Source: Candidatus Cloacimonadota bacterium (GTDB taxonomy: Bacteria > Cloacimonadota > Cloacimonadia > Cloacimonadales > TCS61). Taken from it: a stretch of DNA of 64,000 bases. The stretch is taken from the NCBI GenBank assembly GCA_021735645.1, contig JAIPGP010000005.1, forward strand, positions 1,908 through 65,907, read 5' to 3'. Of this stretch, positions 1 through 64,000 are shown one piece after another (position 1 is the stretch's first letter; every line of letters starts with the position of its first letter). The notes below the pieces were generated by a model. That model was not told the origin of the DNA. It saw only the letters and a program-made list of their open reading frames with translations, and ran no database searches. The position numbers and the translations under genes are program-made.

Positions 1-3000
1 TATGGTTAACCTTCCCGCAGAATCCCAGCGGTTATGTGAACACATTTTCCGTCTGGAATACAATGATGGGCGAAGCTTGTGTGGAACTTTGGACGCGAGT
101 ACCACAGCAGATGAGTGCCATATATGAAGACGTAATACCGGAAGGTGCTAATTATTATCAGATAGCAGTAACTGATTCCATAGGCAACCCGGCAGAAGGT
201 GCCTGGGTAACATTGACATCTGAAGACCTGGATTATAAAGAAACCGGATTCTGCAATGCCAGCGGCGTTGTACTTTTGGGCGTGGAAGGTGCAGAGAATG
301 GCGATTATACTTTAGTAGTAACCAAGCATGATCATATTCCGATCATAGAAGAAATATCCATTGAACAGGTAGATTATTTTGTAGATATCAGTGAAGTAAG
401 CTATGATGATGCCGCTGGAAACAATAATGGGAATGTAAATCCTGATGAGAGCGTAGAAATAATGCTGACTCTGGAAAACAGTGGCAGCATGGCATTAAGC
501 GGCGTAATCGCCAGCGTGGAATGCAATAATGATATGATCACGATCACTGGAGATGAAGTAAGTTTTGGTGATATAGCAGCCGGAGCAACAGCCAGTTCCG
601 CAACTGGATTTGGAATAGAAACCTCAGCAGCTATTCAGGGTGGAATCGATGTGAGAATGGATATTACCATCACCGATAGTGATGATAATGAATGGGATAC
701 CTGGCTGATGGTTCCCATTGAAGCACCCAGTCTTTATGCCAGCGCTTATACTATAGCCGGAAATGGTATAATTGATCCGGGAGAGACAGAAGACATCTAT
801 TTTACTTTGACCAATAATGGCAATATGACAGCCAGCGATGTGAGTGGATTACTTACATGTAATAATCAGCGTATAACTATCACAGACGATACTGGCAGCT
901 TTGGCAATATATCAGGCGGAGGCAGTGGAAATAATTCTACGAACCGTTTTACGATAACAGCCAGCAATGCTATCCTGCCGGGGACTTATATTCCCTTTAT
1001 CATTCATCTTACAAATGCTGATGGTTATGATGGATTTGTGACCATGAATGTTCCGATTGGTGAAGCAGGAGTTACTGATCCCTTTGGACCAGATGAATAT
1101 GGTTACTGGTGTTATGATGATGGCGATGTGGATTATGATAAATGCCCGACTTATGACTGGGTGGAAATAGACCCCTATTATGATGGAGATGGCTCACAAC
1201 TTACCTGGATAAATGACGTTGACACTGGTCATGGAGGAGGTGAGGGAATCTATTCCCATCTGGAACTTCCAGAAGACTTTTCATTCGTATTTTATGGTGA
1301 AGAATATGATTTGTTAACAGTGTGCACAAATGGCTGGGTTGCTCCAGGCTACCATGAAACAGCTAATTTTATGAACTATCAGATACCGGGACCGCAGGGA
1401 CCTAGCCCGATGATCGCCCTTTTCTGGGATGATTTGAATGCTCAGGCTAATGAAGTATTCTGGTATTATGATGAAGACCTGCACTATCTGGTGGTAGAAT
1501 GGTCACGTATTATCAATGGTGATACTAGTTCACCTGACACTTTTGAAATGATCCTTTATGATCCTGTCTTCTATCCCACCACAACAGGTGACAGTGAAAT
1601 AAAGTTCCAGTATATGGAAGTTAATAATGATAATGCTGGTTCATATCCCAGTAATCATGGTCAGTATGCTACAGTAGGGCTGGAAAATGAAGATTCGCAG
1701 ATCGGCTTGCAATATACCTTTAATAACAGCTATCCTGAGGCTTGTAAGGCTTTGCAGGATGAGATGGCAATACTTTTCACACCTCCGCCAATCCCGCCGG
1801 ATGGACCTTTCCTGAGCGTTAATAATTACTACGCCTATTCTGGGGATGATGCCTTTATCGAATCTGGAGAAACTGCGGTTCTTTCTATGGTACTGGAAAA
1901 TATGGGTGGAGATTCTGCCTCAAACATTAATGTAGAGATTTCTATAAATGATCCCTATGTGACAGTGGTAGAAAGCAGTGGAAGTTATGGCATGATAGCA
2001 CCAAATGGTTTTGGAACTCTGGAAGATGAGTTTACTTTTGAAGTATCGGAGAGTGTTCCAGATTTCTATGTGTTCTATATAGAAGCCATCATAAGCTGCG
2101 ATGAAGACAGCTGGAACTGGATGCTTCCCTTTACAGCGTATCTGCCAAACACTTTTGCAGTGGATCAGGATAGCATTTATTATCACCTGGAACCACAACA
2201 AACAGGCAGTCAGACATTTACTTTGAGCAATATTGGTGATCTGCCGGTTAATTTTTATATCCGAACAGATGAGACTACTCCAATGGGTCGTGATATTAGC
2301 GGTTCTGTGATCACCTGTGATACAGATTCATTCACCCCCGGAGAAGAGGCAACCTGGACATTCTCAGTGCTGAATGCTGCGCCAGATGGCGAATGGGTCT
2401 CTGATGTCTGGTTAGATTTCCCGCTGGGAGTTACCGTGCTTGATGCCAGTGATGTAGTTGGCGGTTCGGGTGGAGATATGATCTGGGATGGTACAACCGG
2501 ATCGGGTGCTTATGTAAACTGGCATGGACTGACACCTTATGACTGGGGAGTATTGCATGATGCCGAGGTAGGTGTCTGGGAAGTAGATGTGCTGTTAAGC
2601 ACAGAGTTTGCCGGAGATATGACCTTTGGCTGGGAGATAGGCGGAGATGGTTTTGGAGAGGAGCCTCATAACGTAACGGGAGAGATCAATATGCTTTATC
2701 CCTTGAGATGGATAAATCTTGATACTTCTTCGGGCACTATAGAAGACGGCGAAGATTTAGAAATAACAATAAACTATGATACTAATGATATAGAGGAAGG
2801 CATTCATACCTGCGATATCGTAATCACCTGTGACAGCTGGGATACCAAGATAGTAAATGTGGTTTTTGATGTAAGTTTCAATAATGACAACGATGAGGAA
2901 CTGCCAGAGGCAGTTGAACTTTCAGGAAACTATCCCAATCCCTTTAATCCTGAAACAGAGATCAAGTTCATGTTGCCAGATAATGCTAATGTAAACCTTT

Positions 3001-3185
3001 CAGTGTATAATTTGAAGGGACAGCTTGTGAAAACTCTAAGTGACAGTTACATGCCGGCAGGAAATCATTCCCTGGTCTGGTATGGCAGTGATAATAATGG
3101 CAGGCAGGTGGGCAGTGGAGTATATTTCTATAAATTATCTACCGGCACAACGAGCCAGACAAGAAAAATGGTCTTACTTAAGTAA
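1..3185 (+). CDS. 3' ~1060 codons of a giant peptidase C25 (gingipain)-family-like surface protein paralogue with T9SS-type C-terminal sorting domain; 5' end cut by window edge
   Basis: The reading frame is open from nt 3 (WLTFPQNPSGYVNTFSVWNTMMGEACVELWTRVPQQM). It is colinear with roughly residues 540-1588 of the two full-length paralogues downstream. The C-terminus NYPNPFNPETEIKF...GVYFYKL...RKMVLLK fits the Por/T9SS CTD pattern. Confidence 0.85.
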   Translation, partial: WLTFPQNPSGYVNTFSVWNTMMGEACVELWTRVPQQMSAIYEDVIPEGANYYQIAVTDSIGNPAEGAWVTLTSEDLDYKETGFCNASGVVLLGVEGAENGDYTLVVTKHDHIPIIEEISIEQVDYFVDISEVSYDDAAGNNNGNVNPDESVEIMLTLENSGSMALSGVIASVECNNDMITITGDEVSFGDIAAGATASSATGFGIETSAAIQGGIDVRMDITITDSDDNEWDTWLMVPIEAPSLYASAYTIAGNGIIDPGETEDIYFTLTNNGNMTASDVSGLLTCNNQRITITDDTGSFGNISGGGSGNNSTNRFTITASNAILPGTYIPFIIHLTNADGYDGFVTMNVPIGEAGVTDPFGPDEYGYWCYDDGDVDYDKCPTYDWVEIDPYYDGDGSQLTWINDVDTGHGGGEGIYSHLELPEDFSFVFYGEEYDLLTVCTNGWVAPGYHETANFMNYQIPGPQGPSPMIALFWDDLNAQANEVFWYYDEDLHYLVVEWSRIINGDTSSPDTFEMILYDPVFYPTTTGDSEIKFQYMEVNNDNAGSYPSNHGQYATVGLENEDSQIGLQYTFNNSYPEACKALQDEMAILFTPPPIPPDGPFLSVNNYYAYSGDDAFIESGETAVLSMVLENMGGDSASNINVEISINDPYVTVVESSGSYGMIAPNGFGTLEDEFTFEVSESVPDFYVFYIEAIISCDEDSWNWMLPFTAYLPNTFAVDQDSIYYHLEPQQTGSQTFTLSNIGDLPVNFYIRTDETTPMGRDISGSVITCDTDSFTPGEEATWTFSVLNAAPDGEWVSDVWLDFPLGVTVLDASDVVGGSGGDMIWDGTTGSGAYVNWHGLTPYDWGVLHDAEVGVWEVDVLLSTEFAGDMTFGWEIGGDGFGEEPHNVTGEINMLYPLRWINLDTSSGTIEDGEDLEITINYDTNDIEEGIHTCDIVITCDSWDTKIVNVVFDVSFNNDNDEELPEAVELSGNYPNPFNPETEIKFMLPDNANVNLSVYNLKGQLVKTLSDSYMPAGNHSLVWYGSDNNGRQVGSGVYFYKLSTGTTSQTRKMVLLK

Positions 3186-3206
3186 GATAATCTAAATAAA
3201 TAATAA

Positions 3207-3241
3207 AAGGATCAGGTATTATTACCTGATCCTTTTTTTTA
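3207..3241 (+). terminator. Rho-independent terminator after paralogue 1
   Basis: Hairpin AAAGGATCAGGTA / TACCTGATCCTTT followed by a T8 run, about 20 nt after the stop codon. Confidence 0.75.
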
Positions 3242-3676
3242 TGTCATCCAGAAACTCTGGAAGTATGTTTCAGCAACTATCTATAGATACGTTGTAATAA
3301 TATAAGTTAACAATAACGATAAAGAAAGGAGCGAATTCAGGAAATGAAACACTTGTAACCCACAGGGAAGCCACTCGGAGGGTACTTGGGGTTATTTGGA
3401 GTAAAAATAAATTAGTTAACTTCATATAAAACATGACATTTAGGCATCAAGGGACATTCTTTGGTGGAAAACTGGTAATATGAAACACCTGGACTAATAT
3501 TTTGAGCGGTTGAAAAGTGAAATATAATAATAGAACTCTTGTACTATGGGAAGTGGAAGAAGCCACAACCTTGCATGAAGGGAATAAATTGGATTAATAG
3601 ATTTATCTGATAAATTACAAAGATTTTTCTTTATTTGATTTTCCATTATACTATATAAAAAATACAGGGAGATAAA

Positions 3677-4360
3677 ATGAAGACTGTAATATTCATATTG
3701 AGCATGATAAGTGTGCTTTTTCTATCTGGCGTCAGTCAGTCTGCTGATATATTGGAACAATTAAAAAATAATGAAGATTGGAAAGTGATCAAAGATGATG
3801 CTGAAACGCAATTCCGTAGAAAGCCGCTGCGGGGATTTGATTTGTATGCTCTGGAGATCAGCAGGGAAGTGAAAGTTTCGCCTGGTCAGGTATTTGCGGT
3901 GCTCTTAGACGTAGCCAGTTACCCGGAAGTACTGGCAGATAATGATCTACTGGAAGCAGAAGAAGTAGAGCGTGACCCTGAGCAGATAATCGGTTATCAA
4001 TTTGCGCGTCTGCCTCTGGTATCGAACCGGCATTACCTTTTTAGTTTTGATTTAACGGCATATGAGCAGAGCTTGAAAGCGGGGGCAATGAACCTGCACT
4101 GGACTTTACTGGAGCCGGACGGGAAATATTCCGGATTTATAAAGGCTAAAGAGGAGTTGAATAATAATCCGATCTATATCGCAAATGGGGCGGGGTTATG
4201 GATGATTCGAGAAGTAGAAGACGGTGTGTATGAGAATGTATATCGATTATATCTTGATCCGGCAGGCTGGATGCCGGGCTGGCTGGTGAACAGTTTTAAC
4301 CAGAAGAATCTGGAGCAGTTATTTAATAGAGTCTTAGCAGCAGCAGAAAAAAGGAGCTAA
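3677..4360 (+). CDS. Secreted START/SRPBCC-like lipid-binding domain protein
   Basis: GGGAG SD upstream of the ATG and an N-terminal signal peptide (MKTVIFILSMISVLFLSG). The ~200-aa body resembles a START fold by motif recall (WKVIKDD..., PLVSNRHYLF, LDPAGWMPGWLVN). Its stop lies 2 nt before the next gene. Confidence 0.55.
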   Translation: MKTVIFILSMISVLFLSGVSQSADILEQLKNNEDWKVIKDDAETQFRRKPLRGFDLYALEISREVKVSPGQVFAVLLDVASYPEVLADNDLLEAEEVERDPEQIIGYQFARLPLVSNRHYLFSFDLTAYEQSLKAGAMNLHWTLLEPDGKYSGFIKAKEELNNNPIYIANGAGLWMIREVEDGVYENVYRLYLDPAGWMPGWLVNSFNQKNLEQLFNRVLAAAEKRS

Positions 4361-4362
4361 AA

Positions 4363-4881
4363 ATGAGAATATTAATTATCCTGGCATTATTACTGGTTTT
4401 ATCGGGTTGCAGAAATGATCACAGCGATCAAACGGTTGCTGGAGTAAATCTGGAGAAATTTATGGGGGACTGGTATGTGATATCAATTTTACCAAATTCG
4501 ATCGAGAAGAACGCGGTAAATTCCATCGAGTCCTATCAATTGACTGAAAAGGGTGATGTGGATATAACCTATACATTTTATCAGGGTTCACCTAAGGGTA
4601 AAAAGAAGGTGATGCACCCGAAAGCAACAATATATAACCGGGAATCCAATTCCGAGTGGCGCGTAAAGTTTTTGGGTTTATTTAAATTTCCCTATCTGAT
4701 AATCTGGCTAGATGATGACTATGAGACCACCGTGATCGGTGTACCAAATAAGAAATATGCCTGGATAATGAGTCGTAGTCCGGAGATAGAGAGCGAAAAA
4801 TATGGACAGATATTAACCCGAATGAGAGAATTGGGTTATGAAGTAGATAAGTTGAAGGAAATTCCGCAGATATGGGAGTAG
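4363..4881 (+). CDS. blc: Bacterial lipocalin (Blc-like) lipoprotein
   Basis: AGGAG SD; lipobox LVLSGC; lipocalin signature FMGDWYVI near the N-terminus; size ~170 aa. Confidence 0.75.
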   Translation: MRILIILALLLVLSGCRNDHSDQTVAGVNLEKFMGDWYVISILPNSIEKNAVNSIESYQLTEKGDVDITYTFYQGSPKGKKKVMHPKATIYNRESNSEWRVKFLGLFKFPYLIIWLDDDYETTVIGVPNKKYAWIMSRSPEIESEKYGQILTRMRELGYEVDKLKEIPQIWE

Positions 4882-4884
4882 ATA

Positions 4885-6654
4885 TTGATAAAATATATAG
4901 ATGGCAGGCGTTTATATAGGGCATTTTTAGCCGGTAGTCACAGAGTGCTATCCCAGCGTGAATATTTGAATGAGATCAATGTGTTTCCGGTAGCAGATGC
5001 AGATACAGGAGCCAATCTGGCAGCGACTTTGAAAAACATCATAAGTGTGAGTGAATTTGATCTCAGTCTGAAAGCAACAGTGAGGAATATGGCAGAAACC
5101 GCTTTAGCAATGGCGAGGGGCAATTCCGGCATCATATTTTCCCAATTTCTATATGGTATAAGTGAGGAACTTGAATCAGAGAGACGTCAAACGATAAGGA
5201 CATTTTCTCAGGCATTGCAACGAGCTGTAGGCTATATGTATAAATCGCTGCTGAATCCGGTAGAAGGGACAATGATCACAGTGATAAGAGAATGGGTAGA
5301 AAGCCTGCACAATCTATCACAGAAAAGCCTTGATATGGCACATGTCCTGGAGCAATCGCTTCTTAAAGCTCGCGAATCATTGGCAAAAACACCTGCCCGG
5401 CTGGCGATTCTTAAAAAAGCTGGAGTTGTTGACGCTGGAGGAATGGGATTCGTATTATTTTTAGAAGGCATAATTCATTATTTGAAGACTGGTAAGCTGG
5501 AAATGGCAGAAATGCAGCAACAGGTAGCTCATTTAGAACATCATGAGTCAGAAAATTTAGGGCAATATAGATACTGCTGCGAAACATTGCTGTCTGATTT
5601 AACTGAAGAGCCGTCAGAGATTGTGAACAAAATATCCAGGTATGGAGATTCGGTGGTAATCGCTGGAGGCAGGAAGATGCTTCATATGCATTTACACAGC
5701 AATGCACCAACGGAGGTATTTCATTACTTATCTCAGGCAGCAAATATCAGCAGCGTAAAAGTTGACGATATGCATTGGCAGCATGAAATCCAGGAAAGGC
5801 GAAAATATAAGATAGGATTAGTCACAGATAGTGCTGCTGATTTTCCTCTGGAACTGAAGGAAAAATACCAGATCAATACCATACCGATCAAGCTGATCTT
5901 TGGTGAAGATATTTATCTGGATAAAGTAACTATTGATCCGCCAGCCTTTTATAAAAAAATAGAAAGTGGAGGCGACTTTCCTCACAGCTCCCAGCCGGAC
6001 CCGGCCCAGGTTAGTGCCAGTATTGATTTTGTGCGATCGCATTATTCTGAAGTAATCTGTATATCCATATCAAGTCAATTATCAGGAATTTATAATCTGA
6101 TGCAGCAGTCAATAAGTGAGAAGCAGGCAATATCGGTATTTGATTCGCGGCATTTATCGGTAAGTGAAGGTTTACTGGTACTTAGGGTGGCAGCAGCAAT
6201 AGAAGCAGGCATTCCTTATTCCGGGATAATCGATCAAATCCCATCCTGGCGTGAAGGTTGCTGGATATTTACAGATATACATTCTTTAAGTTATATGGTG
6301 AGAGGAGGACGCGTAAGCCCTTTGAAGGGTAAAATTGCCCGGTTCTTAAATCTGAAACCAATCGTCTCTGTAGATAGTAGCGGCAAGGGAATCGCCTGGG
6401 GCAAATCATTTTCGCGGCAGGCAAATATGAAGAAGATCATTAAACTGGTTCAGGAAAAAAGCAGTGCCGGCAGGTTATGGAATTATGCCATAGTTCACGC
6501 TCAAAATCCTGACAGAGCAGAGAAATATGCCGTTCAACTGGAAAAATTATTAAATAAAAAACCTCTATATATAATGGAAATCAGCCCTGTAGTGGGCGTC
6601 CATAATGGACCCGGAGCCTGTGCGGTGGGTTTATTAGTGGAAAAGGAGAAATAA
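4885..6654 (+). CDS. Fusion protein: DAK2/DhaL-like (FakA N-terminal-type) domain plus DegV (FakB-type) fatty-acid-binding domain
   Basis: TTG start 7 nt after a GGGAG. The N-terminal half carries the Dak2 signature ([41 protein letters not shown]). From about aa 308 it is DegV-like ([13 protein letters not shown]...[10 protein letters not shown]...SSQLSGIYN...[12 protein letters not shown]...KPIVS). Confidence 0.8.
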
Positions 6655-7424
6655 TGTGTTGTTATAAAACAGCAATAATAGCTTTATTAGCATATATGTC
6701 CATTGGCTGGGTAATCGCCCAGCTAAAGAAGGATAATTCCATAGCAGACATTTTTTGGGGATTAGGATTCGTTTTAGTTGCCTATGTATCTTTATTTTCA
6801 AGTGCTTTATATACACACCGTCAATTAATAGTTACAGCTTTGGTAACTATCTGGGGATTTCGTTTATTTTTTTATATCAGCCTGAGGAACTGGAACAAAG
6901 GCGAGGATTTTCGATATCAGGCGATGCGTCTTAGATGGGGCAAGTGGCAGGCGTTCCGGGCATACACAGATGTTTTTATCTTGCAGGGGATATTTCTATT
7001 TGTGGTAGCGCTGCCTATGCTTATAGTAAATTCTTCTGCGGATGCTAGCCTTAAATGGACAGATTATCTGGGGATAGCAGTCTGGATAGCAGGTTTTATC
7101 TTTGAAGTAGTGGGAGATGCCCAGTTAAAGGCATTTATCCGGAATCCGGCAAATAAAGGGAAATTAATGACCAAAGGACTGTGGAGCTGGACACGTCATC
7201 CCAATTATTTTGGTGAAGCAAAAATGTGGTGGGGACTGGCAATCATAGCTTTTGGTGCTGATCAGAGCTGGAAAGTATTGATCAGTCCGGTATTTATAAC
7301 ATTTCTGCTGCTATTCGTGAGCGGAGTTCCATTATTGGAGAAGAAATATGCCCAGCGTTCCGATTTTCAGGAGTATAAAAAGCGAACCAGCAGATTTTTT
7401 CCTTTGCCTCCCCGGAAGAAATAA
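6654..7424 (+). CDS. DUF1295 / steroid 5-alpha-reductase-ICMT-like polytopic membrane protein
   Basis: AAGGAG SD; TAATG overlap with the upstream stop; multiple TM segments; motif [14 protein letters not shown] typical of this family. Confidence 0.7.
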
Positions 7425-7535
7425 AAAAGCGTTATTTTAGATACTTTGATCACAATCGCATAAATCACGGTCAATTGGCATGATAATTGCTTGTATATTT
7501 GTAGCTTAAAGAAATATTAAGGAAAAGGAAGTAAT

Positions 7536-10500
7536 ATGAAAAAGTTTTTTGTTTTTGCGATAGTTATGCTGATTGGCATATCACTATTCGGTGCCTGGGT
7601 GACAATACCCGAACATGACGGTGCAGAGCTGGTAAAATATACTCAGCCTGAGCGGGGAAATATCTCCCTGGAATTTAATCTGGATGGTTACCAGTTAGAG
7701 CAGATTGTCAAATCTGGTAACAGTTACTCACAGATAAGTTACCCTGAAGAAGGAAAGATTCTGGAAATAGGTATGCCGGATCTGCCGGTATTTACGCGGT
7801 TGATAGCAATCCCAGATGAAGGAACTGCTACTTTGACTATCACATCATCAAGTTCCCGTATTATCAAAGATATCACGGTATATCCGCAGGAAGAGCTGCT
7901 CACTGAGAGTGAACCCATAAGAGAGACATTTAGCATTAATGCAGAATATTATCAGACCGGTGGAATCTATCCGGCTGCTTTAGCTGAATTAGGCGAACCG
8001 GCAATTATGCGAGACCTGCGTCTGGTGAAAGTCACATTTTGCCCGTTCCAGTATAACGCAGCCAAACGCGAACTGACCATCCATGAAAATATAATTGTAG
8101 AAGTAGAAACTTCCGGCAGAGGCGGGATCAATGCCAAAACAGCAGACCGTCCACGCTCCCGTGCTTTCACTAATATTTATCAATCACAGGTATTGAATTA
8201 TGCCGAAGTGGCAAATTTGCGGGAAGATTATCAAAGACCGGCAATATTATTTATTTATCCTGATAATACAACCGTGGAAAATAGTCTGGAATACCTGCTG
8301 GACTGGAAAGATAAGAAAGGGTATGACGTGAGTGCCGCCCATACAGGGGAAACCGGAACTTCAAATACATCTATCAAGAATTATATTCAGGACGCTTATG
8401 ATGACTGGACAAATCCTCCTGAATTTGTAGTGCTGGTGGGAGATGCCAATGGCAGTGTTGCCATACCGTCCTGGACGGAGACCTGGAGCTGGTATAGTGG
8501 AATTGGAGATCAGCCTTATTCACAGCTTGCTGGTAATGATGTGCTGGCTGATGTGCTGGTGGGGCGTTTATCTGTGAACAGTGTAAGTGAATTGCAGACC
8601 ATGATCGCTAAATCTATCAACTATGAACGTGATCCTTATATGGGAAATACAGACTGGTTTGAGCGGGCAATTTTAGTAGGAGACCCATCTCACTCAGGTC
8701 CATCTACCGTTTCTACCTGTAAAGCAGTAAAAACCTATATTCAGAATTATAATGATGATTTTACTTTTAATGAGACCTATACCAGTAACTGGGATACGGG
8801 CTTATCCAATGGCATCAACCAGGGTGGCTCATTTGTCTGCTACCGTGGTTATATAGGCATGAGCGGCTGGGATACCGGAGATATTAATGCTCTCACAAAT
8901 GGCTGGATGCTGCCTTTGGGCTGCATTCTCACCTGTTCAACGGGAAGTTTTGACGGCACAGCAAATAGCGAAGTTTTTGCCAAAGCAGGTTCAGCAACAG
9001 TTCCTAAAGGCGCTATCGCTGCTTACGGCACCGCAACATCCGGGACGCATACCTGCTTTAATAACAGCGTAACTTCCGGAATATACTATGGTATCTTTAT
9101 CGATCACATCTTTAATCCTGGTGGAGCTTTAGTGCGTGGTAAACTTAATCTTTATACGCAATATCCGCAAAATCCCAGTAATTATGTGGACATCTTCTCT
9201 CACTGGAACAACCTGATGGGTGACCCTTCCGTGCAATTATGGACTGGAGTACCTCAGCAAATGACCGTGTTTTATGAAGATGAAGTAGCCGCCGGTACAA
9301 ATTATATGCAGATAGTTGTCCTTGATCCTGCCGGAACACCGTTGCAGGGTGCCTGGGTTACTGCCCGTGGTAATGACTATTATCAAACCGGTTTTACTGA
9401 TATTAATGGTGTATATTATCTTGATGTTCAGGATACAGAAATTGGTGAAGATTATGAATTAACAGTTTCCTCTCATAACTGCCTGATCTTTGAAGAAGAA
9501 TTCACCGTAGAACTGGCAGATATCTATCTTGATATTGAGAATCTGGTTTTAAATGATGACGGTGGAGATGGCATAGCTAATCCTGGTGAAAACATCATCC
9601 TGGAATTAACAATAAATAACTATGGCACTAATCCTGCCACTTCTGTAGAAGCCAGCCTGGAATCATTTAATGATCTGGTGACAGTCACCTCTGCCACAAC
9701 TCAATTAGACGACATCGCAGTAGGAGAATCTGTGAATAACAATGACCTGACAATATCAATTGATCCAGCTGCACTGGGAAGCATGACTATTCAATTGAAT
9801 CTTACCCTTGATAGTGATCAGGGAACCTGGATAGCTCCAATATTTTTGTCTATAGAAGGTGCTGTGCTGGAAATCACTGATTACACAGTAGTAGATGCAA
9901 ACGGTGTGATTGATCCCGGTGAAACCCGCGAAATATATTTTGATATTACCAATCTGGGTGAAATAACTGCTATGAATGTAACCGGAGAACTGGAATGCCT
10001 GAATCGCCGTATCACGATTATTGACAGTCTGGCAGATTTTGGTTCCGTGATGCCTGGAGATGACGTAAACAACTACAATGACCGCTATGAAATCACAGCC
10101 AGCAGTGCTATCCTGCCGGGTTCACAAATACCTGTAAGCATTCATTTCACAAATGCAAACGGCTATGATGCCATGGCAGCTTTTATGATAGAAGTAGGCA
10201 TAGTAACTGTATCTGATCCTCTGGGTCCCGATGATTATGGCTATTACTGCTATGATGATGAAGATAGTGATTATGATAAATGCCCGGAATATGACTGGAT
10301 AGAGATCAATGATATTGGTGATGATACTGGTTTATATGTTACCAATGTTCCTCAGGATGATTGCGATATTGAAAATATTGATTTCCCTGCCGATTTCACA
10401 TTTGTATTTTATGGTGAAGAATATGATATGTTCACAGTGGCTACTGCCGGTTGGATCAGCCCAGGTGGAACAGAGGTGAAATCATTTATGAATTGGACAG

Positions 10501-12302
10501 TCCCGGGTCCACATGGTCCCAGCCCGATTATTGCAGCTTTCTGGGATGATCTTATAAACAGCGGAGGTCATGTTTATACCTATTATGACGCAGCCCAGCA
10601 CTACTATGTGATTGAATGGGATTATATGCATAATGAAGCAACCAGCTCAGAAGAAACTTTCCAGATGATCCTTTATGATCCAAATTTCTATCCCACTACA
10701 TCCGGTGACAGTGAAATTAAGATGCAGTATAAGACAATAAACAATAATAACGCTGGCACATATCGGGCAGATCATGGTCAATATTGTACAGTAGGACTGG
10801 AAGACCCCACAGGAACTATCGGTCTGCAATACACCTATAATAATACATATTCCAATGCAGCCAAGCCTCTGGAAAACCAGATGGCTATCCTCTTCACCAG
10901 CCCTCCGATCCCTCCGGATGGTCCCTTCCTCACTATCGTTGATTATAGTGCTGTTGCCGGCGGTGACAGCTTCATAGAAGCTGGCGAAGAAGCTGTTATC
11001 ACTATCACTCTGGAAAATATTGGAGCAGATACTGCTAATAATATTGATGTGGTAATCACCGAAAATGACCAGTATATAGAGCTTGTGAATGATACAGGTT
11101 CATGTGATCTGGTATTAGCAAATGGCATGGTAACCATACCAGATGCCTTCACGATCAGTATCAGCGAAAATGTCCCTGATTTTTATACTTTCTCTCTTAA
11201 TGCCAATATTTCAAGTGATGAAGATTCCTGGAGCCAGTTAATTGTGCTCACTGCCTATCAGGCAAATACTTTTGCAGTTAATCCAGAATCTATTGATTAT
11301 GAACTTATCTGGGGTAATACCGGCAGCACTTCATTTGAAATAACAAACATTGGGGATGTACCGGTTAATTTTTATATCAGAACAGATGAAACTCACCCAA
11401 CCAGAGATATCACAGGCTCTTTCATGACTTGTGATACAGAAGGATTCACACCTGGTGAAACTACCACCTGGACTTTTACGGCTTATAATGGAGCCGCAGA
11501 CGCTGAATGGATTTCTGATCTCTGGTTAGACTTCCCCTTAGGTGTAACGGTTAATAGTGCCAGCAGCTTTATAGGTGGTTCCGGTGGAGATATGCCCTGG
11601 GATGGTACAACGGGACAAGGTGCTTATGTAAACTGGCATGGTGCATCAGTTAATGACTGGGGATACCTGCATGTAGGCGAAGCTGCATCAGCCGCAGTAG
11701 AAGTGACATTGAGCACAGAATTTGCCGGTGACTTGACCATTAATTATACAATTGGCGGAGATGGCTATGGTAATGACCCTCATCTGGTTGATGGCGAGAT
11801 CATGATGGATTATCCTTTGCGCTGGATAAATCTCAATATGTCATCAGGCACAATTTTTCCCAACCAGTCACAGGAAATCATTGTTAATTTTGATACCAGT
11901 GACATTGAAGAAGCTGTGCATTCCTGCAATATCGTGATCACATCTGATAGCTGGGATGGTAAAACCATTCCTGTTACCCTCACCCCCAGCACTAATGATA
12001 GTGATCCCCAGCAGATACCTGCCAGCAACCTGCTGAGCCAGAACTACCCGAATCCATTCAATCCGCAAACCAGTATTCCTTTCAGCATTAGTCAGCCGGC
12101 TGCCAATGTTACTCTGAAGGTTTATAACATGAAAGGTCAGGCAATCAGAACTCTGCTTAACGCTCCTTCTGAGGCTGGAAATTACTCCCTGAACTGGGAC
12201 GGAAAAGATGATAAGGGCAAGGACGTTGCCAGCGGAATTTATTTCTCTAATCTATCGGTAGATGGAGAAAGACAAACCCGCAAAATGGTGATGATCAAAT
12301 AA
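7536..12302 (+). CDS. Giant (1588 aa) peptidase C25 (gingipain)-family-like protein with Ig-like/CARDB-like repeats, a NIDO-like module and a T9SS C-terminal sorting domain
   Basis: Signal peptide; C25 propeptide/catalytic-domain-like N-terminus (VVLVGDANG..., GDQPYSQLAGNDVLADVLVGRLSV, ILTCSTGSF); repeated NPGE/DPGE Ig-like segments; C-terminus NYPNPFNPQTSIPF...GIYFSNL...RKMVMIK. Confidence 0.85.
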   Translation: MKKFFVFAIVMLIGISLFGAWVTIPEHDGAELVKYTQPERGNISLEFNLDGYQLEQIVKSGNSYSQISYPEEGKILEIGMPDLPVFTRLIAIPDEGTATLTITSSSSRIIKDITVYPQEELLTESEPIRETFSINAEYYQTGGIYPAALAELGEPAIMRDLRLVKVTFCPFQYNAAKRELTIHENIIVEVETSGRGGINAKTADRPRSRAFTNIYQSQVLNYAEVANLREDYQRPAILFIYPDNTTVENSLEYLLDWKDKKGYDVSAAHTGETGTSNTSIKNYIQDAYDDWTNPPEFVVLVGDANGSVAIPSWTETWSWYSGIGDQPYSQLAGNDVLADVLVGRLSVNSVSELQTMIAKSINYERDPYMGNTDWFERAILVGDPSHSGPSTVSTCKAVKTYIQNYNDDFTFNETYTSNWDTGLSNGINQGGSFVCYRGYIGMSGWDTGDINALTNGWMLPLGCILTCSTGSFDGTANSEVFAKAGSATVPKGAIAAYGTATSGTHTCFNNSVTSGIYYGIFIDHIFNPGGALVRGKLNLYTQYPQNPSNYVDIFSHWNNLMGDPSVQLWTGVPQQMTVFYEDEVAAGTNYMQIVVLDPAGTPLQGAWVTARGNDYYQTGFTDINGVYYLDVQDTEIGEDYELTVSSHNCLIFEEEFTVELADIYLDIENLVLNDDGGDGIANPGENIILELTINNYGTNPATSVEASLESFNDLVTVTSATTQLDDIAVGESVNNNDLTISIDPAALGSMTIQLNLTLDSDQGTWIAPIFLSIEGAVLEITDYTVVDANGVIDPGETREIYFDITNLGEITAMNVTGELECLNRRITIIDSLADFGSVMPGDDVNNYNDRYEITASSAILPGSQIPVSIHFTNANGYDAMAAFMIEVGIVTVSDPLGPDDYGYYCYDDEDSDYDKCPEYDWIEINDIGDDTGLYVTNVPQDDCDIENIDFPADFTFVFYGEEYDMFTVATAGWISPGGTEVKSFMNWTVPGPHGPSPIIAAFWDDLINSGGHVYTYYDAAQHYYVIEWDYMHNEATSSEETFQMILYDPNFYPTTSGDSEIKMQYKTINNNNAGTYRADHGQYCTVGLEDPTGTIGLQYTYNNTYSNAAKPLENQMAILFTSPPIPPDGPFLTIVDYSAVAGGDSFIEAGEEAVITITLENIGADTANNIDVVITENDQYIELVNDTGSCDLVLANGMVTIPDAFTISISENVPDFYTFSLNANISSDEDSWSQLIVLTAYQANTFAVNPESIDYELIWGNTGSTSFEITNIGDVPVNFYIRTDETHPTRDITGSFMTCDTEGFTPGETTTWTFTAYNGAADAEWISDLWLDFPLGVTVNSASSFIGGSGGDMPWDGTTGQGAYVNWHGASVNDWGYLHVGEAASAAVEVTLSTEFAGDLTINYTIGGDGYGNDPHLVDGEIMMDYPLRWINLNMSSGTIFPNQSQEIIVNFDTSDIEEAVHSCNIVITSDSWDGKTIPVTLTPSTNDSDPQQIPASNLLSQNYPNPFNPQTSIPFSISQPAANVTLKVYNMKGQAIRTLLNAPSEAGNYSLNWDGKDDKGKDVASGIYFSNLSVDGERQTRKMVMIK

Positions 12303-12340
12303 TTTTGAATTGAAAATAAAACTGCTGTGCAGTTAAACCT

Positions 12341-12378
12341 GCCGGGACTTCTAACTTCACTGAAGTCCCGGCATTTTC
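12341..12378 (+). terminator. Rho-independent terminator after paralogue 2
   Basis: Perfect 11-bp stem GCCGGGACTTC / GAAGTCCCGGC followed by ATTTTC. Confidence 0.7.
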
Positions 12379-12417
12379 AACTGCTGGATAAATAGAAGAA
12401 TCAGGATGGGATATTTT

Positions 12418-15400
12418 ATGAAGAATTGCGGCTTATTGATTTTGATAACACTGCTGAATATTACATTGTGGGGATTGCAGATTGATATACCTGATAATGC
12501 TCAGAACAAATTAGTGGAATATGAACAAATTGATGAAGGCAATATTCATCTGGAATTTAACCTGGATAAATATGAAAGAGAAGAACTCACCAGAGCTGAG
12601 GTCACCTACACAAAAATAAGCAATCCGGAAGCTGGCAGTTTATTAGATATCGGCATGCCAGACCTGCCGGTTTTCACCCGCCTGGTCGCTATACCTGATG
12701 AGGGGAATCCCCTCTTGACCATAACTTCTTTAAACTCACATACAATAAAAAATATCATGATCTATCCGCAAGAAGAAATCCTGACTGAGACTGAAACCGA
12801 GCGAGATGTTTTCACAATTGATTCCGAATACTATCAGCAGGGAGGTATTTATCCGGCTGCTGCAGCAGTGCTGGGAGAACCGGCAATAATGCGTGATATA
12901 AGACTCGTAAAAGTCACCTTCAATCCCTTCCAGTATAATGCTGCTGCCAGGGAACTGGTAATACACGATAATATCTGCGCGGAACTTACTATCAGCGGCA
13001 GTGGAGGCATAAATGTCAAAACCGGAAACCGCCCACCATCACGTGTCTTTGACAATTTATACGCTTCTTCAGTATTAAATCATGCGGAAACCACAAATCT
13101 GCGAACCGATTTCCAGAGACCGGCTATTTTATTCATTTATCCGCAAAACAACAATGTTGAGAACAATCTGCAATATCTCATGGACTGGAAAAACAAAAAA
13201 GGATTTGATGTTACTTCTGCCAGTACCAGCCAAACCGGTACAACATCTGCCATGATCAAAAACTATATCCAGAACGCTTATGATAACTGGGAAAATCCCC
13301 CTGACTATGTGGTTTTAGTAGGCGACGTGAGCGGGACAATTTTACTTCCTTCCTGGTATGAAAGCTGGAGCGGTACGCAGGGGATTGGTGATCATCCCTA
13401 TGCACAACTGGAAGGTAATGATGTATTGGCAGATATTATCTTAGGCAGAATATCGGTAAATAATATCAATGAATTGCAAACCGTCATCGCCAAATCTATA
13501 AATTATGAAAGAGAACCTTATATGGATAATACCCAGTGGTTTGAAAACGCAATATTATTTGCTTACGGCGGACCGGGTAAAATTGCCACCTGTGAAACAG
13601 TAGAAGGATATATCAGCATTCACAATAACGATTTCTCTTTTACCGAAATTTACTACAGTAACTGGGTATATGCGTTAGACCAGGCCTTAAATACGGGAGC
13701 TAGTTATTTATGCTGGCGGAGTCAAGGAGTGGATTGTGACTGGAATAATAATAATATATATGCCTTGAACAATGGCTGGATGCTGCCTTATGGTGTATTA
13801 TGCACCTGCTTTACTGCTGATATTTATGGAAGCAGTCTCAGTGAAGCTTTTGTGAAAGCGGGAACTTCTACCATCCCAAAAGGCGGAATTGCCGCAGTGG
13901 GCACTTCCACGGGAATGACTTCCGGCTGCTTCAATAATTGCATTACAAATGGTGTCTTTTATGGCATTTTTATCGATAATATCTATACTACCGGCGGAGC
14001 GTTAGTGCGGGGAAAACTGAATCTCTATCAGCAATATCCCAGTAATCCCAGCAATCATGTAAATTGCTGGTCACATTGTAATAATCTCATGGGCGATCCT
14101 TCTATAGAGCTGTGGACAGGTATTCCTCAACCCATGCTCGTGAATATCCCGGATGAGGTGGCTTTCGGGACGAATTTTATGGAAATTAACCTGACTGATG
14201 AGGCTGGTGTTCCTCTGGAAAATGGCTGGGTTACTGCCCGTGGAGATAATGATTATTACCAGACTGGCTATACAGATATGCAGGGTAAATATTATCTGGA
14301 TATCTCAGGCACAGAAATGAACCAGACATTTGAAATCACTATAACCTCACATAATAAAATACCTTATGAAAATGAGATCAACGTTATTCAGGCTGAATAT
14401 CTTCTTGATATTGCTCAGGTAAACTTCCTGGACTCACAGGGCGATGGAATCCCTAACCCCGGCGAAGAAATCACTCTGGAACTCACTATTGCCAATGACG
14501 GCTCCAGCGATCTCACAGGTATTTCTGCAGAACTGGTTTCTCTAAATGATAACGTTTCAGTTGTTATTTCCAATACTGATTTAGGAGACCTTAACAGCGG
14601 AAGTCAATTAGTAAATTCCGATCTTGCAATTTATCTCGACTCGGCAACTCCTGGAGGCAGCAGAGTCCAATTACAGCTCATTCTCACTTCTGATGGAGAA
14701 ATATATGTGATACCGCTCTTTATAGATATTTCCGGTGCTACACTCTATATAGCCAGTTATGTTGCCCAGGATTCTAATGGCATACTTGATCCTGGAGAAT
14801 CTGCTGATATCTATTTCATGATTGAAAATCTGGGTGCTATTGCTGCAACTTCAATTTACGGTGAACTGGCTTGCTTTAACAGCAGGATCTCGATTCAGGA
14901 CAGTACGGGATTTTTTGGAGATATTGCCCCGGGAGGCACTGCCTATAATTTTTCTGATACTTTTGAAATCACTGCCGACAGTAACATTATTCCTGGCACA
15001 CAAATCCCGGTGACTATCACTTTTACGAACCTTAATGGTTATAATGAAACCTGTTCTTATTTAATTGAGATAGGCACTGTAACTGAGGAAGACCCTTTAG
15101 GTCCCGATGAATACGGATATTACTGCTATGATGATGGAGATACTGCTTACGATGAATGCCCCGTTTATGACTGGATAGAAATACACAGCATCGGAGATAA
15201 TCTGGGCTTATATACCCCAGGTGACGAAGCTGATATCGAAGATGTTGAACTGCCGGCTGATTTCTCATTTGTCTTTTATGGCTTAGAATACGATATGATC
15301 ACTGTAGCTTCTGCCGGCTGGATTTGCCCCGGTGGAACAGATGCCGCGGAATTTATGAACTGGACCCTGCCCGGAGCTGGAGGAGCAAGTCCCATGATCG

Positions 15401-17181
15401 CAGCTTTCTGGGATGATATCCACAATGGCTATAATGGAGGTGTATATACTTATTATGACGCTGCCCAGCATTATTTTATCATCGAATGGGATCACATGCA
15501 AAATGAGCATAATAATGAAGAAGAAACATTTCAAATATTGCTCTACGACCCTGATTACTATCCGACTACTACAGGTGACAGCAAAATAAAAATACAGTAC
15601 AAGGCATTTACTAATGCCAATATCGGTGAATATCCCTATCACGGAGCTGATCATGGTCTCTATTGCACTGTAGGACTGGAAGACCATACTGCCACAAGAG
15701 GATTACTTTATACTTATAATAATACCTATCCCACTGCTGCAAAACCGATCACCTCTGAATCTGCCCTGCTGTTCACCGTTTCTCCTGTCCCCCAGGATGG
15801 TCCCTTCCTTAACATTGTAGATTATGAAGCCTATGCCGGAGGTGACTGCTTTATCGAAGCCGGCGAAGAAGCCATGATCTCGATTGTACTGCAAAATTTA
15901 GGGGCTGAATCTGCTAATGACGTGCAGGTTATTCTCTCCGGAGATGATCAGTATATTGATATTCTGAATGATACCGCTAATTGTGACCTTGTTTTGGCAA
16001 ATTCCATGGTAACAATTCCCAATGCTTTTTTAATCAGTGTCAGTGAAAATGTCCCTGATTTCTATTCTTTTTCTCTTAATGTAAATATCAGCAGCAATGA
16101 AGAAGCCTGGAACCAGCTGATCATACTCACCGCTTATGAATTAAACACCTTCACAGTTGATCCGGCGGTTATAAATTACGAAATGATCTGGGGTAATTCT
16201 GACAGCACTTCTTTTGAACTCGCTAATATAGGTGATATTCCCATAAATTTCTATATCCGCACAGATGAAACTTCTACCAGCAGAGATGTTATGGGTTCTT
16301 TCCTGGAATGTGATGCCACAGGTTTTACTCCCGGGCAATCCACTTACTGGACATTTACGGTGCATAATGGCGCAATTGATAATGAATGGATTTCTGATGT
16401 CTGGATAGATTTCCCCTTAGGGGTTACCCTGATTGAAGCCGGAGATTTTGTCGGTGGTTCCGGTGGAAATATGTTCTGGGACGAAACTACTGGTCAAGGT
16501 GCCAATGTCAACTGGCATGGAACTACTGTAAGTGACTGGGGAGTACTGCATTATGGAGAAGTAGCCTCCGCTACAATGTTTGTAAATCTCAGCACCGAAT
16601 TTGCCGGTGATCTCACTATTAATTATTCAATTGGCGGAGACGGCTATGGCAATGAACCTCATGTCATAAATGGCGAGATCATTCTGGAATACCCGCTGCG
16701 CTGGATTAACCTCAATATGTCATCTGGTACAATACCTCCCGGTCAGTCACAGGAAATCTGCGTTGATTTTGACACTGCTGATATTGAAGAAACCGTGCAT
16801 ACCTGCAATATCGTGATCACATCTGATAGCTGGGACACTAAAACCATTCCCGTCACGCTAATTCCTGTCGCCCAGGGTAATGATCCGGAATCAATTCCTG
16901 CCAGTAATATATTGAGCCAGAATTATCCTAATCCCTTCAATCCCCGAACGATTATTCCCTTCAGCATCTGCGAGTCAGCTGCAAATGTGACCCTGAAAAT
17001 ATATAATCTGAAAGGTCAGGCAATCAGAACTCTGCTGAATGCCCCGACAGAACCAGGCAATTTCACCTTGTACTGGGATGGAAAGGATGATAACGGCAAA
17101 GATGTTGCCAGTGGTATATATTTCTCTAATCTCTCAGTAGATGGAGAAAAGCAGACCCGCAAAATGGTGATGATCAAATAG
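12418..17181 (+). CDS. Giant (~1587 aa) peptidase C25-family-like paralogue with T9SS C-terminal sorting domain
   Basis: Colinear with 7536..12302 over its full length and ends in the same RKMVMIK. I prefer the ATG at 12418 (MKNCGLLILI... signal peptide) over the ATG at 12406 used in the ORF track. Confidence 0.85.
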   Translation: MKNCGLLILITLLNITLWGLQIDIPDNAQNKLVEYEQIDEGNIHLEFNLDKYEREELTRAEVTYTKISNPEAGSLLDIGMPDLPVFTRLVAIPDEGNPLLTITSLNSHTIKNIMIYPQEEILTETETERDVFTIDSEYYQQGGIYPAAAAVLGEPAIMRDIRLVKVTFNPFQYNAAARELVIHDNICAELTISGSGGINVKTGNRPPSRVFDNLYASSVLNHAETTNLRTDFQRPAILFIYPQNNNVENNLQYLMDWKNKKGFDVTSASTSQTGTTSAMIKNYIQNAYDNWENPPDYVVLVGDVSGTILLPSWYESWSGTQGIGDHPYAQLEGNDVLADIILGRISVNNINELQTVIAKSINYEREPYMDNTQWFENAILFAYGGPGKIATCETVEGYISIHNNDFSFTEIYYSNWVYALDQALNTGASYLCWRSQGVDCDWNNNNIYALNNGWMLPYGVLCTCFTADIYGSSLSEAFVKAGTSTIPKGGIAAVGTSTGMTSGCFNNCITNGVFYGIFIDNIYTTGGALVRGKLNLYQQYPSNPSNHVNCWSHCNNLMGDPSIELWTGIPQPMLVNIPDEVAFGTNFMEINLTDEAGVPLENGWVTARGDNDYYQTGYTDMQGKYYLDISGTEMNQTFEITITSHNKIPYENEINVIQAEYLLDIAQVNFLDSQGDGIPNPGEEITLELTIANDGSSDLTGISAELVSLNDNVSVVISNTDLGDLNSGSQLVNSDLAIYLDSATPGGSRVQLQLILTSDGEIYVIPLFIDISGATLYIASYVAQDSNGILDPGESADIYFMIENLGAIAATSIYGELACFNSRISIQDSTGFFGDIAPGGTAYNFSDTFEITADSNIIPGTQIPVTITFTNLNGYNETCSYLIEIGTVTEEDPLGPDEYGYYCYDDGDTAYDECPVYDWIEIHSIGDNLGLYTPGDEADIEDVELPADFSFVFYGLEYDMITVASAGWICPGGTDAAEFMNWTLPGAGGASPMIAAFWDDIHNGYNGGVYTYYDAAQHYFIIEWDHMQNEHNNEEETFQILLYDPDYYPTTTGDSKIKIQYKAFTNANIGEYPYHGADHGLYCTVGLEDHTATRGLLYTYNNTYPTAAKPITSESALLFTVSPVPQDGPFLNIVDYEAYAGGDCFIEAGEEAMISIVLQNLGAESANDVQVILSGDDQYIDILNDTANCDLVLANSMVTIPNAFLISVSENVPDFYSFSLNVNISSNEEAWNQLIILTAYELNTFTVDPAVINYEMIWGNSDSTSFELANIGDIPINFYIRTDETSTSRDVMGSFLECDATGFTPGQSTYWTFTVHNGAIDNEWISDVWIDFPLGVTLIEAGDFVGGSGGNMFWDETTGQGANVNWHGTTVSDWGVLHYGEVASATMFVNLSTEFAGDLTINYSIGGDGYGNEPHVINGEIILEYPLRWINLNMSSGTIPPGQSQEICVDFDTADIEETVHTCNIVITSDSWDTKTIPVTLIPVAQGNDPESIPASNILSQNYPNPFNPRTIIPFSICESAANVTLKIYNLKGQAIRTLLNAPTEPGNFTLYWDGKDDNGKDVASGIYFSNLSVDGEKQTRKMVMIK

Positions 17182-17185
17182 TATA

Positions 17186-17884
17186 TTATTCCAGCGGTAG
17201 CATGTATTTCTTGCTGACAACACTCAGGTCATCTTTAAGCTCATAGACCAGGGGATTACCGGTGGGAAGTTCCAGACTTGCTATCTGGTTCTCATCCAAA
17301 TCTTCCAGCAGCATGATCAAGGCGCGTAAAGAATTACCATGGGCAGATATTAGAACATTTTTGTGATCTTTAACTACCGGCATTATATTACTTTCCCAGT
17401 AACCTTTAAATCTATTAAGTGCATCCTCTAAAGATTCTCCATGAGGCAATACCCCTTCCGGAAGAGCAGAATATTTTGCTTCTCTATCAGGAGATCGAAC
17501 ATCATCCTCAGCCATTTGGGGAGGTCTGGTTGAATAACTTCTCCGATATTGTTTGAACATTCCAACGCCCACTTCTTTTTTCACAACCTCTTTCACCTGA
17601 CCCTGCAAATCGCCATAATGACGCTCATTCAGGTGCCAGTCTTTTACTACCGGAATCCACATTAAATCCATTTGCTCCAGTATTATCCAGAGTGTGTGAA
17701 TTGCCCGCTTTAAATATGAAGTGTAGGCAATATCAAAACTATATCCGGCATTTTTCAAAACCTCTCCGGCCAGCTTCGCTTCCTGCCTGCCCTCTTCAGA
17801 TAAATTCACATCCGTCCAGCCCGTAAATATCCCCGCTTTATTCCATTCACTCTGTCCATGTCTTATTAATACCAGCTTTATCAC
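17186..17884 (-). CDS. gpmA: 2,3-bisphosphoglycerate-dependent phosphoglycerate mutase
   Basis: LVLIRHGQSEWN...FTGWTDV...ERHYG...SAHGNSLRAL. A GTG start at 17884 lies 6 nt after GGAGG and gives the typical (M)IKLVLIRHG N-terminus. The ORF track's ATG at 17902 adds 6 residues. Confidence 0.9.
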   Translation of the reverse strand: MIKLVLIRHGQSEWNKAGIFTGWTDVNLSEEGRQEAKLAGEVLKNAGYSFDIAYTSYLKRAIHTLWIILEQMDLMWIPVVKDWHLNERHYGDLQGQVKEVVKKEVGVGMFKQYRRSYSTRPPQMAEDDVRSPDREAKYSALPEGVLPHGESLEDALNRFKGYWESNIMPVVKDHKNVLISAHGNSLRALIMLLEDLDENQIASLELPTGNPLVYELKDDLSVVSKKYMLPLE

Positions 17885-17997
17885 AAATAACCTCCAGCCC
17901 ATATATTACTCACTTTCTGAGTCCTGGCAAATTATATATCATACTATTACATTGCAAGATTTTTTATCCTAAACCATCCCTGATCCTTTGAGGGGTA

Positions 17998-18033
17998 GGG
18001 TTATAGGTCATATAGGACATATAAGACCTATAG
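17998..18033. repeat. Four tandem 9-bp units of the YTATAGGNC family
   Basis: GGTTATAG GTCATATAG GACATATAA GACCTATAG, in the divergent gpmA/mfd spacer. Confidence 0.8.
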
Positions 18034-18147
18034 TTTGTAAGGTTGACACTTTTTGCAAGAGCACAGTTTTTGTTTTCAGTTACCGATAAATCCCCCTGCG
18101 GGTGATATATCGGCTATTGGTGTTTTGGTAAATAAGAGGAGAAGCCA

Positions 18148-21100
18148 ATGAGATATTATGATCTGATCAAGAGTGATCTGGATAAATCAGCTTTCTTTCT
18201 GAATTATGACAGTATCCTGCGGGAAGACGTACGCGGCAATTTATTCCATCATCTGAACCGGACAGTGAAAGCTCTTCTGCTGAGTAGAGCCTATTTTGTG
18301 ACGGGTAAGAATGTGCTGATGGTTTGTGCTGATGATAAGCTGGCAGAAGATTTCATGGATGATCTGCAATTACTTGCCGGTAAATCTAATGTGTTTATGC
18401 TGCCCGACTATGAAACTCTTGCCTATGAGCAGCGTTCACCGCATTACACGATCCGGGCAGAACGGATTCGCACCCTGAGCAGTGTATTCCGGGAAAAACC
18501 GGCAATTTATATTGTCTCTATCCGCTCATTACTGCGTAAAATAGTGCCCGCTGAGATATTTTCGCGTTATGTGATCAATCTTAAGCTTTTTGAGACTAAA
18601 AATCCTGATCATCTGCTTTCTGAACTGGTAGGGATGGGCTATAAAAACGAATTTCAGGTAACAAAAGTGGGGCAGATTGCCAGACGGGGCGGGATCATAG
18701 ATATCTTCAGTCCTAATCTGGTGAATCCTGTGCGCATTGAATATTTTGGCAATGAAATAGAATCTCTACGCTATTTCACATTATCAACTCAGCGTTCCTT
18801 TGGCAAAGAACTGGAAGAAGTTACTCTGATCCCTTCGCGTGAATTTTCGCTGCATGACATCGAAGCCAGTCCGCAAATCTGGGAACGCATCCACGACAAA
18901 GGTTTTTATGAAGGTATAGAGCAGGACATTAGTCTGTTATTAAAAAAGACTAGCGGTTTTGCGGAATATTTTCAGGAAGATAAGTGTCTTTTTTTCTGGG
19001 ATGAATATCAGTTCTTTAGTGCTACTTACCGTGAGATCCAGGATGAGACGCAGCAGGCTTTCATTAAAGCGAGAGAAAAAAGAAGCAAGGATGAGCTGCC
19101 GGAGCCGGAGAATCTCTTTTATAGTAAAAGCTATATCCAGCGTTTATTTCAGCGGTTTTCGCATTGTTTCCTGAGTAACAGTTATCAGGAATTTAAGCGG
19201 ATTAGTGTGCAGGTGGAGGTGCCGGTAGCCAGTCAGGTGAGTCAGCAGGGTAATCTGGAAAGTCTGGAGCAGGAATTAGGCGAAAAACTGGATGACGGTT
19301 ACCGGGTGATTATCCAGAGTGATAATAAAAGCCAGAGTAAGCGGATGAGTGATCTTTTGGAGAATCTGGAAGGCAGAATTCATTTTGAGATCGGAGTTTT
19401 TCAGAAAGGATTTATATTAGCAGATGCCCGGCTGGCTATATATACCGACCATGAGATATTTGCCCGGTACCGGCAGCGGACCCGCAGTGCCAGATTCAGC
19501 CGTGAAGAAGCACTGGTGGATTATGAAGCACTGAAACCCGGTGATTATATAGTTCATATAGATTATGGCGTAGGCATATATAAAGGTCTTAGTAAAATGC
19601 CTTCCGGTGGCTCGACAATTGACTGTCTAACTATTGGTTATGCGGATAATGATGTAGTATATGTCCCCACTTTTCAATTAAACCGTGTCTCCAAATTCGT
19701 CAGCGAAGAAGGCAGCACTCCTACTATCCATAAGCTGGGCGGTAAAGTGTGGGCACTTGCCAAGAAACGCGCCAAGAAACAGATAGAAATACTGGCAGAA
19801 GATTTGCTGCAGCTCTATGCAGAGCGGCAGGTGCGGCGAGGCATCAGCTTTGATGCAGACAGCTCCTGGCAGCAGGAGATGGAAGACTCTTTCATCTATG
19901 AGATCACACCTGATCAATTGCAATCGACTAAGGAGATCAAGCGTGATATGGAAAAGGATAGTCCCATGGAGCGGTTATTGTGCGGTGATGTAGGCTTTGG
20001 CAAAACCGAAGTGGCGATCCGGGCAGCATTTAAAGCCGTGATGAGCGGTTATCAGGTGGCTATTCTGGCACCTACCACCCTGCTGGTGGAACAGCATTAT
20101 CACACGTTCAAAGAAAGGCTGGCACAGTATCCCATGCGTATTGCCATGCTCAGCAGATTCCGCAGTAAAGCCATGATAGGTAAAGACCTGGTGGATATGC
20201 ACGATGGTAAAATAGACATCGTGATCGGAACGCACAGGCTGCTTTCCAAAGACATCCAGTTCAAGAAACTGGGGCTGCTGATCATTGATGAAGAGCATAG
20301 ATTTGGCGTCCGGCATAAGGATAAGTTGCGGCAATTAAAATCTAATGTGGATACGCTCTATATGAGTGCCACGCCAATTCCCCGCACGCTGAGCATGTCA
20401 CTCAGCAGATTAAAAGAGATGTCACTCATCCGCACTTCGCCTAAGGCAAGGCTGCCCATCCGCACAGTAGTAGTACCTTTTGATGAAGAAGTGATCAAAG
20501 ATGCAATTAATCGGGAAATAGACCGGGGCGGTCAGGTGTTTTTTGTTCATAACCGGGTTCAGACTATAGACAGCATGGCAGAGAAGCTGCGAAATCTCTT
20601 ACCACATGTGAGCTTTGGGATAGGTCATGGTCAAATGCCGGAAAAGCAGCTGGAAGCTATTATGCTTGATTTTTCGGAGCATAAATTTGATGTTCTGCTG
20701 GCTTCCACGATCATAGAATCCGGCATCGATATCCCGAATGTAAACACTATGATCGTGAACCGGGCAGACACGTTCGGGCTGGCACAGCTTTACCAGATAC
20801 GCGGCAGAGTAGGCAGAAGCAACAGGCGGGCTTATGCCTATCTGATCATTCCAGCCCAGATGACCGATATAGCCCGTAAACGCCTGGAAACATTAACTGA
20901 ATACGAATCCTTAGGCAGTGGCTACCAGATAGCCATGAAAGACCTGGAAATCAGAGGTGCCGGAGCTATGCTGGGCACGAAACAGAGCGGTGCGATTAAT
21001 TCTATAGGCTTCAATCACTATAACCGGCTTTTGGAAAATGCCGTGGAAAGTCTTTCCCAGGGCAAAGGCAAGATTGAATGGGAAGATGAGGAAATTGAAG

Positions 21101-21540
21101 AAAAGCAGGATATTTCTGTGGCTGAAGACTATTATCTGCCGGAGGAATACATTAAAGATGAGCAGGTACGGCTGAATATTTACCGGCGCATCAATACTTT
21201 TAGCACTGATAATGAATTTGATGAATTACCCGGAGAACTGCGGGACAGATTTGGGGAAGTGCCGGAAGTGGTAAGCAGGGCGCTGGAATATTTTCGTTTG
21301 CGCTGGCGGGTTTCGCAAACCAGTATGACAAAGTGCAAGATTCGTGGCAGAAAGATAGTGCTGGAATTTCCGGCTAATAATCTTCCCGGTAGAGCAACAT
21401 TAACCAGTTTAATCGGCTCTATGAACTATCCGGTCAAATTTGAGACTATCAACGATCTCAAGATCACCTTTGACTTAAGCAAAAGCAGCGATAACGTGCT
21501 GGATGTGGCGTCAAAAATAGTGGATTTTTTTGGGAATTAA
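18148..21540 (+). CDS. mfd: Transcription-repair coupling factor
   Basis: AGGAG SD; 1130 aa; CarD-like segment (GDYIVHIDYGVGIY); SF2 helicase motifs (GDVGFGKTEVA, IIDEEHRFG, SATPIPRT, QIRGRVGRS). Confidence 0.95.
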   Translation: MRYYDLIKSDLDKSAFFLNYDSILREDVRGNLFHHLNRTVKALLLSRAYFVTGKNVLMVCADDKLAEDFMDDLQLLAGKSNVFMLPDYETLAYEQRSPHYTIRAERIRTLSSVFREKPAIYIVSIRSLLRKIVPAEIFSRYVINLKLFETKNPDHLLSELVGMGYKNEFQVTKVGQIARRGGIIDIFSPNLVNPVRIEYFGNEIESLRYFTLSTQRSFGKELEEVTLIPSREFSLHDIEASPQIWERIHDKGFYEGIEQDISLLLKKTSGFAEYFQEDKCLFFWDEYQFFSATYREIQDETQQAFIKAREKRSKDELPEPENLFYSKSYIQRLFQRFSHCFLSNSYQEFKRISVQVEVPVASQVSQQGNLESLEQELGEKLDDGYRVIIQSDNKSQSKRMSDLLENLEGRIHFEIGVFQKGFILADARLAIYTDHEIFARYRQRTRSARFSREEALVDYEALKPGDYIVHIDYGVGIYKGLSKMPSGGSTIDCLTIGYADNDVVYVPTFQLNRVSKFVSEEGSTPTIHKLGGKVWALAKKRAKKQIEILAEDLLQLYAERQVRRGISFDADSSWQQEMEDSFIYEITPDQLQSTKEIKRDMEKDSPMERLLCGDVGFGKTEVAIRAAFKAVMSGYQVAILAPTTLLVEQHYHTFKERLAQYPMRIAMLSRFRSKAMIGKDLVDMHDGKIDIVIGTHRLLSKDIQFKKLGLLIIDEEHRFGVRHKDKLRQLKSNVDTLYMSATPIPRTLSMSLSRLKEMSLIRTSPKARLPIRTVVVPFDEEVIKDAINREIDRGGQVFFVHNRVQTIDSMAEKLRNLLPHVSFGIGHGQMPEKQLEAIMLDFSEHKFDVLLASTIIESGIDIPNVNTMIVNRADTFGLAQLYQIRGRVGRSNRRAYAYLIIPAQMTDIARKRLETLTEYESLGSGYQIAMKDLEIRGAGAMLGTKQSGAINSIGFNHYNRLLENAVESLSQGKGKIEWEDEEIEEKQDISVAEDYYLPEEYIKDEQVRLNIYRRINTFSTDNEFDELPGELRDRFGEVPEVVSRALEYFRLRWRVSQTSMTKCKIRGRKIVLEFPANNLPGRATLTSLIGSMNYPVKFETINDLKITFDLSKSSDNVLDVASKIVDFFGN

Positions 21541-21780
21541 GTCATACTCCCCTGCCGGGTATTGCCTTATACCACGAAGTGGTTTGCCATGTATTCAAAC
21601 TTTCCAGTTTGAGGGAAATTCAGAACACCTGAACTCATAAAAGATAACTAAACCCATTGTGCAGTAGTACCTTGCAACTAATATTCTGTCAATTTTTAGC
21701 AGGAATCTTTTTCACACTATTGTAAATCATATGTATTTGGAAGCTTATACGAGCAAATGAATATTTCCTTTTCTTCTCTG

Positions 21781-21807
21781 TCTTCCGCGTTTTCCGCGCC
21801 TTCCGCG
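21781..21807. repeat. Three tandem 9-bp units NNTTCCGCG
   Basis: TCTTCCGCG TTTTCCGCG CCTTCCGCG, inside the 740-bp non-coding spacer. Confidence 0.8.
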
Positions 21808-22132
21808 GTTCAAACTCTTCCTTTTTGGTTCTGGCTTGTCCAGGTTAGGCTTTTGCAAAGAGTCGTATTCCTGATACAGGGACAAGTGCTGTTGGATTTA
21901 CCCATCACAGTTCACTGTTCACTGGTTAAATATTTATTATCACTTTGTAATTTTCTCTGCTACAAGTTCTCCGCAGCTTCAGCGTAGGGGGATGCCAGAA
22001 ACTTGGTGCTATTTGTGAAATCCTACTGCATAATATGGGTTAAAAAAATCCTCATCTGAAAAATTAGCGTATTATCTCTAATGCCAGCAAGTAATTGTCA
22101 GAATCCCAGACCAGGATGCTCTGGATACAATC

Positions 22133-22184
22133 CGTCCACTGCGTCCACTTAGTCCTCTGCGTCCACTTAGTCCACTGTCCACTC
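22133..22184. repeat. Six tandem ~9-bp units containing GTCCACT
   Basis: CGTCCACTG CGTCCACTTA GTCCTCTG CGTCCACTTA GTCCACTG TCCACTC. The GTCCACT core recurs at 22134, 22143, 22152 (variant), 22161 and 22170. Confidence 0.8.
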
Positions 22185-22306
22185 ACCCCAGAGCAACTTA
22201 TATGCAAAGATAAGGTTAAATAACATTATTATCTTCTAAGTTAATTTTATCTTGACTGATCAGATAATAAAAATATAAATTGTCTCATCATTTTTGGGAG
22301 GTATTT

Positions 22307-22786
22307 ATGGAAATATACAGTAAAGTGAGTTGCACAGAATTGCCGGAGATGAAAGTGGTGTCAGCCAGGCGTGTAAGTGAGAATCCCGAGGAAGAGGTCA
22401 TTGAATTTTTATGTAAATGGCTGCAGGAGCGGGGTATTGATCTGGAAAGCCGGCGTGGTTTTGGCTTTGATATTCCGGTATCTGATGAGGAACTTTCTGC
22501 GGGGCTGCGTGGTTATGAGTACTGGATAACGCTTGAGGAGGAATTGTCAGGCGATGAGCAGGTGATCATTAAGACGATTGCGGCAGATAAGTATGCTTTT
22601 ATGCGGATACGCGAGCCTTTTGCCGAACCTTTTGAGCGGATAGGTAACGGCTGGCGGATACTGGCAGGAGAAGCATCTAAACTGAAAGAGACTTGTTCGA
22701 AAAGCGATTATGAGGGCAGATATTGCCTGGAGGAAGTGATAATCGAAGGAGATATCACCTATATGGATTTATATTGCCCGGTGTAA
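22307..22786 (+). CDS. GyrI-like / effector-binding-domain small protein
   Basis: The ATG at 22307 lies 6 nt after GGGAGG. The pattern MKVVSARRVSENPEEEV..FL..WL...G is recalled from the GyrI-like family. The function call is weak. Confidence 0.45.
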   Translation: MEIYSKVSCTELPEMKVVSARRVSENPEEEVIEFLCKWLQERGIDLESRRGFGFDIPVSDEELSAGLRGYEYWITLEEELSGDEQVIIKTIAADKYAFMRIREPFAEPFERIGNGWRILAGEASKLKETCSKSDYEGRYCLEEVIIEGDITYMDLYCPV

Positions 22787-22986
22787 ATAATCCTGTAATA
22801 TCGTTGTTGAAAAATATAATGGCGTGAGCCGAGACCGGATTTGCCCACCTGACAGTCAGTGGTGAACTGAGTAGACAATGCAAACGAAGGTCAATCGACC
22901 ATTCGTAAAGTAATATCTGAAAACAGTTTAAATAGATGAACAGGTTTTTTGTTGACTATAAGTGGAGTAGTAATAAATAAAGCGTT

Positions 22987-24222
22987 ATGAAGAAGTTTTC
23001 AGATTTTATAGCGTTAAGGTATATTCGGGGTCACAGCCGTTTTTTGTTGAGCTTTTCGAACTTATTGAGTTTGATAGGGATCGGACTGGGCGTGTTTTCC
23101 CTGTTAACTGTAATCAGTGTAATGAACGGCTTTGATACTGATATCCGGGAGCGGATAGTGGCTTTTAGAAGTGACGTGAAGATCAGCCGGACAGGCTGTG
23201 AACCGTTATATGAATATGAAGAACTGGTGCAGCAGGTGGAGAAACTGGATTATATCGATCATGCAACTCCGGTGATCAGCAATGAATTATTGATTCAATC
23301 CGCAGATGGCATTTATGGTGGAGTGTGCATGGGTATAGACTATGAGAGCTATGCAGCGAGCACTGATCTGGAGAAGCGGGTGTTGATAGGCCATCCTGAT
23401 GCAGCGAGTCTGGAAGAAAATGGCATTATTCTTGGATTTGATCTGGCGGTAAATTTGAATTTAACCGTGCGGGACTATGTGCAGTTATCTGCTCCTGTAG
23501 GCACAGAGGCGACACCTTTTGGGCTGTTACCTCGCAGCAGACGGATGAAAGTGGTGGGGATATTCAGTTCCGGAATACCTGATTATGATCTGCATTACTG
23601 TTATTATTCTTTGGCAACAGGTCAATATTTCAGTGGTAATGGCATTAGTGTTGATGAAATTGAGGTGCGGACAGAAAATGCTGATAGAGCCTGGTATTAT
23701 CGGCGATTGTTGAGCAGAGAGCTGAGTTCAGAATACATAGTATCAGATTGGAGTGATTATGAGGCAAACCTGTTTAATGCCATCAAAATGGAAAAAGTAT
23801 TAATGATCCTGGTGCTATCACTGATCATATTATTGGCAGGCTTTAATATGGCGGGTAATTTAAATCGTTTAGTAACTGAGAAGAAGCGGGATATAGGCAT
23901 TTTGCAGGCTTATGGTGTGAGCAGCCGGAATATCAGGCAAATATTTATCAATTCCAGTTTTTATATTGGACTAGCGGGTATAGCGGGTGGAATTGTATTA
24001 GCTTATGCTTTTTTATGGTCACAGTTACAATGGCATTACATCATAATTCCGATCAGTGGATTTCCGATTCAGGAATTACCGGTAGATATGCGTATAAGTG
24101 ATTTTATAATCATTCCCCTTCTGGCACTTGTGATCACATTACTGGCTGCCTTAGTGCCGGCAGCGAGAAGCAGATCAGTATCCACGATCAGTATTATCCG
24201 TAACCGGGATCGTGTGGGATAA
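22987..24222 (+). CDS. Lipoprotein-releasing system permease, LolC/LolE (FtsX-type) family
   Basis: N-terminus IALRYIRG...LIGIGLGVFSLLTVISVMNGF, a large periplasmic loop, and a C-terminal FtsX-type 3-TM bundle. Confidence 0.8.
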   Translation: MKKFSDFIALRYIRGHSRFLLSFSNLLSLIGIGLGVFSLLTVISVMNGFDTDIRERIVAFRSDVKISRTGCEPLYEYEELVQQVEKLDYIDHATPVISNELLIQSADGIYGGVCMGIDYESYAASTDLEKRVLIGHPDAASLEENGIILGFDLAVNLNLTVRDYVQLSAPVGTEATPFGLLPRSRRMKVVGIFSSGIPDYDLHYCYYSLATGQYFSGNGISVDEIEVRTENADRAWYYRRLLSRELSSEYIVSDWSDYEANLFNAIKMEKVLMILVLSLIILLAGFNMAGNLNRLVTEKKRDIGILQAYGVSSRNIRQIFINSSFYIGLAGIAGGIVLAYAFLWSQLQWHYIIIPISGFPIQELPVDMRISDFIIIPLLALVITLLAALVPAARSRSVSTISIIRNRDRVG

Positions 24223-24245
24223 AAGCAGAAAATAAGGAAAGTTTC

Positions 24246-24725
24246 ATGGATAAAAAAATTCAAAAAGCAAATGATCTGGCATATAATTACTATCAGGAGT
24301 ATGGAACCTGTTCACAGTGCGTGATAGCAGCAATGATGGAAGTGATGGAGATTGATCTGAGCAATCTGGTAAAATCAGCCCATTTTCTGGCAGGTGGCGG
24401 CTGTTTGATGGGCGAGGGCACTTGCGGTGCTCTGGCAGGCGGCGAGCTGGTACTGGGACATTATTTTGGCAGGGAAAGAGAAGAATTTGCTCAGGGCAAA
24501 TTTAGAGAACGACTGCTGCCTGGCAAAGAACTATGGGAAAAATTCAAACTGGAATTTGGGGGAACAAGCTGTAACTGGTTCAAAGAGAAATATACCGGTA
24601 AACAGTTTGATATGTGGAATAATGAAAATGTGGCAGAGTATAAAAAATTGATGAAGCAGGAATGTGCCACGATGACAGGTAAAGTGGCAGGCTGGATAGT
24701 GGAACTCATTTTGCAGAGTAAATAA
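24246..24725 (+). CDS. C_GCAxxG_C_C family protein
   Basis: CSQCV...GGGCLMGEGTCGALAGGELVLG...C pattern; ~160 aa. Confidence 0.75.
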   Translation: MDKKIQKANDLAYNYYQEYGTCSQCVIAAMMEVMEIDLSNLVKSAHFLAGGGCLMGEGTCGALAGGELVLGHYFGREREEFAQGKFRERLLPGKELWEKFKLEFGGTSCNWFKEKYTGKQFDMWNNENVAEYKKLMKQECATMTGKVAGWIVELILQSK

Positions 24726-24835
24726 CATCAGGCTGATCTGTAAGATGAAAACTGCTAATTGAGTCAGATTTGTTTAGGTCTCAAGATAATATTTCCAGAT
24801 GGCATATTTTTACCAAATATTACCCTATGAGTATT

Positions 24836-24868
24836 GGATATATAGGACCTATATCCTAAAATACCCTC
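24836..24868. repeat. Degenerate copy of the YTATAGGNC 9-bp array; includes a GGATATA/TATATCC inverted repeat
   Basis: GGATATATAG GACCTATAT CCTAAAATA. Confidence 0.5.
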
Positions 24869-25153
24869 TTCTATATTACAATTTCTTTGTTAAGTAATAA
24901 AAAAAATGTCTCCTTCAAAGAAAAATTGTTTGGGGTTATCTTTTTCTACAAATAACAAATCCCAGCCGGGTAGCAAAAAGGTTTATTATCTGTAATATAC
25001 GGAATTGACATTTTCCCTGAAAGTGATAAATTCAACATAAAGATTAAACAGACTCTTAATTCCGGGCGGGTGACAGGTTAAATTATACCTTGACAGTTGA
25101 TTAGGATTTTTTTTTATGCACATAATAGGTAAAGTATAGGAAAAAGGTAGAAA

Positions 25154-26068
25154 ATGGGTATTAAATCTATAGAGGATACTAATTTCAGACTTAAGGTAAG
25201 TTTGAAGCGAAATGTGCTGATAGCGGTTAGTGTTGCGCTGCTGTTACTGGTACTTTTTATGGTATCAGGTATTATATATATACATAATGGTTATCGTGAT
25301 ATGGATAAAACTTATCTGGTGATGGAGGAGAATTCACATCTGAAAGATAAGATAACACATTTGAATAGTGAGATAGACTCGATAATGATCCGTCTGGAAC
25401 TGATGGAGAACTGGGAAGATGACATCCGCTCACGGGAGAATTTCAAAGAGATCAATAAAGAAGTACGTGAGATGGGAATAGGTGGTTTGCCGCAGATAGA
25501 TAATGAACTGCGATTAAGCGACCCGAAAGCAAATCTGGAATACAACTTATTAGTAAACCGGATCAACCATTTACGCAGCAAGGTGGCATTTAACTATCAG
25601 ACGCACGAGGAACTCCACGGCAATTATCAGTTGCGAAGTGATCTGTATCGCAGCACTCCATCAATTTATCCTACTTTTGGGAGGATATCCTCAGCTTATG
25701 GCAAACGCAAGCATCCGATCTCAGGTAAGAAAGATTTTCATTATGGTGTGGATCTGGCAAATAAAAAGGGCACACCTGTTTATGCCACAGCCAGTGGTAA
25801 AGTGACCGTGACCTCTCGAACAGCTAAGATGGGCAGATATATCAAGATCAGTCATGATTTTGGCTTTGAGACCGTATATGGACATTTAGACCGGATACAG
25901 GTCAAGAAGGGTCAGGAAGTAGAAAAGGGTCAGATCATAGGCAGGATGGGCAATACAGGAGACTCTACGGGACCTCATTTGCATTATGAGGTGCATCGTT
26001 ATAATCGATATCGTAATCCGGCGAAGTATTTTATCCAGGAACGCGAGGATATAGCACTAACAAAATAG
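25154..26068 (+). CDS. M23 family metallopeptidase (membrane-anchored, coiled-coil N-terminus)
   Basis: HYGVDLA...GTPVYA...GHL...GQIIGRMGNTGDSTGPHLHYEV. Confidence 0.85.
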   Translation: MGIKSIEDTNFRLKVSLKRNVLIAVSVALLLLVLFMVSGIIYIHNGYRDMDKTYLVMEENSHLKDKITHLNSEIDSIMIRLELMENWEDDIRSRENFKEINKEVREMGIGGLPQIDNELRLSDPKANLEYNLLVNRINHLRSKVAFNYQTHEELHGNYQLRSDLYRSTPSIYPTFGRISSAYGKRKHPISGKKDFHYGVDLANKKGTPVYATASGKVTVTSRTAKMGRYIKISHDFGFETVYGHLDRIQVKKGQEVEKGQIIGRMGNTGDSTGPHLHYEVHRYNRYRNPAKYFIQEREDIALTK

Positions 26069-26076
26069 GGGAATTA

Positions 26077-26970
26077 ATGAGTCAAGACAGGATGCTTTTA
26101 AAGCGTGATATCAAAGAGAAAAAGGAATTAGTCAATATAGAGATGGATCGGTTTCTGCCACGCAAAGATGAATATCCGAAACAGATACATAAAGCTATCC
26201 GTCATTCGCTTTTTGCTGGCGGGAAACGGCTTCGACCCTATCTGTTACTGCACACTTATCTATTATTTGGAGTAGAGACCAAAAAGATATTGCCTGTAGC
26301 AGGAGCACTAGAGATGCTGCATACTTATACCTTGATACATGATGATCTGCCAGAGATAGACAATGATGATTACCGCAGGGGTAAAAAATCCTGTCATGTG
26401 GTTTATGGTTCTGATATTGCCTTGCTGGCAGGAGATTCGTTATTAGTGAGTGCCGTCGAAGCGATCAATTCTGCTGAGATAAATGATAAATTGAAATTGC
26501 AGTTATTGCGTGAATTTTGTATAGAGACCGGTCATCGCGGGTTAATAGCCGGTCAAATGGTAGATATAGAATCAGAAGGTAAAAAAATCAAAGAAAAAAC
26601 GCTCAATTATATTCATACTAACAAGACCGGACGGTTGATCAATCTATCCATCCGTTTTGGCTGTATATTAGGTAAAGCATCAGAAGCAGATACCGAGAAT
26701 ATGCGGATATTTGGAGATAAAATTGGACTTGCTTTTCAGATCATAGATGATATTCTTGATATCGAAGGTGATGAGATCACTTTGGGTAAGAGCACGGGGA
26801 AAGACAGTCAGCAGAAAAAAGCAACATATCCTTCTTTAAATGGTTTGGAAGAATCACGGCAGATGGCAGAAAAATTAATCTCTGACGCTCGGGCCCGTTT
26901 AGTAAGATACGGCGAGAAAGCAATTTATCTTGATCTATTAGCAGAATTTTTATTAACGCGTAAATACTAA
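26077..26970 (+). CDS. ispA: Polyprenyl (farnesyl/geranylgeranyl) diphosphate synthase
   Basis: First and second Asp-rich motifs: [18 protein letters not shown] and FQIIDDILD. Confidence 0.85.
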
Positions 26971-26978
26971 GAATCATA

Positions 26979-27413
26979 ATGAAGGTTGAGATAAAACTGC
27001 TTAGTGAGGCAGCAAAAAAGCCTCAGAAAATGAGCAGTAGCTCATCAGGTTATGATATTTTTGCAGCCAATCCAGAAGAAATAATCCTGCAGCCCGGAGA
27101 AATTCAGCTAATACCCACCGGAATAGCAATCAGCTTGAGTCCGGGTTATGAAGCCCAGGTACGTCCCCGCAGCGGTCTTGCTTATAAGCACGGCATCGGG
27201 ATATTGAATTCTCCTGGAACAATAGATGCTGATTATCGGGGCGAGATAGGCGTGATCCTCTTTAATTTTGGCAGTCAACCTTTTATAGTGTCCTCCGGGA
27301 TGCGAATCGCTCAGCTTGTGATAGCTCGTTATGAGAACGTGGATTTTCAGGAAGTAGAAGAATTAAGCAGGACTGAGCGTGGAGAGGGGGGATTTGGACA
27401 TACGGGAGTGTGA
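26979..27413 (+). CDS. dut: dUTP diphosphatase
   Basis: [43 protein letters not shown]. Confidence 0.92.
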
Positions 27414-27417
27414 AGTA

Positions 27418-28323
27418 ATGAATAAATTTGAATTACAATCAAAGATTCTCAAATTAAAAGAAGAAAAACAAGCCATAATTTTAGCACATAATTATCAGAT
27501 TTTAGCAGTACAGGAAATCGCTGATTTCATAGGAGATTCTCTGCAGCTTTCACAAGTCGCAGCAGATTTGAAGCAGGAGTTAGTGGTCTTTTGCGGTGTT
27601 CAATTTATGGCAGAAACAGCCAAACTTCTGAAACCGGAAGCAAAAGTGCTATTACCCGTGCTGGAAGCTGGCTGCCCCATGGCGGATATGATCACCGGCG
27701 AGCAGTTAAGGAGCTTCAAGGCACTATACGATAATCCGGTAGTGGTCTGTTATGTGAATTCTTCTATTGAGGTAAAGGCAGAATCAGATATCTGCTGTAC
27801 TTCCGGTAATGCCCTGAAAGTGATCAATTCGATACCGGCTGATAAAAATATTTTGTTTGTGCCAGACCGTAATCTGGGCAGTTATGCGGCACAGCAAACG
27901 GGTAGGAAAATTGTTTTGTGGCAGGGTTATTGCAATGTTCATGAAAGGATATCGGCAGCAGATGTGAGAGCTGTGAAGGAAAAATATCCGGGATATAAAC
28001 TGATAGTACATCCGGAATGCCGTCCAGACGTAATAGCTCTGGCAGATTTTGCAGCATCAACCAAGGGTATGATCGACTATGTGGCGGATCATGATAATGT
28101 GATTGTAGGAACAGAAACGGGGCTTTATGATCAATTGCAGGCCCGTTATCCTGAGAAAAATCTGGCACCTATCAGTGAGAGCAATATATGTATAAATATG
28201 AAAAAAACGCGACTGGAAGATGTTTTACGGTCACTTGAACGGGAAGAATTTGAGATCACGATAGCAACTGAGATAGCGGCGAGAGCCTTGAGTTCCGTTG
28301 AAAAAATGCTGAGAATAAAATAA
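27418..28323 (+). CDS. nadA: Quinolinate synthase
   Basis: ILAHNYQ...ADFIGDSL...FCGVQFMAETAK...CPMA...HPEC. The in-frame ATG at 27418, just after the dut stop, is preferred over the track start at 27379. Confidence 0.9.
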   Translation: MNKFELQSKILKLKEEKQAIILAHNYQILAVQEIADFIGDSLQLSQVAADLKQELVVFCGVQFMAETAKLLKPEAKVLLPVLEAGCPMADMITGEQLRSFKALYDNPVVVCYVNSSIEVKAESDICCTSGNALKVINSIPADKNILFVPDRNLGSYAAQQTGRKIVLWQGYCNVHERISAADVRAVKEKYPGYKLIVHPECRPDVIALADFAASTKGMIDYVADHDNVIVGTETGLYDQLQARYPEKNLAPISESNICINMKKTRLEDVLRSLEREEFEITIATEIAARALSSVEKMLRIK

Positions 28324-28947
28324 TTGTTAGATTTAAAAAAAGTAAAACCTGTAGAACTTCCCTTTGGCAAAGTTATATACCAGTCATTAACCAGTCAGGG
28401 GATCAGTTCAGATACGGTTTTTCTGGTGGAGACAGTGCTTAGCCAGGAGAATGGCAGCAGTGAAAGCGTGCTGGAGCTGGGTAGCGGGAATGGCATAATA
28501 GCTTTGATGCTGGGTTATTACCGGAGTGGCTGGGAAATTACCGGGATAGAAATTGCAGAATTTCTGGTGCAGATATCTCAGGAAAACAGAGCTCTTTGCG
28601 GTTTGTCAACTGCTTTCAGACAGGCAGATATCAAGGAATATACTTCCGGGAAACCATTTAGTTTGATAGTGAGTAATCCACCCTATCTATCTGAAAATAA
28701 AGGCAGGATAAGCCCTGTATATGAACGGGCAATTGCCAGACATGAGATATTATGCAATCTGGCAGAAATCATGCTGTGTGTGAAAAGAAACCTGAAGAAT
28801 GGGGGAATGGCATATATTTTGAATCTGAGCGAGCGGGAAGCAGAAATCAGGGTATTAGCCGAAAAAGAGAATATGGTTCTTGACAAGATTTACCCGGATA
28901 TATGCAATCAGAAAGGAAAAACAAGTATTTTCAGGATAAGAAAATGA
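28324..28947 (+). CDS. SAM-dependent N6-adenine methyltransferase, TrmN6/YfiC-like
   Basis: SAM motif LELGSGNGIIALML and catalytic SNPPY. The TTG start is uncertain. Confidence 0.6.
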   Translation: MLDLKKVKPVELPFGKVIYQSLTSQGISSDTVFLVETVLSQENGSSESVLELGSGNGIIALMLGYYRSGWEITGIEIAEFLVQISQENRALCGLSTAFRQADIKEYTSGKPFSLIVSNPPYLSENKGRISPVYERAIARHEILCNLAEIMLCVKRNLKNGGMAYILNLSEREAEIRVLAEKENMVLDKIYPDICNQKGKTSIFRIRK

Positions 28948-29555
28948 TAGAATTAAAAGAATTTGTGATAACTGGAGCACAGGAATTCAGGTTAAAGGCA
29001 GATAACCTGCAAATAAAGAGCGGGTTATTTATCCAGATCAATGGCAGTAATAATTCGGGAAAGAGCCTGCTGCTGAAGACCCTGGCAGGTTTATACAGTG
29101 ACTTTGAGGGTGAGCTTTATTATAATGGTGTTAAGGAAAAACCGGGGAACTACAGCGTTATACTGATAAATAATTTTGCGGCGGTGCTGCCCAAGAAAAG
29201 TGTGAAATATAACCTTAACCTGCCTTTAGGTAAAACAACAGCCAGGAAAACCAGGATTTTACTGGAACTGCTGAAAGATAGCGGACTGGATAAGTGCCTG
29301 GACTACAAGCTGAATACTCTTTCGGATTCACAAATAAAGATACTTGAGCTAATTCGGGCAATAATCCAGCAACCGCACTTTCTGCTGATAGATGATTTTG
29401 ATACTTATTTTGATAATGTAAGTCTTGATAATCTAACGAAAGCCTTTGATCATGCAGCCAAAGCTGGAACAGCGATAGTGATAACCACCAGAAAGAAATT
29501 TGAAGGAATCACTAACAGCTATACATTAAAATCCGGGGAAATAATTAAACAATGA
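28944..29555 (+). CDS. FtsE-like ABC ATPase with non-canonical catalytic motifs
   Basis: ATGA overlap with the upstream stop. Walker A GSNNSGKS; signature LSDSQ; Walker B FLLIDDF (DD instead of DE); switch region VITTRK (no His). Confidence 0.6.
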   Translation: MIELKEFVITGAQEFRLKADNLQIKSGLFIQINGSNNSGKSLLLKTLAGLYSDFEGELYYNGVKEKPGNYSVILINNFAAVLPKKSVKYNLNLPLGKTTARKTRILLELLKDSGLDKCLDYKLNTLSDSQIKILELIRAIIQQPHFLLIDDFDTYFDNVSLDNLTKAFDHAAKAGTAIVITTRKKFEGITNSYTLKSGEIIKQ

Positions 29556-30376
29556 AACTGAGATATATAGTTCAAATGCTGATAATTTTGATCCTGCTTC
29601 TATTCAATGACGGCATCTACAATTTACGGCAATACAGTCAAAAAGAGATATTGCAAAGAGCGGAAGAGGTTTATCTTGAGATCGAAGATATACCGGCAGT
29701 GATGATAGTAACGGAGGAAAACTCAGAGATTATCTATGATAACCTTCGTAATTTATACTTTGTGAAGCAGGTGATTAAACAGTCAAAACCTGAGATAATC
29801 GAGAGATTGAGTTCTCAGTATCGTCTGGAAGAAGCACATTCGCTTTTGAGCGAACTTAACCTGCCGGCAATTCTGGAGATACAATTTGATGGTGAAACCT
29901 TTTCGGCTACTGAATCCAGTTTATTTTTACAGGCTACAGAAAAGGAAGCCGGGATATTTCAGATAATTTATACAGAAGATGAGTATCATGAGAGCTGGCA
30001 GAAAATGGAAATGCTGCTACGGGTCAGTAGTTTGATCGAGAAATACTGGCGCTGGATTTACTGGGTATTTGCCGGGATAATTTTATTAATTGTGATTTAT
30101 TTCCGCAGCAGTTATGAAAACCGGCAGTCCCATTATTGGAGAGTATATTGCCGGGCGGGAGGTAATCCGCTGAAAAAAAGGATATTCAGGATACTGAACA
30201 GCGTATTTCTGGTTTTCGCACCTTTAATACTGGCTGTTGGAACTGAATATTATCTCTGGATATATCGGGTAGCGGGTTATATGCCGGATTTCCGGTTTCA
30301 GATAATCAGGTCAGCGGCTTTGCTTGCCGTAAGTTTGCTTACACTATTATTTATCAGGAGAGAAGATCATGATTAG
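29552..30376 (+). CDS. FtsX-like membrane protein
   Basis: ATGA coupling to the ATPase. Topology is TM1, a ~130-aa external domain, then 3 C-terminal TMs, as in FtsX. Confidence 0.5.
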   Translation: MKLRYIVQMLIILILLLFNDGIYNLRQYSQKEILQRAEEVYLEIEDIPAVMIVTEENSEIIYDNLRNLYFVKQVIKQSKPEIIERLSSQYRLEEAHSLLSELNLPAILEIQFDGETFSATESSLFLQATEKEAGIFQIIYTEDEYHESWQKMEMLLRVSSLIEKYWRWIYWVFAGIILLIVIYFRSSYENRQSHYWRVYCRAGGNPLKKRIFRILNSVFLVFAPLILAVGTEYYLWIYRVAGYMPDFRFQIIRSAALLAVSLLTLLFIRREDHD

Positions 30377-30941
30377 ATTTGTTCCTAATATATTAACAAT
30401 GCTGAGGATATTGCTGGTACCTGTATTTATCTGGTTTTTCTTTTATTCCAGAATCCCCCATAGCCTCATCTGGGCAGCAGTGATCTTTGTGATAGCGGAA
30501 ATAACTGATTATCTGGATGGGAAAATTGCCCGGAAATATAATGTGATCAGCAATTTTGGAAAAGTGATGGACCCCCTGGCAGATAAGATACTCACGGGAA
30601 CAGCTCTGATTGGTATCGCGGTACCCCCCTTTCAATTGATAAGTGTTGTGACAGTGATTGTGATAATTTTCCGGGAAGTGGCTGTATCTATCCTGCGTCA
30701 GGTATATGTGAAAAGAAAAATATATCTTCCGGCTAATAACTGGGGCAAGATTAAGACAGTCAGCCAGATGACTGGTTTAACTATCACGATAATCTATCTG
30801 GCCCTTGTAAACGTGGAAAACTATGTGATATCGATGATAATCTATTATTATTTCTGGCTGGTAGCTCTTATAACCGCTTTATCGGGAGTCAGTTATTTTA
30901 TACCCTTATTTTTCCCAGCCAGAAATGGAGAAAGTAAATGA
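30369..30941 (+). CDS. pgsA: CDP-diacylglycerol--glycerol-3-phosphate 3-phosphatidyltransferase
   Basis: CDP-alcohol phosphatidyltransferase motif DYLDGKIARKYNVISNFGKVMDPLADK. Confidence 0.88.
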   Translation: MIRFVPNILTMLRILLVPVFIWFFFYSRIPHSLIWAAVIFVIAEITDYLDGKIARKYNVISNFGKVMDPLADKILTGTALIGIAVPPFQLISVVTVIVIIFREVAVSILRQVYVKRKIYLPANNWGKIKTVSQMTGLTITIIYLALVNVENYVISMIIYYYFWLVALITALSGVSYFIPLFFPARNGESK

Positions 30942-31984
30942 GAAGGATAATTCTGATAATACTGGCTGTTCTGGTTCTGTCATCCTGCGGCAATCAGGAG
31001 AAGGGAGCTTCTTCTGCCTATAAAGGAGCAGTGAAAGACCGCAAAAAGCCATTATCATGGGGTAAACAGCAGAAGATATTTGTATTTGCTGATGATAATG
31101 TCTGGAAATATGCTGAAAATCCACTGCGGCAGACAATAGAAAGAACCTTTTATACTACTATAAATGAAAAGATGTTTACTCTGGAAAGAGTGCCGGTTGG
31201 CAAGCTGGAAGACCATTTCCGGTTTAATAATCTTTTATTTTATTGTGATGCATCTTCCGAACAGGAAGTGTCTAAATTCGTGAAAGAAAGACTGGGTGCC
31301 AGGATTGAGGAAAAAATTGCTGCTGATGGTGGTGCAATTTATCCGGCGTTTAATGTCTGGGCAGATGACCAGCTTGTTTTATTTGTTGTAGGCGAAACGG
31401 AAGAGAGCTTATTGAAGCTGAATATTTTGCAGGCTAATGAGATTTGGGAAATGTACCGACAGCGCTATTATAAGCGAGTGGAATATCAGGTGTATCGGTC
31501 ACGTCAAAAGCCATTAACAAATTTTGCTGAGCAAATATGGGAAATAGATTTACCCGCTCGATATGTGCTTTATAAAAAAGATGATATCAGGCATTTCAGG
31601 TCATATCTTGCCCGTTCAGACAAGCAGCCGGATCGTTTTCTATCAATTTACCATGAAGACATGCCGGAAAACATCCTCTCCAGAGACTGGCTGATTGATA
31701 AGAGAAATGCTCTGGCAGGCAAATATTATGATGGGGATAAATTTGACCGGCAGGATGTGACGATAAGCAGCTGCAGTATTGCCGGGTATGAAGGACTAAA
31801 ATTGATGGGTCGCTGGCAGAATGATAAGCATGCAATGGGTGGGGCATTTGCCTGTTTTGCTTTCTGGGAGCCAGAACTGAAACAGGTATTTATTATTGAT
31901 AATTCAGTCTATTATCCTGAAGGTGACAAACTGCCTGCTTTGATCGAACTGGAGATTATCAGTAATTCACTGCGAATCAAGTAA
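30938..31984 (+). CDS. Lipoprotein of unknown function
   Basis: ATGA coupling; lipobox LVLSSC; no motif that I recognise. Confidence 0.6.
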   Translation: MRRIILIILAVLVLSSCGNQEKGASSAYKGAVKDRKKPLSWGKQQKIFVFADDNVWKYAENPLRQTIERTFYTTINEKMFTLERVPVGKLEDHFRFNNLLFYCDASSEQEVSKFVKERLGARIEEKIAADGGAIYPAFNVWADDQLVLFVVGETEESLLKLNILQANEIWEMYRQRYYKRVEYQVYRSRQKPLTNFAEQIWEIDLPARYVLYKKDDIRHFRSYLARSDKQPDRFLSIYHEDMPENILSRDWLIDKRNALAGKYYDGDKFDRQDVTISSCSIAGYEGLKLMGRWQNDKHAMGGAFACFAFWEPELKQVFIIDNSVYYPEGDKLPALIELEIISNSLRIK

Positions 31985-33216
31985 TGAAATCTGCTATAGA
32001 AAAGATAAAAAAAATTATTACCGGCACTGAATTTGAAGGTAATACCTATATCGCCGGAGGTTACGTTCGGGATCTGGTTCTGAAAAACAATAACAGCGAT
32101 CTTGATATTGCTGTGTCTCTGCCTCAGGGCGGTATTAGATTAGCAGCACTATTACATCGCCATAAAGTAGCCACCGAACCTGTTATCTTTGAGCAGTTTG
32201 GTACGGCATTAGTAGAAATGAACGGTCATAAAATTGAGTTTGTGATGACCCGCAATGAGAGCTACCGTAAAGGCAGCAGAAAACCCACTACTAATCCTGG
32301 CACATTACTGGAAGATATTAGCAGACGAGATTTCACGATCAATTCTCTGGTGATGGATATTTTGACTGGTAAAATACTTGATCTCACTGGCAGGGGACTA
32401 AAGGATATTGAGGATAAAATTATCAGGGCAACATCAGACCCTGATTTTATATTCCATGATGATCCTTTGCGGATATTACGGGCTGTGCGCTTTGCTAACA
32501 GACTGCAGTTTAAAATCGAGAAATTAACTGCTATTGCCATGAAGAAAGACAGTGGTGAGCTGGCGGGAATTTCCTGGGAAAGAAGACGTGATGAATTCAT
32601 TAAAATACTGCTCTCAAACACTCCACAAAAGGGGATTGAACTGCTTTTTGAATATAAACTGATGCAGTACATCATCCCGGAACTGGATAACCAGAAGGAT
32701 AACATTAATTATAATGAGATCAATGCTCTGCCGGCTTCGGAAGAAATGCGGCTGGCGGCACTTTTACAGAATGCTGCTATTCAAACCGAAGAGGATATCA
32801 TCAGCATTATCATCGATAGATTAAGGCTGTCAAATAGAGTGAAATTCAAGGTCAATTTTTTAGTGAAATACTGCCATTGTTTCGCACCCGCAAATAATTG
32901 TGATAGCGATGATCTTCAAGTCCGGAAATTAATCTATGATCATCAAGCTCTACTTACACTTTTTATTCAGTATTACACAGTTTTTGCCCGTTCCGGTAAC
33001 TGGCAGGATCAACCTCAAAAGCTAATTGCAGAGATTAGGGGTATTGAGACAGAATTAGAAGGTCGCAGTTTTCCACTGAATGGGAATATCATCAAGCAGG
33101 AATTTGAAATTCCGGAATGTGAGGAAATTGGCAGGATAAAAGAGAAAGGCTTAAATATCTGGCTGAAACGTCCTGATATCAGTAAAGCAGAGCTTCTTAA
33201 GCTGCTGAAACAGTAA
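31984..33216 (+). CDS. CCA-adding enzyme / poly(A) polymerase family nucleotidyltransferase
   Basis: GGYVRDLVL...DLDIAV, RRDFTINSL, DPLRILRAVRFA. Confidence 0.8.
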   Translation: MKSAIEKIKKIITGTEFEGNTYIAGGYVRDLVLKNNNSDLDIAVSLPQGGIRLAALLHRHKVATEPVIFEQFGTALVEMNGHKIEFVMTRNESYRKGSRKPTTNPGTLLEDISRRDFTINSLVMDILTGKILDLTGRGLKDIEDKIIRATSDPDFIFHDDPLRILRAVRFANRLQFKIEKLTAIAMKKDSGELAGISWERRRDEFIKILLSNTPQKGIELLFEYKLMQYIIPELDNQKDNINYNEINALPASEEMRLAALLQNAAIQTEEDIISIIIDRLRLSNRVKFKVNFLVKYCHCFAPANNCDSDDLQVRKLIYDHQALLTLFIQYYTVFARSGNWQDQPQKLIAEIRGIETELEGRSFPLNGNIIKQEFEIPECEEIGRIKEKGLNIWLKRPDISKAELLKLLKQ

Positions 33217-33225
33217 AATTATTCT

Positions 33226-33759
33226 CTACAATTTCCAGAAAGCTTTACTAATTATGCGGTAATGCGGCTGATAATTCTGCCGGTATATTTCACTGTGATG
33301 TACTCCGGTTTTCTGTCTGGCAAAATCATCCAGCTTATTTTTGTCATTCTTAATAAGCCCATTATATTCCCTGATAATGATCTTAGTGATATTTTCCCAG
33401 TGTTCATGCCAGGGCAACGGTTGAAAAAGTTCAAGACGCGAACTGCGCCAAAAAAGATCAGCCATCTCTTCTATTGTGAAATTGCCCCAGGTTATCCACC
33501 TGATATCTACTCGAATAAAATTGTTTAAACAGCCTATCTCCTGAATTCCGGGTGCTGAACCTGTCGGGTCAGAAAACTCATCAAGCTCACGGATCAAGGA
33601 GATAATAATATTATTTTTATCAGAAAAAAAATGCCCCGGACCAAAGTAATCCTGATAAAAGAGTTTATAGATATCAACCGGTTGTGCCTGCGGGAATTTG
33701 CTTAATTCTTTTTGAATAAGGTCAGTAATCTTATTCTGGAAATCTTGATCTGTTTTCAT
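33226..33759 (-). CDS. Hypothetical protein
   Basis: Clean 177-aa ORF convergent with the cca-family gene. No motif recognised. Confidence 0.5.
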   Translation of the reverse strand: MKTDQDFQNKITDLIQKELSKFPQAQPVDIYKLFYQDYFGPGHFFSDKNNIIISLIRELDEFSDPTGSAPGIQEIGCLNNFIRVDIRWITWGNFTIEEMADLFWRSSRLELFQPLPWHEHWENITKIIIREYNGLIKNDKNKLDDFARQKTGVHHSEIYRQNYQPHYRIISKAFWKL

Positions 33760-33807
33760 TAATAAGTCAGGAAGACAGCATTAATTGCTGTCTTCCTGAT
33801 AGATTAT

Positions 33808-35472
33808 TTAGATTCTGTTTATGATATCTTGTTCAATAGCAGAGGCTTTCTTTTCAATAGAACTGAGCAGTTTTTCAGAATTATCCATCACATTCTGTTT
33901 AAAAGCTTCATCAGTTATTCCTGCCATATTAATTTTCACATTAAGGAAAGCGCTTTTTGCTGCTGCTGCTGCGGTGATTGCTGCTACACCAGCATCAGAT
34001 AGGGCATTACTATTTCCTATTGCTGCTATTTCTGCGGCAAGTTCCACTGCTTGAAATGCCAGCTCCAGGGTAGCTAAAGGTACCATAATAGCACCCTTGG
34101 TGGCTTCCTGAATTGCCTGATTGCGGACTAATATTTCCGCATCTGTTTTCCGGGACAACTTAATGGCTGCCATCATTTCATTAAAGGCTTCCGTATCCTC
34201 ATCTATGGCAGACATTGCTTTAGCTTTGATGCTTTGACCTTTTTCAGCAATAGGCTTCACTGCCTCCCAATGAGCTTCATAACCCTTTTTGCCAAATGTG
34301 AGATTTGCCACCATACTGCTTAGTGCCCCAGAAATAGAAAGGCATAAAGCCGCCACACTCCCACCCCCAGGAGCCGGGGTATCAGTTGAAAGTTCGTCAG
34401 CAAATTCCATCAGCGTCATATCTGCCAGTTTATTATCTTCTTTTATGGCATACTCTATCACCTTTTTATCAAGTTGAAATTTATAGAGATCGTCCAGACC
34501 CATTGATTGCACAGCAGTAGTTAAAATCATTTTTTCCGGTAAACCGGCACATTCACCTAATCTATTCAGATAATATTTTCCGGCTTCCAGCATGGCTTCT
34601 TTGGGCAGTAAGCCCACTATCTCGCTGCCAGTGATCTGGATACCATTGGCAACTGCCAGTTCCCGCACTTTTTCCAGCACCAGGTGAGGTGGAGTGACCT
34701 TATAATTTGTGAGATTGATAGAAATCTGGGCTCTTTGAAAATCTTCCACATACCAGCCAACCGCTTTACAATTAGAGAATAGTCCTTCTGTCATGACTTT
34801 TTTACCATCTTTATCTTTGATCAGCTTACCATTTTGATCGCGGGTCACGCGTCCTTTTTCCCGAATAGTCAATGCCAGGTCATGAGCTTTTTTCTGATCG
34901 CGGCTATTAAGATTAATATTATAAGCAATCAGGAATTCACGAGCACCTATTGCCAGTGCACCACTTTTAGCGTTAAAGGTGTGAGGTCCAAAATCCGGCT
35001 GCCACTCCGGCTTGCCTACTCTGCCTGCCAGTCCTTCATATTCACCTTTTCTCACCTCTGCCAGGTTCTGCCATTTCGGTTTACTGGCAGCATATTCATA
35101 GAGATATACAGGTATTTGCAGCTCTTCACCTACCCGTTTTCCAAGTTTACGGGCTAATTCCACACATTCTTCCATACTGATATCAGAGACAGGAACAAAG
35201 GGACATACATCAGTAGCACCAAAGCGGGGATGTGCTCCCGTATGTTTACTCATATCAATTAGTTCTGACGCCTTTTTTATGGCGATAAAAGCAGCTTCCA
35301 AAACACTCTCGGGACTGCCAACCATGGTAAATACTGTTCGATTTGTGCTTTCTCCCGGGTCAACATCCAGCAGAGTAACTCCTTTTACTGTGTTTATCAC
35401 TGCTGAAATAGCATCAAGAATACCTTGATCTCTACCTTCCGAGAAATTCGGTACGCATTCAACTAACTTCAT
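33808..35472 (-). CDS. Formimidoyltransferase-cyclodeaminase (bifunctional FTCD-type)
   Basis: MKLVECVPNFSEGRD...THPRFGATDVCPFVP (formiminotransferase) plus a C-terminal helical cyclodeaminase domain (PAPGGGSVAAL). The internal ATG at 35472 gives the canonical N-terminus. Confidence 0.88.
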   Translation of the reverse strand: MKLVECVPNFSEGRDQGILDAISAVINTVKGVTLLDVDPGESTNRTVFTMVGSPESVLEAAFIAIKKASELIDMSKHTGAHPRFGATDVCPFVPVSDISMEECVELARKLGKRVGEELQIPVYLYEYAASKPKWQNLAEVRKGEYEGLAGRVGKPEWQPDFGPHTFNAKSGALAIGAREFLIAYNINLNSRDQKKAHDLALTIREKGRVTRDQNGKLIKDKDGKKVMTEGLFSNCKAVGWYVEDFQRAQISINLTNYKVTPPHLVLEKVRELAVANGIQITGSEIVGLLPKEAMLEAGKYYLNRLGECAGLPEKMILTTAVQSMGLDDLYKFQLDKKVIEYAIKEDNKLADMTLMEFADELSTDTPAPGGGSVAALCLSISGALSSMVANLTFGKKGYEAHWEAVKPIAEKGQSIKAKAMSAIDEDTEAFNEMMAAIKLSRKTDAEILVRNQAIQEATKGAIMVPLATLELAFQAVELAAEIAAIGNSNALSDAGVAAITAAAAAKSAFLNVKINMAGITDEAFKQNVMDNSEKLLSSIEKKASAIEQDIINRI

Positions 35473-36712
35473 TATTTCCTCCAGATTTAGCTTTATTATA
35501 TAATTCTTTTCCCTGTATCCAGGTACTCTCAATTTTTATTTCCTGGTTAAGATAGATCAGCAGCGATAATATATCTTCGCTATCAACTGCTGTTTTGAAA
35601 AACTCATCATGCTGCAAAAATACCAGATCCGCTTCTTTACCCGCTTCCAATGAGCCTATTTTGCTTTCCAGCCCCAGTAAAACGGCATTGCCCAGAGTTC
35701 CATGGTAAAACGCCTTTGCCGGAGTAAATGTTGATTTGTCCAGAATATAATCGGCAAATTTCATCATTTTCAGCATACTGAGGTCCGTTCCGGCACCCAC
35801 ATCGCTTCCCAGCCCTACTCTGATACCGCTTTCCTCTATTTCGTTCCACTTAAAGCGGCCGCTCTTGAGAAAAAAATTGGAATCAGGACAAAAGGCAATA
35901 CCGGTATCTGTGGCCCGCAAACATTCTATTTCCTGCCTGGCAAGATGGATTCCATGCCCCATTATACTACGGTTTCCCAGTAAACCATATTTTTCATATA
36001 ATGCAGTATAACTGCTGTTGCCGGGAAATAAATCTAATACCTGCTCTATCTCAAAAGTATTCTCTGATAAATGCGACTGTAAACGGGCAGTCAAAGATTT
36101 TACCAGATTACCTGTTTCCTCTAAAAGCTCGGCACTGCAGGTAATGGCAAAACGCGGTGAGAATATATAATCCAAAAGTCCTTTATCATGCCACTTATCC
36201 CAAAGCTCACAGCTTGCCCGAATTGATGCAGCCGTCTCCTGCTTTAAATAGTCAGGACAGTTTCTATCCATCATGGTCATTCCGATAATACTGCGGACTC
36301 CTGCTGCTTCCGCCACTTTAAAAGCGGTTTCACAGGCTGCAGGATAAGGTGACGTGTAAACCACGCTGGTAGTTGTTCCTTTTGCCAGGGATTGCTGATA
36401 AAAATCCTGCGCTATCTGCTCACTGAATTTGGCATCCCGGGACATTCCTTCTGCCGGAAATGTATGTTTGTGCAGCCATTGCATCAAATCCGGAGCATAT
36501 TTCCCCCGAATATAAAGTTGTGATAGATGAACATGAGAATCGATCAGCCCAGGAATACACAGACAATCAGTTTTATCCAGACATTCAACTTGTGGTGCTG
36601 TTTCACTGACAGCAAATATCTTACCGGCTGAAATCGTTATATAACACTTCGGAATATAGATTATATCACCATTGGCAATAGGAGTTAAAATATTGGTAGC
36701 TATACAGTTCAT
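35459..36712 (-). CDS. Amidohydrolase, guanine-deaminase-like
   Basis: PGLIDSHVHLSQ...LMQWL..HTFPAE, LQSHLSEN, GHGIHL, CPDSN, GLGSDVGAGT. Confidence 0.7.
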   Translation of the reverse strand: MNCIATNILTPIANGDIIYIPKCYITISAGKIFAVSETAPQVECLDKTDCLCIPGLIDSHVHLSQLYIRGKYAPDLMQWLHKHTFPAEGMSRDAKFSEQIAQDFYQQSLAKGTTTSVVYTSPYPAACETAFKVAEAAGVRSIIGMTMMDRNCPDYLKQETAASIRASCELWDKWHDKGLLDYIFSPRFAITCSAELLEETGNLVKSLTARLQSHLSENTFEIEQVLDLFPGNSSYTALYEKYGLLGNRSIMGHGIHLARQEIECLRATDTGIAFCPDSNFFLKSGRFKWNEIEESGIRVGLGSDVGAGTDLSMLKMMKFADYILDKSTFTPAKAFYHGTLGNAVLLGLESKIGSLEAGKEADLVFLQHDEFFKTAVDSEDILSLLIYLNQEIKIESTWIQGKELYNKAKSGGNNEVS

Positions 36713-36722
36713 TACTGAATCA

Positions 36723-37967
36723 TTATCTCTTGATCAATTTTACCTGTTTGATCTTTTTTTTCGTTGCCTTGTTCACTAGTAAAGTATATTTCCCTACATC
36801 TAATTTGCTGTTGACCTTTGGTATGCGAGCCAGACGGTCTATGATCAAGCCGGCAATAGTTTCATAATCTCCTGCCGGTAACTGCATATCATAATTATCA
36901 TTTAATATATCTATCTCAGTATCACCATTTATCAGATATGAGCCATCAGGCAGCAATTCCAATTCATTTTCTTCCACGTCATATTCGTCTTCTATTTCTC
37001 CTACCAGTTCTTCCATTATATCTTCAATAGTAACCATACCCGCAGTACCACCATAAGAATCCATCACAATAGCCACACTGCGTTTTTTTGCCTGTAAATC
37101 TGCCAGCAGGGAATCCACATTCATTGTCTCTGGAACGAACATCACAGGACGCATAAAATCTGAGGCGGTCTCTTTGCTGCCTGCCACGCGTCTTAAAAGA
37201 TCATAGATTATCAACACTCCCTTGATATTATCAATATCTCCATCATAAACGGGAAAACGGGTAAATCCTTCTTTCCGGGACAATGCTATCACTTCATCGA
37301 CAGGTGTGTCCTGATCTACTGCCATAATCTCTGTCCGGTGCGTCATTACATTTTCTGCTTTCAATTCCCTAAATTCCAGAGCTTCTTCCAGTAAATCCTT
37401 TTGATTGATCTCTGAACTGTTTTCACTGGTCTCACTTTCTGATACCATGAAGCTAAGGTCTTCACGACTGACTCTCAGCAGATTATCTGTTTCCTTTAAA
37501 CCAAATAGTTTAGATACTTTCAGATTGATAAAGGTAACTATTCTGATAAAGGGACTAAGCAGAAAACCAAAGAACTTCAAGATTTCAAAATTCTTGGCTA
37601 CCAGCTTGTTAGGATGTTCGCGAAACAAAGCTTTAGGGATGATCTCGGCAAATATCAGTAATATAAATGAAACTATCAGCGTACCAGCATGATCAGATAT
37701 CTTCCAGGAAAAATCGTCCCGCAAAGAGTTTAATAATAGCATTGTCAAAGATGATACGATAACTATCGAGAAGTTAGTTCCGATCAGAGTCGTGCCAAAG
37801 AGCTTATCCGGCTTTCTTAAAAAGTTCAGTATCTGTTTTTTCTTCTGATTGTTCTTAGCTTCCTGTTCCAGCTTCAATTTATCAAGGGAAATCAAGCCTG
37901 TTTCCATCCCGGAAAAAAAGGCTGATAAGAAAATAAATAAAATTATTATTATGATTATTATGACCAT
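36723..37967 (-). CDS. CNNM/CorC-family transporter-associated protein (DUF21 + CBS pair + CorC_HlyC)
   Basis: N-terminal 4-TM DUF21, then CBS region (VMTHRTEI...), then C-terminal GDTEIDILND...ETIAGLIIDRLARIP. Confidence 0.85.
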   Translation of the reverse strand: MVIIIIIIILFIFLSAFFSGMETGLISLDKLKLEQEAKNNQKKKQILNFLRKPDKLFGTTLIGTNFSIVIVSSLTMLLLNSLRDDFSWKISDHAGTLIVSFILLIFAEIIPKALFREHPNKLVAKNFEILKFFGFLLSPFIRIVTFINLKVSKLFGLKETDNLLRVSREDLSFMVSESETSENSSEINQKDLLEEALEFRELKAENVMTHRTEIMAVDQDTPVDEVIALSRKEGFTRFPVYDGDIDNIKGVLIIYDLLRRVAGSKETASDFMRPVMFVPETMNVDSLLADLQAKKRSVAIVMDSYGGTAGMVTIEDIMEELVGEIEDEYDVEENELELLPDGSYLINGDTEIDILNDNYDMQLPAGDYETIAGLIIDRLARIPKVNSKLDVGKYTLLVNKATKKKIKQVKLIKR

Positions 37968-38061
37968 GGTCTATTTGTGATGCAGTCCTGACTGCAGAGC
38001 ATTATCTATTAGACAGTGCTCATTGTCTTCTTTATCAGTTTTTGCGTTCTCTTTGTTCTTT

Positions 38062-39129
38062 TTACCCATTTACCTGTTCATTCCGGTGTGCTATTTTTAA
38101 TGCCTCTATAAATTCTTCTATCTCGCCGGTCAATATCGTACTTAGTTTATATGATGTCAAATTTATTCTGTGATCAGTCACTCTCGACTGCGGAAAATTA
38201 TAAGTCCGTATCTTGGCACTGCGGTCACCAGTGCCTACCTGAGTTCGCCGGTCTGCTGCTATTTCCGACTCATGTTTAAGTATCTCCTGATCCAAAAGAC
38301 GTGAACGCAATACCTTCATTGCTTTGTTCTTATTCTTTAATTGTGATTTCTCATCCTGGCAGGTAACTACAATGCCTGAGGGCAGATGTGTGATCCGCAC
38401 AGCAGAATCCGTAGTATTCACACTTTGACCACCATGACCTGATGATCTATATACATCTATCTTCAAATCTCTTTCATTTATCTCAAGATCTACTTCATCT
38501 GCTTCCGGCAATACCGCCACAGATATTGCCGAGGTATGTACTCTGCCCTGGGATTCTGTTACTGGTATGCGCTGCACCCGGTGTACTCCACTTTCCCAAC
38601 GCATAGTGCCATACACCCCGTCTCCGCTCAAGGAAAATATTATCTCCTTAAATCCTCCTACTCCTGTGGGATTTGAGGACAGCACGGTCTGTTTCCAACC
38701 CTGTTTCTCGCCAAAATAACTGTACATACGGTAGAGGTCTGCACAGAATAATGCTGCCTCATCACCTCCGGTTCCTGCCCGAATCTCCACAATTGCATCT
38801 TTGAAATCATTTGGATCCTTAGGAATCATTAATTCTCTCAGCTCTTCCTGCACACTTTCCAGTTTACCCCGCAACTCTTCATTTTCTTCCTCAGCCATTT
38901 CATGAAGTTCTTTTTCTTCTTCTTTATTCAATATTTCCTGATTTTCTTTTATTGTCTGCTGCAATCTGAGATATTCATCCACTATCTGTAAAATGTTCTG
39001 CAACTCTTTATAACGCCTCGATATCTGGGTATAAAGACGCTTGTCAGTCATTTTAACCGGATCATAAACATCTTTCTCCAGAACTTGCATCTCCTGACGC
39101 AGTTTCTCTATTTTCTCTACTGGAATCAT
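38062..39129 (-). CDS. prfA: Peptide chain release factor 1
   Basis: GGQ motif ([23 protein letters not shown]) and the RF1-type PVT tripeptide ([14 protein letters not shown]). Confidence 0.93.
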
Positions 39130-40109
39130 TTCTTGTTTCCCTTAAAATCTAAATAAATAACTTCCCGATCTACTTCCAGATCCAGGGCACTCTGCATTGC
39201 CGTTAAGGCTATTTCTATCTGATCATTGCTCGGTGGCTGGGTGGTTATTCGCTGTAATGCCATACCCGGGGCTGTCATCAGCTTCACCAGCGGATGGTCG
39301 ATCTTTTTGCCTGAAAGCTTCAGTACTTCATAAGATATTCCCGATACGAAAGGTATCAGTAATAAATGATAACCCAGCCGGAATATTATGGGTGGTATAC
39401 TACCCAGAATATGACCCACTATCGTATCTATCAGCGAAAATACGAGAATAGAGATCAAAAGCACAAAAAACATGAAACTGGTTCCGCAGCGGGGATGCAG
39501 TGTGCTGTGATACTGGATATGGGCAGGGTCAAGCTCTGTGCCTTTCTCATAAGCATAAACTGTCTTATGCTCAGCTCCATGATATTCAAAAAGACGGTGA
39601 ACGTCTTTCATCCGGCTGATCACCCAGACATAAACTACAAAAAAGATGATCCTGATCCCCCCAGCAAATAAATTGAACCACAGATTCTCTTTACCCAAAC
39701 CTAACCAGTCAGCTATCTGATACGGCAAAAATCCAAAAAGTACAAATGCCAGTCCAAAGGCTATCACATACATCAAAAAGCTTTCACGCTTTTCTGCTGC
39801 TGCACTCTTTTCCTTGATCGTCTTACCTTTGGCTTCTTCATCTGCTTTCCAGTCCAGACTGGCACGCTCTTCCGAAAAACTCAAACTGCTGAACCCGATG
39901 CCCATCATCTCGATCAGGGACACGAATCCCCGCACGATTGGCAAACCCAGAAATTTATTCGCTTTTGTCTTGCTGATAAATTCTTTTTTCCAGATTTCTA
40001 TCTCACCGTTCGCTCGCCGTACCGCTGTAGAAATATGAGAAGGACCTCGCATCATCACACCTTCGATTACTGCTTGTCCGCCTACCTGTATAGCTTTCTT
40101 GTCTCCCAA
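39126..40109 (-). CDS. DUF1385 (YqhQ-like) membrane protein
   Basis: [16 protein letters not shown]-terminus and conserved HGAEHK. It occupies the common position between rpmE and prfA, with a 4-nt overlap with prfA. Confidence 0.8.
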
Positions 40110-40186
40110 AATTGTCCCCTTTCAGAAAAAAAATGCACCACAATTTCCCGAAGGAACAGTGTGGTGCCTATTTCTGTTTATCTGCT

Positions 40187-40435
40187 CTAATTTTCGTTAG
40201 TTGTCTCGTCTTCTTCTACTACTTCTTCTTCTTCTTCTTCCACTTTGTATTTCTTATTAAAACGCTCGATCCGACCTGCTTTCTGTACTGATCGCTGCTT
40301 GCCAGTATAGAAAGGATGGCATTTCTCACAAATCTGGACGTCAAGCTTATCTGACGTTGACTTCGTCTCAAATGTGTTACCACAAACACATCTCACGGTC
40401 ACTGTTTCATACTTCGGATGAATTTTATCTTTCAT
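40187..40435 (-). CDS. rpmE: 50S ribosomal protein L31 with an acidic C-terminal extension
   Basis: MKDKIHPKY...CVCGN...[12 protein letters not shown]. The internal ATG at 40435 gives the canonical start. The tail is [17 protein letters not shown]. Confidence 0.9.
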
Positions 40436-40583
40436 TGAGAACTCCTTTCTCGCTATATTCTTATCCAAATAACACTTTTTTTATCTTGCTCTCTTAATGT
40501 CAACTATTTTCCCAATAAATCTGATTTTGACAGATCATGACAGTTCAATTTTCTTAATATTCTCACTGCTCTACCATCAAAGG

Positions 40584-40628
40584 GTCTTATAGGTCTTATA
40601 GGGCTTATAGGGCTTATAGGGCTTATAG
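40584..40628. repeat. Five tandem 9-bp units (GKCTTATAG)
   Basis: GGTCTTATAG GTCTTATAG GGCTTATAG GGCTTATAG GGCTTATAG. Confidence 0.9.
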
Positions 40629-40775
40629 ATAATCAAAATAACGTCATTTAATCTGTAAAGAAGATTTTCGGCGAAGTGATTGAGGTAAATTCTGGCATCC
40701 CCCTGTTTTTTTTAGCAATTCATTATCTAATTGTCTGATATTATTGAGATTAAACACAATAATTTATATCTATCT

Positions 40776-40992
40776 AACCATTCTCATTAACACCAGATTT
40801 CAATCTGGTGCCCCTGATTAGAAGAAGTTCGCTAGTGGTTTCAACCACTTCATAAAATAGTGAATGCTCCAATTTGTCAACAATTATAATATTCCATAAT
40901 CACATATATTTATATAAGAAGTCACTGAAGTGACTACACTTCGTTCGTATATTTATACCACCAACTAAAGTTGGTGGTTAATGAGAATGGTT
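40776..40992. repeat. 217-bp element bounded by a perfect 16-bp inverted repeat and containing four hairpins (MITE-like element or structured RNA candidate)
   Basis: AACCATTCTCATTAAC (40776-40791) matches GTTAATGAGAATGGTT (40977-40992). Internal hairpins: CACCAGAT-ttca-ATCTGGTG (40791-40810), AGTGGTT-tc-AACCACT (40834-40849), AGTCAC-tgaa-GTGACT (40920-40935) and ACCACCAAC-taaa-GTTGGTGGT (40957-40978). Confidence 0.7.
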
Positions 40993-41057
40993 TTCAGATT
41001 AAATTAGAGATTACATATCGATGATAAATTTCGGGGGGATACCAGATTAAGCTAAAT

Positions 41058-44000
41058 TTGATTGACATGAAAATGAGTAAGGTTAAAAGACGAAATAAGG
41101 AAGGAAATGAAATGTTAAAAGATATAAATGAAAAATCAACAGCTTTGGAAAGTAATTTACGGGAGACAAACCGGGGCAGCAAAATTATTCCGGAAAAATA
41201 TCAGTGGCTGTTGTCTCAGTCAATTGGTAAAAAGGGTATAAATGAGCGTTGTAAGACTCTATTAGATGAGTATAATCATCCTTTTTCTAACCATAAAGTA
41301 GCAACAGAAGATCTGGTGCAGGTTGCTTTAAGTGATTTATGGTATTATGATCAGCTGCCTGAACGCCGGAGGATATATGAGTTGATATTAGGAATATTTT
41401 CTGATTTATTGCAGCGTTATATAGAAGTAGATATTCAAGACCGTCTGATTCAGACCCTGATTCGGTTTATTAGTAAGCTTGCTGAGCAGGATAACTATGA
41501 TCTGGTATCAATCCAGTCAGGTCTGGAGCTGATAAAAAACATCTATCGCAGTGATTCTATACTACTGGAGCGTAACAGCACTTATATCAAGAATAATTTC
41601 AAGGTTGTATATGAGATTCCGGAAATGAGAGAGGTTTGTCTGGATTATTGCCGTAAGTTATTAAGCGGAGTTTATTCACGCTGGCATGATTTACCGCAAT
41701 TAGAGGAATGGTATAAGGAAAAACAAGCACTTTTTGGAGAAGATTATCAGTCATTGATCCATGAGACGGGCAGGGAATTTATCGAATCTGAGCGAAAACG
41801 TCTGATGTCCATCAAGAATTGGGACGATGTCAGAGGAATGTCATTTTATGGTGATCTGGCTCAGAAATACCGGAGCCTGATTAGCCGCTTTGCGACCAGT
41901 CAGGAAAAGATTTATTATATTCTCTATTTATTTAAACTGGATGACATGTATCAGATGAGAAAGAGTTTATTGCTGGACTTGAACCGAACAATGCGTCGAG
42001 TGGGTGAAGAAATAGAATTAGAAGAGATGCAGAAATTTATGCAGGAAATATTTGGCTTGTTTGCAGAGCTAAAGGATAATTACCGCGAGACGGTTCTGGA
42101 CAGCATTTTATCATTGGGCAAGACGATAATAAGCTATGGCAATAAAGATTTACGACATTTATTCATAGATTTAGTGATCGGGCTGGGATTTGTCTCGCCA
42201 CGTGATGTAAAGATAGATAACGAGTGGCAGGTAGTGATAGACAGCAATCACATCAAGAATATCAGGGTATGGCTGCAGCTTGTGGAGCTGGACCCGATCG
42301 GGATGAACCGCTTGCTAAGTGCGCTTATTATAAATTTACGCGTAGGCGGTATATTTGTCTCTGATACGGATTTATTCCAAAAAGATATATCAAGGTTTCT
42401 GAGAGGAAATATTCAGCCTATCTTTAAACAAGTAAAGCAATTAGCCAGATTATTCCCTATTTATTATAATAAAATTGGGGCAGAAGGCGAATTACGGGAA
42501 TTGACAACAGCTATTGATGAGATGGGTCGCAGGCAGGACCGGCTGCTGCATTTTTTCCGCAAACAGGTTCACACTGAGAGCAATAATACTAACGTGGATC
42601 TGGCAAGGGATATACTGGAATACTGGGAGGGTGGTTATAGTGCGAAGGCGAAAACAACTCTACCAGATGATGTAAGAAAATTTATGAATACTGAAAATGA
42701 ATTTTATATTTTTAATCATCAGCTGGTGAAATTGTTGTGCGGGGAATATAAGTGCACGGTAATGGGTCTGGCAGAGCTGGATAGAAAAATCCTGGAGCGG
42801 TCCATAGATGAGAAACAGGAAATACCGGAGGTATACCGCCGGAAAGTGATGTATTTGATTCGGATTTATAATATTCTGCAGGAAAAGTATAGTTTTGGGA
42901 TAACAGATTTGGATAGTACCTTGCGGAAAAGCGGATTATGCGAAGAAAAGGATATCAAGTTATTGCTGGAATCATGGAAAGGTAAAAAATGGGCAGAGGC
43001 ATTGGAGAGTTTATTTGCGATCATGAAGAAGCTTGTGAAAGTAATATTTTCTTCAGAGCCTACAGAGGTGCGGGAAGACATCTATTATAAGCGTCATGTT
43101 GCTGCAGGGATACCTTCGATGTATGGCGAATACCGAGAGGCAAGGTTTGATGCCTTGGGCTTGATTTTCCGGCTGGAACAATTGGGTAAAGTGCTTTTGG
43201 AGAAAATTGAGAACAGAATAGACCTGATCTATTTCACCCATAAAACTCTGGAGCGGATTTATAGATTATTAAGGTTATATGAGACCGGATTGGAGATGGA
43301 TGGCATCAGTAATCCGGGATTCAGTTCCAATCTTGAGATGTTTCGCTATAGTCTGGAATCCAGCTTCACTTTGGATCAGTACCAGAACATTTTTCAGTTT
43401 CTGGCAGAGAATGCAAAGGAAATAGTGAAGGAATATTTTTACCGGATATATGAGCAGCCTTTGATGAAGATCACTGTGCAATATTTAGCAGAAGGCGGGA
43501 TAGAAGAGCGAATGCAGCAATCAGACCGCCTGTCGGAAAAATTTTACCGGGATGTTTTAACCTCGGCTTTTATTATCCAGAAGCTGGATAATTTTATCAT
43601 GACGCTCTTGAAATCTAACCGTGATATTGTCCAAAAATATGAAAAACAACACTTGATTATGCTCTTAAATTATGAGCCAGACCAGATAATGAGTCCGCTT
43701 TATTTATCTACTCCCGAGGTGGACAATCCGATATTTCTGGGTTCAAAGGCATATTTCTTGAAAGTAATGCTGGAAAAGGGATTTCCCATTCCACCAGGAT
43801 TTGTGCTTTCTACAGAGCTGTTCCGGCACCGTCCACTGGTTCTGCTTGAGGGTGCCTTTCGCACAGATATCTTGAATAAGATACGTAAGCAGGTGAAAAG
43901 ATTGCAGAGCCTGGCAGGCAGAAAGTTTGGTGACCCGGCAAATCCGATGTTACTAAGTGTGCGTTCCGGTACAGCGATTTCGATGCCGGGAGCGATGAAT

Positions 44001-45212
44001 ACTTTTTTAAATGTGGGAATGAATGATGAAATTGCTGAAGAGATGAGTAAGCAGAAAGGTATGGGCTGGACTGCCTGGGATTCTTACCGGCGTTTATTGC
44101 AGAGCTGGGGAATGGCGCAAAAAATTGAGCGGGATAAATTTGATGAGATCATTCAGGGTTATAAAACGGAGTTTGGGATTGCGATGAAGCAGAACCTGAG
44201 CACTGAGCAGATGAAACGGATTGCCCTGGCATATAAGAAAAAGATTCTGGATTGCGGAAAAGAATTTATCGATGATCCTTTTGAGCAGCTGTTTAAGGCT
44301 ATTGGATATGTGCTGGACAGCTGGGGCTCAGATCGCGCTTTGGTATATCGGGAGCAAATGCAGATAGCACATGAATGGGGAACTGCTGTTGTAGTTCAAC
44401 AAATGGTGATGGGTAATATGAGCGAGAATTCGGGGACTGGTGTCCTTTTTACCCATGACCCGGCAAGTAATGAACCAGGCTTAAAGCTCTATGGTGAATA
44501 CACTGTGTGCAGTCAGGGAGAAGATGTAGTTGCCGGACTGGTGAATGTGAAACCCTTAACCCGCCAGCAAGGTAAAGTCTTAAGCGATAATGGCAATGAC
44601 AGCCTGGAAGCAAAACTGCCGCTGATTTTTAATCGCTTAAATGAACTGGCAGCAAAAATGATCTATGACCATGGTTTCAGCCACCAGGAAATAGAATTTA
44701 CTTTTGAGTCTGAGAATCCGGAAGATTTATATATCCTGCAGACCCGGAATCAGGACATTCAAACTAAGCGGGACTTCAAGATATTTTCTGCCAAGCGGGA
44801 AGAAATGGTATTTGCCGGTAGCGGCATAGGCATAGGTGGCGGAGCATTGAACGGGATTTTAGCCTTTAATGAAGATGATTTGCATACTTACCGTCAGCAG
44901 TATCCGGATATGGCAATGATCTTAGTCCGCCCCGATACGGTTCCAGATGATATCGGCATGATCTTTAAATGTGATGGCTTGATCACGGGTAGAGGTGGAG
45001 CAACCTCTCATGCAGCTGTAACAGCAGTGAGGCTGGGTATAGTGTGTATAGTAAATTGCCGGCAACTGGTTGTTGATGAAGAGAAAAAATGTTGTCAAAT
45101 CCTTGATAAAAAACTGTTTAGCGGAGATAAAGTGGCGATTGATGGTCATTTTGGGAATATCTATATCGGTAATTATGATGTGCAAACGGAAAGGATGTCT
45201 TATCAGGGATAG
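41058..45212 (+). CDS. 1384-aa protein: ~870-aa unrecognised N-terminal region fused to a PPDK-type ATP-grasp nucleotide-binding domain and swivel phosphohistidine domain; no PEP/pyruvate TIM barrel
   Basis: The C-terminal ~510 aa are colinear with PPDK: FGDPANPMLLSVRSGTAISMPGAMNTFLNVGMND, YRRLLQSWG, GTAVVVQQMVMGN, SGTGVLFTHDP, QGEDVVAGL, QEIEFTFE..LYILQTRN, ILVRPDTVPDDIGMI, GLITGRGGATSHAAVTAVRLG. The start is uncertain: TTG at 41058, or ATG at 41112, which follows AGGAAGGA. Confidence 0.8.
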   Translation: MIDMKMSKVKRRNKEGNEMLKDINEKSTALESNLRETNRGSKIIPEKYQWLLSQSIGKKGINERCKTLLDEYNHPFSNHKVATEDLVQVALSDLWYYDQLPERRRIYELILGIFSDLLQRYIEVDIQDRLIQTLIRFISKLAEQDNYDLVSIQSGLELIKNIYRSDSILLERNSTYIKNNFKVVYEIPEMREVCLDYCRKLLSGVYSRWHDLPQLEEWYKEKQALFGEDYQSLIHETGREFIESERKRLMSIKNWDDVRGMSFYGDLAQKYRSLISRFATSQEKIYYILYLFKLDDMYQMRKSLLLDLNRTMRRVGEEIELEEMQKFMQEIFGLFAELKDNYRETVLDSILSLGKTIISYGNKDLRHLFIDLVIGLGFVSPRDVKIDNEWQVVIDSNHIKNIRVWLQLVELDPIGMNRLLSALIINLRVGGIFVSDTDLFQKDISRFLRGNIQPIFKQVKQLARLFPIYYNKIGAEGELRELTTAIDEMGRRQDRLLHFFRKQVHTESNNTNVDLARDILEYWEGGYSAKAKTTLPDDVRKFMNTENEFYIFNHQLVKLLCGEYKCTVMGLAELDRKILERSIDEKQEIPEVYRRKVMYLIRIYNILQEKYSFGITDLDSTLRKSGLCEEKDIKLLLESWKGKKWAEALESLFAIMKKLVKVIFSSEPTEVREDIYYKRHVAAGIPSMYGEYREARFDALGLIFRLEQLGKVLLEKIENRIDLIYFTHKTLERIYRLLRLYETGLEMDGISNPGFSSNLEMFRYSLESSFTLDQYQNIFQFLAENAKEIVKEYFYRIYEQPLMKITVQYLAEGGIEERMQQSDRLSEKFYRDVLTSAFIIQKLDNFIMTLLKSNRDIVQKYEKQHLIMLLNYEPDQIMSPLYLSTPEVDNPIFLGSKAYFLKVMLEKGFPIPPGFVLSTELFRHRPLVLLEGAFRTDILNKIRKQVKRLQSLAGRKFGDPANPMLLSVRSGTAISMPGAMNTFLNVGMNDEIAEEMSKQKGMGWTAWDSYRRLLQSWGMAQKIERDKFDEIIQGYKTEFGIAMKQNLSTEQMKRIALAYKKKILDCGKEFIDDPFEQLFKAIGYVLDSWGSDRALVYREQMQIAHEWGTAVVVQQMVMGNMSENSGTGVLFTHDPASNEPGLKLYGEYTVCSQGEDVVAGLVNVKPLTRQQGKVLSDNGNDSLEAKLPLIFNRLNELAAKMIYDHGFSHQEIEFTFESENPEDLYILQTRNQDIQTKRDFKIFSAKREEMVFAGSGIGIGGGALNGILAFNEDDLHTYRQQYPDMAMILVRPDTVPDDIGMIFKCDGLITGRGGATSHAAVTAVRLGIVCIVNCRQLVVDEEKKCCQILDKKLFSGDKVAIDGHFGNIYIGNYDVQTERMSYQG

Positions 45213-45287
45213 AATATTCATTGACAGAAAAAGTATGGTATTATAATTAATAGGTAATAAAAATCGAATACATTAAGGAGAATTCTA

Positions 45288-46520
45288 ATGGGAAATATCT
45301 TAGGTATCAATGGTTTAGGTAGAATAGGTAAACTTACCCTCTGGAATCATATTGCCTTAGACCATTTTGATGGATATGTGATCAATGTGGGCAGAGAAAT
45401 AGGTAATAGCCTGGATGATTTTATCAGGACAATAGAATCCGATTCCACTTATGGTCACATAGACCGTTTTTTATATGGTGCATCAGGTAAAAAAGCTCAG
45501 ATCGAAATTATCAATGAAAAACAGGGACTACTGAAAATCAATGGCAAAAAAGTCTGGGTGCTGCGTAAAGAACGTAATCCATTGAATTTGCCCTGGAATG
45601 AGATGGGCGTCCGATTAGTAGTGGATTGCACGGGAGTGTTTCTTGACCCTACCGTGCCAGTGGATAATCCCAGGGGCAGCGTGCGGGGGCATCTGGAAGC
45701 CGGAGCGGAAAAAGTATTATGTTCGGCTCCTTTCAAGATCAAAGACAAAGCTCTCAGCATGCCGGAAGATAGTAAACTATTTGTCTATGGTGTCAATCAT
45801 CATGATTATAACCCCAGCCAGCATAATATTCTTTCAGCAGCCAGTTGCACAACTACCGGGCTGGCTCACATGATGATGCCGCTGCTGGAAAATGAGGCAG
45901 CATCTAAAATAGTGACAGCTTCCATGTCCACAATTCATGCCTCCACCAGTACGCAAAGCATCCTGGACAGCGTTCCTAAAGCCGGAGCAAAAGACTTGAG
46001 AAAAAACCGCTCTATTATGAATAATATAATTCTTACTTCTACCGGAGCAGCTAAGGCTCTGGAACAGATACTGCCACAAATCAAAGATATCGGGTTCATG
46101 GCAGACAGCGTTCGCATACCTACTAATACAGTATCAATGATCAGCTTGAATATCACTTTCCATGAGCAAATGAATGAAAAATTAGAGCCTGTGATCAATG
46201 GTGAATTTCTGAATAATATCTACCGCGCTGCTGAAAAAAATAAACAAAAAGGACTGCTGGTCTTCAGCGAAAGACAAAATGTTTCCAGCGATCTGATCGG
46301 GATACGGGCAGCAGTAGTGATTGAGGGTAACGATACTCATACCAGGACGGGATTCTTGAAGCTGAATAGTGTCATGCTGCAAGAACTGGGACTTAATGCC
46401 AAAGACAATATCTCACTGCCGGTTACCCATGCCAAAATTTTTGGCTGGTATGATAATGAGTTTGGCAGCTATGTGAATATGCTGGGTAAATTAACCTTGC
46501 ATGTTGATGAAAACTTATAG
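45288..46520 (+). CDS. Divergent, long (410 aa) glyceraldehyde-3-phosphate dehydrogenase family protein
   Basis: INGLGRIGK (NAD fold), SAASCTTTGLAHMM (catalytic Cys), STIHASTSTQ (His), NIILTSTGAAKAL, RIPTNTVSM, WYDNEFGSY. It is about 75 aa longer than classical GapA. Confidence 0.75.
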   Translation: MGNILGINGLGRIGKLTLWNHIALDHFDGYVINVGREIGNSLDDFIRTIESDSTYGHIDRFLYGASGKKAQIEIINEKQGLLKINGKKVWVLRKERNPLNLPWNEMGVRLVVDCTGVFLDPTVPVDNPRGSVRGHLEAGAEKVLCSAPFKIKDKALSMPEDSKLFVYGVNHHDYNPSQHNILSAASCTTTGLAHMMMPLLENEAASKIVTASMSTIHASTSTQSILDSVPKAGAKDLRKNRSIMNNIILTSTGAAKALEQILPQIKDIGFMADSVRIPTNTVSMISLNITFHEQMNEKLEPVINGEFLNNIYRAAEKNKQKGLLVFSERQNVSSDLIGIRAAVVIEGNDTHTRTGFLKLNSVMLQELGLNAKDNISLPVTHAKIFGWYDNEFGSYVNMLGKLTLHVDENL

Positions 46521-46725
46521 CAGAATGTAGCGTAATGCAGTTAAATGTATTATATGGGAGGTAGATAAAAAAGCGGAGATAAAAAAAATTGACAGATCGG
46601 GAAGTGAGAAATTACTGACCCTAAAGTTAATAAAGGATTTTATATGGTGTTTAATTCCGCAGATAAGACGGGAATAATGATGAAGGTAGAGAGCACGATA
46701 ATTGCTCTTGAAAGCATAAATCATA

Positions 46726-46760
46726 AAGCATTCACTCTCAAGGTGGATGCTTTTTTTGTT
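46726..46760 (+). terminator. Hairpin plus T-run immediately upstream of nadC (terminator of the upstream unit, or an attenuator)
   Basis: AAGCATTCAC / GTGGATGCTT (one G-T pair) followed by TTTTTTTGTTTT. It ends 12 nt before the nadC ATG. Confidence 0.5.
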
Positions 46761-46771
46761 TTGGGGCTTGT

Positions 46772-47599
46772 ATGAATATTAGCGAATTGATTAGACTTAG
46801 TCTGGAAGAAGACATTTTTCAGGGTGACATCACCACCGAAAGCCTGAAGCTCGGTAACAAAGAGATCTCAGCGAAACTTGTTGCTAAGGCAGAAGGTGTT
46901 TTAGCCGGATTGGACGTATTCTGTGAAACTTTTTATCAGGTTGATGACCAGGTGCGGATAGACCGCTATAAAGAAGATAGTGAAAAACTGCAGAAAGGCG
47001 ATGTGATCTGCAGGATTTATGGGGCATCTGCTTCGCTTCTGAAGGCAGAGCGGGTGGCATTGAACTTTTTACAAAGAATGAGTGGTATCGCAACACTCAC
47101 TGCCGAATTAGTAGCAAAGATAGGTGACGAACGGGCAAAATTGCTTGATACCCGCAAAACAACTCCGCTATTGCGGCAGCTTGAAAAATATGCCGTTCGG
47201 GCTGGAGGTGGATTTAACCATCGGTTTGGGCTTTATGACATGCTGATGCTGAAAGAAAATCATATCTTAGCTGCCGGCTCAATCAGCCGGGCAGTAGAAC
47301 TGGTGCGGCAGACAGACAGCAGCCATAAGCTGGAAGTGGAAGTAACTAATCTTGAAGAGCTTCAGGAAGCAGTATCCTGTGGAGTAGATAGAGTTATGCT
47401 CGATAATATGAGCATATCCGAGATGGAAACAGCCGTGCTGAAATTTCACGGCAAAGTGGAGCTGGAAGCATCCGGAAATGTGAATTTATCCTCAATTTCG
47501 CAAATTGCGAAAACGGGTGTAGATTTTATCTCGAGCGGTTTAATGACCCATTCTTACAAATCAATGGATATCAGTTTGATATTTGAGGAGGGCAAATAA
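46772..47599 (+). CDS. nadC: Nicotinate-nucleotide pyrophosphorylase (carboxylating)
   Basis: ERVALNFLQRMSGIAT, LDTRKTTP, GGGFNHRFGLYD, MLKENH, MLDNM. Confidence 0.92.
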   Translation: MNISELIRLSLEEDIFQGDITTESLKLGNKEISAKLVAKAEGVLAGLDVFCETFYQVDDQVRIDRYKEDSEKLQKGDVICRIYGASASLLKAERVALNFLQRMSGIATLTAELVAKIGDERAKLLDTRKTTPLLRQLEKYAVRAGGGFNHRFGLYDMLMLKENHILAAGSISRAVELVRQTDSSHKLEVEVTNLEELQEAVSCGVDRVMLDNMSISEMETAVLKFHGKVELEASGNVNLSSISQIAKTGVDFISSGLMTHSYKSMDISLIFEEGK

Positions 47600-48309
47600 T
47601 GCGAAAAGAATTAGAAATTTTAATTGAAATGCAAAAACGTGATGATGAAATCACTAAGTTACAGGTACTTGTAGAAAAACTGCCCGAGCAGTTGAGCAAT
47701 TTAAAGAAAAATGTAGCAGATGCCCAGCAGGAAAAAATAGACAATAATGAAGCAATTATTCATAATAAGAAAGAACAGGATAGCAGAGAATTATTAATTC
47801 GCTCTAATAAAGAAATGATGGCAAAATATCAAAATCAGTTATTGACAATCCAAACCAATAAAGAATACAAAGCACTCAATAAAGAAGTGAGTCACCTGGA
47901 AAAGCGGAATGAAGAACTGGAAGACGAGATTGTGGAACTGATGGAAAATTACGATGAACTGCAGGAAAAGAAACGAAAAGTCGAGCAGGATTTAAAATCT
48001 GCCGAACAGGAATTACAGGCAAATGAGAAACGCCTGGAAAATGAGATCAAAGAAGTGGAAATCGATATGGAAAAGTTCAGAAGCGAACGCAAAGAACTTG
48101 CTAAAGGACTTCCACTACCTTTAGTGAAGAAATATGTTACTTTGATCAAGAATAGAAATAGAAAAGCGTTAGTTTATAATGTAGGTAATTGTTGTGGGGG
48201 ATGTGGCTTTATGATTCGTCCCCAGGTGATGGTGGAGCTGCATGCAGGAGAAAAGATTATCTTTTGTGAAAGTTGCAGCCGCCTCATCGTTTTGAATATA
48301 AAAGAATAA
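47599..48309 (+). CDS. COG1579-type coiled-coil protein with C-terminal C4 zinc ribbon
   Basis: Long heptad-rich body, then CCGGCGF...CESCSRL. Confidence 0.75.
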   Translation: MRKELEILIEMQKRDDEITKLQVLVEKLPEQLSNLKKNVADAQQEKIDNNEAIIHNKKEQDSRELLIRSNKEMMAKYQNQLLTIQTNKEYKALNKEVSHLEKRNEELEDEIVELMENYDELQEKKRKVEQDLKSAEQELQANEKRLENEIKEVEIDMEKFRSERKELAKGLPLPLVKKYVTLIKNRNRKALVYNVGNCCGGCGFMIRPQVMVELHAGEKIIFCESCSRLIVLNIKE

Positions 48310-48316
48310 TCGAAAA

Positions 48317-48708
48317 CTGTCGGAGAGGATCATATATCTGCTGTCCCGCTTGCGGGAGAGAGGAAAGTCCGAACACCAAAGGGCAGGATACTTCTTAACT
48401 GGAAGTCCTTGTGAAGGGGAGCTAGCTCCACAGAAACAAACCGCCGAAAGGTAAGGGTGAAATGGCAGAGTAAGAGCCTGCCAGATTCTGACGTGAGTCA
48501 GAATGCTCGGAAAGCCTTATCCGGTGCAATGCCAAATAGGGAAGCAGTCTTCGGACCCGGATTTGCCCGATCCGGTTTGCTTTCGGGTAGGCAGCTTAAG
48601 CCGGCTTAAATGTCCCGGTTGGGAATAGCAATATTCGGCTTAGAGAAATAGATGTATGATCACTTGTTAGGTGATTAACAGAATTCGGCTTATGACCGTC
48701 TCCGACAG
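48317..48708 (+). ncRNA. rnpB: RNase P RNA, bacterial type A
   Basis: P1 pairing of CTGTCGGAGA (48317-48326) with TCTCCGACAG (48699-48708). Conserved blocks: AGGAAAGTCCGAAC (48361-48374), ACAGAAACAAACCGCC, GGTAAGGGTGAAA, and ACAGAATTCGGCTTA (48678-48692). Confidence 0.92.
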
Positions 48709-48735
48709 AACCAGAGAAAAATAATAGGAAATATA

Positions 48736-50460
48736 ATGCAGAAAAGATGGAAAATCGCTGATGCACTGGCAGAATCTGATATAGAAGCCCAAAAGCAGAT
48801 TGTTGAAAATTTTCATTGCCCGGACATGATTGCTGAAATGCTGATTAGAAGAGGCTTGAAAACCGAACGGGAAATTAATCTATTTTTTAAACCCGAACTG
48901 GATTGTATTCATGATCCTTTTTTGTTCAAAGATATGGAAAAGGCTGCTCTACGCATTGTTCAAGCAATAGAAAATAACGAACTGATTACGATATATGGCG
49001 ATTATGATGTGGATGGAACCACCTCGACCGCACTTTTGTATCTGGGTCTCAAAAAAATGAATGCTCAGATTGACTACTATATTCCCCATAGAATGATCGA
49101 TGGCTATGGACTCTCAATTTCCGGCGTTGACCTGCTGAAAGAAAACGGCACCTCACTGATCATCAGTGTGGATTGCGGTATTAATTCTATCAGTGAAGTG
49201 GACTCGATCAATGAATTGGGGATGGAAATAATTATCACAGATCATCATAATCCCAAGGAACAATTACCGAATGCCCTGGCTATTATCAATCCCAAACTGC
49301 CAGATAGTATATATCCGTGTCAGGAACTGGCTGGTGTGGGCGTTGCCTATAAATTATTAATGGCTGTTTATATCAAGCTGGGGGTGGATACTCACGAATT
49401 GTGCAATAAATATCTTGATCTGGTGGCATTAGGGACTATTGCCGATATAGTGCCGCTGGTGGGAGAAAACAGAATATTTGCCGCTATTGGAATGGACAGG
49501 CTGTGCAAGAGGCAGAATATTGGCTTAAATGCCTTGATCAGCCTGGCAGGGTTGACAGAGAAGACACTGAATGCCGGTGATATCGTGTTTGGCATTGCTC
49601 CCCGCATTAATGCTGCCGGCAGAATGGGCACAGCTCTCACTGCCGTGGAACTAATGGTTTCCAATGATGAAACTGAAAGCCGTGAACTGGCTCAGCAGAT
49701 AGAGCAGCAGAATTCCCTGAGGCAACAGATAGACCAGCGCACCTTTAATGAAGCCTGCCAGATAATTGAGGAAAAATATAAAAATATTGAAGAAACACTT
49801 TTCATCGTGGTTTCGTCTGATGAGTGGCATCCCGGAGTTATTGGTATTGTCGCTTCCAAACTGGTAGAAAAGTACTACCGCCCTGCTGTGATGATTTCTT
49901 TTAAAGATGGCATTGGCAGCGGTTCGGGACGCAGTATAGCAGATTTTGACCTGTTTGATGCTCTGAGCCATGTTCAGGACAGCCTCGATACTTTTGGCGG
50001 ACATAAATATGCCGCCGGTTTATCTATTTATGCCGAATATATCGATACTTTTGAAAACCAGATCACTAAATATATGAAATCTGTTATCTCACCTGAATTA
50101 TTGGTGCCGCCCTTGAAGATAGATTCAAAGCTGGAGCTTTATGAAATTAATGAAAACCTGCTCGAATGGCTAAACCGGTTTGCCCCTTTTGGACCGGGAA
50201 ACATGAAACCGGTATTTTTTACCAGTCTGGTTACTATCGTGGGCTATCCCTACTGCGTAGGTAAAAATCATCTGAAACTCAAAGTCATGAAAGATGGCTG
50301 TGAATTAGATTTAATCGGCTTTAATCTGGGAGATTACCTGCCATTCCTTAAGAAAGGTAAAATGATTGAAATTGCCTATTCTCTGGAATTCAATACCTGG
50401 CAGGGAAGAACCAGTATTCAAGGAAAATTAAAAGACCTGCATTTTGAAAAAGATATTTAG
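48736..50460 (+). CDS. recJ: Single-stranded-DNA-specific exonuclease
   Basis: DHH-family motifs (YGDYDVDGTTS, SVDCG, ITDHHNP) and DHHA1 (GGHKYAAG). Confidence 0.92.
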   Translation: MQKRWKIADALAESDIEAQKQIVENFHCPDMIAEMLIRRGLKTEREINLFFKPELDCIHDPFLFKDMEKAALRIVQAIENNELITIYGDYDVDGTTSTALLYLGLKKMNAQIDYYIPHRMIDGYGLSISGVDLLKENGTSLIISVDCGINSISEVDSINELGMEIIITDHHNPKEQLPNALAIINPKLPDSIYPCQELAGVGVAYKLLMAVYIKLGVDTHELCNKYLDLVALGTIADIVPLVGENRIFAAIGMDRLCKRQNIGLNALISLAGLTEKTLNAGDIVFGIAPRINAAGRMGTALTAVELMVSNDETESRELAQQIEQQNSLRQQIDQRTFNEACQIIEEKYKNIEETLFIVVSSDEWHPGVIGIVASKLVEKYYRPAVMISFKDGIGSGSGRSIADFDLFDALSHVQDSLDTFGGHKYAAGLSIYAEYIDTFENQITKYMKSVISPELLVPPLKIDSKLELYEINENLLEWLNRFAPFGPGNMKPVFFTSLVTIVGYPYCVGKNHLKLKVMKDGCELDLIGFNLGDYLPFLKKGKMIEIAYSLEFNTWQGRTSIQGKLKDLHFEKDI

Positions 50461-51256
50461 TGTTTTATTTATCTGCGGGTTATCAGCCTGCACACTTTAT
50501 AATTCCGGCAGCTCTGCCAGACCGGCAGGATTTTCTGAAATACTGCTTTTGAATACTAATATTGCCGTAGAAAAAGCTTGCTATAATTCCCTGAAGCAGG
50601 TTACATATATCTGGGAATCAAATACAGAAAAAATCCACATCTTCAAACAAAATAAACAGATTAATACTATTGGCGGCGAGGGATTTGACCGGGCAAATTT
50701 CCAGAAGCTGACAGATATCTGCCTGTCTCCCGATGGAGATATCTTTGCTCTGGACAGCCCTGATCGAAGTCTCAAGAAATTCGATGAGAAAGGTGAATTG
50801 AGAGCTGTTATTAAAATTGATGCTGACTTGAGCCCTCTACTGGTGGCAGTTGCACTTGACCAGAAAATTTATGTCTATGGCGATAAACGTAAAGAAATTG
50901 TTGTCTTAAATTATAAGGGTAAAGAACTCGAAGCTTTTGGCAGTATGCAATTTTATGAGCCTGCCAGCCTGGAACTGTATAATGACCTGATAGCTGTTTA
51001 TGAGCCTCTAAATGATATTACTGTTTTTTTTAGCAGATTAGGACAGGTTGTAGATGAGCAGAAAGGTCACTGTTATATTGAAAACCGGCAGGTATATTGT
51101 GCAGGCAGCTTCTTTCTGCAGCAGGTGAACGGGCAGAATAAATTTGCTGTTAATACCTCTCCCTGGCAGAAAGTTTTTTTCCAATCTCCAGAAATTATTC
51201 TTTCTGACGGCAATAAATTATTAGTGGGAATGATTAAATATGATGTTCAAAGATAA
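50444..51256 (+). CDS. Lipoprotein, possibly NHL-repeat-like beta-propeller
   Basis: Lipobox ICGLSAC. Repeated segments of the type LSPDGDIFALDSPDRSLKKFDEKGEL. The function call is weak. Confidence 0.5.
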   Translation: MKKIFSVLFICGLSACTLYNSGSSARPAGFSEILLLNTNIAVEKACYNSLKQVTYIWESNTEKIHIFKQNKQINTIGGEGFDRANFQKLTDICLSPDGDIFALDSPDRSLKKFDEKGELRAVIKIDADLSPLLVAVALDQKIYVYGDKRKEIVVLNYKGKELEAFGSMQFYEPASLELYNDLIAVYEPLNDITVFFSRLGQVVDEQKGHCYIENRQVYCAGSFFLQQVNGQNKFAVNTSPWQKVFFQSPEIILSDGNKLLVGMIKYDVQR

Positions 51257-52715
51257 AAAATTATTGTTATTACCCCTTCTCTCAGCCTTTCTTTTAGGTA
51301 TAGCCAGACTGCCGATTCATCTGGGCTTTTTAGCCTATTGCGGTTTCATCCCGCTGCTTTATTTCTTTGACCGCAAGCCGGATTACAAAGAAGTTAACCT
51401 GGCGGCAGTAATATTCAGCTTAGTGTACACCGTAACGGCTCTGCATTGGATTACGCTGGTAACTATCCCGGGCTTTGTGGCAATGATCCTGCTTTTCAGT
51501 CTTTATTTCCTGATCGTTTTTCAATTGAATAAAATCATCTGGCTCAGAAAACATCAGTTCCGCTATTTAGGATTTATCCTGCTCTGGTTATCTTATGAGC
51601 ACCTTCAAAATTACGGGCAATTCAGCTTCCCATGGTTCTATACCGGCTATTCTCTGGCGGATTACACGGTTCTGCTGCAACCTGCTGAAATTGGCGGGAT
51701 CACGCTCATATCTTTATACATCATGCTCACTAATCTGCTGATCTATCTGATTATTACCCAGCACAAAAAAAAATGCCTGCTCTGGCTGCTGCTGCTGCAT
51801 CTTGCCTGGACTGGCTACTCGAACTGGCGCTACCAGACAATTTCTCTGGAAAACACTCATCGCAGAGCAGGAATTGTCCAGGTTAGTATTCCCCAGCACC
51901 TCAAATGGAAAACTGCTTATAGAGATACCACATTCAATCTTTATGATGAATATATCGGCAAAATTTCTGCTGAAACCGACTTGGTGATATTGCCTGAATC
52001 AGCAATTCCAGGCTATGTGATGCGCCGCTTTGTATTCAAAAATTTTATTGATAGAATGGTAAAAAAGCATAAAAAAGCAATTTTTGCGGGATTCCCTGAT
52101 TACATCTATGATGATAAGAATGACGAAGCATTATATTACAATTCCTGCAATCTCTTTGATTCCACGGGATACGCCTATAAACCTTATTACAAACATATAC
52201 TGGTACCCATTGGTGAACGAATTCCACTTCTTAGTGTGATACCGGTGCTCAATAGAGTGGAATTAGGTCAGGCGAATTGGGAATATGGCAAGGAATTTAG
52301 ATATTATGACTATGAAGGCTTGAAATTTACACCCCAAATATGCTTTGAGGTCGCCTTCCCTGAGATTAATGTCCAAATGGCTTCCCAGAACCCGGTTTTT
52401 CTGGTCAATCTTACTAATGATGCCTGGTACTATCATTCTGCCGGCTTGTATCAACATGCAATGATGACCAAATTCAGAGCTATTGAAACCCGGACTCAGT
52501 ATTTCCGCTCCGCTAATACAGGTATTTCTTTGATCGTAAATCCCCGGGGCGATATTCTGGCAAAATCGGAGATTTATACTCGAGAAACTATTGAAGCAGA
52601 TATTTATGATTACCAGGGGAAATCGCTCTTTGTCAGGTATTTTCATATTTTCCCAAACATCCTTGTGGCAATGCTGGTAATCTTATTACTCTGGGCATTA
52701 ATAAAAAAAGATTGA
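51240..52715 (+). CDS. lnt: Apolipoprotein N-acyltransferase
   Basis: Multi-TM N-terminus plus a CN-hydrolase domain (ILPESA, CFEVAFPE, NDAWY). Confidence 0.9.
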   Translation: MMFKDKKLLLLPLLSAFLLGIARLPIHLGFLAYCGFIPLLYFFDRKPDYKEVNLAAVIFSLVYTVTALHWITLVTIPGFVAMILLFSLYFLIVFQLNKIIWLRKHQFRYLGFILLWLSYEHLQNYGQFSFPWFYTGYSLADYTVLLQPAEIGGITLISLYIMLTNLLIYLIITQHKKKCLLWLLLLHLAWTGYSNWRYQTISLENTHRRAGIVQVSIPQHLKWKTAYRDTTFNLYDEYIGKISAETDLVILPESAIPGYVMRRFVFKNFIDRMVKKHKKAIFAGFPDYIYDDKNDEALYYNSCNLFDSTGYAYKPYYKHILVPIGERIPLLSVIPVLNRVELGQANWEYGKEFRYYDYEGLKFTPQICFEVAFPEINVQMASQNPVFLVNLTNDAWYYHSAGLYQHAMMTKFRAIETRTQYFRSANTGISLIVNPRGDILAKSEIYTRETIEADIYDYQGKSLFVRYFHIFPNILVAMLVILLLWALIKKD

Positions 52716-52768
52716 CTCTTATTTATTAATATCTAATTTAATCTTAAAATATTTATGGAAGGGGTAAT

Positions 52769-53242
52769 ATGCCTAAGCATTACTACCAGATCGGCGAGGT
52801 TGCCAAAATGCTTGGTATTAGAAGGCACACTTTACGCTACTGGGAAACTGAATTTCCCAAGCTGAAACCACGTAAAAATAACAGTGGTAAACGCAATTAC
52901 ACCCTGGCAGACATTGAAACTCTCAAAACCATCAAATATCTGCTCCATGAACAAAACTACAGCATCGAAGGTGCCCGGAAAAAAATGGCTTCCCATTCCA
53001 CCGCTCATCTGGAAGAAGAAATAACTGAATCAAATCTGTCTTCTCAGGAATTAAAAAGTAAGCTTGTCAGCAAAATTGAAAATATCCAGGATGCTATCAG
53101 TTTAACCCCTGAAAATCGCGATAGAATAGAAAAAAAGAGAATGTTAAAAAATAAGCTTAGTCTGCTTAGAGAATTACTTTTCATTAAAGAAAAGAAGCAG
53201 GAAATTGATCCTGCTTCTTCTGATTCTATTGATTTAGATTAG
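52769..53242 (+). CDS. MerR-family transcriptional regulator
   Basis: YQIGEVAKMLGIRRHTLRYWE...GKRNYTLADIETLKTIKYL. Confidence 0.8.
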   Translation: MPKHYYQIGEVAKMLGIRRHTLRYWETEFPKLKPRKNNSGKRNYTLADIETLKTIKYLLHEQNYSIEGARKKMASHSTAHLEEEITESNLSSQELKSKLVSKIENIQDAISLTPENRDRIEKKRMLKNKLSLLRELLFIKEKKQEIDPASSDSIDLD

Positions 53243-53249
53243 GCCCTAA

Positions 53250-53801
53250 TTAGTCGTCATCATCCTGATGTTCCCGCAGCCGCTCGTGACGCTGTATACC
53301 CGTTTTCTCATCATCATCACAATCTTTCATTCTTCGCTGCATCCCTTTTGGCTGCTTGCGAAGTTCCATTGCCTGTGCTTTCTGTTCCGCAGTGAGTATA
53401 TTCCAGCATTTCTCCTGATTATCGATGCGTAAATTCTTTAATTCCTTCTTTAGATCAAAGATAGAATTAGATACCTTTTTCATCTGACTAAAATTCATTT
53501 CATCCATTGCTACACGTGCATCTATTTCCAGGCTCTTGATCTGGGCATTGATATCGATAGCTGATTTCTCGATTTTCACACGCTGACTCTTCATTTGCGC
53601 TTCCTGAGCATCGGTTAATTCCAGCTGATGCATTATTCCCATCATCATATCGCCGTGATTACCCTGCTGACCTCTGTTCATCATACCCATTCTCTCATTT
53701 CCCATGCCCTGACGGCAATCCCTTCCCGGGTTATCGTGATTCATAGCAAATATCGTGGCTGCTACCAGTAATACTGCTGCAATTACAAGAATCTTTCTCA
53801 T
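53250..53801 (-). CDS. Periplasmic Spy/CpxP-family (LTXXQ) protein
   Basis: Signal peptide; two LTxxQ motifs (LTDAQEAQ, LTAEQKAQ); His/Met-rich N-terminal region; ATGA overlap with the upstream gene. Confidence 0.7.
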   Translation of the reverse strand: MRKILVIAAVLLVAATIFAMNHDNPGRDCRQGMGNERMGMMNRGQQGNHGDMMMGIMHQLELTDAQEAQMKSQRVKIEKSAIDINAQIKSLEIDARVAMDEMNFSQMKKVSNSIFDLKKELKNLRIDNQEKCWNILTAEQKAQAMELRKQPKGMQRRMKDCDDDEKTGIQRHERLREHQDDDD

Positions 53802-54202
53802 TTTCTTCTCCTTTGAGGTTTGTTTCTTCTTTCATGTGGCGGTTCTGGAAATCTATCATCCGTGAACTCGCCGTTTTTCTTCATTTCTATTAGTTTTTTC
53901 CCTAAAGCCTGCTCCATCTTAAACTGCTTTTTTAACATCGATTGCAGTAAGCTGTCAGCTTTTGCTTCTTCGAATTCATCGCCTTTAAGAAAATCCATAA
54001 AAACCCGTCTTTCATCCATAAATCCTTTTCTAAATCCATCCATTTCCTCATGGTGACCCTGCAACTTTTCCCGAATATGAGGTAAATCTGGTCGGCTTTC
54101 TGGAAATGGTATATGAGTGCGATGCCAGATAAACATGCCAATAAAGGCAAGATTAAATGCCAGCGATATCACCAGCAAAAGGTAAAGTAGTTCTTTCTTC
54201 AT
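53798..54202 (-). CDS. Membrane-anchored periplasmic helical protein (Spy/heavy-metal-sensor-like)
   Basis: A single N-terminal TM, then a helical charged domain. 1-nt overlap with the anti-sigma stop. Confidence 0.5.
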   Translation of the reverse strand: MKKELLYLLLVISLAFNLAFIGMFIWHRTHIPFPESRPDLPHIREKLQGHHEEMDGFRKGFMDERRVFMDFLKGDEFEEAKADSLLQSMLKKQFKMEQALGKKLIEMKKNGEFTDDRFPEPPHERRNKPQRRRK

Positions 54203-54507
54203 TATTCCCCCTCCACCAGATAGCTGTATAAGCCCGTGTCTCCAAAACTCCAGCTGCTACTTTCCGTGCTGGAAGAAAATACCTGATTGCTCATGATCAC
54301 CCCTAAAGCAAATGCGGCAACCGAAGCTGCCAAAGATAAGCGTTTCCACATGGGAGCTATTCTTAATATCCCAGGTGATTGTGAAGAATTTATTGCATTA
54401 TTAAATACTCTGCTTTGAAATTCTGCCGTAAGCTCTTCCTCCTGATAGGTAGACAGGAAGTCGCTTAATCGCTGATCTGTCTGGCTTATTACTTTTTTAT
54501 CTTTCAT
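54202..54507 (-). CDS. Putative anti-sigma factor (single-pass membrane protein)
   Basis: Immediately downstream of the ECF sigma gene. The ATG at 54507 lies 7 nt after AGAGGT. It has a central TM (LSLAASVAAFALGVIM). Confidence 0.55.
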   Translation of the reverse strand: MKDKKVISQTDQRLSDFLSTYQEEELTAEFQSRVFNNAINSSQSPGILRIAPMWKRLSLAASVAAFALGVIMSNQVFSSSTESSSWSFGDTGLYSYLVEGE

Positions 54508-54523
54508 TTCACTTACCTCTATA

Positions 54524-55045
54524 CTACAGGACAGCTGCAAACTGTTTTTCCTGCAAATTATTTATTCCCCTTCTCTCAAGTAGCTCGCGTAATTTACGCT
54601 TTGCCCGCACTAATCTGGAATCTACTGCACTTTCACTGTATCCGGTTATCTCTGATATTTCCTGATAACTCTTGCCCTGATAAAATTGTAATTCTATTAA
54701 TAAGGCTTCCTCAGGTTTCAAGAGTGCCAGACTTTCTCGAATCATTATGTTACGCTGCTCAGGATCACTATCTTCTTCTATACCCGGCTGATTGAATTGT
54801 TTCAGCATAAATTTCAGGTCTCGCTGGCGGGACTTTATCTGGTTCAATGTCTTGTTATAAGCAATCCGGTACAGATATGATTTATAGGCTACAGGCTGCA
54901 CTTTTCCCAGATTGTGATAAAAGGCGGTGAACACCTCTTGATACAAATCCTCAGCTTCCTGACGCTGTCGTACCATTCTCAGTATCATATTAAATACCTT
55001 CTTACCTTCGTTTTTCATCATCTCTTCTAATATTTTTTCTTTCAT
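54524..55045 (-). CDS. ECF-type RNA polymerase sigma-70 family factor
   Basis: Region 2 (DLYQEVFTAFYHN...YLYRIAYNKTLN) and region 4 (SYQEISEITGYSESAVDSRLVRAKRKL). Confidence 0.88.
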   Translation of the reverse strand: MKEKILEEMMKNEGKKVFNMILRMVRQRQEAEDLYQEVFTAFYHNLGKVQPVAYKSYLYRIAYNKTLNQIKSRQRDLKFMLKQFNQPGIEEDSDPEQRNIMIRESLALLKPEEALLIELQFYQGKSYQEISEITGYSESAVDSRLVRAKRKLRELLERRGINNLQEKQFAAVL

Positions 55046-55235
55046 TTTCCTGCTCTCTGATACTTAAGACTAAAAACTGCCCTTTACCCTGCAATAAAAA
55101 TCTCTAAGATATACTAAGCAATATCTCCTGATTAGCATATTTTTTCACAAAATCTTTATTTTTATAGAATTTACTTGCCAGAAATCTGCCCTATCAATTT
55201 TGTGGCTGAACAGAATATTATGTGGAAGGTGAATT

Positions 55236-55427
55236 ATGTCTAGAGTATGTGATATTTGCGGAAAAAGAGCTTTGACTGGCAATAATAGAAGTCATTCTCT
55301 GAATGCAACAAAAAGAAGATTCTACCCAAACCTTACGAAAATGAAAGCTGACTTTAACGGTGTTGTCAAATCCGTTCGAGTGTGTGCGGCTTGCCTGAAA
55401 GCCAATAAGGTAAAAAAAGTAGTATAA
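55236..55427 (+). CDS. rpmB: 50S ribosomal protein L28
   Basis: [33 protein letters not shown]. Confidence 0.92.
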
Positions 55428-55431
55428 AGAT

Positions 55432-55458
55432 AAAGACCGCATAGCGGTCTTTTTCTTT
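55432..55458 (+). terminator. Rho-independent terminator after rpmB
   Basis: AAAGACCGC-ata-GCGGTCTTT followed by TTCTTT. Confidence 0.75.
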
Positions 55459-55582
55459 ATATATATCCCGTTTGTGAATAATTCTTATTGACCTATTTGA
55501 TTAATTAAAAAAAATTCTATTATGTTTTAAGTTCTCCCTGAAATGGGACTCGTATCCCAAAACTAAAGGATGGTAATGTAGT

Positions 55583-56071
55583 ATGAAGACGATTATTGAA
55601 CCTATCAATGTGCCGGAGGAGTATAATATTATCTACGGGATGGCTCACTTCATCAAAACGGTGGAAGACCTCTACGAAGCTATTATCAATTGTGTTCCGG
55701 GCATTCAATTCGGGCTCGCTTTCAATGAAGCATCTGGTCCATGTCTGATCCGCAAAGAAGGTACTGATCCGGAACTGATCGAAATGGCTATGCAAAACCA
55801 GAAAAGACTCAAAGCCGGGCATACTTTCCTGATCATTCTCAAAAATGCTTTCCCTATTAATGTCCTGCCCTCTGTGAAAGCCTGCCGGGAAGTTGTTGCC
55901 ATTTATTGTGCCACTGCTAATCCCGTGCAGGTGATTCTGGCTGAAACAGAGCAGGGTCGTGGAGTACTGGGCGTGATAGACGGCTCTTCACCTAAAGGTG
56001 TTGAACTTGATAGCGATGTTACCAGACGTAAACAATTCCTGCGTAATATTGGCTACAAAAGGTCTCAATAA
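55583..56071 (+). CDS. PF04008-like (adenosine-specific kinase family) protein
   Basis: AHFIKTVEDLYEAI...PGIQFGLAFNEASG...AGHTFLI...FPINVL...CATANPVQVI...RGVLGVIDG...LRNIGYK. This matches my recollection of that family. Confidence 0.55.
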   Translation: MKTIIEPINVPEEYNIIYGMAHFIKTVEDLYEAIINCVPGIQFGLAFNEASGPCLIRKEGTDPELIEMAMQNQKRLKAGHTFLIILKNAFPINVLPSVKACREVVAIYCATANPVQVILAETEQGRGVLGVIDGSSPKGVELDSDVTRRKQFLRNIGYKRSQ

Positions 56072-56074
56072 TTT

Positions 56075-56623
56075 ATGCGTGCCTTTATTGCTCTGGAACT
56101 CCCAAGCCCGATCCGTAAACAGCTTGCCACTGTCTCTCAGCAGTTGCAGCAATATGATCAAAGGTTTGTTAATTGGGTTGAACCGCAAAACCTGCATATC
56201 ACTTTCCAGTTTCTGGGTGATATCAGCGCTTCTCACCTGCCGGATATTGAGCAGATCATCACGGAAAATTGTGCGGATTTAAATACTCTCCAATTATCTC
56301 TGCCTGTCCTGCAGCTTGTTCCTGCTGCCAAACCTCGCGTTTTATGGGTAAATTACCAGTCAAAATCAAATGATTTGATCAAAGCTCAGCACCGCATGAA
56401 TGACGCTATTGCCAGCCTGGGTTATAAATTAGACCGTAAACCTCTGGTTTTCCACGTTACTCTGGCAAGAATCAAAGCTGCTCTGCAACCTGCCCTGATT
56501 GACACTGTTATGAAATATAAAATCAACCATACAAGTTTTTCACCGGATAAACTGACCCTGTTCAAGAGCATTCTCAAACCTCAGGGTCCCATCTATCAAC
56601 CTCTGTTCTCTCTTACCTTGTAA
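56075..56623 (+). CDS. thpR: RNA 2',3'-cyclic phosphodiesterase (2H family, LigT/ThpR)
   Basis: Two HxT motifs: LHITFQFLG and FHVTLARI. Confidence 0.85.
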   Translation: MRAFIALELPSPIRKQLATVSQQLQQYDQRFVNWVEPQNLHITFQFLGDISASHLPDIEQIITENCADLNTLQLSLPVLQLVPAAKPRVLWVNYQSKSNDLIKAQHRMNDAIASLGYKLDRKPLVFHVTLARIKAALQPALIDTVMKYKINHTSFSPDKLTLFKSILKPQGPIYQPLFSLTL

Positions 56624-56645
56624 CTATTTCTAAGGAGATTATATT

Positions 56646-57686
56646 ATGAATGAAAAAGACAAAAATTCTGCACTCAAAACCGCTATGAGCCAACTGGAAA
56701 AACAATTCGGCTCCGGCACGATTATGAAAATGGGCGAAAAACCCCATATTGATGTTAATGTGATCCCTACTGGAGCACTTAGTCTGGACGCTGCCATGGG
56801 TGTGGGTGGCATACCTCGAGGACGGGTTTCTGAAATCTATGGTCCCGAAGCTTCCGGTAAAACCACTATTGCCTTGCACGTGGTTGCCGAAGCCCAGAAA
56901 TTGCATGGTATCGTTGCTTTCATCGATGCCGAACACGCCTTAGACCCGATATATGCCAAAAATATCGGAGTTGATACTGATAACCTTCTCATATCTCAAC
57001 CTGATGGCGGTGAACAGGCTCTGGAAATCGTGGAAACTCTCGTACGCAGTAATGCCATTGACCTCATTGTAGTGGATTCTGTCGCTGCACTGGTGCCTAA
57101 AGCAGAAATCGAAGGCAGCATGGGAGATTCTCACGTGGGTCTGCAGGCAAGATTGATGTCTCAAGCTTTGCGTAAACTTACTGGCATCATCAATAAAACA
57201 AATACTGCCGTTATCTTTATTAACCAGACCCGCATGAAAATCGGCGTTCCTTCTTATATGAATCCCGAGACTACCACCGGTGGGGTTGCCCTCAAATTTT
57301 ATGCTTCCATGCGCCTCGAAGTTCGCAAAATAGGTTCTATTAAAAAAGTGGGCGTCGCTGATGAAATCGTAGGAAATACTGTCCGCGTGAAAGTAGTGAA
57401 AAATAAATTTGCACCTCCCTTCAAAAAAGTTGAATTCCCCATTATTTTTGGCGAAGGCATCTCTAAAATTGATATTATCCTCGATCTTGCCGTGACCTAT
57501 AAACTCGTTACTAAAAGCGGCTCCTGGTATTCTTGCGGAGATATTAAACTGGGACAGGGAGCTGAAAAAGTGAAAGAATTTTTCAACGAGAATCCGGAAA
57601 AATACCTTGAAATAGAAAACCAGATTAAACAGGAATTAGGAATTGTCTCCCAGGATGATGATGCTAAGGACAAAGCCAAAAAGTAA
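56646..57686 (+). CDS. recA: Recombinase A
   Basis: [35 protein letters not shown]. Confidence 0.97.
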
Positions 57687-58290
57687 ATTCTCTGCTCTTG
57701 TCGAGATTGATGAACAAATTCTGGGAGTCTTATCTAATAAGGCTCTCAGAAATTTCTCTCTGCTCCCTGATCAGGAAATTCAAATCGAGCCCGATTTAGC
57801 GGAAGCCCTGAAAACTCAAATTGTCAGCGACGCCTGGCTCAAATTCCTGGACTGGCTGGCTTTTCAGGAAAGAACTGTTTCACAAAGCAGAATGCATCTT
57901 ACCCACCTGCCCCTGGCTCCTGATATTGTAGAAGATTTTATTGACAAAGCCTGCCGCTATAATTACCTTAATGACGAAAGATTTGCCATTCTGCTCATTG
58001 AATCACTCATCGAAAGAGCAAAAAGCCTGCCGGAAATTAAAAATAAACTTTATGAAAAAAAAATCCCGCCCCTCCTCATCGATAAATTCCTCTTCCAGAT
58101 ATATGATCAGGAAACTCAATACCAGGTGCTGGAAAAACTTGTTGACCAGTTTTACCAGCGCTGGCAAAATCTGGAACCAGAAAAAAGAAAGACAAAAGTC
58201 TGCGAATATCTCGCCAGACGCGGCTTTAATTATTATAAGGTGATAGAAATGTATCAAAGGATTGAAAATGCCCAGGAAAATAACTGTTAG
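57643..58290 (+). CDS. recX: RecX-like regulatory protein
   Basis: Sits directly after recA, with the size and helical-repeat composition of RecX. The true start is probably one of the downstream in-frame ATGs at 57655-57661. Confidence 0.6.
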
Positions 58291-59281
58291 CAACCTGATC
58301 AAGATAATGCACGATTTCGCGCCACCTGCCCTGGCTTATGACTGGGATAATGTAGGATTTCTGCTCGGAGATGCTGCCAGTGAAATAAAAAATATCCTCC
58401 TCTGCCTCGATATCACTCCTCAATGCGTGGATGAAGCTATCCGCCTCCATGCAAACCTGATTATTTCTCATCACCCGCTTATCTTCCGGCCTCTAAAAAA
58501 AATCACTAATCCGCTCTACCTTAAGCTCATCAAAAACGAGATAGCGGTAATTAGCGCTCACACGAATCTCGATATCACGCCCCAGGGCGTTAATCACCAG
58601 CTGGCTGAATTATTTTGCCTGAATGACCTGGAAATCCTCTCTTCCTCGATTGGCAGCGATCTCTTTCAGGTAGCGGTCTATTCCCCACTTGCCGCTCTGG
58701 ATGATCTTACTAAAGCACTGCAGATTTCCGGAGCCCGTAACTTTAATTACAGCCCCTCTACAGGAGAAATCAAACTGGAATTCTTCTGCGACAGCTTTGA
58801 CCTCAATAAGATCATTGCCTCTATCCATAAACATCACCCCGCTCCTGACCCGGTTTACGCTGTATACCCCCAAAAACAAATGAATAAGCTCTACGGTTTA
58901 GGCGTTATTGGCTCATTACCTGACCCCATAACTATCTCGGATTTTGCCGGTATTGCTAAAGAAACCCTCCAGACTCCCGCGATCAAAGTCTGGCTGGCAA
59001 ACAAAAAACCTGAGACTGTTATCCAAAAAATTGCCCTCTGCGGCGGTAGCGGCAGCAGCCTCATCGCCTCAGCTTCAAACCGCGCTGACCTTATGCTCTC
59101 TGGTGAATTTGGCTATCACAGTATGCTCGATAGTCCCTTGCCTCTCATAGAAGCCGGACACTTCCATACCGAATTCCCCGTACTTGATTATATCAAAAAA
59201 CTGCTGGAAGCTGCTGACATAAAATCTACCATCCTCCCCCGCAATCTTCACGAAACTTCTACCCATATTCTCTACCTCTGA
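58262..59281 (+). CDS. NIF3-family dinuclear-metal-centre protein (long form with inserted domain)
   Basis: DWDNVGFLLGD, ISHHPLIFRP, SAHTNLD, C-terminal GHFHTE. The start is either TTG at 58262 or ATG at 58268. Confidence 0.85.
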   Translation: MKMPRKITVSNLIKIMHDFAPPALAYDWDNVGFLLGDAASEIKNILLCLDITPQCVDEAIRLHANLIISHHPLIFRPLKKITNPLYLKLIKNEIAVISAHTNLDITPQGVNHQLAELFCLNDLEILSSSIGSDLFQVAVYSPLAALDDLTKALQISGARNFNYSPSTGEIKLEFFCDSFDLNKIIASIHKHHPAPDPVYAVYPQKQMNKLYGLGVIGSLPDPITISDFAGIAKETLQTPAIKVWLANKKPETVIQKIALCGGSGSSLIASASNRADLMLSGEFGYHSMLDSPLPLIEAGHFHTEFPVLDYIKKLLEAADIKSTILPRNLHETSTHILYL

Positions 59282-59380
59282 TCCCAAACTACCCCTGATC
59301 CCCAATAAAAATCAATATTTTCACCCTATTCTCCCCATAACACCCGTATCATCACCACCCATATGCCAGCTATAAGGTAA

Positions 59381-59430
59381 AACAACAAAGCACAATCTAA
59401 CAAAAAAATGTTAGATTGTGCTTTGTTGTT
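59381..59430. repeat. Perfect 22-bp inverted repeat with an A6 loop
   Basis: AACAACAAAGCACAATCTAACA aaaaaa TGTTAGATTGTGCTTTGTTGTT, 100 nt after the NIF3 stop. Confidence 0.9.
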
Positions 59431-59483
59431 CTGCCTTAGGGTTGCGTTATTGGCTAAATGATGCTAAATTAGCTGGTTATAAT

Positions 59484-59536
59484 GTTTATAGGACTTATAG
59501 GACCTATAGGACCTATAAGTCCTATAAGACCTATTG
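59484..59536. repeat. Six tandem 9-bp units of the YTATAGGNC family
   Basis: GTTTATAG GACTTATAG GACCTATAG GACCTATAA GTCCTATAA GACCTATTG. Confidence 0.9.
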
Positions 59537-59687
59537 GGAGATTAAGAAGCAAAATGATAATAATGATTAATTCTCTGGGATGGCAGTGATACGTTAGAGG
59601 AAATGATAAAGATATGATTCAGGAAGTTGATGTTGAATAACTTCATAAAAGTTGACATATAAACAACCAGTCAAAGGGATTGCATTT

Positions 59688-60668
59688 ATGAAAGAGATAT
59701 TAAAAGAGAATTTAGAGACTGGTGGGGTAAAATTACCTGAAAGTGCTGGAGTTGTAGCGTTTTTTGGTGAAGGCAAGATGCTGATGTGCAGCATGACCAG
59801 CAACATATCAGTATATCTGGGAGTATATTTTCTGGAAGATATAGAGGATAAGAATCAGGGTGAATTAGTGGAGCGTTGTGATAAAGTGGGATATTGGGAG
59901 ACGGGCAAGGTATTTGCCGCTCTTCTGGGCTTCAAAGCTCTGGTACAGAAATACGCTCCTCCATTTAACCGGATGATCAGGTATTATGATGATTATGTAT
60001 ATCTGGGTATAAATTTTGTGAAAGTGCCCTTTATTAAGGTGGAGAGTACAACAATACATGATTATTTTTATGTGGGACCATTTCGGAGCCGTTATTTTCT
60101 GCATGATGTGATAGACAGTTCAGGCGAGTATTTTGGGACTCCGGGCTGTCCTGGAGAGAGTTTTCCCTGTGAATTGATGGAGGCAGGAAAGTGTCAGGGA
60201 TATTGCGTAACCGGTCAGGATAATCTATCAGCAGAGCTTACCCGTTATTTTTTACTGCCCCGGCATGAGAACCTTGAAAAAGTGAAGTTAGAAATAGATG
60301 AGCTGCTTGATGCTTTACGTTTTAGTGAAGCGGAAGCTGTGCGTCAGCAGGAGAAGATATTGACCAGTTTTTATCATCAGATAGCTTTTTTACTGGTAAC
60401 CAAGCACTTAAATATGCATTATGACTACAATGGCAAGCAGATAGAAATAGCTGAAGGATTGATCACGCGGATAGATGGCAGGATATTAGACAGAGTGAAG
60501 CAGGAATATCAGCCAAATGAATTATTTGCAGTCGATAAATCTGAGCTTGATGAGCGTTGGATAGTTTTTAATGAAGTGATTCATCAGATACCGGAGAAGC
60601 TGCTGGAATGTCATGAAACAGCACGGCAGCAGTTAGCGGAATATTTATTAAATAAGGAAAAGCCATGA
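59688..60668 (+). CDS. UvrC N-terminal-half-like protein (degenerate GIY-YIG, Cys-rich segment, UVR-like helix); lacks the C-terminal endonuclease/HhH half
   Basis: Colinear by eye with UvrC residues ~1-250: LPESAGVVAFF (PGVYlf), AALLGFKALVQKYAPPFNRMIRYYDDYVYLGI (EALLLE..LIk...P.YN..l.DDk.YP), YVGPF (YFGPY), CPGESFPCELMEAGKCQGYCV (C...pCl.yqi.rC.gPC), LLDALRFSEAEAVRQQ (UVR). The ATG at 59688 is preferred over the TTG at 59652, which is itself a TTGACA box. Confidence 0.6.
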   Translation: MKEILKENLETGGVKLPESAGVVAFFGEGKMLMCSMTSNISVYLGVYFLEDIEDKNQGELVERCDKVGYWETGKVFAALLGFKALVQKYAPPFNRMIRYYDDYVYLGINFVKVPFIKVESTTIHDYFYVGPFRSRYFLHDVIDSSGEYFGTPGCPGESFPCELMEAGKCQGYCVTGQDNLSAELTRYFLLPRHENLEKVKLEIDELLDALRFSEAEAVRQQEKILTSFYHQIAFLLVTKHLNMHYDYNGKQIEIAEGLITRIDGRILDRVKQEYQPNELFAVDKSELDERWIVFNEVIHQIPEKLLECHETARQQLAEYLLNKEKP

Positions 60669-61078
60669 AAGAAGAAAAGAAGATAAATTTGTTAATAGTT
60701 GATGATGATGTAATAAATGTTCGAGGTTTGCAGTTAAGGATCAGTAAACAGTATAAGAATATTACAGTAGAGACAGCCTATGATGGTTTTAGTGCCTTAC
60801 GCAGGATCCGTCAGGGTGGTATAAATGCAGTGCTCACAGATGTAATGATGCCTGATATGGATGGTTGTGAGCTTTATAATAAGATCAAGGAAACCGATAA
60901 TGATATTCAGGTGATCATGATGACAGCCTTTTATGATCCATCTCATGCCGTGATTAGAGCTAAAGTGAAGGGATTAAAGGATGTGGTACCCAGTCTGGAA
61001 TTAATAGAGAAGCAAGATCTGGCAGATATAATATTCCAGAAAATCGAGCAGCATTTTTTAAATAGCGAGGAAGAATAG
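60665..61078 (+). CDS. Stand-alone response-regulator receiver (CheY-like) protein
   Basis: ATGA overlap with the upstream gene. LLIVDDD..., acceptor LTDVMMPDMDG, MMTAF; no output domain. Confidence 0.85.
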   Translation: MKEEKKINLLIVDDDVINVRGLQLRISKQYKNITVETAYDGFSALRRIRQGGINAVLTDVMMPDMDGCELYNKIKETDNDIQVIMMTAFYDPSHAVIRAKVKGLKDVVPSLELIEKQDLADIIFQKIEQHFLNSEEE

Positions 61079-61088
61079 AGTCGCTGCA

Positions 61089-62006
61089 GTGAAACAGATA
61101 GCGATATTATTATTACTACTGCTGATTTTGCCTTGTTTGGCAGAGGTGCAGAATTATGATAATATTTATCTGGAATACACGGCGGGAGATGGGCGATTAG
61201 CTGCTGAACTGGGCGAGAAATTAGCAGCAGATATAGGAGATTTTCAGAAGAAGATAGGTCATTATCCCCTACTTGAGACGCATATAATCATTGCTGCTGA
61301 CCAGAAAGAATATGAGAGTTTTCTGCAGAGCAGCAGCGGAATCCAGGAATTTTCGCAGGCGATTTACCGGCATAGTACAAATACCATATATATTCGTAGT
61401 CCTCGAGATAACCTGCGGTATCAGGAATTAAATAAAATACTTCTGCACGAATATATTCACAGTTATGTATTCCATTATTTCAGTAATGCGCCCTTGTGGT
61501 TTCATGAAGGGATGGCGGTGTATTTCAGTAATGATTTCAGTCATAATCGGGAATTGGGTTTAGCAAGGGATTATTTGTTTGGTAATACCATGCCCTTATC
61601 AGAAATGCGGCAGAATTATCCGGTCAACCGGATAGAATGGGAATCGTTTTACGCTAAATCAGCTTTAGCAGTGAGATATTTATCTATTAATAAATCAGGT
61701 CAATTTTACCGTTTATGGGATTTTGCCGAAGATAGTGGACAATTCAATGCTTCATTTTTGCGTAGTTTTAAATATACAGCTTTAGATTTTTCACTGTTTT
61801 TTGAGGAGTATTGTAAGACTCATTTCCGGTCGGAAATCATTTTGGCACTTAGCGGGATGATCTGGCTGTTATTTCCTTTGTTATTTATTATCGGCTATAT
61901 TCGCCGGAGCCGGAAGATGCGTCAGAAACTTGCCGAGATGGAAGCTGGGGAAAGAATAGAAGATGCAGAACCGGAATTTGATTTTGAGATTGACGTGGAA
62001 GAATAG
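61089..62006 (+). CDS. Peptidase MA-like zinc metalloprotease candidate, C-terminally membrane anchored
   Basis: GTG start and signal peptide. HEYIH followed by WFHEGMAVYF (HExxH...E). C-terminal TM plus an acidic tail. Confidence 0.6.
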   Translation: MKQIAILLLLLLILPCLAEVQNYDNIYLEYTAGDGRLAAELGEKLAADIGDFQKKIGHYPLLETHIIIAADQKEYESFLQSSSGIQEFSQAIYRHSTNTIYIRSPRDNLRYQELNKILLHEYIHSYVFHYFSNAPLWFHEGMAVYFSNDFSHNRELGLARDYLFGNTMPLSEMRQNYPVNRIEWESFYAKSALAVRYLSINKSGQFYRLWDFAEDSGQFNASFLRSFKYTALDFSLFFEEYCKTHFRSEIILALSGMIWLLFPLLFIIGYIRRSRKMRQKLAEMEAGERIEDAEPEFDFEIDVEE

Positions 62007-62044
62007 AAGTTAAAAATAGTGCAAATCAATTAACAGGAGCTTGA

Positions 62045-62818
62045 ATGAAGGAATTTGATCAGCTGGTGCAGATCGTGGCAGACTTACGAAAGCCGGAAGG
62101 TGGCTGTCCCTGGGATAAGAAGCAGACTCATGCCAGTTTAGTACCCAATTTTATTGAAGAGCTGTATGAGGGTATAGAAGCGATCGAAGACGGAGATATG
62201 CAGGATTTACGGGAAGAATTAGGGGATTTGATGCTGCATATCGTGATGCAGAGCCGGATAGCGGAAGAGGACAGCGATTTCACAATGGCAGAGGTCTTGC
62301 AGGGTATCAATGATAAACTGGTGCGTCGTCACCCCCATATCTTTGGCACTGATATCGTGAAAGATGCTGAAGAAGTAAAAATGAACTGGGAACAGATCAA
62401 GCTGAAAGAGAAGACATTTCGCAAATCCGCCTTGGAGGGAGTACCGCAGGGGATGCCGAAATTGATTGTAGCTCAGCGGATGCAGGAGAAAGCGGCAGCC
62501 GTAGGTTTTGACTGGGATCATCATGGTCAGGTATTTGAGAAGCTTGATGAAGAGGTGATAGAGCTGAAGGAAGCTATAGAAAGCGGAGATCAGGAGCATA
62601 TAATGGAAGAATTGGGTGATTTACTATTTACAGTAGTGAATTTGAGCCGCAAGCTGGGCATAGACGCCGAAAGTGCTTTATCGGGCACAAACCGGAAATT
62701 TGAGCGACGATTTCGCCAGGTGGAAGAAATTTATAAAAGCAGAAAAGAAAAGATGCATGACAGCAGCCTTGAGCAGTTAGATGAAGTTTGGGAAACAGTT
62801 AAAGATACTGAAAAATAG
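62045..62818 (+). CDS. mazG: Nucleoside triphosphate pyrophosphohydrolase
   Basis: Tandem MazG domains: EELYEGIEAIE...EELGDLMLHIV and EEVIELKEAIE...EELGDLLFTVV. Confidence 0.9.
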   Translation: MKEFDQLVQIVADLRKPEGGCPWDKKQTHASLVPNFIEELYEGIEAIEDGDMQDLREELGDLMLHIVMQSRIAEEDSDFTMAEVLQGINDKLVRRHPHIFGTDIVKDAEEVKMNWEQIKLKEKTFRKSALEGVPQGMPKLIVAQRMQEKAAAVGFDWDHHGQVFEKLDEEVIELKEAIESGDQEHIMEELGDLLFTVVNLSRKLGIDAESALSGTNRKFERRFRQVEEIYKSRKEKMHDSSLEQLDEVWETVKDTEK

Positions 62819-64000
62819 TACTTCCAATATAATAAAGCTGTATTTTATTATTGGAAGTATCGTGATATTACTTGGTTTTCTGCTATTTACCAATTTATTG
62901 AGTAAAGACATTCAACGGGATATATCTGTAGTGCCGGATTTATATGCACAGTTCATCGGCTTGCCGGATAATGTGAATCTGGAGAACTTTTTAACGGATT
63001 ATTTCATGACCAAGATAATACCCTCCATAGATTATCCCATAATATTCTGTGATAGTTTACAAGTTCCCTTTTCCTGGGAAAACATCAATGTGGAGTCGAT
63101 AAATTATTCTGGTTTGGTGGATTCTGAGAAAGAGAAGCTGCAAAAGATGGTAAAAAAGCTTCATAAGCGGGGCAGCTATATTCTACTTTATAAGAGCAAA
63201 CATAAGAAAGACCTGATAGGTTATGTCTATTTTGGTGAGACAAGCTCCATGAAGCAATTGCGGTTCATGCCTTTTGTGGCAAGCGTTTTAGTGGTGGTAT
63301 TTATTTCTGTGGGAGCATTTGCCCTGGGTTATATGCGGAGAAATGAAAAGAATCAGCTCTGGATAGGACTGGCTAAAGAAACTGCCCATCAGTTTGGTAC
63401 GCCCACCTCCTCGCTGCTGGGCTGGCTGAGTATTATGCGCAGCAGGCTGGAAGGACGGAATGAGCAGGGTGAGTCGCAGGAATTGCTGGAATATATCGGT
63501 CATATAGAAACGGATGTAAATCGTCTGCAGAATGTAGCTTCCAGATTTGGCAAGGTAGGTTCTACTATTAAGCTGCAGGAAACAGTCTTAGATGAGATAA
63601 TTGATGAGACAGTGGGGTATTTTCGTTCGCGGGTGCCACAGGGCAGTAATAAGATAAGCATATATTATTTTAGTGAGATACATGATTTGAAGTTGCTAAT
63701 TGATAAAGATTTGATCAAGTGGACATTGGAGAATTTGATCAAAAACGCCATAGATGCCATGACCGGCAAGAGCGGCAGGATCATCCTGACTTCTGTCTTG
63801 CGTGACAGCAGTGTGCAATTGCGAATAAGTGACGAAGGAAAGGGAATACCGCGTAATATGTTTCAGCGGGTATTTCTGGCAGGAGTAACGAGCAAAGAGC
63901 GGGGCTGGGGACTGGGCTTGAGTCTGGCGAAGCGGATAATTGAGGAATATCATGAAGGCAAGATCAGGATATTGCAGAGTGACCTGAAAAAAGGAACTAC
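62781..64000 (+). CDS. Sensor histidine kinase (two TM segments, HisKA, HATPase_c); 3' end cut by window edge
   Basis: Not in the ORF track because there is no stop in the window. Hand translation from the ATG at 62781 gives MKFGKQLKILKNSTSNIIKLYFIIGSIVILLGFLLF..., a second TM FMPFVASVLVVVFISVGAFALGYM, the H-box ETAHQFGTPTSSLLGW, the N-box LENLIKNAIDA and the G-box GWGLGLSLAKRII. Confidence 0.8.
   Translation, partial: MKFGKQLKILKNSTSNIIKLYFIIGSIVILLGFLLFTNLLSKDIQRDISVVPDLYAQFIGLPDNVNLENFLTDYFMTKIIPSIDYPIIFCDSLQVPFSWENINVESINYSGLVDSEKEKLQKMVKKLHKRGSYILLYKSKHKKDLIGYVYFGETSSMKQLRFMPFVASVLVVVFISVGAFALGYMRRNEKNQLWIGLAKETAHQFGTPTSSLLGWLSIMRSRLEGRNEQGESQELLEYIGHIETDVNRLQNVASRFGKVGSTIKLQETVLDEIIDETVGYFRSRVPQGSNKISIYYFSEIHDLKLLIDKDLIKWTLENLIKNAIDAMTGKSGRIILTSVLRDSSVQLRISDEGKGIPRNMFQRVFLAGVTSKERGWGLGLSLAKRIIEEYHEGKIRILQSDLKKGT

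Follow-up and report, generated by a model that had tools for sequence, protein, structure and literature searches.

Dispersed arrays of a palindromic nonamer, TARGNCYTA, in the spacers of a Cloacimonadota genome and in other bacterial phyla

Upstream of rpmE in a Candidatus Cloacimonadota genome five units of nine nucleotides follow each other head to tail, and related arrays lie in other spacers of the same contig. Such a locus raises the question whether these arrays serve as sites for a DNA-binding protein, as structural elements or as switches of promoter geometry, or whether they belong to a repeat family that spreads for reasons of its own. Arrays of 5-11 bp units that are dispersed through genomes and occur patchily among lineages have been described before (Mrazek 2007, summarised in PMC4679880). 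According to the work cited in PMC13061963, palindromic tandem repeats are readily elongated by polymerases via hairpins (Ogata and Miura 2000; Ogata 2000; Liang et al. 2004). In this work we focused on a stretch of 64,000 nucleotides, called the window hereafter, and followed its arrays into close relatives and other phyla.

Arrays of the window and their neighbours

Arrays 1 to 3 and a shorter, seed-like copy (Table 1) have a common unit, TARGNCYTA (TA-R-G-N-C-Y-TA), a palindrome of 9 bp whose central base is free. A lag scan of the window found strong runs at only one of the periods 4-15, namely 9. When up to 3 mismatches were allowed, a pattern of two units matched 25 times in the window, against 1.59 expected and 7 in the largest shuffle, and shuffled windows held no arrays. 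These counts, the TRF calls and the common unit bear out a preliminary description in which the arrays were taken to be real, mutually related and dispersed. The unit given there, YTATAGGNC, is better written TARGNCYTA, and of the four arrays claimed three are clear, the "degenerate array" at 24836-24868 being the seed-like copy.

Table 1. Repeats, hairpin and neighbouring genes in the window
Feature	Position	Strand	Description
Array 1	40584..40628	.	TRF 40581-40628: period 9, 5.2 copies, 92% matches, score 80; five units, all in the same orientation: GGTCTTATA GGTCTTATA GGGCTTATA GGGCTTATA GGGCTTATAG
Array 2	59486..59534	.	TRF 59487-59534: period 9, 5.3 copies, score 68
Array 3	18001..18033	.	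TRF 18002-18033: period 9, 3.6 copies, score 43; units TTATAGGTC ATATAGGAC ATATAAGAC CTATAG
Seed-like copy	24837..24854	.	about 2 units (ATATAGGACCTATATCC); perfect core ATAGGACCTAT between partial units
Second 9-bp family	22133..22186	.	intergenic; units CGTCCACTG CGTCCACTT AGTCCTCTG ...; TRF period 9 and 18, scores 55 and 81
Long hairpin	59358..59453	.	22-bp perfect core stem 59382-59430; arms extendable to 45 nt
rpmE	40187..40435	-	ribosomal protein L31, acidic tail; NCBIfam NF000612, E = 3e-31; nearest gene to array 1
PEP/pyruvate-binding (PPDK-like) protein	41058..45212	+	divergent from rpmE; NCBI-annotated start 41112
mfd	18148..21540	+	transcription-repair coupling factor; TIGR00580, 1011 bits; downstream of array 3
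gpmA	17186..17902	-	phosphoglycerate mutase, divergent from mfd; NF010713, E = 5.6e-94
UvrC-N/Cho-like protein	59688..60668	+	downstream of array 2

The confinement of the window arrays to spacers, also described before, was confirmed: ORFs make up 91.4% of the window in a greedy ORF map, and all arrays lie within the remaining 8.6%. By arithmetic, the chance of four independent sites all falling in non-ORF DNA is about 5e-5. The earlier distances to start codons hold as well, with 149 nt from array 1 to the rpmE ATG, 115 nt to mfd, 154 nt to gene 59688 and 300 nt to gene 25154. The genes flanking the arrays are rpmE, the PPDK-like gene, gpmA, mfd, a Nif3-like and the Cho-like gene. The Mfd of the window matches a protein of a 'Candidatus Cloacimonetes bacterium' MAG at 100% identity.

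The source reads were also assembled separately (Logan, SRR12088349), and this assembly contains the same arrays, which are therefore no assembler artefact. Such arrays do break short-read assemblies, since both long window arrays terminate Logan contigs (L001 within array 1, L191 within array 2). A flank-anchored, variable-gap pattern for copy-number variants of array 1 had no matches in metagenome contigs, and no second strain of this organism turned up.

The capacity to fold differs between the arrays. Array 2 is a near-perfect hairpin or palindrome because its central bases run A A A T A; its inverted-repeat arms of 21-23 nt are 91-95% complementary, and its DNA fold reaches -15.3 kcal/mol (z = -4.7), the other strand being similar. 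For array 3 the fold z-score is -2.7, and the seed-like copy is not significant (z = -1.0). Array 1 has no hairpin potential (z-scores of -0.3 and +1.5). In Rfam only RNase P reached the gathering score in the window, and the region of hairpin and array gave sub-threshold matches to generic hairpins.

Gain, loss and spread of the arrays

Even close relatives differ in which arrays they carry, by gain or loss. In L122, L121 and L126 the orthologous spacer has no mfd array, in relatives whose Mfd is 83%, 88% or 90% identical, and about 147 kb of relatives' contigs, at 70-90% protein identity, contain one degenerate array and no clean one. The window arrays are probably recent additions beside housekeeping promoters and do not point to a hidden regulon. 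Length changes by whole units as well: two Nitrospirota genomes have orthologous arrays with length differences of exactly 18 bp and 9 bp. In the Stygibacter-like clade most differences between orthologous arrays are substitutions and not changes of copy number, and the array of Ca. Stygibacter australis is identical in 4 samples. A 31-mer of array 3 recurs identically in a Nitrospirota MAG (L061, 6096-6126).

Array 2 starts about 55 nt after the long hairpin of Table 1, and hairpin and array together have a fold z-score of -10.5. This hairpin belongs to an element that is highly repeated in the Stygibacter-like clade and whose core was found in 84 metagenome contigs at about 64 distinct loci. 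It is about 85% identical to the hairpin that adjoins the array of Ca. Stygibacter australis at a non-orthologous site, so that a homologous hairpin-plus-array module occupies non-orthologous sites in two species. Of 16 distinct arrays, 13 have a hairpin core at a distance of 59-206 nt, and this zone accounts for 5.5% of 638 kb. In the clade of the window, arrays may thus travel with, or arise beside, the repeated hairpin element, and the array at 59486-59534 and the hairpin at 59358-59453 are one such module.

The family extends far beyond this clade. A three-unit scan of a genome collection returned TARGNCYTA arrays at 118 loci or more in about 12 other phyla, where by our own estimate chance would give about 1 match in 596 Gb (39 bits). 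The phyla listed are Bacteroidota, Chlorobiota, Acidobacteriota, Planctomycetota, Verrucomicrobiota, Nitrospirota, Desulfobacterota, Armatimonadota, Hydrogenedentota, Sumerlaeota and Patescibacteria, with one Heliobacteriaceae MAG in addition. Among the matches listed, two come from cultured isolates (Chlorobaculum sp. 24CR and Prevotella pectinovora P4-76), and the GC content of the host loci ranges from 37% to 68.5%. Alpha-, Beta- and Gammaproteobacteria, Actinomycetota and Cyanobacteriota are absent from the matches listed (118 loci). Arrays in other genomes are short, with a median of 4.4 units and a maximum of about 14, and a genome carries them at many sites. Several listed loci carry one array per 1-3 kb; the density of 3-4 copies in the 64-kb window compares with up to 4 per 8 kb elsewhere.

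Over 151 arrays the unit frequencies were T.98, A.91, R, G.96, N (A.39, T.46), C.97, Y, T.92 and A.99. Adjacent units had the same central base in 65% of cases (37.5% expected), and positions 3 (R) and 7 (Y) did not covary (GC 177, AC 175, GT 152, AT 105).

Throughout, the arrays sit wherever extra DNA is tolerated: in spacers, in a 16S rRNA gene and in protein loops. Pfam-confirmed genes with an array inside include those of MurE, MurF, a class II aminoacyl-tRNA synthetase, a sulfatase, an O-antigen ligase, a peptidase U32 and an NRPS A-domain; in protein loops the in-frame 9 bp read as Tyr-Lys/Arg-Ser/Thr or Gly-Pro-Ile. One array lies within the V1 region of an SSU (16S) rRNA gene.

Comparison with described repeats

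The 9-bp units abut directly, which agrees with the earlier statement that the arrays are not CRISPRs. The latter need repeats of 24-48 bp and unique spacers of similar length, and no cas genes occur among the genes flanking the window arrays. Iterons, the short direct repeats of plasmid and phage origins, are like the arrays in lying in non-coding DNA; however, they are 17-22 bp long, conserved and placed beside a rep gene and an AT-rich origin, none of which applies to the arrays. We rejected this assignment, the 9-bp unit occurring at four chromosomal sites with housekeeping neighbours and the GC skew showing no break at the arrays.

REPs are defined as imperfect palindromes of 20-40 bp with a terminal GTAG or CGTC tag, and REP/BIME sequences, of which a genome has many copies, resemble the arrays in being extragenic and palindromic, often after gene ends, sometimes in tandem and occasionally within genes (PMC3733652). 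The tag is missing here and the period is 9 bp, so that this class was rejected too, in accordance with the preliminary description. A discrete stem-loop of 20-40 bp as the unit is lacking in the arrays, some of which (40584-40628) form no hairpin at all, and a RAYT was not found near them; nor was a RAYT-like gene among the recurring ORF families of the 118 listed loci.

Closer parallels are the LSSRs with units of 5-11 bp (Mrazek 2007), the cyanobacterial STRR heptamers and the TAACTGA repeats of Beggiatoaceae, Cyanobacteria and Bacteroidetes, as far as they are described in PMC4679880. With these the TARGNCYTA family has in common a unit within the 5-11 bp range, many short one-unit arrays scattered through the mostly intergenic DNA of a genome, and a patchy occurrence among related genomes that suggests horizontal spread with no known vehicle. 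In both, singletons are not enriched, and genes tolerate units with a length divisible by 3. In contrast to them, TARGNCYTA is a 9-bp palindrome, occurs in far more phyla, often forms long hairpins and also enters essential genes and an rRNA gene; the TAACTGA repeat sits just before start codons, where TARGNCYTA arrays do not.

In-frame palindromic repeats in conserved proteins were found in other phyla, while none was seen in the window. Rickettsia palindromic elements are reportedly selfish DNA that has entered protein-coding genes in frame, and they resemble the arrays in that they occupy permissive loops of housekeeping proteins as well as non-coding DNA. They are, however, single elements of 100-150 bp in one genus, whereas here a 9-bp unit varies in number across phyla.

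Contingency loci also change unit number by slippage, and some lie near promoters. The preliminary description had considered a slippage element that alters promoter geometry. Length change in steps of whole units does occur in the family, as the Nitrospirota arrays show, and the effect on promoter geometry is not supported. No window array lies inside an ORF, between -35 and -10 boxes or elsewhere in a promoter core. None lies between a TTGACA box and a start codon either, and a 9-bp step therefore leaves the promoter spacing unchanged. The neighbours are housekeeping genes rather than surface or virulence genes. A change by one 9-bp unit cannot cause a frameshift.

Among the literature searchable as text, the six 9-mers and six 17-18-mers taken from the arrays are printed in no relevant paper, and concept searches returned analogues only (REPs, PARCELs, TAACTGA repeats, G4 heptamers).

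Origin of the arrays

Our judgement comes down, if only slightly, on the side of (TARGNCYTA)n as a widespread, invasive and expansion-prone family of palindromic nonamer microsatellites, and not of conserved binding sites. A seed, (A)ATAGGNCCTAT(T), would be duplicated once, after which replication slippage would lengthen and shorten the array. The unit, being self-complementary, would favour slippage by allowing hairpins on the nascent or the template strand, and template switching between the arms would keep the long versions palindromic. Array 1 has no hairpin potential, and self-complementarity is therefore not required. Slippage alone explains neither the occurrence of one AT-rich motif in GC-rich genomes of many phyla nor the absence of the five groups named above from the matches listed. 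The recurrence of one AT-rich motif whatever the GC content of the host calls for horizontal spread or a shared sequence-specific process.

An enzyme could have written the duplications. A horizontally transferred transposase or nuclease would cut the palindrome TAGGNCCTA with a 9-bp stagger, and each cycle of cut and repair, or of insertion and excision, would add a 9-bp copy; this we regard as doubtful, though worth keeping in mind. The target of IS10/Tn10, NGCTNAGCN, and those of other 9-bp-duplicating elements are symmetric with a free central base, and the unit, a perfect 9-bp palindrome with the same property, resembles both this target and the 9-bp duplication that IS4-family elements leave. 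The array ends, AA(TAGGNCCTA)nTT, are those expected if a symmetric 9-mer gets duplicated. A patchy, lineage-specific distribution of what is yet one motif across phyla and GC contents, 9-bp in-frame insertions within essential genes, and the lack of enrichment of single motif copies outside arrays are likewise consistent with such an enzyme.

Other observations speak against an enzyme. There are many copies here rather than two flanking an insertion, and no array was split by an insertion sequence or other element in about 860 kb around the 118 listed arrays. Unit pairs bracketing inverted repeats 0.4-4 kb apart, sought as transposon footprints, were all array against array. All-against-all clustering of the 2,314 ORFs of these loci, used for guilt by association, yielded large signalling families and, beyond these, a single small family; transposase or nuclease families did not recur beside the arrays, nor was one present in the annotated parts of the window. 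The small family consists of four-helix-bundle proteins (TIGR02436 plus TIGR04258) at 5 loci. Its gene is flanked by arrays at three of them and itself contains a match at the other two (2/5); these loci are too few to call an association, and the window has no such gene. Excision of bacterial cut-and-paste elements, moreover, rarely leaves a target duplication behind, and arrays with an 18-bp period, which exist (L019), require slippage anyway. There is a modest chance that the arrays are the footprint of a sequence-specific DNA-modifying activity, such as a 9-bp-stagger nuclease or transposase, that writes duplications into spacers, rRNA hairpins and protein loops, among them loops of essential enzymes. 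If so, this activity would be common to FCB, PVC, Acidobacteriota, Nitrospirota, Desulfobacterota and allied phyla, and the arrays would be a genome-wide record of an undescribed mobile or repair system instead of passive microsatellites.

A function of the arrays as structural elements of RNA or single-stranded DNA, with hairpins acting as terminators, mRNA stabilisers, RNase III sites or REP-like sites of HUH transposases, appears unlikely. Many arrays of other phyla do lie 0-20 nt past a stop codon, and array-flanking gene pairs are more often convergent than divergent (28 vs 12 among the matches listed). Long arrays fold as hairpins with compensatory variant units on opposite arms, and the stable array 2 adjoins a large conserved hairpin. 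Against this, arrays 1 and 3 sit in the promoter spacers of divergent genes, in which transcripts need not end, and neither array 1 nor the array at 22133 (z = +1.5) folds. The number of units is unequal between the arms of hairpin-type arrays, and, as described above, REP tags and Rfam matches to the arrays, as well as RAYT-like genes near those listed, were not found.

Binding of a dimeric protein to TAGGNCCTA, with tandem upstream sites that tune transcription in the manner of operators or iterons, was one of the first readings of these arrays and now seems quite improbable. Each unit has dyad symmetry, and every window array is found in a spacer that must contain a promoter. Array 3 ends 9 nt before the conserved TTGACA box that precedes mfd (18043-18048), and the array of Ca. 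Stygibacter australis ends 6 nt before a TTGACT box; these two cases would also suit an activator site. The arrays of the window do not lie at a constant distance upstream of the TTGACA box, however, the range being 9 to 117 nt (80 nt from array 1 to a minus-strand box at 40503-40498, 117 nt from array 2 to the box at 59652-59657), and scans for sigma-70 consensus promoters near the arrays did no better than on shuffled sequence. A 9-bp spacing puts successive sites on different faces of the helix. The relatives without the mfd array have kept its TTGACA box and the structured mfd leader, and the flanking genes, unrelated in function, lend no support to the link to particular regulons that had been considered. 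Transcription-factor sites are not expected in coding genes or an rRNA gene, and the arrays found there, as well as after stop codons, in other phyla therefore make such sites unlikely. Effects on the rpmE, mfd and cho-like promoters, if any, would be incidental.

An origin as a remnant or part of collagen-like or other repeat-protein coding sequence, suggested by GGN CCT ATA reading as Gly-Pro-Ile and by most of 20 viral-contig matches being true collagen-like genes in which Gly-X-Y continues on both sides, is effectively excluded for the window, whose arrays of just 33-49 bp lie between well-supported genes and pass sharply into flanks with neither Gly-X-Y nor decayed 9-bp periodicity.

The microsatellite reading, should the cross-phylum picture hold, would define a distinct class of selfish or neutral bacterial DNA in a dozen phyla, most of them known chiefly from MAGs: a palindromic nonamer that colonises spacers, an rRNA gene and the surface loops of essential proteins (MurE, MurF and an aminoacyl-tRNA synthetase). 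The inserted Tyr-Lys/Arg-Ser/Thr or Gly-Pro-Ile can confuse protein alignments, the V1 array is an insertion in the 16S gene, and the 9-bp steps offer markers for strain typing. Since two carriers, P. pectinovora P4-76 and Chlorobaculum sp. 24CR, are in culture, the question is open to experiment.

The window also contains a second 9-bp family (Table 1). Its unit is a different one (CGTCCACTK/AGTCCNCTG) and is not self-complementary, and a related tract lies upstream of a PPDK-like gene in an 80% relative (L147, about 9860-9900).

Nonamer arrays in the window

The preliminary description had reported related 9-bp arrays in spacers. This was confirmed by Tandem Repeats Finder, by a two-unit pattern allowing up to 3 mismatches (25 matches in the window versus 1.6 expected) and by an ORF map, in which ORFs cover ~91% of the window and all arrays fall in the remainder. 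A scan of periods 4 to 15 in the window gave strong runs at period 9 only. The genes flanking the arrays are rpmE, gpmA, mfd and PPDK-like, Nif3-like and UvrC-N/Cho-like genes.

Coordinates of the repeat arrays and other features; entries with an L handle refer to compared contigs, all others to the window
Feature	Position	Details
Array 1, read from sequence	40584-40628	GGTCTTATA GGTCTTATA GGGCTTATA GGGCTTATA GGGCTTATAG
Array 1, Tandem Repeats Finder	40581-40628	period 9; 5.2 copies; score 80
Array 2, Tandem Repeats Finder	59487-59534	period 9; 5.3 copies; score 68
Array 3, Tandem Repeats Finder	18002-18033	period 9; 3.6 copies; score 43
Seed-like site	24837-24854	single perfect core ATAGGACCTAT with partial neighbours
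Second 9-bp family	22133-22186	unit CGTCCACTK/AGTCCNCTG, unlike TARGNCYTA
Large hairpin	59358-59453	22-bp perfect core 59382-59430; arms extendable to 45 nt
Gingipain-like C25 peptidases	7536-17181	two tandem paralogous genes, ~1,590 codons each
RNase P RNA, bacterial class A	48322-48707	Rfam, 234 bits
murE/murF arrays	L061 1928-1974 and 2932-2985; L067 3032-3060 and 4024-4081	in frame
Four-helix-bundle genes flanked by arrays	L099 1823-2544; L050 1320-2009; L074 3-787	TIGR02436 with TIGR04258 suffix
Tidjanibacter array-chain spacers	L010 3800-4000; L020 6890-7090; L096 3380-3530; L047 1790-1950	

The independent Logan assembly of the source reads (SRR12088349) reproduces the window arrays. 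One of its contigs (L120) spans the whole 3.6-unit array, and contigs break inside both five-unit arrays (L001 1-40; L191 1-50), which is compatible with k-mers common to other arrays or with mixed lengths. Such arrays probably cause breaks in short-read assemblies.

The best unit formula is TARGNCYTA (TA-R-G-N-C-Y-TA), a 9-bp palindrome whose central base is free; adjoining units also generate the 8-bp palindrome CCTATAGG. The folding capacity of an array is set by the succession of its central bases: array 2 (59486-59534; A A A T A) folds into a strong hairpin on either strand (-15 kcal/mol, z ~ -4.7 to -5), array 3 (18001-18033) a weak one (z = -2.7), and the fold test gave no fold for array 1 (T T G G G) or the 22133-22186 array. 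No residual 9-bp periodicity was found in the flanks of the window arrays. A logo built from 151 arrays gave T.98, A.91, R (A.43, G.51), G.96, N (A.39, T.46), C.97, Y (C.56, T.38), T.92 and A.99, with a median length of 4.4 units and a maximum of ~14. Unit positions 3 and 7 did not covary in this set. The ends of arrays are typically AATAGG...CCTATT, i.e. AA(TAGGNCCTA)nTT. The central base was identical in 65% of neighbouring units versus 37.5% expected, a signature of unit-by-unit duplication.

The second family (22133-22186) reads CGTCCACTG CGTCCACTT AGTCCTCTG and so on, is located in the spacer preceding the gene at 22280 and is not self-complementary. A related degenerate tract occurs upstream of the PPDK-like gene in an 80% relative (L147, ~9860-9900).

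Close relatives and a repeated hairpin element

The spacer upstream of mfd was aligned with those of three relatives whose Mfd is 83% (L122), 88% (L121) and 90% (L126, Candidatus Stygibacter frigidus) identical to that of the window, itself 100% identical to a 'Candidatus Cloacimonetes bacterium' MAG protein. GGTTGACA and a downstream leader hairpin with compensatory changes are retained in all three. Array 3, which in the window stops 9 nt before this retained TTGACA, is absent from all three, and ~147 kb of contigs from relatives with 70-90% identical proteins contained no clean array. Ca. S. australis bears one degenerate array, TATAGGTCATATAAGTCCTAAATGTCTTATATGACTTATA, identical in four samples and located 6 nt upstream of a TTGACT box before a PPDK-like gene, at a position orthologous to no window array. 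The window arrays are thus recent and lineage-specific, which argues against a conserved operator or iteron. The binding-site array initially proposed is unlikely. So is the other proposed role, a switch of promoter geometry: the arrays sit beyond the promoter core, and a change of 9 bp preserves the frame and, nearly, the helical phase.

The mfd leader contains a hairpin (18082-18125), ACCGATAAATCCCC...GGGTGATATATCGG, followed by CTATTGGTGTTT. Four relatives retain this feature, with compensatory changes (CCGATAAAT/ATATATCGG versus CCGGTGAGT/ATTTACCGG), and it could be a cis-regulatory RNA.

Array 2 is preceded at ~55 nt by a large hairpin (59358-59453), and the module of both has a fold z of -10.5. 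The Ca. S. australis array lies 17 nt after an ~85% identical hairpin, at a site non-orthologous to that of the window. The hairpin core AGCACNATCTAACAAAAAAATGT was found in 84 metagenome contigs (L192-L275; ~64 distinct loci). These come from a few JGI metagenomes, and two of those also yielded the Ca. S. australis contigs. Across the 638 kb of these contigs, the distance to a hairpin core is 59-206 nt for 13 of the 16 distinct arrays, a zone making up 5.5% of the sequence (chance probability, by our estimate, near 1e-14). In one subfamily hairpin, linker and array keep a fixed offset, and orthologous copies differ mainly by substitutions. In the Stygibacter-like clade, arrays thus either propagate together with a mobile-looking hairpin element or form next to one. 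Only one copy of the element is present in the window, arrays 1 and 3 standing alone. No transposase or integrase was found among the window proteins scanned.

The loop of the window hairpin, ATCTAACAAAAAAATGT, is conserved, and the family is found in metagenomes with Stygibacter-like bacteria. Many copies carry a conserved AAGTTTACATAATATT motif ~100 nt later, whose half-sites TTAGCAC...GTGCTAA are CIRCE-like but wrongly spaced.

Distribution across phyla and placement in genomes

When one genome of each GTDB species was searched for runs of three TARGNCYTA units, at least 118 loci were found, against our estimate of ~1 chance match for a 39-bit pattern in 596 Gb. Hosts among the matches listed are Bacteroidota (Prevotella, Tidjanibacter, Muribaculaceae, others), Chlorobiota, Acidobacteriota (Pyrinomonadaceae, Blastocatellia, Thermoanaerobaculia, Aminicenantes), Planctomycetota, Verrucomicrobiota (including Lentisphaeria), Nitrospirota, Desulfobacterota, Armatimonadota, Hydrogenedentota, Sumerlaeota, two candidate-phyla-radiation lineages and one Heliobacteriaceae MAG, with two cultured isolates, Chlorobaculum sp. 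24CR and Prevotella pectinovora P4-76. Among the matches listed there are no members of the Actinomycetota, the Cyanobacteriota or the Alpha-, Beta- and Gammaproteobacteria, an absence that is only suggestive. The GC content of host loci ranges from 37% to 68.5%, that of the unit from 33 to 44%. Single genomes contributed many loci in several cases, and some 8-kb stretches contain three or four arrays. These loci also bear other arrays, with heterogeneous 7-bp units and 9-bp units that are mostly TARGNCYTA variants; Rikenellaceae spacers are patchworks of several 7-9 bp arrays. In viral contigs the pattern is rare (20 matches), most matches being true collagen-like genes (Gly-Pro-Ile or Gly-Pro-Thr).

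Entire spacers of Tidjanibacter (Rikenellaceae) MAGs are chains of intergrading arrays of ACGTTAG, GTCCTTAAA, CAGGAAGAA, GGGAGTTTA and TTTCAATT. Window 18002-18032 and a Nitrospirota MAG (L061 6096-6126) share one and the same 31-mer, TATAGGTCATATAGGACATATAAGACCTATA, in which two A bases depart from the consensus; this could reflect chance in a small sequence space or horizontal transfer.

On a crude ORF map of these other genomes, many arrays lie 0-20 nt past a stop codon, and the surrounding gene pairs are convergent in 28 cases versus divergent in 12. Some arrays are long hairpins with a left arm (GGACCTATA)n and a right arm (TATAGGTCC)m, n and m being unequal, and complementary variant units and flanks are found on opposite arms (L056, L030, L061). 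In-frame arrays, translated as Tyr-Lys/Arg-Ser/Thr or Gly-Pro-Ile, were found inside Pfam-confirmed genes for MurE and MurF (two Nitrospirota MAGs), a class II (Asp/Lys/Asn-type) aminoacyl-tRNA synthetase, a sulfatase-family protein, O-antigen ligase, peptidase U32 and NRPS adenylation domains, in the latter in the loop preceding the YKTGDL motif. The two Nitrospirota genomes (L061, L067) bear arrays at three orthologous positions. Those in murE and murF, encoding loops rich in Tyr/Lys/Arg/Ser/Thr such as KIYKSYKTYRSYRTYKSY, differ in length by 18 bp and 9 bp exactly, respectively, which shows that arrays have changed by whole units in the course of evolution. A 16S rRNA gene also harbours an array, inside its first 130 nt and as part of a non-consensus insertion that follows V1. 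This insertion (Nitrospirae MAG, L003 7869-8000) resembles an intervening sequence, and the locus ends inside it.

Origin of the arrays

The observations agree with an invasive family of palindromic nonamer microsatellites, one that persists where nine extra bases per unit are harmless, grows and shrinks through duplication of neighbouring units, and is gained and lost fast. Growth probably involves hairpin-assisted slippage, given the duplication signature, the whole-unit indels and the in vitro elongation of palindromic tandem repeats by polymerases (references in PMC13061963). Template switching between hairpin arms would account for the compensatory variants. Slippage, as initially proposed, is supported for the repeat family, on evidence from arrays of other genomes. 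It does not account for the recurrence of a single AT-rich motif across many phyla with GC-rich genomes.

Transposases that make 9-bp duplications typically target a 9-bp palindrome with a free centre. Because TARGNCYTA has this form, we keep an enzymatic origin, by 9-bp duplication at a palindromic motif, as an improbable alternative. It is opposed by the finding of neither an interrupted array nor a recurrent transposase near arrays in the 118 loci analysed. Arrays are weakly associated with four-helix-bundle (TIGR02436/TIGR04258) genes, in too few cases to weigh. These proteins are the family of 23S rRNA intervening-sequence proteins, and at two loci (L022, L062) array-like sequence inside the gene itself encodes SYRTYKTY.

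We rate the microsatellite family as related to known kinds of repeats, namely dispersed short-unit repeats and selfish palindromic DNA. The Rickettsia palindromic elements are a partial analogue. REPs are another (PMC3733652). Closest among described phenomena are the 5-11 bp dispersed repeats reported by Mrazek and colleagues, together with heptamer repeats of TAACTGA; the TAACTGA repeats likewise have a patchy cross-phylum occurrence and no known vehicle (PMC4679880). The array sequences were not found printed in any paper within the literature searched. Their reach across phyla, their colonisation of rRNA and of essential genes, and the question of the motif's origin are noteworthy.

Among other features of the window, RNase P RNA was the only family to reach threshold in an Rfam scan and occupies an otherwise empty-looking spacer. 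Both C25 peptidases combine a propeptide with Ig-like domains and a C-terminal domain for type IX secretion, and histidine-degradation enzymes are also encoded. The L31 protein (rpmE) has an acidic C-terminal tail of 17 residues (40187-40240), whose DNA reads as (TCT)n on the plus strand (10.7 copies by Tandem Repeats Finder).

Follow-up and report, generated by a model that had tools for sequence, protein, structure and literature searches.

What does a pyruvate phosphate dikinase (PPDK) derivative act on when its pyruvate-binding barrel is missing, and why is it encoded beside a glyceraldehyde-3-phosphate dehydrogenase (GAPDH)? The question is raised by two genes in a stretch of 64,000 nucleotides from a Candidatus Cloacimonadota bacterium (the window). 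One encodes a half-dikinase, here BIG, made up of an N-terminal domain (N-domain), an ATP-grasp domain and a swivel phosphohistidine domain, and the other a long GAPDH paralogue, here GAPL. Since the BIG/GAPL pair, so far uncharacterised, turns up in hundreds of species of anaerobic bacteria, it probably represents a step of triose-phosphate metabolism that has gone unrecognised. No literature on the pair was found, and neither protein matched any anti-phage defence model in PADLOC-DB (E ≤ 0.01). Lower glycolysis and gluconeogenesis are, to our knowledge, regarded as pathways whose reactions have all been catalogued, so a GAPDH-linked enzyme pair this widespread would be notable.

The gene pair and its locus

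Both open reading frames named in the original prediction were present at the coordinates it gave. The mechanical BIG frame opens at a TTG at 41058, but the start is almost certainly the ATG at 41112, which a Shine-Dalgarno-like AAGGAAGGA (41097..41105, + strand, read from the sequence) precedes by 6 nt and which fits the homologue lengths of 1354-1372 aa. BIG (41112..45212, + strand; identified from the ORF list, Pfam, NCBIfam and homologues) is thus corrected from 1384 to 1366 aa, and earlier residue numbers are higher by 18. The protein was 100% identical to hypothetical protein K9M99_01280 of a Candidatus Cloacimonetes MAG. Full-length homologues with 41-80% identity were found in hundreds of genomes, which rules out a chance origin of its features.

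GAPL (45288..46520, + strand, 410 aa; identified by PF00044, PF02800, NCBIfam and alignments) begins 75 nt after BIG on the same strand, with a Shine-Dalgarno AAGGAG (45275..45280, + strand, read from the sequence) 7 nt 5' of its start codon. No terminator was found between the two genes, and a computed terminator-like hairpin with a 12-bp stem followed by a T-run (46725..46763, + strand) ends the unit before nadC. BIG and GAPL are predicted from this stretch of sequence to form a bicistronic two-gene unit. Its neighbours were rpmE, DUF1385, prfA, nadC and recJ, and no canonical gapA or ppdK was observed in the 64-kb window.

A divergent intergenic spacer (40469..41111) separates rpmE, on the - strand, from BIG. 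It contains a 9-nt tandem repeat, AGGGCTTAT, in 5.2 copies (40581-40628) and four perfect palindromes, all of them short and with a centre of 2 nt (40791-40810, 40834-40849, 40920-40935 and 40957-40978), and neither an Rfam family nor a Rex box was found within it. The spacer had been described as a repeat-rich prelude to the module; the repeats are there, but nothing links them to the module.

The two halves of BIG

Pfam placed PF01326 (E=1e-30) and PF00391 (E=5e-16) in the C-terminal third of BIG, found no PF02896 (the PEP/pyruvate TIM barrel) at E ≤ 0.1 and left the N-terminal region blank, just as had been predicted. Residues 875-1214 (43734..44753, + strand; Pfam, NCBIfam, PDB profile and alignment) form a PPDK-type ATP-grasp nucleotide-binding domain aligning to PPDK 17-338, and residues 1231-1362 (44802..45197, + strand; Pfam, PDB profile and alignment) a swivel phosphohistidine domain aligning to PPDK 389-514, in agreement with the colinearity first noted. 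When aligned with the C. symbiosum enzyme (1kbl), BIG terminated at about PPDK residue 518, immediately before the barrel, so the claim that it stops where the barrel would start also holds. The PPDK residues K22, R92 (SVRSG), E323 (EIEFT), Q335/R337 (LQTR) and H455 (GGATSHAAV) were kept, and the catalytic His, His1300 in BIG (codon 45009-45011), was invariant in 57 sequences. By alignment, the dikinase half is predicted to be intact, in that neither the catalytic His nor any residue of the ATP, Mg or Pi sites is lost, and the residues required for ATP/Mg-dependent His autophosphorylation appear to be present.

PPDK was the best match of BIG in both the PDB (1kbl, 361 bits by profile) and NCBIfam, where the score on TIGR01828 (366.4 bits) was below the curated equivalog cut-off of 843.45. 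Scores were 69.8 bits on TIGR01418 (cut-off 739.75) and 31.8 bits on NF041857 (cut-off 999), and by bit score BIG was far nearer to true PPDK than to PEP synthase or rifampin phosphotransferase (Rph). While BIG shares with PPDK (EC 2.7.9.1; C. symbiosum 1KBL) a colinear ATP-grasp and swivel phospho-His region with conserved catalytic residues, it has no PEP/pyruvate barrel and carries instead an all-alpha domain of 865 aa ahead of the ATP-grasp. The proposed acceptor domain is therefore N-terminal in BIG and C-terminal in PPDK.

This N-domain (residues 1-865; 41112..43706, + strand; described from AF2, Foldseek and the Pfam/NCBIfam negatives) was modelled by AF2 as all-alpha plus one beta-hairpin (pLDDT 84, pTM 0.73), bearing out the earlier view of a mostly helical region. 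The region had also been called unrecognisable, and no characterised family was found for it in Pfam, NCBIfam, PADLOC, the PDB profile or Foldseek. Pfam matched nothing up to residue ~870, even with a threshold of E ≤ 0.1, NCBIfam agreed, and a PDB sequence profile likewise gave no match. Foldseek searches of the PDB with two confident AF2 models returned nothing specific; the matches were generic HEAT/ARM-type solenoids with TM 0.1-0.2, or none at E ≤ 1e-3, and the conserved core gave zero matches. Solenoids of this type are typical protein binders. In all the full-length family members that were examined, the N-domain was joined to the dikinase half, and some members bear an N-terminal hemerythrin sensor domain. 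On the alignments and AF2 models, the N-domain is a conserved 865-aa domain of apparently new fold.

Two localised blocks of the N-domain, rich in invariant K/R/H/D/E, were conserved to the same degree as the ATP and His sites. Block 1 (residues 401-500; 42312..42611, + strand; alignment) had 29 invariant positions in 57 sequences, carried the motifs GGIFxSDTDLFQ, IGAEGxLR and RxDRLxHFxRKxxHTExN, and had a mean conservation of 0.83, the same as the ATP-site block. Block 2 (residues 651-700; 43062..43211, + strand; alignment and AF2), comprising the beta-hairpin and the next helix, had 19 invariant positions and the hairpin motif E.IYxKRHxAxGIPSMYGxYxE, the tip of which (660-668) was modelled with low confidence. 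Together the blocks held about 48 invariant positions in 150 residues. The N-domain looks catalytic, and the block pattern would fit a site for an anionic, Mg-dependent substrate.

GAPL and the spread of the pair

The second gene had been described as an atypically long GAPDH homologue with its Cys/His pair kept, and Pfam (PF00044 and PF02800) and alignments confirmed this. GAPL was ~75 aa longer than canonical GapA through seven conserved, family-specific insertions holding invariant His/Arg/Thr (E..HTRTGF...PVTHAK). Like type I GAPDH (GapA), it has Rossmann and catalytic domains, the Cys149/His176 dyad (catalytic Cys187, codon 45846-45848, and His217, codon 45936-45938, in GAPL), the Ps and Pi phosphate sites and the WYDNE motif. 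Cys149, His176, Thr179, Arg195, Thr208, Gly209 and Arg231 were invariant in 53 of 53 GAPL sequences, with 1k3t also aligned, which argues that the substrate carries both a C3 phosphate and an acyl-phosphate. Asp32, at the end of beta-2, binds the 2'-OH of the NAD ribose in NAD-specific GAPDHs, and it is missing in some NADP-using gluconeogenic GAPDHs. It is likewise absent from GAPL, in which all six aligned sequences displayed read VVNxGRE compared with (G/A)IND in the canonical ones. GapB of B. subtilis, an NADP-dependent gluconeogenic GAPDH, offers a functional analogue.

GAPL differs from type I GAPDH in these insertions and the replaced Asp32, in being nearly always tied to BIG, and in scoring below the TIGR01534 cut-off of 367.2 (312.9 bits; 325.5 for the GAPL of locus L163), which the canonical gapA genes adjoining BIG passed with 435-437 bits. 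With only 25-32% identity to the short GAPDH genes beside BIG in other genomes, it is, in line with the original suspicion, not an ordinary GapA. The score for erythrose-4-phosphate dehydrogenase (TIGR01532) was 117.7 bits, under the cut-off of 530.55. As the ArsJ-associated GAPDH (NF033735) shows, a GAPDH paralogue can be specialised for a partner encoded in its own operon, although GAPL scored 159.2 bits against a cut-off of 450 and its locus has no arsJ.

The BIG family had at least 576 matches in a collection with one genome per species, covered about 10 phyla, mostly anaerobic, and comprised 680 protein clusters at 50% identity. A GAPDH-family gene adjoined BIG in 74 of 80 genome loci, and BIG lay directly upstream of GAPL in 74 of 77 informative metagenome loci; seen from either side, the pair is conserved as neighbours, as had been proposed. 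The adjoining GAPDHs fell into three clades (GAPL, a short variant and canonical type I gapA passing TIGR01534), which share a chemistry and not a surface. No other gene family was conserved beside BIG across 165 loci, and the sole extended context found was that of L163, with the order gap-BIG-GAPL-pgk-tpiA-secG. No GAPDH-family gene lay near BIG in 4 of the 80 genome loci, among them the one from Acetobacterium wieringae, a cultured species, and the divergent and hemerythrin-fused family members had no GAPDH neighbour. The N-terminal region thus matched no family, the neighbourhood was strongly conserved and GAPL was distinct from ordinary GapA; a module of a dikinase and an acyl-phosphate/aldehyde oxidoreductase is still the best reading, now better grounded.

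Candidate functions of the module

We tentatively propose that BIG is a dikinase interconverting 3-phosphoglycerate (3-PG) and 1,3-bisphosphoglycerate (1,3-BPG), coupled to GAPDH, a reading that we consider possible but short of an even chance. BIG and GAPL would form a two-enzyme module at the step linking 3-PG, 1,3-BPG and glyceraldehyde-3-phosphate (G3P). ATP would phosphorylate His1300, probably with conversion of Pi to PPi as in PPDK, and the swivel domain would ferry the phosphoryl group to a putative site made up of residues 401-500 and 651-700, the two conserved N-domain blocks. Transfer to the carboxylate of 3-PG, a purely inferred acceptor, would give 1,3-BPG, which GAPL or a neighbouring canonical GAPDH would reduce to G3P, possibly with NADPH. 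In the reverse direction the pair would make ATP from AMP and PPi, so that the module would be an AMP/PPi-linked alternative to phosphoglycerate kinase (PGK), much as PPDK/PEP synthase stands to pyruvate kinase. The full form of the proposal is more doubtful: BIG as a '3-phosphoglycerate, phosphate dikinase' (ATP + Pi + 3-PG <-> AMP + PPi + 1,3-BPG) with its acceptor site in an entirely new fold, making up, with a dedicated and possibly NADP-dependent GAPDH, a PPi/AMP-linked PGK bypass in many anaerobic phyla.

The intact dikinase half, the GAPDH linkage, the GAPL phosphate sites, the conserved N-domain blocks and the operon structure all count for 3-PG as the acceptor. Against it, the N-domain resembled no 3-PG-binding or other enzyme fold in Foldseek, and some BIG loci (those of divergent and hemerythrin-fused members, and the 4 of 80 genome loci) have no GAPDH. 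In addition, pgk shares the operon with BIG in L163, and BIG is therefore no replacement for PGK; if the proposal is true, BIG paired with PGK would be an ATP-driven, PPi-generating cycle. Interconversion of 3-PG and 1,3-BPG via AMP/PPi would be a new energy-coupling option at a substrate-level phosphorylation step thought invariant. It would bear on the ATP/AMP/PPi balance of PPi-dependent fermenters and syntrophs, and flux models of digesters and sediments would change. Whatever the substrate, the 865-aa N-domain is a large, highly conserved fold without structural or functional annotation, and the module, with no more than two genes, is small, self-contained and easily expressed, so its function is directly testable.

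The main rival, which we regard as rather unlikely, is a role like that of VadK, with BIG as a regulatory histidine (di)kinase directed at proteins; it would autophosphorylate from ATP, bind GAPDH through its helical, solenoid-like N-domain and phosphorylate GAPDH or modulate it by energy/redox state. VadK (Rv1127c) of M. tuberculosis is a PPDK without the barrel that autophosphorylates on His and binds methylcitrate-cycle enzymes, and is a small two-domain protein with an apo mass of ~50.5 kDa (PMC13400623). Both proteins are PPDK derivatives that lost the barrel, kept the ATP-grasp and catalytic His, and are tied to one metabolic node, that of VadK being the methylcitrate cycle and that of BIG being GAPDH. 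A regulator would also suit the protein-binding solenoids that were the sole Foldseek matches of the N-domain, the N-terminal hemerythrin sensor of some members and the genomes carrying BIG without a dedicated GAPDH. However, VadK has no extra domain, whereas BIG adds 865 conserved residues, and BIG reached 272 bits on NF004531 (PRK05878 model, 534 aa), which we take to represent the truncated-PPDK type, short of the cut-off of 456. VadK is an actinobacterial protein (mycobacteria, Nocardia, Streptomyces, Rhodococcus), and BIG is found in mostly anaerobic lineages. The solenoid matches were at most TM 0.1-0.2 and the conserved core matched nothing, while the density of invariant positions in the motif blocks is enzyme-like. 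The GAPDHs beside BIG are also too diverse in identity to GAPL for a single protein-recognition surface to be easily reconciled with them.

It is unlikely, and a little more so, that BIG is a dikinase for another acceptor (glycerate, glyceraldehyde, another sugar acid or a polymer), with GAPDH linked via G3P or NAD(P)H. Such a recruitment of the ATP-grasp/His relay to a new acceptor domain is seen in Rph, HpeHI and glucan water dikinase (GWD), which act on very different substrates, and YvkC and PigC/RedH are further enzymes of this kind with a non-pyruvate acceptor domain; the fold of the N-domain is itself silent on substrate. Rph, HpeHI and GWD are nevertheless PEP-synthase-like (water dikinases), with other domain orders and unrelated acceptor domains, and match BIG weakly (≤ 47 bits), its relay being PPDK-like. 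The order ATP-grasp, acceptor, swivel-His was not observed in BIG, whose proposed acceptor domain precedes the ATP-grasp. Both G3P/1,3-BPG phosphate sites are retained in GAPL, no further pathway gene is conserved beside the pair, and gap-pgk-tpi is the sole extended context, all of which weigh against another acceptor.

Improbable, in our judgement, is a mechanism without a separate acceptor site, in which the swivel His~P docks on GAPDH and exchanges its phosphoryl group with the acyl-enzyme or bound 1,3-BPG while the N-domain cradles the GAPDH tetramer. In its favour are the GAPL insertions, which could provide a site for docking or for phosphate, the large, solenoid-like N-domain and the very close coupling of BIG to GAPL; yet canonical gapA, which has no such insertions, also pairs with BIG, and the charged conserved N-domain blocks suggest a site of their own. 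We know of no precedent for docking of this kind, and none was found in the literature.

The idea that the pair is an artefact (an ORF that was misassembled or fused, or a ppdK in decay) or plain PPDK plus GapA deserves almost no credence and is refuted by the domain searches and the homologue spread: although homologues are named 'pyruvate, orthophosphate dikinase' or 'ppdk2' in public sources, PF02896 is absent, both proteins fall below their curated cut-offs (366 against 843 bits for BIG), uninterrupted single ORFs of 1350-1430 aa with a mean column identity of 61% occur in hundreds of genomes, and the two short family matches checked were both contig-end fragments.

A half-dikinase with a conserved N-terminal domain

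The last third of the ORF read on the plus strand at 41058-45212 (the large half-dikinase, here BIG) matched PF01326 (PPDK_N, E=1e-30) and PF00391 (mobile His domain, E=5e-16) in Pfam. PF02896 was absent, and the first ~870 residues were without any Pfam match, even at E<=0.1. In NCBIfam the top model was TIGR01828 (true PPDK), whose cut-off is 843 bits; BIG scored 366. Aligned residue by residue with C. symbiosum PPDK (1kbl), BIG residues 875-1214 corresponded to PPDK 17-338 and residues 1231-1362 to PPDK 389-514, with K22, R92 (SVRSG), E323 (EIEFT), Q335/R337 (LQTR) and H455 (GGATSHAAV) all retained, and BIG ended at about PPDK residue 518, immediately ahead of the TIM barrel. The ATP-grasp/His relay of the PPDK type thus appears intact. 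The start of BIG is probably the ATG at 41112, which is preceded at 6 nt by AAGGAAGGA and yields a 1366-aa protein, in line with the 1354-1372 aa of homologues in the databases. BIG residue numbers here refer to that protein. A Candidatus Cloacimonetes MAG encodes a hypothetical protein with 100% identity to BIG.

By sequence, BIG would operate as other ATP-grasp/swivel-His dikinases do, but it differed from each known type: from PPDK by its score and the missing barrel, from the VadK/PRK05878 type by 272 bits versus 456 and 865 extra residues, and from the PEP synthase and Rph types, where it reached at most 84 bits, by a different domain order.

Full-length homologues were abundant (coverage 97-100%, identity 43-80%), and scanning a single genome for each species confirmed at least 576 relatives. 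The matches listed included Cloacimonadota, Calditrichales, Clostridia, Oscillospiraceae, Syntrophomonadaceae, Acetobacterium wieringae DSM 1911, Geobacter, Desulfobacteraceae, strain NaphS2, Bacteroidales, Lentimicrobium, Ignavibacteria, Chlorobiota, Dehalococcoidia, Aminicenantes and CSSED10-310. Public names for these homologues were only "hypothetical", "PEP/pyruvate-binding domain-containing protein", "pyruvate, orthophosphate dikinase" and "ppdk2". A profile of the N-domain alone (BIG residues ~1-865), searched against 1.84 billion cluster representatives, retrieved 680 clusters at E<=1e-3. Every full-length match examined carried PPDK_N, as well as PEP-utilizers where the C-terminus was present, and both short matches checked were contig-end fragments, so no stand-alone N-domain protein was seen and the domain was never observed apart from the dikinase half. 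The sole extra domain in the family was an N-terminal hemerythrin (PF01814), found in a sub-branch of three cluster representatives (P0196, P0189, P0216), a fusion which suggests an input from O2, redox state or iron.

An AF2 model of the N-domain from a 57-sequence alignment (pLDDT 84, pTM 0.73) was all-alpha with a single beta-hairpin at residues 654-675; residues 365-865 modelled separately gave pLDDT 83.5 and pTM 0.79. In Foldseek searches of the PDB, the whole domain matched HEAT/ARM solenoids only (karyopherins, CAND1), at TM 0.1-0.2, and the 365-865 core had no match at E<=1e-3; a sequence-profile search of the PDB gave no match. A defence-system reading was rejected, with no match in PADLOC. 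The N-domain is a predicted new, conserved domain, standing where the pyruvate barrel would be. The original prediction of a PPDK-derived half-dikinase ending before the TIM barrel was borne out by Pfam, NCBIfam and the 1kbl alignment; the Pfam search gave exactly the expected domains, and the N-terminal region described as unrecognisable remained so apart from the low-TM solenoids.

Conservation across the 57 sequences was strongly localised. Two N-domain blocks stood beside the dikinase sites: residues 401-500 (GGIFxSDTDLFQ, IGAEGxLR, RxDRLxHFxRKxxHTExN; mean conservation 0.83, 29 invariant positions) and 651-700 (the hairpin, E.IYxKRHxAxGIPSMYGxYxE; 0.77, 19 invariant). The ATP site at 951-1000 had a mean of 0.82 with 17 invariant, the catalytic His region at 1251-1300 had 0.74 with 18, and the weakest part of the N-domain, 101-250, had 0.39-0.47 with 2. 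Clusters of invariant K/R/H/D/E, predicted to lie on inter-helix loops and a flexible hairpin, would fit an active site whose substrate is anionic and Mg-dependent.

Linkage to GAPDH-family genes

A GAPDH-family gene adjoined BIG in 74 of the 80 genome loci that made up the BIG-side neighbourhood count. The long paralogue GAPL (410 aa in the window, ORF at 45288-46520, plus strand) was directly downstream on the same strand in 56 of the 80 (52 complete, 4 cut by contig ends), with 54-65% identity to the window copy, and in 11 of these 56 BIG was also directly preceded by a short GAPDH variant (~334 aa), making a three-gene operon. Sixteen loci, mostly Bacteroidales, were without GAPL and had a short GAPDH upstream of BIG, either a canonical gapA, usually divergent and ~150 nt away (2.8 kb in L018), or the same-strand short variant. 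Loci L062 and L080 also had an adjoining GAPDH-family gene, four loci including A. wieringae had none, and in L026 and L064 the contig was cut too near BIG to judge. Approached from the GAPL side in an independent metagenome collection, BIG was directly upstream in 74 of 77 informative loci, with gaps of 70-370 nt.

The GAPDH neighbours formed three clades and one divergent singleton. Against TIGR01534 (cut-off 367), canonical neighbours scored 435-437 bits, two scored members of the short variant 357-362, and GAPL 313-326. The short clade (L019, L040, L045, L047, L048, L051, L057, L058, L059, L071, L072, L074, L075 and L077) was marked by SNSSCTTNCVAI and TVHPFTNNQ motifs and by Ser in place of Gly209; its gene preceded BIG by no more than 72 nt or slightly overlapped it, often as a GAPDH-BIG-GAPL operon. 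The singleton, a GAPDH-like gene of strongly diverged sequence that precedes BIG in a CSSED10-310 MAG (L028:8993-9991), scored 198 bits, with Thr179 and one S-loop Arg substituted, and may be non-canonical in function.

GAPL belongs to the GAPDH family by Pfam. Cys149, Thr150, His176, Thr179, both S-loop arginines, Thr208, Gly209, Arg231 and Asn313 (canonical numbering) were kept in 53 of 53 sequences, so GAPL is predicted to be a phosphorylating GAPDH acting on a substrate with a C3 phosphate and an acyl-phosphate. Its chemistry would resemble that of type I GAPDH, yet it fell below the curated cut-off and had seven conserved insertions, one of them a 25-residue segment with invariant E..HTRTG...PV.HA just ahead of WYDNE. 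GAPL also lacked Asp32, with VVNxGRE where the canonical enzyme has (G/A)IND. Going by the general pattern of cofactor specificity in GAPDHs, this loss may point to NADP(H) as cofactor, as would suit a gluconeogenic role. Identification of GAPL as an ArsJ-type GAPDH or Epd was rejected. Cross-phylum identity was higher for GAPL (54-65%) than for BIG (41-48%). The earlier description of the partner as a long, divergent GAPDH agreed with these comparisons, and the two genes proved to be neighbours in relatives.

When every ORF was clustered, first for 80 loci and later for 165, no third conserved gene emerged: the conserved clusters were BIG, GAPDH-family genes and antisense shadow ORFs. Lineage-specific neighbours were unrelated. 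Locus L163:3991-12919 (GCA_054007995.1, JBPNEB010000013.1) read rpoN-hpf-ptsN-rapZ-EIIA(man)-GNAT-gap(335 aa)-BIG(1426 aa)-GAPL(420 aa)-pgk-tpiA-secG, and here the pair sits within a classical gap-pgk-tpi glycolytic operon; it was the only one of the 165 loci with pgk or tpi near BIG. No GAPDH neighbour was observed beside the more divergent BIG relatives, nor beside the one hemerythrin-fused relative examined (L082, P0196). In a single Bacteroidales locus with no adjacent GAPDH (L013:14124-15005), a CHAD-domain (polyphosphate-associated) gene was the next one downstream of BIG, on the opposite strand.

Candidate acceptor reaction

We regard BIG as a phospho-relay of known type fused to a putative acceptor domain of apparently new fold, with a candidate new reaction. 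BIG would autophosphorylate His1300 from ATP, likely with Pi-to-PPi chemistry since its nucleotide domain is PPDK-like and not PEP-synthase-like, and the swivel domain would carry the phosphoryl group to the N-domain site. As acceptor reaction we tentatively favour 3-PG <-> 1,3-BPG, because the three GAPDH clades share a reaction and not a surface, and the metabolite peculiar to this shared reaction is 1,3-bisphosphoglycerate. A rough estimate with textbook hydrolysis free energies places ATP + Pi + 3-PG <-> AMP + PPi + 1,3-BPG near equilibrium. The module could then power gluconeogenesis at low energy charge, or make ATP from AMP + PPi in glycolysis. BIG would stand to PGK as PPDK or PEP synthase does to pyruvate kinase, and would complement rather than replace PGK, which is in the same operon in L163.

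A regulatory kinase acting on GAPDH, for which VadK is a precedent (PMC13400623), is the next candidate; the solenoid-like architecture of the N-domain and the hemerythrin fusions favour it, but the dissimilarity of the three GAPDH partners and motif blocks that look enzymatic speak against it, and we consider it unlikely. Rather less probable again is a dikinase for another acceptor, and a phosphoryl exchange taking place directly in the GAPDH active site, cradled by the N-domain, is doubtful. An artefact, or an ordinary PPDK and GapA, is effectively refuted: the fusion-artefact reading was rejected, as were the ordinary identities given the barrel-less BIG and the sub-threshold scores of both proteins.

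Full-text searches of the literature gave no description of the BIG architecture or of the gene pair, nor of a "3-phosphoglycerate dikinase" or PPi-dependent PGK. The words "phosphoglycerate dikinase" occurred in one paper only, a rice seed proteomics study, and a G. sulfurreducens proteomics paper concerned the ordinary PpdK. The pair stands out because it is common and compactly organised, is linked to a part of central metabolism supposed to be closed, and lends itself to direct tests.

Transcription unit and surroundings in the window

BIG and GAPL are predicted to form a single transcription unit. The gap between them contained no terminator-like site, GAPL was preceded by its own AAGGAG Shine-Dalgarno sequence, and a 12-bp hairpin with a T-run was located between GAPL and nadC. 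Neighbours were unrelated housekeeping genes. Upstream, the minus strand carries rpmE, DUF1385, prfA and a CorC-type transporter, and downstream come nadC, a CT398-like protein, recJ and lnt; no second GAPDH, PGK, TIM or PPDK was found within the 64-kb window.

The 643-nt divergent spacer upstream of BIG contained 5.2 copies of a 9-nt tandem repeat, AGGGCTTAT, at 40581-40628 and four perfect palindromes with 2-nt centres (CACCAGATTtcAATCTGGTG, AGTGGTTtcAACCACT, AGTCACTgaAGTGACT, ACCACCAACTaaAGTTGGTGGT) at 40791-40978. No Rfam family matched the spacer and no Rex box was present in it; a search of the upstream regions of 76 loci gave no Rex box either. The repeat and palindromes resemble protein-binding sites, a possible role. 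Elsewhere in the window, a 270-aa ORF between recJ and lnt (50444-51256) had no Pfam match at E<=1e-3, and two neighbouring giant ORFs of 1588 and 1591 aa were observed on the plus strand at 7536-12302 and 12406-17181.

Follow-up and report, generated by a model that had tools for sequence, protein, structure and literature searches.

Organization of the locus

Two neighboring genes on the forward strand were analyzed in a window of 64,000 nucleotides from a Candidatus Cloacimonadota bacterium, the first encoding a large dikinase-like protein and the second a long homologue of glyceraldehyde-3-phosphate dehydrogenase (GAPDH). The features of the locus were as follows:

40469..41111, no strand: upstream spacer, repeat-rich (a 9-mer in five tandem copies) and with short hairpins
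41112..45212, + strand: large dikinase-like gene, 1366 aa from ATG 41112 (ORF list and translation)
41112..43721, + strand: N-terminal family-specific all-alpha domain, residues 1-870 (AF2 model)
42159..43241, + strand: conserved core of the N-terminal domain, residues 350-710 (alignments and conservation profile)
43734..44756, + strand: ATP-grasp nucleotide-binding domain of the pyruvate phosphate dikinase (PPDK) type, about residues 875-1215 (PF01326, TIGR01828 and alignment to the genome's own PPDK)
44817..45191, + strand: swivel phosphohistidine domain, about residues 1236-1360 (PF00391)
45009-45011, + strand: codon of the catalytic His1300, inside GGATSHAAV
45213..45287, + strand: intergenic region of 75 nt (sequence and terminator scan)
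45288..46520, + strand: long-form type I GAPDH paralogue, 410 aa (PF00044 and PF02800)
45846-45848, + strand: codon of GAPDH Cys187
45936-45938, + strand: codon of GAPDH His217
46725..46763, + strand: terminator-like hairpin with a 12-bp stem and a T-run, between the GAPDH paralogue and nadC (scan and sequence)

In the ORF list, the first frame was open from TTG 41058 (41058-45212, +, 1384 aa), and the initial annotation had described it with these coordinates and this start. The coordinates of the frame held, but its start was revised: the start of the same-genus orthologue lined up with ATG 41112, located just after AAGGAAGGA, so this ATG was most likely the true start. The deposited form of the protein, also 1366 aa long, was 100% identical to that of the window. 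The 410-aa GAPDH homologue followed on the same strand 75 nt downstream, as first described, with the ribosome-binding site TAAGGAG ahead of its ATG at 45288. The terminator scan found no terminator-like hairpin within the 75 nt between the genes, where a TTGACA (45221-45226) and a TATAAT (45242-45247) were separated by a short spacer of 15 nt. The hairpin beyond the second gene, judged from its sequence, was the probable end of the transcription unit. With no terminator separating the genes and a strong one behind the second, the two likely formed one operon. The repeat-rich 590-bp spacer that had been counted as part of the gene module was indeed present, with five 9-nt tandem copies at 40583-40628 and several hairpins, but it did not belong to the module: no counterpart was found in genomes of the same genus or family. 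It was local to this genome and outside the conserved unit.

The ATP-grasp and swivel histidine module

The large protein consisted of an N-terminal helical domain followed by the ATP-grasp and swivel histidine domains, and the PEP/pyruvate barrel was missing. The Pfam search matched PF01326 to residues 936-1166 (E 1e-30) and PF00391 to residues 1287-1364 (E 5e-16), returned no match to PF02896 (the PEP/pyruvate TIM barrel) in the protein, and gave nothing for residues 1-870 even at E 0.1, which was the pattern that the initial annotation had predicted. In BLASTP, residues 875-1363 (1366-aa numbering) aligned to residues 23-552 of the genome's own PPDK with 33% identity, so the protein stopped at the start of the linker leading into the TIM barrel. 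Both the collinearity of the last ~510 residues with the ATP-grasp and swivel domains of PPDK (about 490 aa in the alignment) and the stop at the barrel boundary, which had been read from the sequence alone, were thereby borne out. The ATP-site motifs GxK, EIEFT, and LQTR were retained in the alignment to the own PPDK, the swivel histidine was present in 165/165 family members, and the preceding threonine was present in 162 of them. By these conserved residues, the catalytic integrity of the C-terminal module was as good as demonstrated.

The whole protein scored 366 bits against TIGR01828, short of the cut-off of 843, and the match covered the ATP-grasp and histidine part only. The PEP-synthase models gave far lower scores (70-84 bits), which suggests a dikinase of the Pi/PPi type; the half-reaction ATP + Pi ⇌ AMP + PPi was probably the same as in PPDK. 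The Enzyme I model TIGR01417 gave 13.7 bits. The RPH, RedH, and PigC models matched weakly, and always inside the ATP-grasp domain. An identity as rifampin phosphotransferase or a PRK06241-type protein was rejected, as the domain order differed and NF041857 scored 31.8 bits against a cut-off of 999, again confined to the ATP-grasp domain.

The architecture of 1350-1430 aa was intact in hundreds of clusters, with a mean column identity of 55-62%, and shorter family matches were fragments at contig ends. The helical domain was combined with another catalytic module in none of the 686 representatives. The domain content placed the protein in the histidine-swivel dikinase superfamily (PPDK/PEPS/RPH/GWD class), with the helical N-terminus as the presumed acceptor domain. 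Taken from its sequence features, the large protein could be identified with near certainty as a PPDK-derived histidine-swivel dikinase module, with a presumed acceptor domain other than the PEP/pyruvate barrel.

The N-terminal helical domain

The AF2 model of residues 1-870 showed about 45 helices and one β-hairpin (pLDDT 83.6, pTM 0.73). Searches with Pfam, NCBIfam, a PDB sequence profile, Foldseek, VIA-align, and Atlas matched this region to no characterized family, in agreement with the first description of a mostly helical, unrecognizable N-terminus of ~870 aa. The structural matches were generic solenoids (Foldseek TM 0.1-0.19, VIA Z ≤10.7); the closest folds were of the HEAT/ARM/TPR type, with Z under the noise level for helical proteins. 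Residues 350-710 formed the best-conserved part, with the motifs DTDLFQ, EIGAEGxLR, F(L/F)RKQxHTESNN, and YYKRHxAxGIPSMYG. When this core was modeled alone (pLDDT 82.4), the best VIA Z was 6.5 and Foldseek returned no match. The polar and basic motifs of the domain were invariant across phyla, and a subset of them persisted in a distant clade. Clusters of conserved polar and basic residues are typical for a catalytic or ligand site and would make the domain enzyme-like, with the core as a candidate phospho-acceptor site.

The long-form GAPDH

Across 58 family members, Cys187 and His217, corresponding to the canonical Cys149/His176 pair, did not vary. The counterparts of Thr179, Arg195, Thr208/Gly209, and Arg231 were retained in the alignment with T. 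cruzi GAPDH (PDB 1k3t) and canonical GAPDHs, and these phosphate-site positions were invariant in the family alignment of the long GAPDHs. The initial annotation was thus right about the Cys/His pair and the long form, but not about a divergent substrate-binding region. The residues point to a retained GAPDH chemistry. The added length of ~75-85 aa was distributed over about six insertions, one of ~30 aa close to the C-terminus; identity to canonical enzymes was ~30-35%, and the C-terminal WYDNE motif was present. Against TIGR01534, the protein scored 313 bits, under the cut-off of 367, and other long forms scored 287-299 bits; the canonical neighbors of relatives and the genome's own GapA reached 425-439 bits. 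In the proposed phylogenetic check, the 410-aa protein fell outside the GapA cluster, and the long GAPDHs formed a separate deep clade of type I with 100/100 support on a very long branch. Erythrose-4-phosphate dehydrogenase was rejected (TIGR01532, 117.7 bits against a cut-off of 530; all Epd models 115-118 bits).

The long GAPDH lacked Asp32, the NAD-ribose determinant. The canonical “IND” was replaced by “N-x-G-R-E” with invariant Asn33, Gly35, and Arg36, the arginine lying directly beyond strand β2. By the general rule for Rossmann folds, the loss of Asp32 together with the invariant arginine hints at the use of NADPH, although the GAPDH partner in Bacteroidales kept Asp32, which counts against this hint.

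Pairing and distribution of the two genes

More than 1,000 full-length relatives of the large protein were recovered, and the family comprised >1,000 clusters at 90% identity and ~690 at 50%. Its hosts were Clostridia, Bacteroidales, Cloacimonadota, Geobacter/Syntrophaceae/Desulfobacteraceae, Chloroflexota, Actinomycetota, Acidobacteriota, Nitrospirota, and Sumerlaeota. Many host phyla of the pair were anaerobic. Of the 38 full-length loci, 22 had the long GAPDH immediately downstream in the same orientation and four more had it nearby on the opposite strand; it was beside ordinary PPDK in 0/42 control loci. The two genes were neighbors in nearly all full-length relatives, which came from about ten phyla. 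Among 121 genomes of the same phylum, 51 had both genes and 67 had neither, and the three exceptions were all at contig ends. The pairwise identities of the two proteins were correlated (r = 0.85). The two-gene module that had been postulated was therefore found as neighbors across many phyla with near-perfect co-occurrence, and given the >1,000 full-length relatives, the features of the pair are far beyond chance.

In eight Bacteroidales/Lentimicrobiaceae loci, an ordinary type I GAPDH was near the large gene (431-437 bits, above the cut-off). Five loci had it adjacent and divergently oriented at a distance of 75-130 bp, and three had it 1-5 kb upstream. It was one of two copies per genome, and the long form was absent from the four of these genomes that were checked. 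The conservation profile revealed no group-specific switch residues in the large protein between partners of the long and canonical GAPDH. A distant clade shared the architecture, but two of its members lacked a GAPDH neighbor, which counts against the coupling. No fused dikinase-GAPDH protein and, in the fetched loci, no third conserved gene family around the pair were found, and neither protein matched a PADLOC anti-phage defense model at E 0.01. The case for a dedicated GAPDH of the phosphorylating type as the obligatory genomic partner of the dikinase was complete or nearly so, and the pair was probably an autonomous, co-transcribed metabolic cassette.

The genome encoded a canonical gapA (contig C76, 438 bits), a full-length PPDK (1340 bits), and PGK, and PF02896 occurred in only two of its genes, both other than the large one. 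With gapA and ppdK thus present elsewhere, as the initial annotation had proposed to check, the cassette was additional to standard lower glycolysis. None of the three outcomes that it had named against its own reading (0/3) was observed: a characterized family for the N-terminus, a pair not conserved in relatives, or an ordinary GapA as the sole GAPDH.

Proposed function and alternative explanations

The best frame, and a supported one, would be a dikinase with a non-pyruvate acceptor working with an acyl-phosphate/aldehyde oxidoreductase. The strict pairing with a phosphorylating GAPDH points toward the GAP/1,3-BPG/3-PG node, to our knowledge the only stretch of glycolysis without a dikinase or PPi-linked variant. 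As the best explanation, we tentatively propose a histidine-swivel dikinase for 3-PG/1,3-BPG coupled to its dedicated GAPDH. The ATP-grasp domain would load His1300 from ATP and Pi and release AMP and PPi in the manner of PPDK, and the swivel domain would ferry the phosphoryl group into the helical domain, where R462, R483-K484, H487, K592, K660-R661-H662, and R813 putatively form a basic pocket. There a carboxylate would be converted into an acyl phosphate, most economically 3-phosphoglycerate into 1,3-bisphosphoglycerate, which the partner GAPDH would reduce to glyceraldehyde-3-phosphate. The net reaction, 3-PG + ATP + Pi ⇌ 1,3-BPG + AMP + PPi, would let a dikinase circumvent phosphoglycerate kinase, in parallel to the bypass of pyruvate kinase by PPDK or PEP synthase. 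From textbook hydrolysis energies it is estimated to be near equilibrium, so it could run in the gluconeogenic direction with the removal of PPi as a pull, or in the glycolytic direction with the formation of ATP from AMP and PPi. Several observations count against this proposal. PGK was present in 121/121 genomes of the phylum that were searched, so there was no step in need of replacement, and with carriers in 52 of the 121 the cassette was accessory. In addition, a helical solenoid of 870 aa, as modeled, would be unusual as a small-molecule site and resembles a protein-binding scaffold.

The same enzyme logic might serve another anionic metabolite: the dikinase could phosphorylate a different phospho-sugar acid (4-phosphoerythronate, for instance) or act on an enol or hydroxyl group. 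The long GAPDH would then work in a side pathway not yet described, on the non-GAP aldehyde or acyl phosphate that corresponds to this substrate. We consider this possible, if on the unlikely side. It would fit the low score of the long GAPDH (313 against 367 bits), its very long branch and about six insertions, the standard GAPDH/PGK set already in the genome, and the ready swapping of acceptor domains in this class by RPH, HpeHI, and PpsAB (PMC12167813). The retention of all GAPDH residues for the C3-phosphate and the inorganic or acyl phosphate speaks against it, as do the low Epd scores and the Bacteroidales partner, an ordinary type I GAPDH that scored like housekeeping GapA and argues for GAP/1,3-BPG itself.

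In a phosphotransfer directed at protein, the solenoid would be a dock for the GAPDH paralogue or a different protein, which would then be phosphorylated or regulated by the swivel His~P, as PTS Enzyme I does with HPr; the cassette would be regulatory or moonlighting, with no metabolic step. This is unlikely in our judgment. The strict co-inheritance of the GAPDH, the size of the domain, very large for a small-molecule site, and its structural neighbors, solely protein-binding solenoids of the HEAT/ARM/TPR type, are in its favor, but these fold matches were generic (TM 0.1-0.2; Z under the helical noise), the conserved residues clustered in polar and basic motifs of the catalytic or ligand type, and the C-terminal half was nearest to PPDK proper and remote from Enzyme I. 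Two structurally distinct types of GAPDH, long and canonical, served as partners with no switch residues, a pattern for which a common metabolite accounts more readily than a common interface. Public labels on relatives (“pyruvate phosphate dikinase” and “type I glyceraldehyde-3-phosphate dehydrogenase”) would suit a mis-annotated or decayed PPDK that happened to lie beside a glycolytic GAPDH, a reading to which we give almost no credence: it was refuted by the missing TIM barrel, the score of 366 against 843 bits, the intact architecture across hundreds of clusters, the genuine PPDK and GapA elsewhere in the genome, and the 0/42 ordinary PPDK loci with an adjacent long GAPDH.

The dikinase-GAPDH unit seems to be uncharacterized, no literature on its function having been found, and it is spread over many bacterial phyla. 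Databases name the large protein “pyruvate phosphate dikinase” or “PEP/pyruvate-binding protein”, which is misleading, since it lacks the known domain for binding either and could not bind them by it. Metabolic models built on annotation credit the hosts with PPDK and an extra glycolytic GAPDH, and probably neither is correct. The cassette may be an unrecognized step of central carbon metabolism; that it is specifically a “3-phosphoglycerate, phosphate dikinase” with its own GAPDH, a central-metabolic reaction not recognized before, is doubtful. If this were true, the glycolytic direction would provide a PPi-dependent counterpart of PGK and a third PPi-linked step beside PPi-PFK and PPDK, and the acceptor domain would be a new catalytic fold. 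Working against PGK and adenylate kinase, it would produce a cycle with the net reaction ATP + Pi → ADP + PPi, the stoichiometry postulated for the unidentified source of PPi in PPi-dependent glycolysis (PMC8863071). Irrespective of its substrate, this family would contribute a new acceptor domain without a recognized fold to the histidine-swivel dikinases, enzymes relevant to antibiotic resistance, aromatic catabolism, and biocatalysis.

Comparison with known systems

The large protein shared with PPDK (EC 2.7.9.1; TIGR01828) the contiguous ATP-grasp and swivel domains in identical order, the GGxTSHAAV loop, and the ATP-site motifs; it differed in having the 870-aa N-terminal helical domain instead of the PF02896 barrel and an inter-domain linker shorter by ~45 residues. 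Small-molecule histidine-swivel dikinases combine ATP-grasp and swivel histidine domains with an exchanged acceptor domain (PMC12167813), and the combination with a non-pyruvate acceptor was common to the large protein and rifampin phosphotransferase, HpeHI/CreHI/phenylphosphate synthase, PigC/RedH, and glucan water dikinase. RPH and RedH, however, carry the acceptor domain between ATP-grasp and swivel, whereas that of the large protein was N-terminal with the other two contiguous. Its helical domain matched neither the fold of the RIF-binding domain nor any other solved structure. By sequence, the protein sided with PPDK and not with the PEP-synthase/RPH branch.

The long GAPDH had both Pfam domains, the Cys/His pair, the Ps and Pi phosphate-site residues, and WYDNE in common with type I GAPDH (GapA/GapB; TIGR01534), but it was ~75-85 aa bigger, had Asp32 replaced and then an invariant Gly-Arg, and was always tied to the dikinase gene. 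No pair of a phosphohistidine dikinase and an acyl-phosphate reductase was found in the searched literature. The proposed two-step logic, activation of a carboxylate to its acyl phosphate followed by reduction through a Cys-dependent NAD(P)H dehydrogenase of GAPDH/ASD type, would be that of PGK/GAPDH, aspartokinase/ASD, ProB/ProA, and ArgB/ArgC; those pairs use an ADP-forming kinase, whereas the activator of the cassette would be an AMP/PPi-forming phosphohistidine dikinase.

Domain organization of the dikinase

The cassette and its flanking elements were mapped in the window as follows.

40469-41111: upstream spacer of 640 bp between rpmE (L31) and the dikinase gene
41058-45212, plus strand: large ORF, 1384 aa when read from TTG
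45288-46520, plus strand: long GAPDH ORF, 410 aa
46725-46763: terminator-like hairpin with a 12-bp stem and a T-run, after the GAPDH gene

The large ORF was recovered at the coordinates of the initial annotation, but its probable start lies further downstream. Since the database copy of the protein contained 1366 aa and the same-genus orthologue aligned at ATG 41112, located just after AAGGAAGGA, this ATG was taken as the start, and residue numbers refer to the 1366-aa form. Pfam analysis revealed only PF01326 (PPDK ATP-grasp) and PF00391 (swivel phosphohistidine), both within the last ~490 residues, and zero matches in the first 870 residues, in agreement with the initial description of this ORF. 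Residues 875-1363 were 33% identical to residues 23-552 of the genuine PPDK of the source genome (908 aa, 1340 bits). In this alignment the GxK, EIEFT, LQTR, and GGATSHAAV motifs were retained, the inter-domain linker was shorter in the dikinase, and the C-terminus fell at the beginning of what in PPDK is the linker to the TIM barrel. The barrel itself (PF02896) was absent from the Pfam results, and the earlier claim that the ORF ends at the barrel boundary was thus borne out. With the NCBIfam PPDK model the protein scored 366 bits (cut-off 843), and the PEP-synthase, RPH, and PigC/RedH models scored much lower. All 165 family members had the catalytic His, and 162 of them had the Thr before it.

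Two family-specific cysteines of the swivel domain, Cys1287 (124/165 members) and Cys1328 (133/165), encoded at window 44970-45095, were replaced by Ala/Ser and Phe/Leu, respectively, in 42 ordinary PPDKs. Two Cys shared with PPDK adjoin them, and a redox or metal site formed by these residues is possible.

The helical N-terminal domain

The N-terminal domain was modelled by AlphaFold2 from an alignment of 69 sequences. The model was confident (pLDDT 83.6, pTM 0.73) and contained ~45 helices and one β-hairpin at residues 654-675. Foldseek searches of the whole model against the PDB returned only karyopherin, SF3b, and CAND1-type solenoids with TM scores of 0.1-0.19, and the best match of an exhaustive wide VIA search, to designed helical repeats, had a Z of 10.7, which is below the level that the tool itself treats as noise for helical proteins. 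The most conserved core (residues 350-710), folded alone with a pLDDT of 82.4, gave a VIA Z of at most 6.5 and no Foldseek match below E 0.5. The sequence-profile search of the PDB found nothing below E 0.5, the Atlas structure search found only the domain's own family and TPR/HEAT clusters, and the Atlas feature search yielded nothing usable. A fold could not be assigned from these generic solenoid and helical-bundle matches, and the initial view of a mostly helical region of ~870 aa with no recognisable family was upheld by both sequence and structure searches.

The domain is nevertheless conserved in the manner of an enzyme, with the motifs DTDLFQ, EIGAEGxLR, F(L/F)RKQxHTESNN, and YYKRHxAxGIPSMYGxYxE shared across phyla. 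Residues D418, R462, D469, R483, K484, H487, K592, Y593, K660, R661, H662, S669, Y674, E676, R813, and D826 were invariant even in a distant clade of 1460-1480-aa proteins. Searched exhaustively by profile, 1.84 billion representatives yielded 686 relatives. Every full-length relative tested had the order helical domain, ATP-grasp, swivel domain, so that this dikinase, in which it forms the third domain, is the only known setting of the helical domain. The shorter relatives checked, including matches of 851 and 861 aa that resembled split N-domain-only forms, were genes cut by contig ends.

The long GAPDH

The 410-aa partner contained both GAPDH Pfam domains and scored 313 bits with TIGR01534, under the cut-off of 367. 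The cysteine of its SCTT motif and its catalytic His were retained, as were the residues corresponding to Thr179, Arg195, Thr208/Gly209, and Arg231. The initial annotation was right about the Cys/His pair but not about a divergent substrate site, as the catalytic and substrate-site residues were invariant in 58 family members. The extra length was distributed over approximately six insertions, one of ~30 residues near the C-terminus. The NAD determinant Asp32 was replaced and followed by an invariant Gly-Arg. By the general rule for Rossmann folds, such a replacement accompanied by Gly-Arg goes with NADP(H) use, which is hinted at here by the sequence. In a maximum-likelihood tree, 25 long forms and 10 canonical GAPDHs were split with 100/100 support by a branch of ~3 substitutions per site, placing the protein in a clade apart from the canonical enzymes, a point that the initial annotation had left to phylogeny. 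Compared with the Clostridia homologues, the long GAPDH (63-67% identity) is more conserved than the dikinase (about 40%).

Conservation of the gene pair

A locus scan with one genome per species yielded 38 loci, a few of them truncated by contig ends, with relatives matching well beyond the PPDK-like part. They came from Clostridia, Oscillospiraceae, Geobacter, Syntrophaceae/Smithella, Desulfobacteraceae, Myxococcales, Bacteroidales, Lentimicrobiaceae, Cloacimonadota, Sumerlaeota, Acidobacteriota, Thermodesulfovibrionales, Thermoleophilia, Gaiellales, and Acidimicrobiia. The long GAPDH lay immediately downstream in the same orientation in 22 of the 38, mostly with gaps <160 bp, and nearby on the opposite strand in four more; it neighboured none of the 42 ordinary PPDK loci taken as controls from the same scan. 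The neighbouring long GAPDHs showed 47-64% identity, and the pairwise identities of the two proteins across the 22 loci were correlated (r = 0.85). In a sample of 121 genomes from the phylum to which the window belongs, 52 had the dikinase core and 53 the long GAPDH; 51 had both, 67 had neither, and each of the three singleton genes adjoins a contig end. The dikinase and the long GAPDH are therefore a conserved unit, and the two-gene module proposed initially was confirmed across phyla.

Clustering of all ORFs at 39 loci revealed no third conserved gene family, and outside the pair the annotated contexts of a Petroclostridium genome, another complete genome, and Geobacteraceae contigs were wholly unlike. 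The NAD-metabolism genes nadC (in the window) and nadE and nudC (in Geobacteraceae) were rejected as members since these neighbours did not recur. Neither protein had a PADLOC match, and a defence system was also rejected. A fusion search, which is weak evidence, found no longer protein containing the long GAPDH.

The window's cassette was closer in the tree to Clostridia and Sumerlaeota copies than to other Cloacimonadota copies (loci L022 and L023), with dikinase identities of 44-45% to Clostridia versus 36-37% to other Cloacimonadota. This grouping, with two distinct cassette lineages in Cloacimonadota, suggests that the cassette moved in one piece by horizontal transfer. The proteins of the distant clade (1457-1480 aa) had the same three-domain architecture and ~100 extra N-terminal residues; at two loci of this clade (L093, L094) there was no GAPDH neighbour, the contexts being sulfatase/glycosyltransferase and flavodoxin/cytochrome P460.

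Eight Bacteroidales/Lentimicrobiaceae loci also lacked the long GAPDH neighbour. At five of them a divergently oriented GAPDH of 335-355 aa lay 75-130 bp upstream of the large gene, and at the remaining three a GAPDH lay 1-5 kb upstream. These neighbours were bona fide type I enzymes (431-437 bits). The long GAPDH was found nowhere in four such genomes, which carried two canonical-length copies each; in the L038 genome, the only one where positions could be matched, one of the two was the dikinase neighbour. At one Bacteroidales locus, a canonical GAPDH, the dikinase, and a long GAPDH stood in a row. Thus, an ordinary GAPDH can stand in for the long-form partner, which argues that the shared intermediate is part of the normal GAPDH reaction. 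Group-specific interface residues were not recognised in the dikinase, as the large proteins of the two partner types differed by only 5 conservative, unclustered switches.

Probable transcription unit and genomic surroundings

No terminator-like hairpin was found between the two genes in a scan of the window; because one with a T-run follows the GAPDH gene, a two-gene transcript is likely. The sequence was present in just three DNA runs, all of a single lake-water metagenome study, and no RNA run was listed. The 75-nt gap before the GAPDH gene contained a perfect TTGACA and TATAAT (45221-45247), which may be a weak internal promoter; their 15-nt spacer kept them out of the promoter scan, which requires 16-18 nt.

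The upstream spacer had been regarded as a repeat-rich lead-in to the module. The repeats are real, with five tandem 9-mers GGKCTTATA (40583-40628), four short perfect hairpins (40802-40990), and a fold z-score of -3.0; there was no Rfam match. The spacer was rejected as part of the unit because no counterpart was present upstream of orthologues in the same genus or family.

Elsewhere in the window, ARAGORN called a tRNA-Glu(CTC) at 39513-39590 (+) within a minus-strand DUF1385 ORF (39126-40109, Pfam E 8e-77). The Rfam gathering scan showed no tRNA at this position, and the prediction is probably spurious. A bacterial class A RNase P RNA (234 bits) lay at 48322-48707 (+) between a CT398-like zinc-ribbon gene and recJ. 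Two giant tandem ORFs of 1588 and 1591 aa occupied 7536-12302 and 12406-17181 (+), and adjoining formiminotransferase-cyclodeaminase and amidohydrolase genes (33808-36712, minus strand) look like histidine/formiminoglutamate catabolism.

The source genome encodes a canonical gapA (438 bits) on a separate contig, PGK, and the full PPDK, so that the pair is additional to standard lower glycolysis; the initial annotation had named gapA and ppdK as genes to look for. Three more PPDK_N proteins, of 1058 and 579 aa as near neighbours on contig C9 (27543-34360) and of 980 aa on contig C31 (26356-30462), had no NCBIfam match below 1e-20 and by sequence are other uncharacterised dikinase-like genes.

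Proposed reaction

The PPDK-like half would catalyse E-His + ATP + Pi ⇌ E-His~P + AMP + PPi, and the swivel domain would carry the phosphoryl group to a basic, invariant candidate pocket of the helical domain. As acceptor, 3-phosphoglycerate would be the best match to a phosphorylating GAPDH as obligatory partner; the product, 1,3-bisphosphoglycerate, would be reduced to GAP by that partner, and the reverse direction would also be possible. From textbook hydrolysis energies, 3-PG + ATP + Pi ⇌ 1,3-BPG + AMP + PPi was estimated at ~+4 kJ/mol versus ~+19 kJ/mol for PGK. Such a reaction would be freely reversible, pulled strongly by PPi removal, and would stand to PGK as PPDK or PEP synthase stands to pyruvate kinase. 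Run together with PGK and adenylate kinase, the reaction would give ATP + Pi -> ADP + PPi overall, the stoichiometry that the still unknown PPi source of PPi-dependent glycolysis must have (PMC8863071). That the cassette is this source is speculation. A full-text literature search found nothing on the dikinase family or on a phosphoglycerate dikinase.

Several observations speak against a 3-phosphoglycerate dikinase. PGK was present in all 121 phylum genomes, so that a replacement of PGK by the cassette was rejected, and the cassette was accessory among them; moreover, the two distant-clade members had no GAPDH neighbour. The dikinase could instead act on another anionic acceptor and the GAPDH on a non-GAP aldehyde, a reading against which the ordinary GAPDH partners in Bacteroidales argue. 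Protein-directed phosphotransfer or regulation of GAPDH could also be considered, as the large modelled solenoid looks more like a protein-binding scaffold than a metabolite site, which likewise weighs against 3-phosphoglycerate as the acceptor. The complex prediction of dikinase residues 340-870 with the long GAPDH scored 0.00, which gives no verdict and is evidence neither way. Mere mis-annotation is excluded by the data. The 3-phosphoglycerate proposal is specific enough to be tested and concerns the heart of glycolysis.

Comparison with known dikinases

The sequence indicates that the dikinase shares the working logic of the histidine-swivel enzymes. Lacking the barrel and scoring under the curated cut-off, it falls short of two features that define a PPDK and is not one; nor is it of the RPH/PEP-synthase type, from which it differs in domain order and scores. 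The family is widespread, mis-annotated, and uncharacterised. Recent work on HpeHI, CreHI, and PpsAB stressed that the histidine-swivel class recruits varied acceptor domains (PMC12167813); to this class the present family adds an acceptor domain without known fold and a fixed dehydrogenase partner.

Follow-up and report, generated by a model that had tools for sequence, protein, structure and literature searches.

A PPDK-derived dikinase-like protein with a conserved helical N-terminal domain, encoded beside GAPDH paralogues in anaerobic bacteria

What does an enzyme phosphorylate that keeps the ATP-driven half of pyruvate phosphate dikinase (PPDK) and lacks the half that binds PEP and pyruvate, and why does a GAPDH gene follow it? 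The question is raised by two adjacent genes in the 64,000-nucleotide stretch of a Candidatus Cloacimonadota genome analysed here (the window; Table 1). To our knowledge, the PEP-utilizing dikinases are few, comprising PPDK, PEP synthase, rifampicin phosphotransferase, the glucan water dikinases and the PigC/RedH ligases, and each new substrate domain among them has brought a new kind of reaction to light, such as the inactivation of antibiotics or the phosphorylation of starch. A preliminary description of the locus had proposed a two-gene module with a half-dikinase and a long GAPDH; most of it is borne out below, and a few of its points are revised.

Table 1. Features of the dikinase–GAPDH locus (window coordinates)
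Feature	Position	Strand	Remarks
TCT tandem array	40209–40240		upstream intergenic stretch
Tandem array, 9-bp unit	40581–40628		upstream intergenic stretch
Large ORF, PPDK-derived dikinase-like protein	41058–45212	+	1384 aa from TTG; 1366 aa from ATG at 41112
Conserved alpha-helical N-terminal domain, residues ~19–860	41112–43637	+	no database match; AlphaFold2 (AF2) pLDDT 84
Invariant motif DTDLFQ, residues 436–441	42363–42380	+	alignment A2
Invariant beta-hairpin, residues 672–693	43072–43137	+	E673, Y676, K678-R679-H680, GIPSxYG; alignment, AF2 model
PPDK-type ATP-grasp nucleotide-binding domain, residues ~893–1242	43734–44784	+	TIGR01828, PF01326, 1kbl; aligns to PPDK 18–311
Swivelling phosphohistidine domain, PF00391, residues 1287–1364	44917–45150	+	protein ends right after
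Codon of catalytic phosphohistidine His1318, in GRGGATSHAAV	45009–45011	+	invariant across family
Partner GAPDH paralogue, A-type lineage, 410 aa	45288–46520	+	75 nt downstream of large ORF
Cofactor-site stretch VINVGRE (canonical AINDLTD, with Asp32)	45381–45401	+	Asp32 lost in all A-type partners
Catalytic Cys187 codon, GAPDH paralogue	45846–45848	+	Cys invariant across all partner GAPDHs
Catalytic His217 codon, GAPDH paralogue	45936–45938	+	equivalent of His176 in type I GAPDH
Terminator-like hairpin past GAPDH gene	46725–46753	+	none between the two genes

The dikinase half and its N-terminal domain

The C-terminal ~520 residues of the 1384-aa protein comprise the ATP-grasp and swivelling phosphohistidine domains of PPDK. 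Pfam places PPDK_N (PF01326) at residues 936–1166 (E = 1e-30) and PEP-utilizers (PF00391) at residues 1287–1364 (E = 5e-16), finds no PEP/pyruvate TIM barrel (PF02896) in the protein and leaves residues 1–870 blank, exactly as had been predicted. The NCBIfam profile for PPDK, TIGR01828, aligns through its positions 17–346 with residues 893–1242 at 366 bits, below its curated cut-off of 843 bits, and in the PDB the C-terminal part matches PPDK 1kbl. Residues 946–1384 align with residues 18–495 of the PPDK encoded by the same genome (34% identity), and the chain terminates directly past the His domain, at the equivalent of PPDK residue ~495. The half-dikinase without a PEP/pyruvate domain is thus confirmed by Pfam and by this alignment, which also places the end of the ORF where the TIM barrel would begin. 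The ATP-grasp motifs of the family agree with those of canonical PPDK and are intact and conserved, and the GGATSHAAV motif reported earlier is present, with His1318 as its histidine. Both PPDK_N and the PEP-utilizers mobile domain lie in one chain in all homologues among the matches listed (120 of 120). The true start of the protein is probably M19, the in-frame ATG at 41112, since both a 1366-aa cluster member of identical sequence and the record in the ESM Atlas begin there.

The region in front of these domains had been described as mostly helical and recognised by no domain family, and both points hold. In the AF2 model, residues 1–870 are mostly alpha-helical with a mean pLDDT of 84; they match no Pfam, NCBIfam or PHROG family, and a profile built from the family alignment finds no sequence match for them in the PDB. 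Structural searches with the same model return only karyopherin/HEAT-like matches in Foldseek, at TM scores of 0.12–0.18, and a best VIA-align Z of 10.5 that falls on helical repeats, where Z says little. The middle domain (residues 370–720), modelled separately, has no Foldseek match, and its best VIA-align Z of 6.0 is under meaningful thresholds. The Atlas structure search with the 1–870 model and the ESM Atlas feature search return members or clusters of the same family only.

The earlier word "unrecognisable" therefore stands as far as known families and solved folds are concerned, but it does not describe a domain family that is highly conserved and carries invariant charged residues. Conservation across 120 homologues is strong (alignment A2), and the invariant positions include H398, K400, R403, D436–Q441, R480, D487, E488, R492 and D494, together with H505, E507 and K678-R679-H680. 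On the predicted structures, the domain appears to form a conserved family whose fold matches nothing solved, with the beta-hairpin at residues 672–693 as a candidate active or binding site. Because the PEP/pyruvate domain is missing, a substrate domain has to be sought elsewhere in the protein, and the sole candidate is this conserved N-terminal domain with its basic/acidic cluster. It is a probable substrate- or partner-binding domain.

A divergent GAPDH paralogue and a recurrent pairing

The downstream gene does encode a GAPDH-family protein with the catalytic pair retained, as first reported. The type I GAPDH profile TIGR01534 scores 312.9 bits, under its equivalog cut-off of 367.2 bits, and Cys149 and His176 of type I GAPDH correspond to Cys187 and His217. 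The equivalents of the substrate- and phosphate-site residues (T179, T208/G209 and R231) are kept as well, so that the divergence, which had been assigned to the substrate-binding region, lies at the Asp32 cofactor site instead. Asp32 of NAD-specific GAPDH binds the adenosine ribose of NAD; it is replaced by V, A or T in 53 of 53 A-type partners, and an adjoining Arg follows the V or A at the former Asp32 position, a combination that hints at a preference for NADP. The protein is indeed longer than GapA by about 75 residues, yet the extra ~75–80 aa are spread over six separate insertions. Judged from its sequence, the 410-aa protein is a deeply divergent GAPDH paralogue, altered in the cofactor site and surface loops. 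The partner GAPDHs are probably active phosphorylating dehydrogenases, since Cys, His and phosphate-site residues are retained in all of them.

The two genes form an operon-like unit, as indicated by the 75-nt spacing and by a terminator-like hairpin that is seen only after the GAPDH gene, with none between the genes. The upstream spacer, described earlier as an unusual, repeat-rich stretch of 590 bp, is in fact ~950 bp long (40110–41057) and unremarkable: it has no Rfam match, and a check of promoters, terminators and repeats gave nothing beyond two short tandem arrays. The genes surrounding the pair in the window encode DUF1385, release factor, CNNM, NadC, CT398-like and RecJ proteins.

The module occurs well beyond this genome. 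The dikinase-like family has 1485 relatives, found in many phyla with the full length (~1360 aa) kept, and is present in 574 species genomes, mostly of anaerobes. A GAPDH paralogue directly adjoins the dikinase gene at 71 of the 80 loci of relatives, so that the conservation of the neighbourhood, one of the checks proposed at the outset, comes out strongly in favour of a two-gene module. The partner GAPDHs derive from three lineages (A, B and C). Their type switches from one part of the dikinase tree to another, yet the pairing persists and has survived the replacement of the GAPDH partner by two other lineages. The A-type partners make up a long-branched clade of their own, and the 410-aa protein falls within it, outside ordinary GapA; the B- and C-type partners are likewise paralogues distinct from the main GAPDH of each genome. 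Such constancy of pairing with changing partners means that GAPDHs were recruited repeatedly, and favours a functional need over inherited synteny as its cause. No other conserved neighbour is seen near the dikinase gene, and the window's own neighbours do not recur. In some genomes A-type GAPDHs lie apart from the dikinase gene (loci L100 and L101), and in some the dikinase gene has no adjacent GAPDH, as in Acetobacterium wieringae DSM 1911 (locus L036). Our literature search found no characterisation of the dikinase-like family or of a PPDK/GAPDH pairing.

All the relative genomes tested encode a canonical GAPDH as well, the partner being an additional paralogue. The window's genome itself encodes canonical PPDK, PtsI, GAPDH and PGK, so that both a canonical gapA and a full-length ppdK, which the preliminary description had proposed to look for, are present elsewhere. 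Since PGK and canonical GAPDH occur in every genome examined, the module does not replace glycolysis; a role as a substitute for PGK, in particular, is ruled out by the presence of PGK in this genome and in five relative genomes.

Proposed chemistry and its alternatives

That hundreds of anaerobic bacteria have the same gene pair points to an uncharacterised reaction of central metabolism in which ATP and a phosphohistidine take part. Our preferred reading, to which we give a probability of roughly 40%, is that the large protein is an ATP-driven His-phosphoryl transferase whose substrate is held by the N-terminal domain, and that the GAPDH paralogue is coupled to it, most probably via an acyl-phosphate. 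The chemistry, substrate and direction that we infer would be as follows. As in PPDK, the ATP-grasp domain would transfer a phosphoryl or pyrophosphoryl group from ATP to His1318, releasing AMP and PPi or Pi. The charged His domain would then swing to a substrate on the helical N-terminal domain, the stand-in for the PEP/pyruvate barrel, and would have to reach a site there. Acting on the same metabolite, the GAPDH paralogue would serve as a phosphorylating aldehyde dehydrogenase, and the two proteins would most probably interconvert a carboxylate, its acyl-phosphate and the aldehyde.

More tentatively, a direction may be assigned to this interconversion. In the reductive direction, the two steps would be R-COO- + ATP -> R-CO-OPO3 + AMP (+ PPi or Pi) and R-CO-OPO3 + NAD(P)H -> R-CHO + Pi, making the pair a two-component, AMP-forming carboxylate reductase; in gluconeogenesis, for example, 3-phosphoglycerate would pass through 1,3-bisphosphoglycerate to glyceraldehyde-3-phosphate. 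In the oxidative direction, aldehyde oxidation would be conserved as ATP made from AMP and PPi. This two-way scheme is possible, although we would not bet on it. An AMP/PPi-linked step would fit a family found mainly in anaerobes with PPi-linked central metabolism, but a helical domain of ~860 aa is very large for so small a carboxylate as 3-phosphoglycerate, and might equally serve as a scaffold that binds a protein or polymer.

The dikinase could instead make the substrate of the GAPDH, its His domain phosphorylating a hydroxyl of an aldehyde compound (turning glyceraldehyde into glyceraldehyde-3-phosphate, for example, or phosphorylating glycolaldehyde or a different aldose) and the GAPDH oxidising the resulting aldehyde-phosphate. 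The genomic coupling fits such a route equally, the substrate-phosphate site retained in the GAPDH partners suggests that their substrate is a phosphorylated aldehyde, and rifampicin phosphotransferase and glucan water dikinase both phosphorylate alcohols. The conserved residues fit a hydroxyl and a carboxylate equally well; a simple aldehyde kinase would need no 860-aa helical domain, and we consider the route unlikely. That domain is the starting point of another, similarly doubtful proposal, in which the N-terminal solenoid binds a macromolecule (a polymer or a protein, possibly the GAPDH) and the His domain acts on it or relays a phosphoryl group to it. Phosphotransfer would then be PTS-like or regulatory, and the conserved gene pairing, which agrees with this proposal too, would have its cause in regulation or a metabolon, not in a small metabolite common to both proteins. 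The weak structural matches of the domain are only to helical-repeat, HEAT/ARM-like scaffolds, which typically bind proteins; its many charged invariant residues, however, are more in keeping with a catalytic pocket than with a protein surface. A predicted complex of the middle domain with an A-type GAPDH (alignments A3 and A4) has an ipSAE of 0.00, which counts neither way. Decay is very improbable: the missing PEP/pyruvate domain and the full PPDK in the genome might suggest a remnant of PPDK that is losing or has lost its function and is joined to an unrelated domain, but such a pseudogene is refuted in practice by the ~1360-aa length kept in 1485 relatives of many phyla, the strong conservation of the N-terminal domain, the intact catalytic motifs and the retained GAPDH partner.

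Comparison with known systems

In sum, a common family keeps the ATP-grasp/phosphohistidine engine and swaps the PEP domain for an ~860-aa helical domain without a known fold, and its tie to GAPDH points to a shared metabolic step that has gone unrecognised, either adjoining the GAPDH/PGK node of glycolysis or reducing a carboxylate to an aldehyde. If confirmed, our preferred reading would add a new class of dikinase substrate and perhaps, in anaerobes, either a way through lower glycolysis that is linked to PPi/AMP or a reduction of carboxylates; structural biologists would also gain a large, uncharacterised domain family to work on. Were 3-phosphoglycerate the substrate, the pair would provide a second, PPi-linked way to carry out the phosphoglycerate kinase/GAPDH step, spread across anaerobic phyla.

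Among characterised enzymes, PPDK (TIGR01828; Clostridium symbiosum, PDB 1KBL) shares homologous ATP-grasp and His domains and the GGxTSHAAV motif (34% identity over residues 18–495 of the genome's own PPDK), and differs in having the TIM barrel (PF02896), whereas here the helical domain precedes the ATP-grasp domain. Like the dikinase-like protein, rifampicin phosphotransferase (RPH; NF041857) combines an ATP-grasp with a C-terminal His-swivel domain and serves a non-PEP substrate through a dedicated domain. The RPH order is ATP-grasp, substrate domain, His domain; in the present protein the substrate domain would be N-terminal, the alignment to PPDK reveals no insert between the ATP-grasp and His domains beyond a PPDK-like linker, and an antibiotic context is absent. 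The RPH profile matches weakly and in the ATP-grasp domain only (31.8 bits, cut-off 999).

Large N-terminal non-PEP domains on a His-swivel dikinase are also found in alpha-glucan water dikinase (GWD) and phosphoglucan water dikinase. GWD carries N-terminal carbohydrate-binding modules and has its His domain before a C-terminal ATP-grasp domain, whereas here the His domain comes after the ATP-grasp and Pfam detects no carbohydrate-binding module. PigC (prodigiosin ligase) and RedH (undecylprodigiosin ligase) are ATP-dependent phosphotransferases derived from PEP synthase that activate a non-PEP substrate. Their profiles, NF052631 and NF052632, match weakly in the ATP-grasp region; they place the ATP-grasp near the N-terminus, for which reason we rejected their domain order as a model, and no biosynthetic cluster accompanies the present locus. 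The partner protein, finally, shares with type I GapA (TIGR01534) and NADP-GAPDH GapB the NAD(P)-binding and catalytic domains, the Cys/His pair and the phosphate-site residues, whereas the A-type partners are set apart by ~30% identity to canonical GAPDH, insertions of ~80 aa and the loss of Asp32.

Dikinase architecture and its N-terminal region

The ORF of the dikinase gene was confirmed (see the table), and its true start is probably the in-frame ATG at 41112 (M19) rather than the TTG at 41058, because an identical 1366-aa record, the Atlas entry and the relatives all start there. In agreement with the preliminary description, the C-terminal part comprises the ATP-grasp and swivel phosphohistidine domains of pyruvate phosphate dikinase (PPDK), both recognized by Pfam, and residues ~946–1384 align with residues 18–495 of P0123, the genome's own PPDK, at 34% identity. 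The further claim that the ORF ends where the PEP/pyruvate TIM barrel would begin also holds: Pfam gives no match to PF02896 (the barrel) in the ORF, and in the alignment to P0123 the chain terminates directly after the His domain. PPDK structures in the PDB match only at 877–1220 and 1235–1356 (profile and PDB searches), and the NCBIfam PPDK model TIGR01828 spans residues 893–1242 with a score under its cut-off. The catalytic GRGGATSHAAV, including His1318, is invariant in 16 diverse homologues.

Features of the dikinase–GAPDH module and its surroundings (nucleotide coordinates are window positions)
Feature	Position	Strand	Remarks
TCT tandem array	40209-40240		intergenic, upstream of dikinase
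Tandem array, 9-bp unit AGGGCTTAT ×5	40581-40628		intergenic, upstream of dikinase
Dikinase ORF	41058-45212	+	1384 aa
PPDK_N	residues 936-1166 of dikinase ORF	+	Pfam
PEP-utilizers mobile domain	residues 1287-1364 of dikinase ORF	+	Pfam
P0002, type I GAPDH homologue	45288-46520	+	410 aa
RNase P RNA (class A, bacterial)	48322-48500	+	108.9 bits (gathering threshold 100); match truncated by query end; ordinary housekeeping RNA

A homologous-protein search found 1485 relatives, and a survey with each species represented by a single genome detected relatives in 574 genomes; the dikinase-like protein is a widespread conserved family and no oddity of this genome. The taxa include Cloacimonadota, Bacteroidota, Clostridia, Deltaproteobacteria/Geobacter, Chloroflexota and Dehalococcoidia, and among the 120 matches listed the proteins are ~1360 aa long, share the two Pfam domains of the query and have none in the N-terminal region (residues 1–870). 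This region is kept across the 120 aligned homologues at ~40% identity to the query, with numerous invariant residues, among them H398, N401, D436-T437-D438-L439-F440-Q441, R480, T484, D487, E488, R492, D494, R501, K502, H505, E507, N509, E673, Y676, K678-R679-H680 and G684-I685-P686-S687-Y689-G690.

The AlphaFold2 model of residues 1–870, built at 120-sequence depth, is confident (pLDDT 84, pTM 0.73) and almost wholly helical, with one long β-hairpin at 672–693 that carries the invariant KRH...GIPSxYG. Foldseek returned only weak helical-repeat look-alikes (karyopherins and CAND1, TM 0.12–0.18), VIA-align against all PDB clusters reached Z ≤ 10.5, to designed helical repeats, a level uninformative for helices, and an ESM Atlas search returned same-family clusters only. 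The conserved middle domain (370–720), modelled separately at pLDDT 84.5, had no Foldseek match and reached at most Z 6.0 in VIA-align. The N-terminal region is therefore a conserved domain family without a known fold; it resembles nothing recognizable, as first described, and is a real domain rather than noise.

Pairing with GAPDH paralogues

A GAPDH paralogue directly adjoins the dikinase gene in 71 of 80 loci, each from a different species, usually at 15–250 bp, against a chance expectation of ~0.2% (from ~2–3 GAPDH genes per ~3000-gene genome); no other gene recurs beside the dikinase in these loci. By phylogeny, the partners fall into three lineages. The A-type (~415 aa), to which P0002 belongs and which is the long form of the preliminary description, lies downstream and codirectional; it is monophyletic (100% SH-aLRT) and set apart from canonical GAPDH by a very long branch, at ~30% identity. 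The B-type (~335 aa) is upstream and codirectional in Bacteroidota, Ignavibacteria and one Cloacimonadota MAG, and the C-type (~335 aa) is upstream and divergently transcribed in Bacteroidales. Partner type follows the clades of the dikinase tree, some Bacteroidota flank one dikinase gene with both A and B partners, and the partner is an extra paralogue besides canonical GAPDH in five of five relative genomes. The pairing is kept while non-orthologous GAPDHs have replaced the partner, and of all the evidence it is this repeated recruitment that most strongly indicates a joint function of the two proteins.

Other arrangements were also seen. In two Bacteroidota genomes (G003 and G004) where the dikinase has a B-type partner, an A-type GAPDH lies elsewhere (loci L100 and L101), at L100 after a nucleotidyltransferase gene; the cultured strain Acetobacterium wieringae DSM 1911 (L036) has a dikinase gene with no adjacent GAPDH. 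A translation GTPase of 595 aa, SelB-like at its N-terminus (GTAGHIDHGKTTL), lies near the module in 11 of 80 loci, namely L005 (Cloacimonadota) and about 10 from Bacteroidales (L050, L059, L060, L069, L076, L078, L079, L080, L083 and L084); in some lineages this may point to a link with selenoproteins.

P0002 scores 313 bits against TIGR01534, below the cut-off of 367. All partner types retain both catalytic residues, Cys and His, together with those of the phosphate site, and the extra A-type length is distributed over six insertions along the chain, of which the largest (~24 aa) lies directly before the nicotinamide-binding WYDNE motif; the supposed divergence of the substrate-binding region is not borne out. 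Loss of the NAD-specific Asp32 in the A-type only (VINVGRE where canonical GAPDH has AINDLTD) suggests a changed cofactor use, possibly NADP.

Within the window, the 75-nt gap, the lack of a terminator between the dikinase and P0002 genes and a terminator-like hairpin 3' of the latter are consistent with one transcript; the flanking genes are unrelated housekeeping genes. The upstream intergenic region measures ~950 bp, contains no Rfam family and nothing notable besides two short tandem arrays, and is not the unusual repeat-rich 590-bp spacer initially reported.

The source genome (3.77 Mb, 151 contigs, 95% complete), whose closest relatives are Cloacimonadota MAGs, is GC-poor (~41%) and densely packed with genes in the window. 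It further encodes full-length PPDK (P0123, 1262 bits to TIGR01828), canonical GAPDH (P0124, 438.7 bits, exceeding the TIGR01534 cut-off), PtsI (P0125) and PGK. The sole PGK here and in the closest relative is divergent-scoring (~270–280 bits); G003 and G004 each have one canonical and one divergent PGK gene.

Proposed chemistry and comparison with known dikinases

The ATP-grasp and His domains would form a PPDK-type engine, in which ATP would phosphorylate His1318 with release of AMP and PPi or Pi, and the His domain would pass the phosphoryl group to a substrate held by no PEP domain. The only conserved candidate for holding it is the N-terminal domain, whose invariant charged residues, both basic and acidic, could create an anion-binding pocket. 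With a phosphorylating GAPDH as partner, the chemistry would most simply run through one acyl-phosphate common to both enzymes: a carboxylate and ATP would yield acyl-phosphate and AMP, followed by NAD(P)H reduction to the aldehyde, or the reverse reaction would make ATP.

We infer this mechanism as a whole, from His1318 engine and N-terminal substrate site to shared acyl-phosphate. In a rival scheme, the dikinase would phosphorylate an aldehyde-containing alcohol, and GAPDH would then oxidize the product; in another, the helical N-terminal domain would bind a protein or polymer partner. A complex prediction pairing the middle domain with the GAPDH gave ipSAE 0.00, which weighs neither way on binding. 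Replacement of PGK by the module is ruled out: PGK is encoded in all genomes checked (this genome and five relatives), and the module is therefore an addition.

The dikinase would work as the PEP-utilizing dikinases do (PPDK, PpsA, rifampicin phosphotransferase (RPH) and glucan water dikinase (GWD)). Identity with PPDK is ruled out by the missing TIM barrel and the whole-protein cut-off, and identity with RPH or GWD by the absence of the defining features of both. In domain order (putative substrate domain, then ATP-grasp, then His) it departs from PPDK and PpsA (ATP-grasp, His, barrel), from RPH (ATP-grasp, substrate, His) and from GWD (modules, His, ATP-grasp). We classify it as a PEP-utilizer-derived dikinase that has a putative substrate domain of a novel kind and a GAPDH partner dedicated to it.
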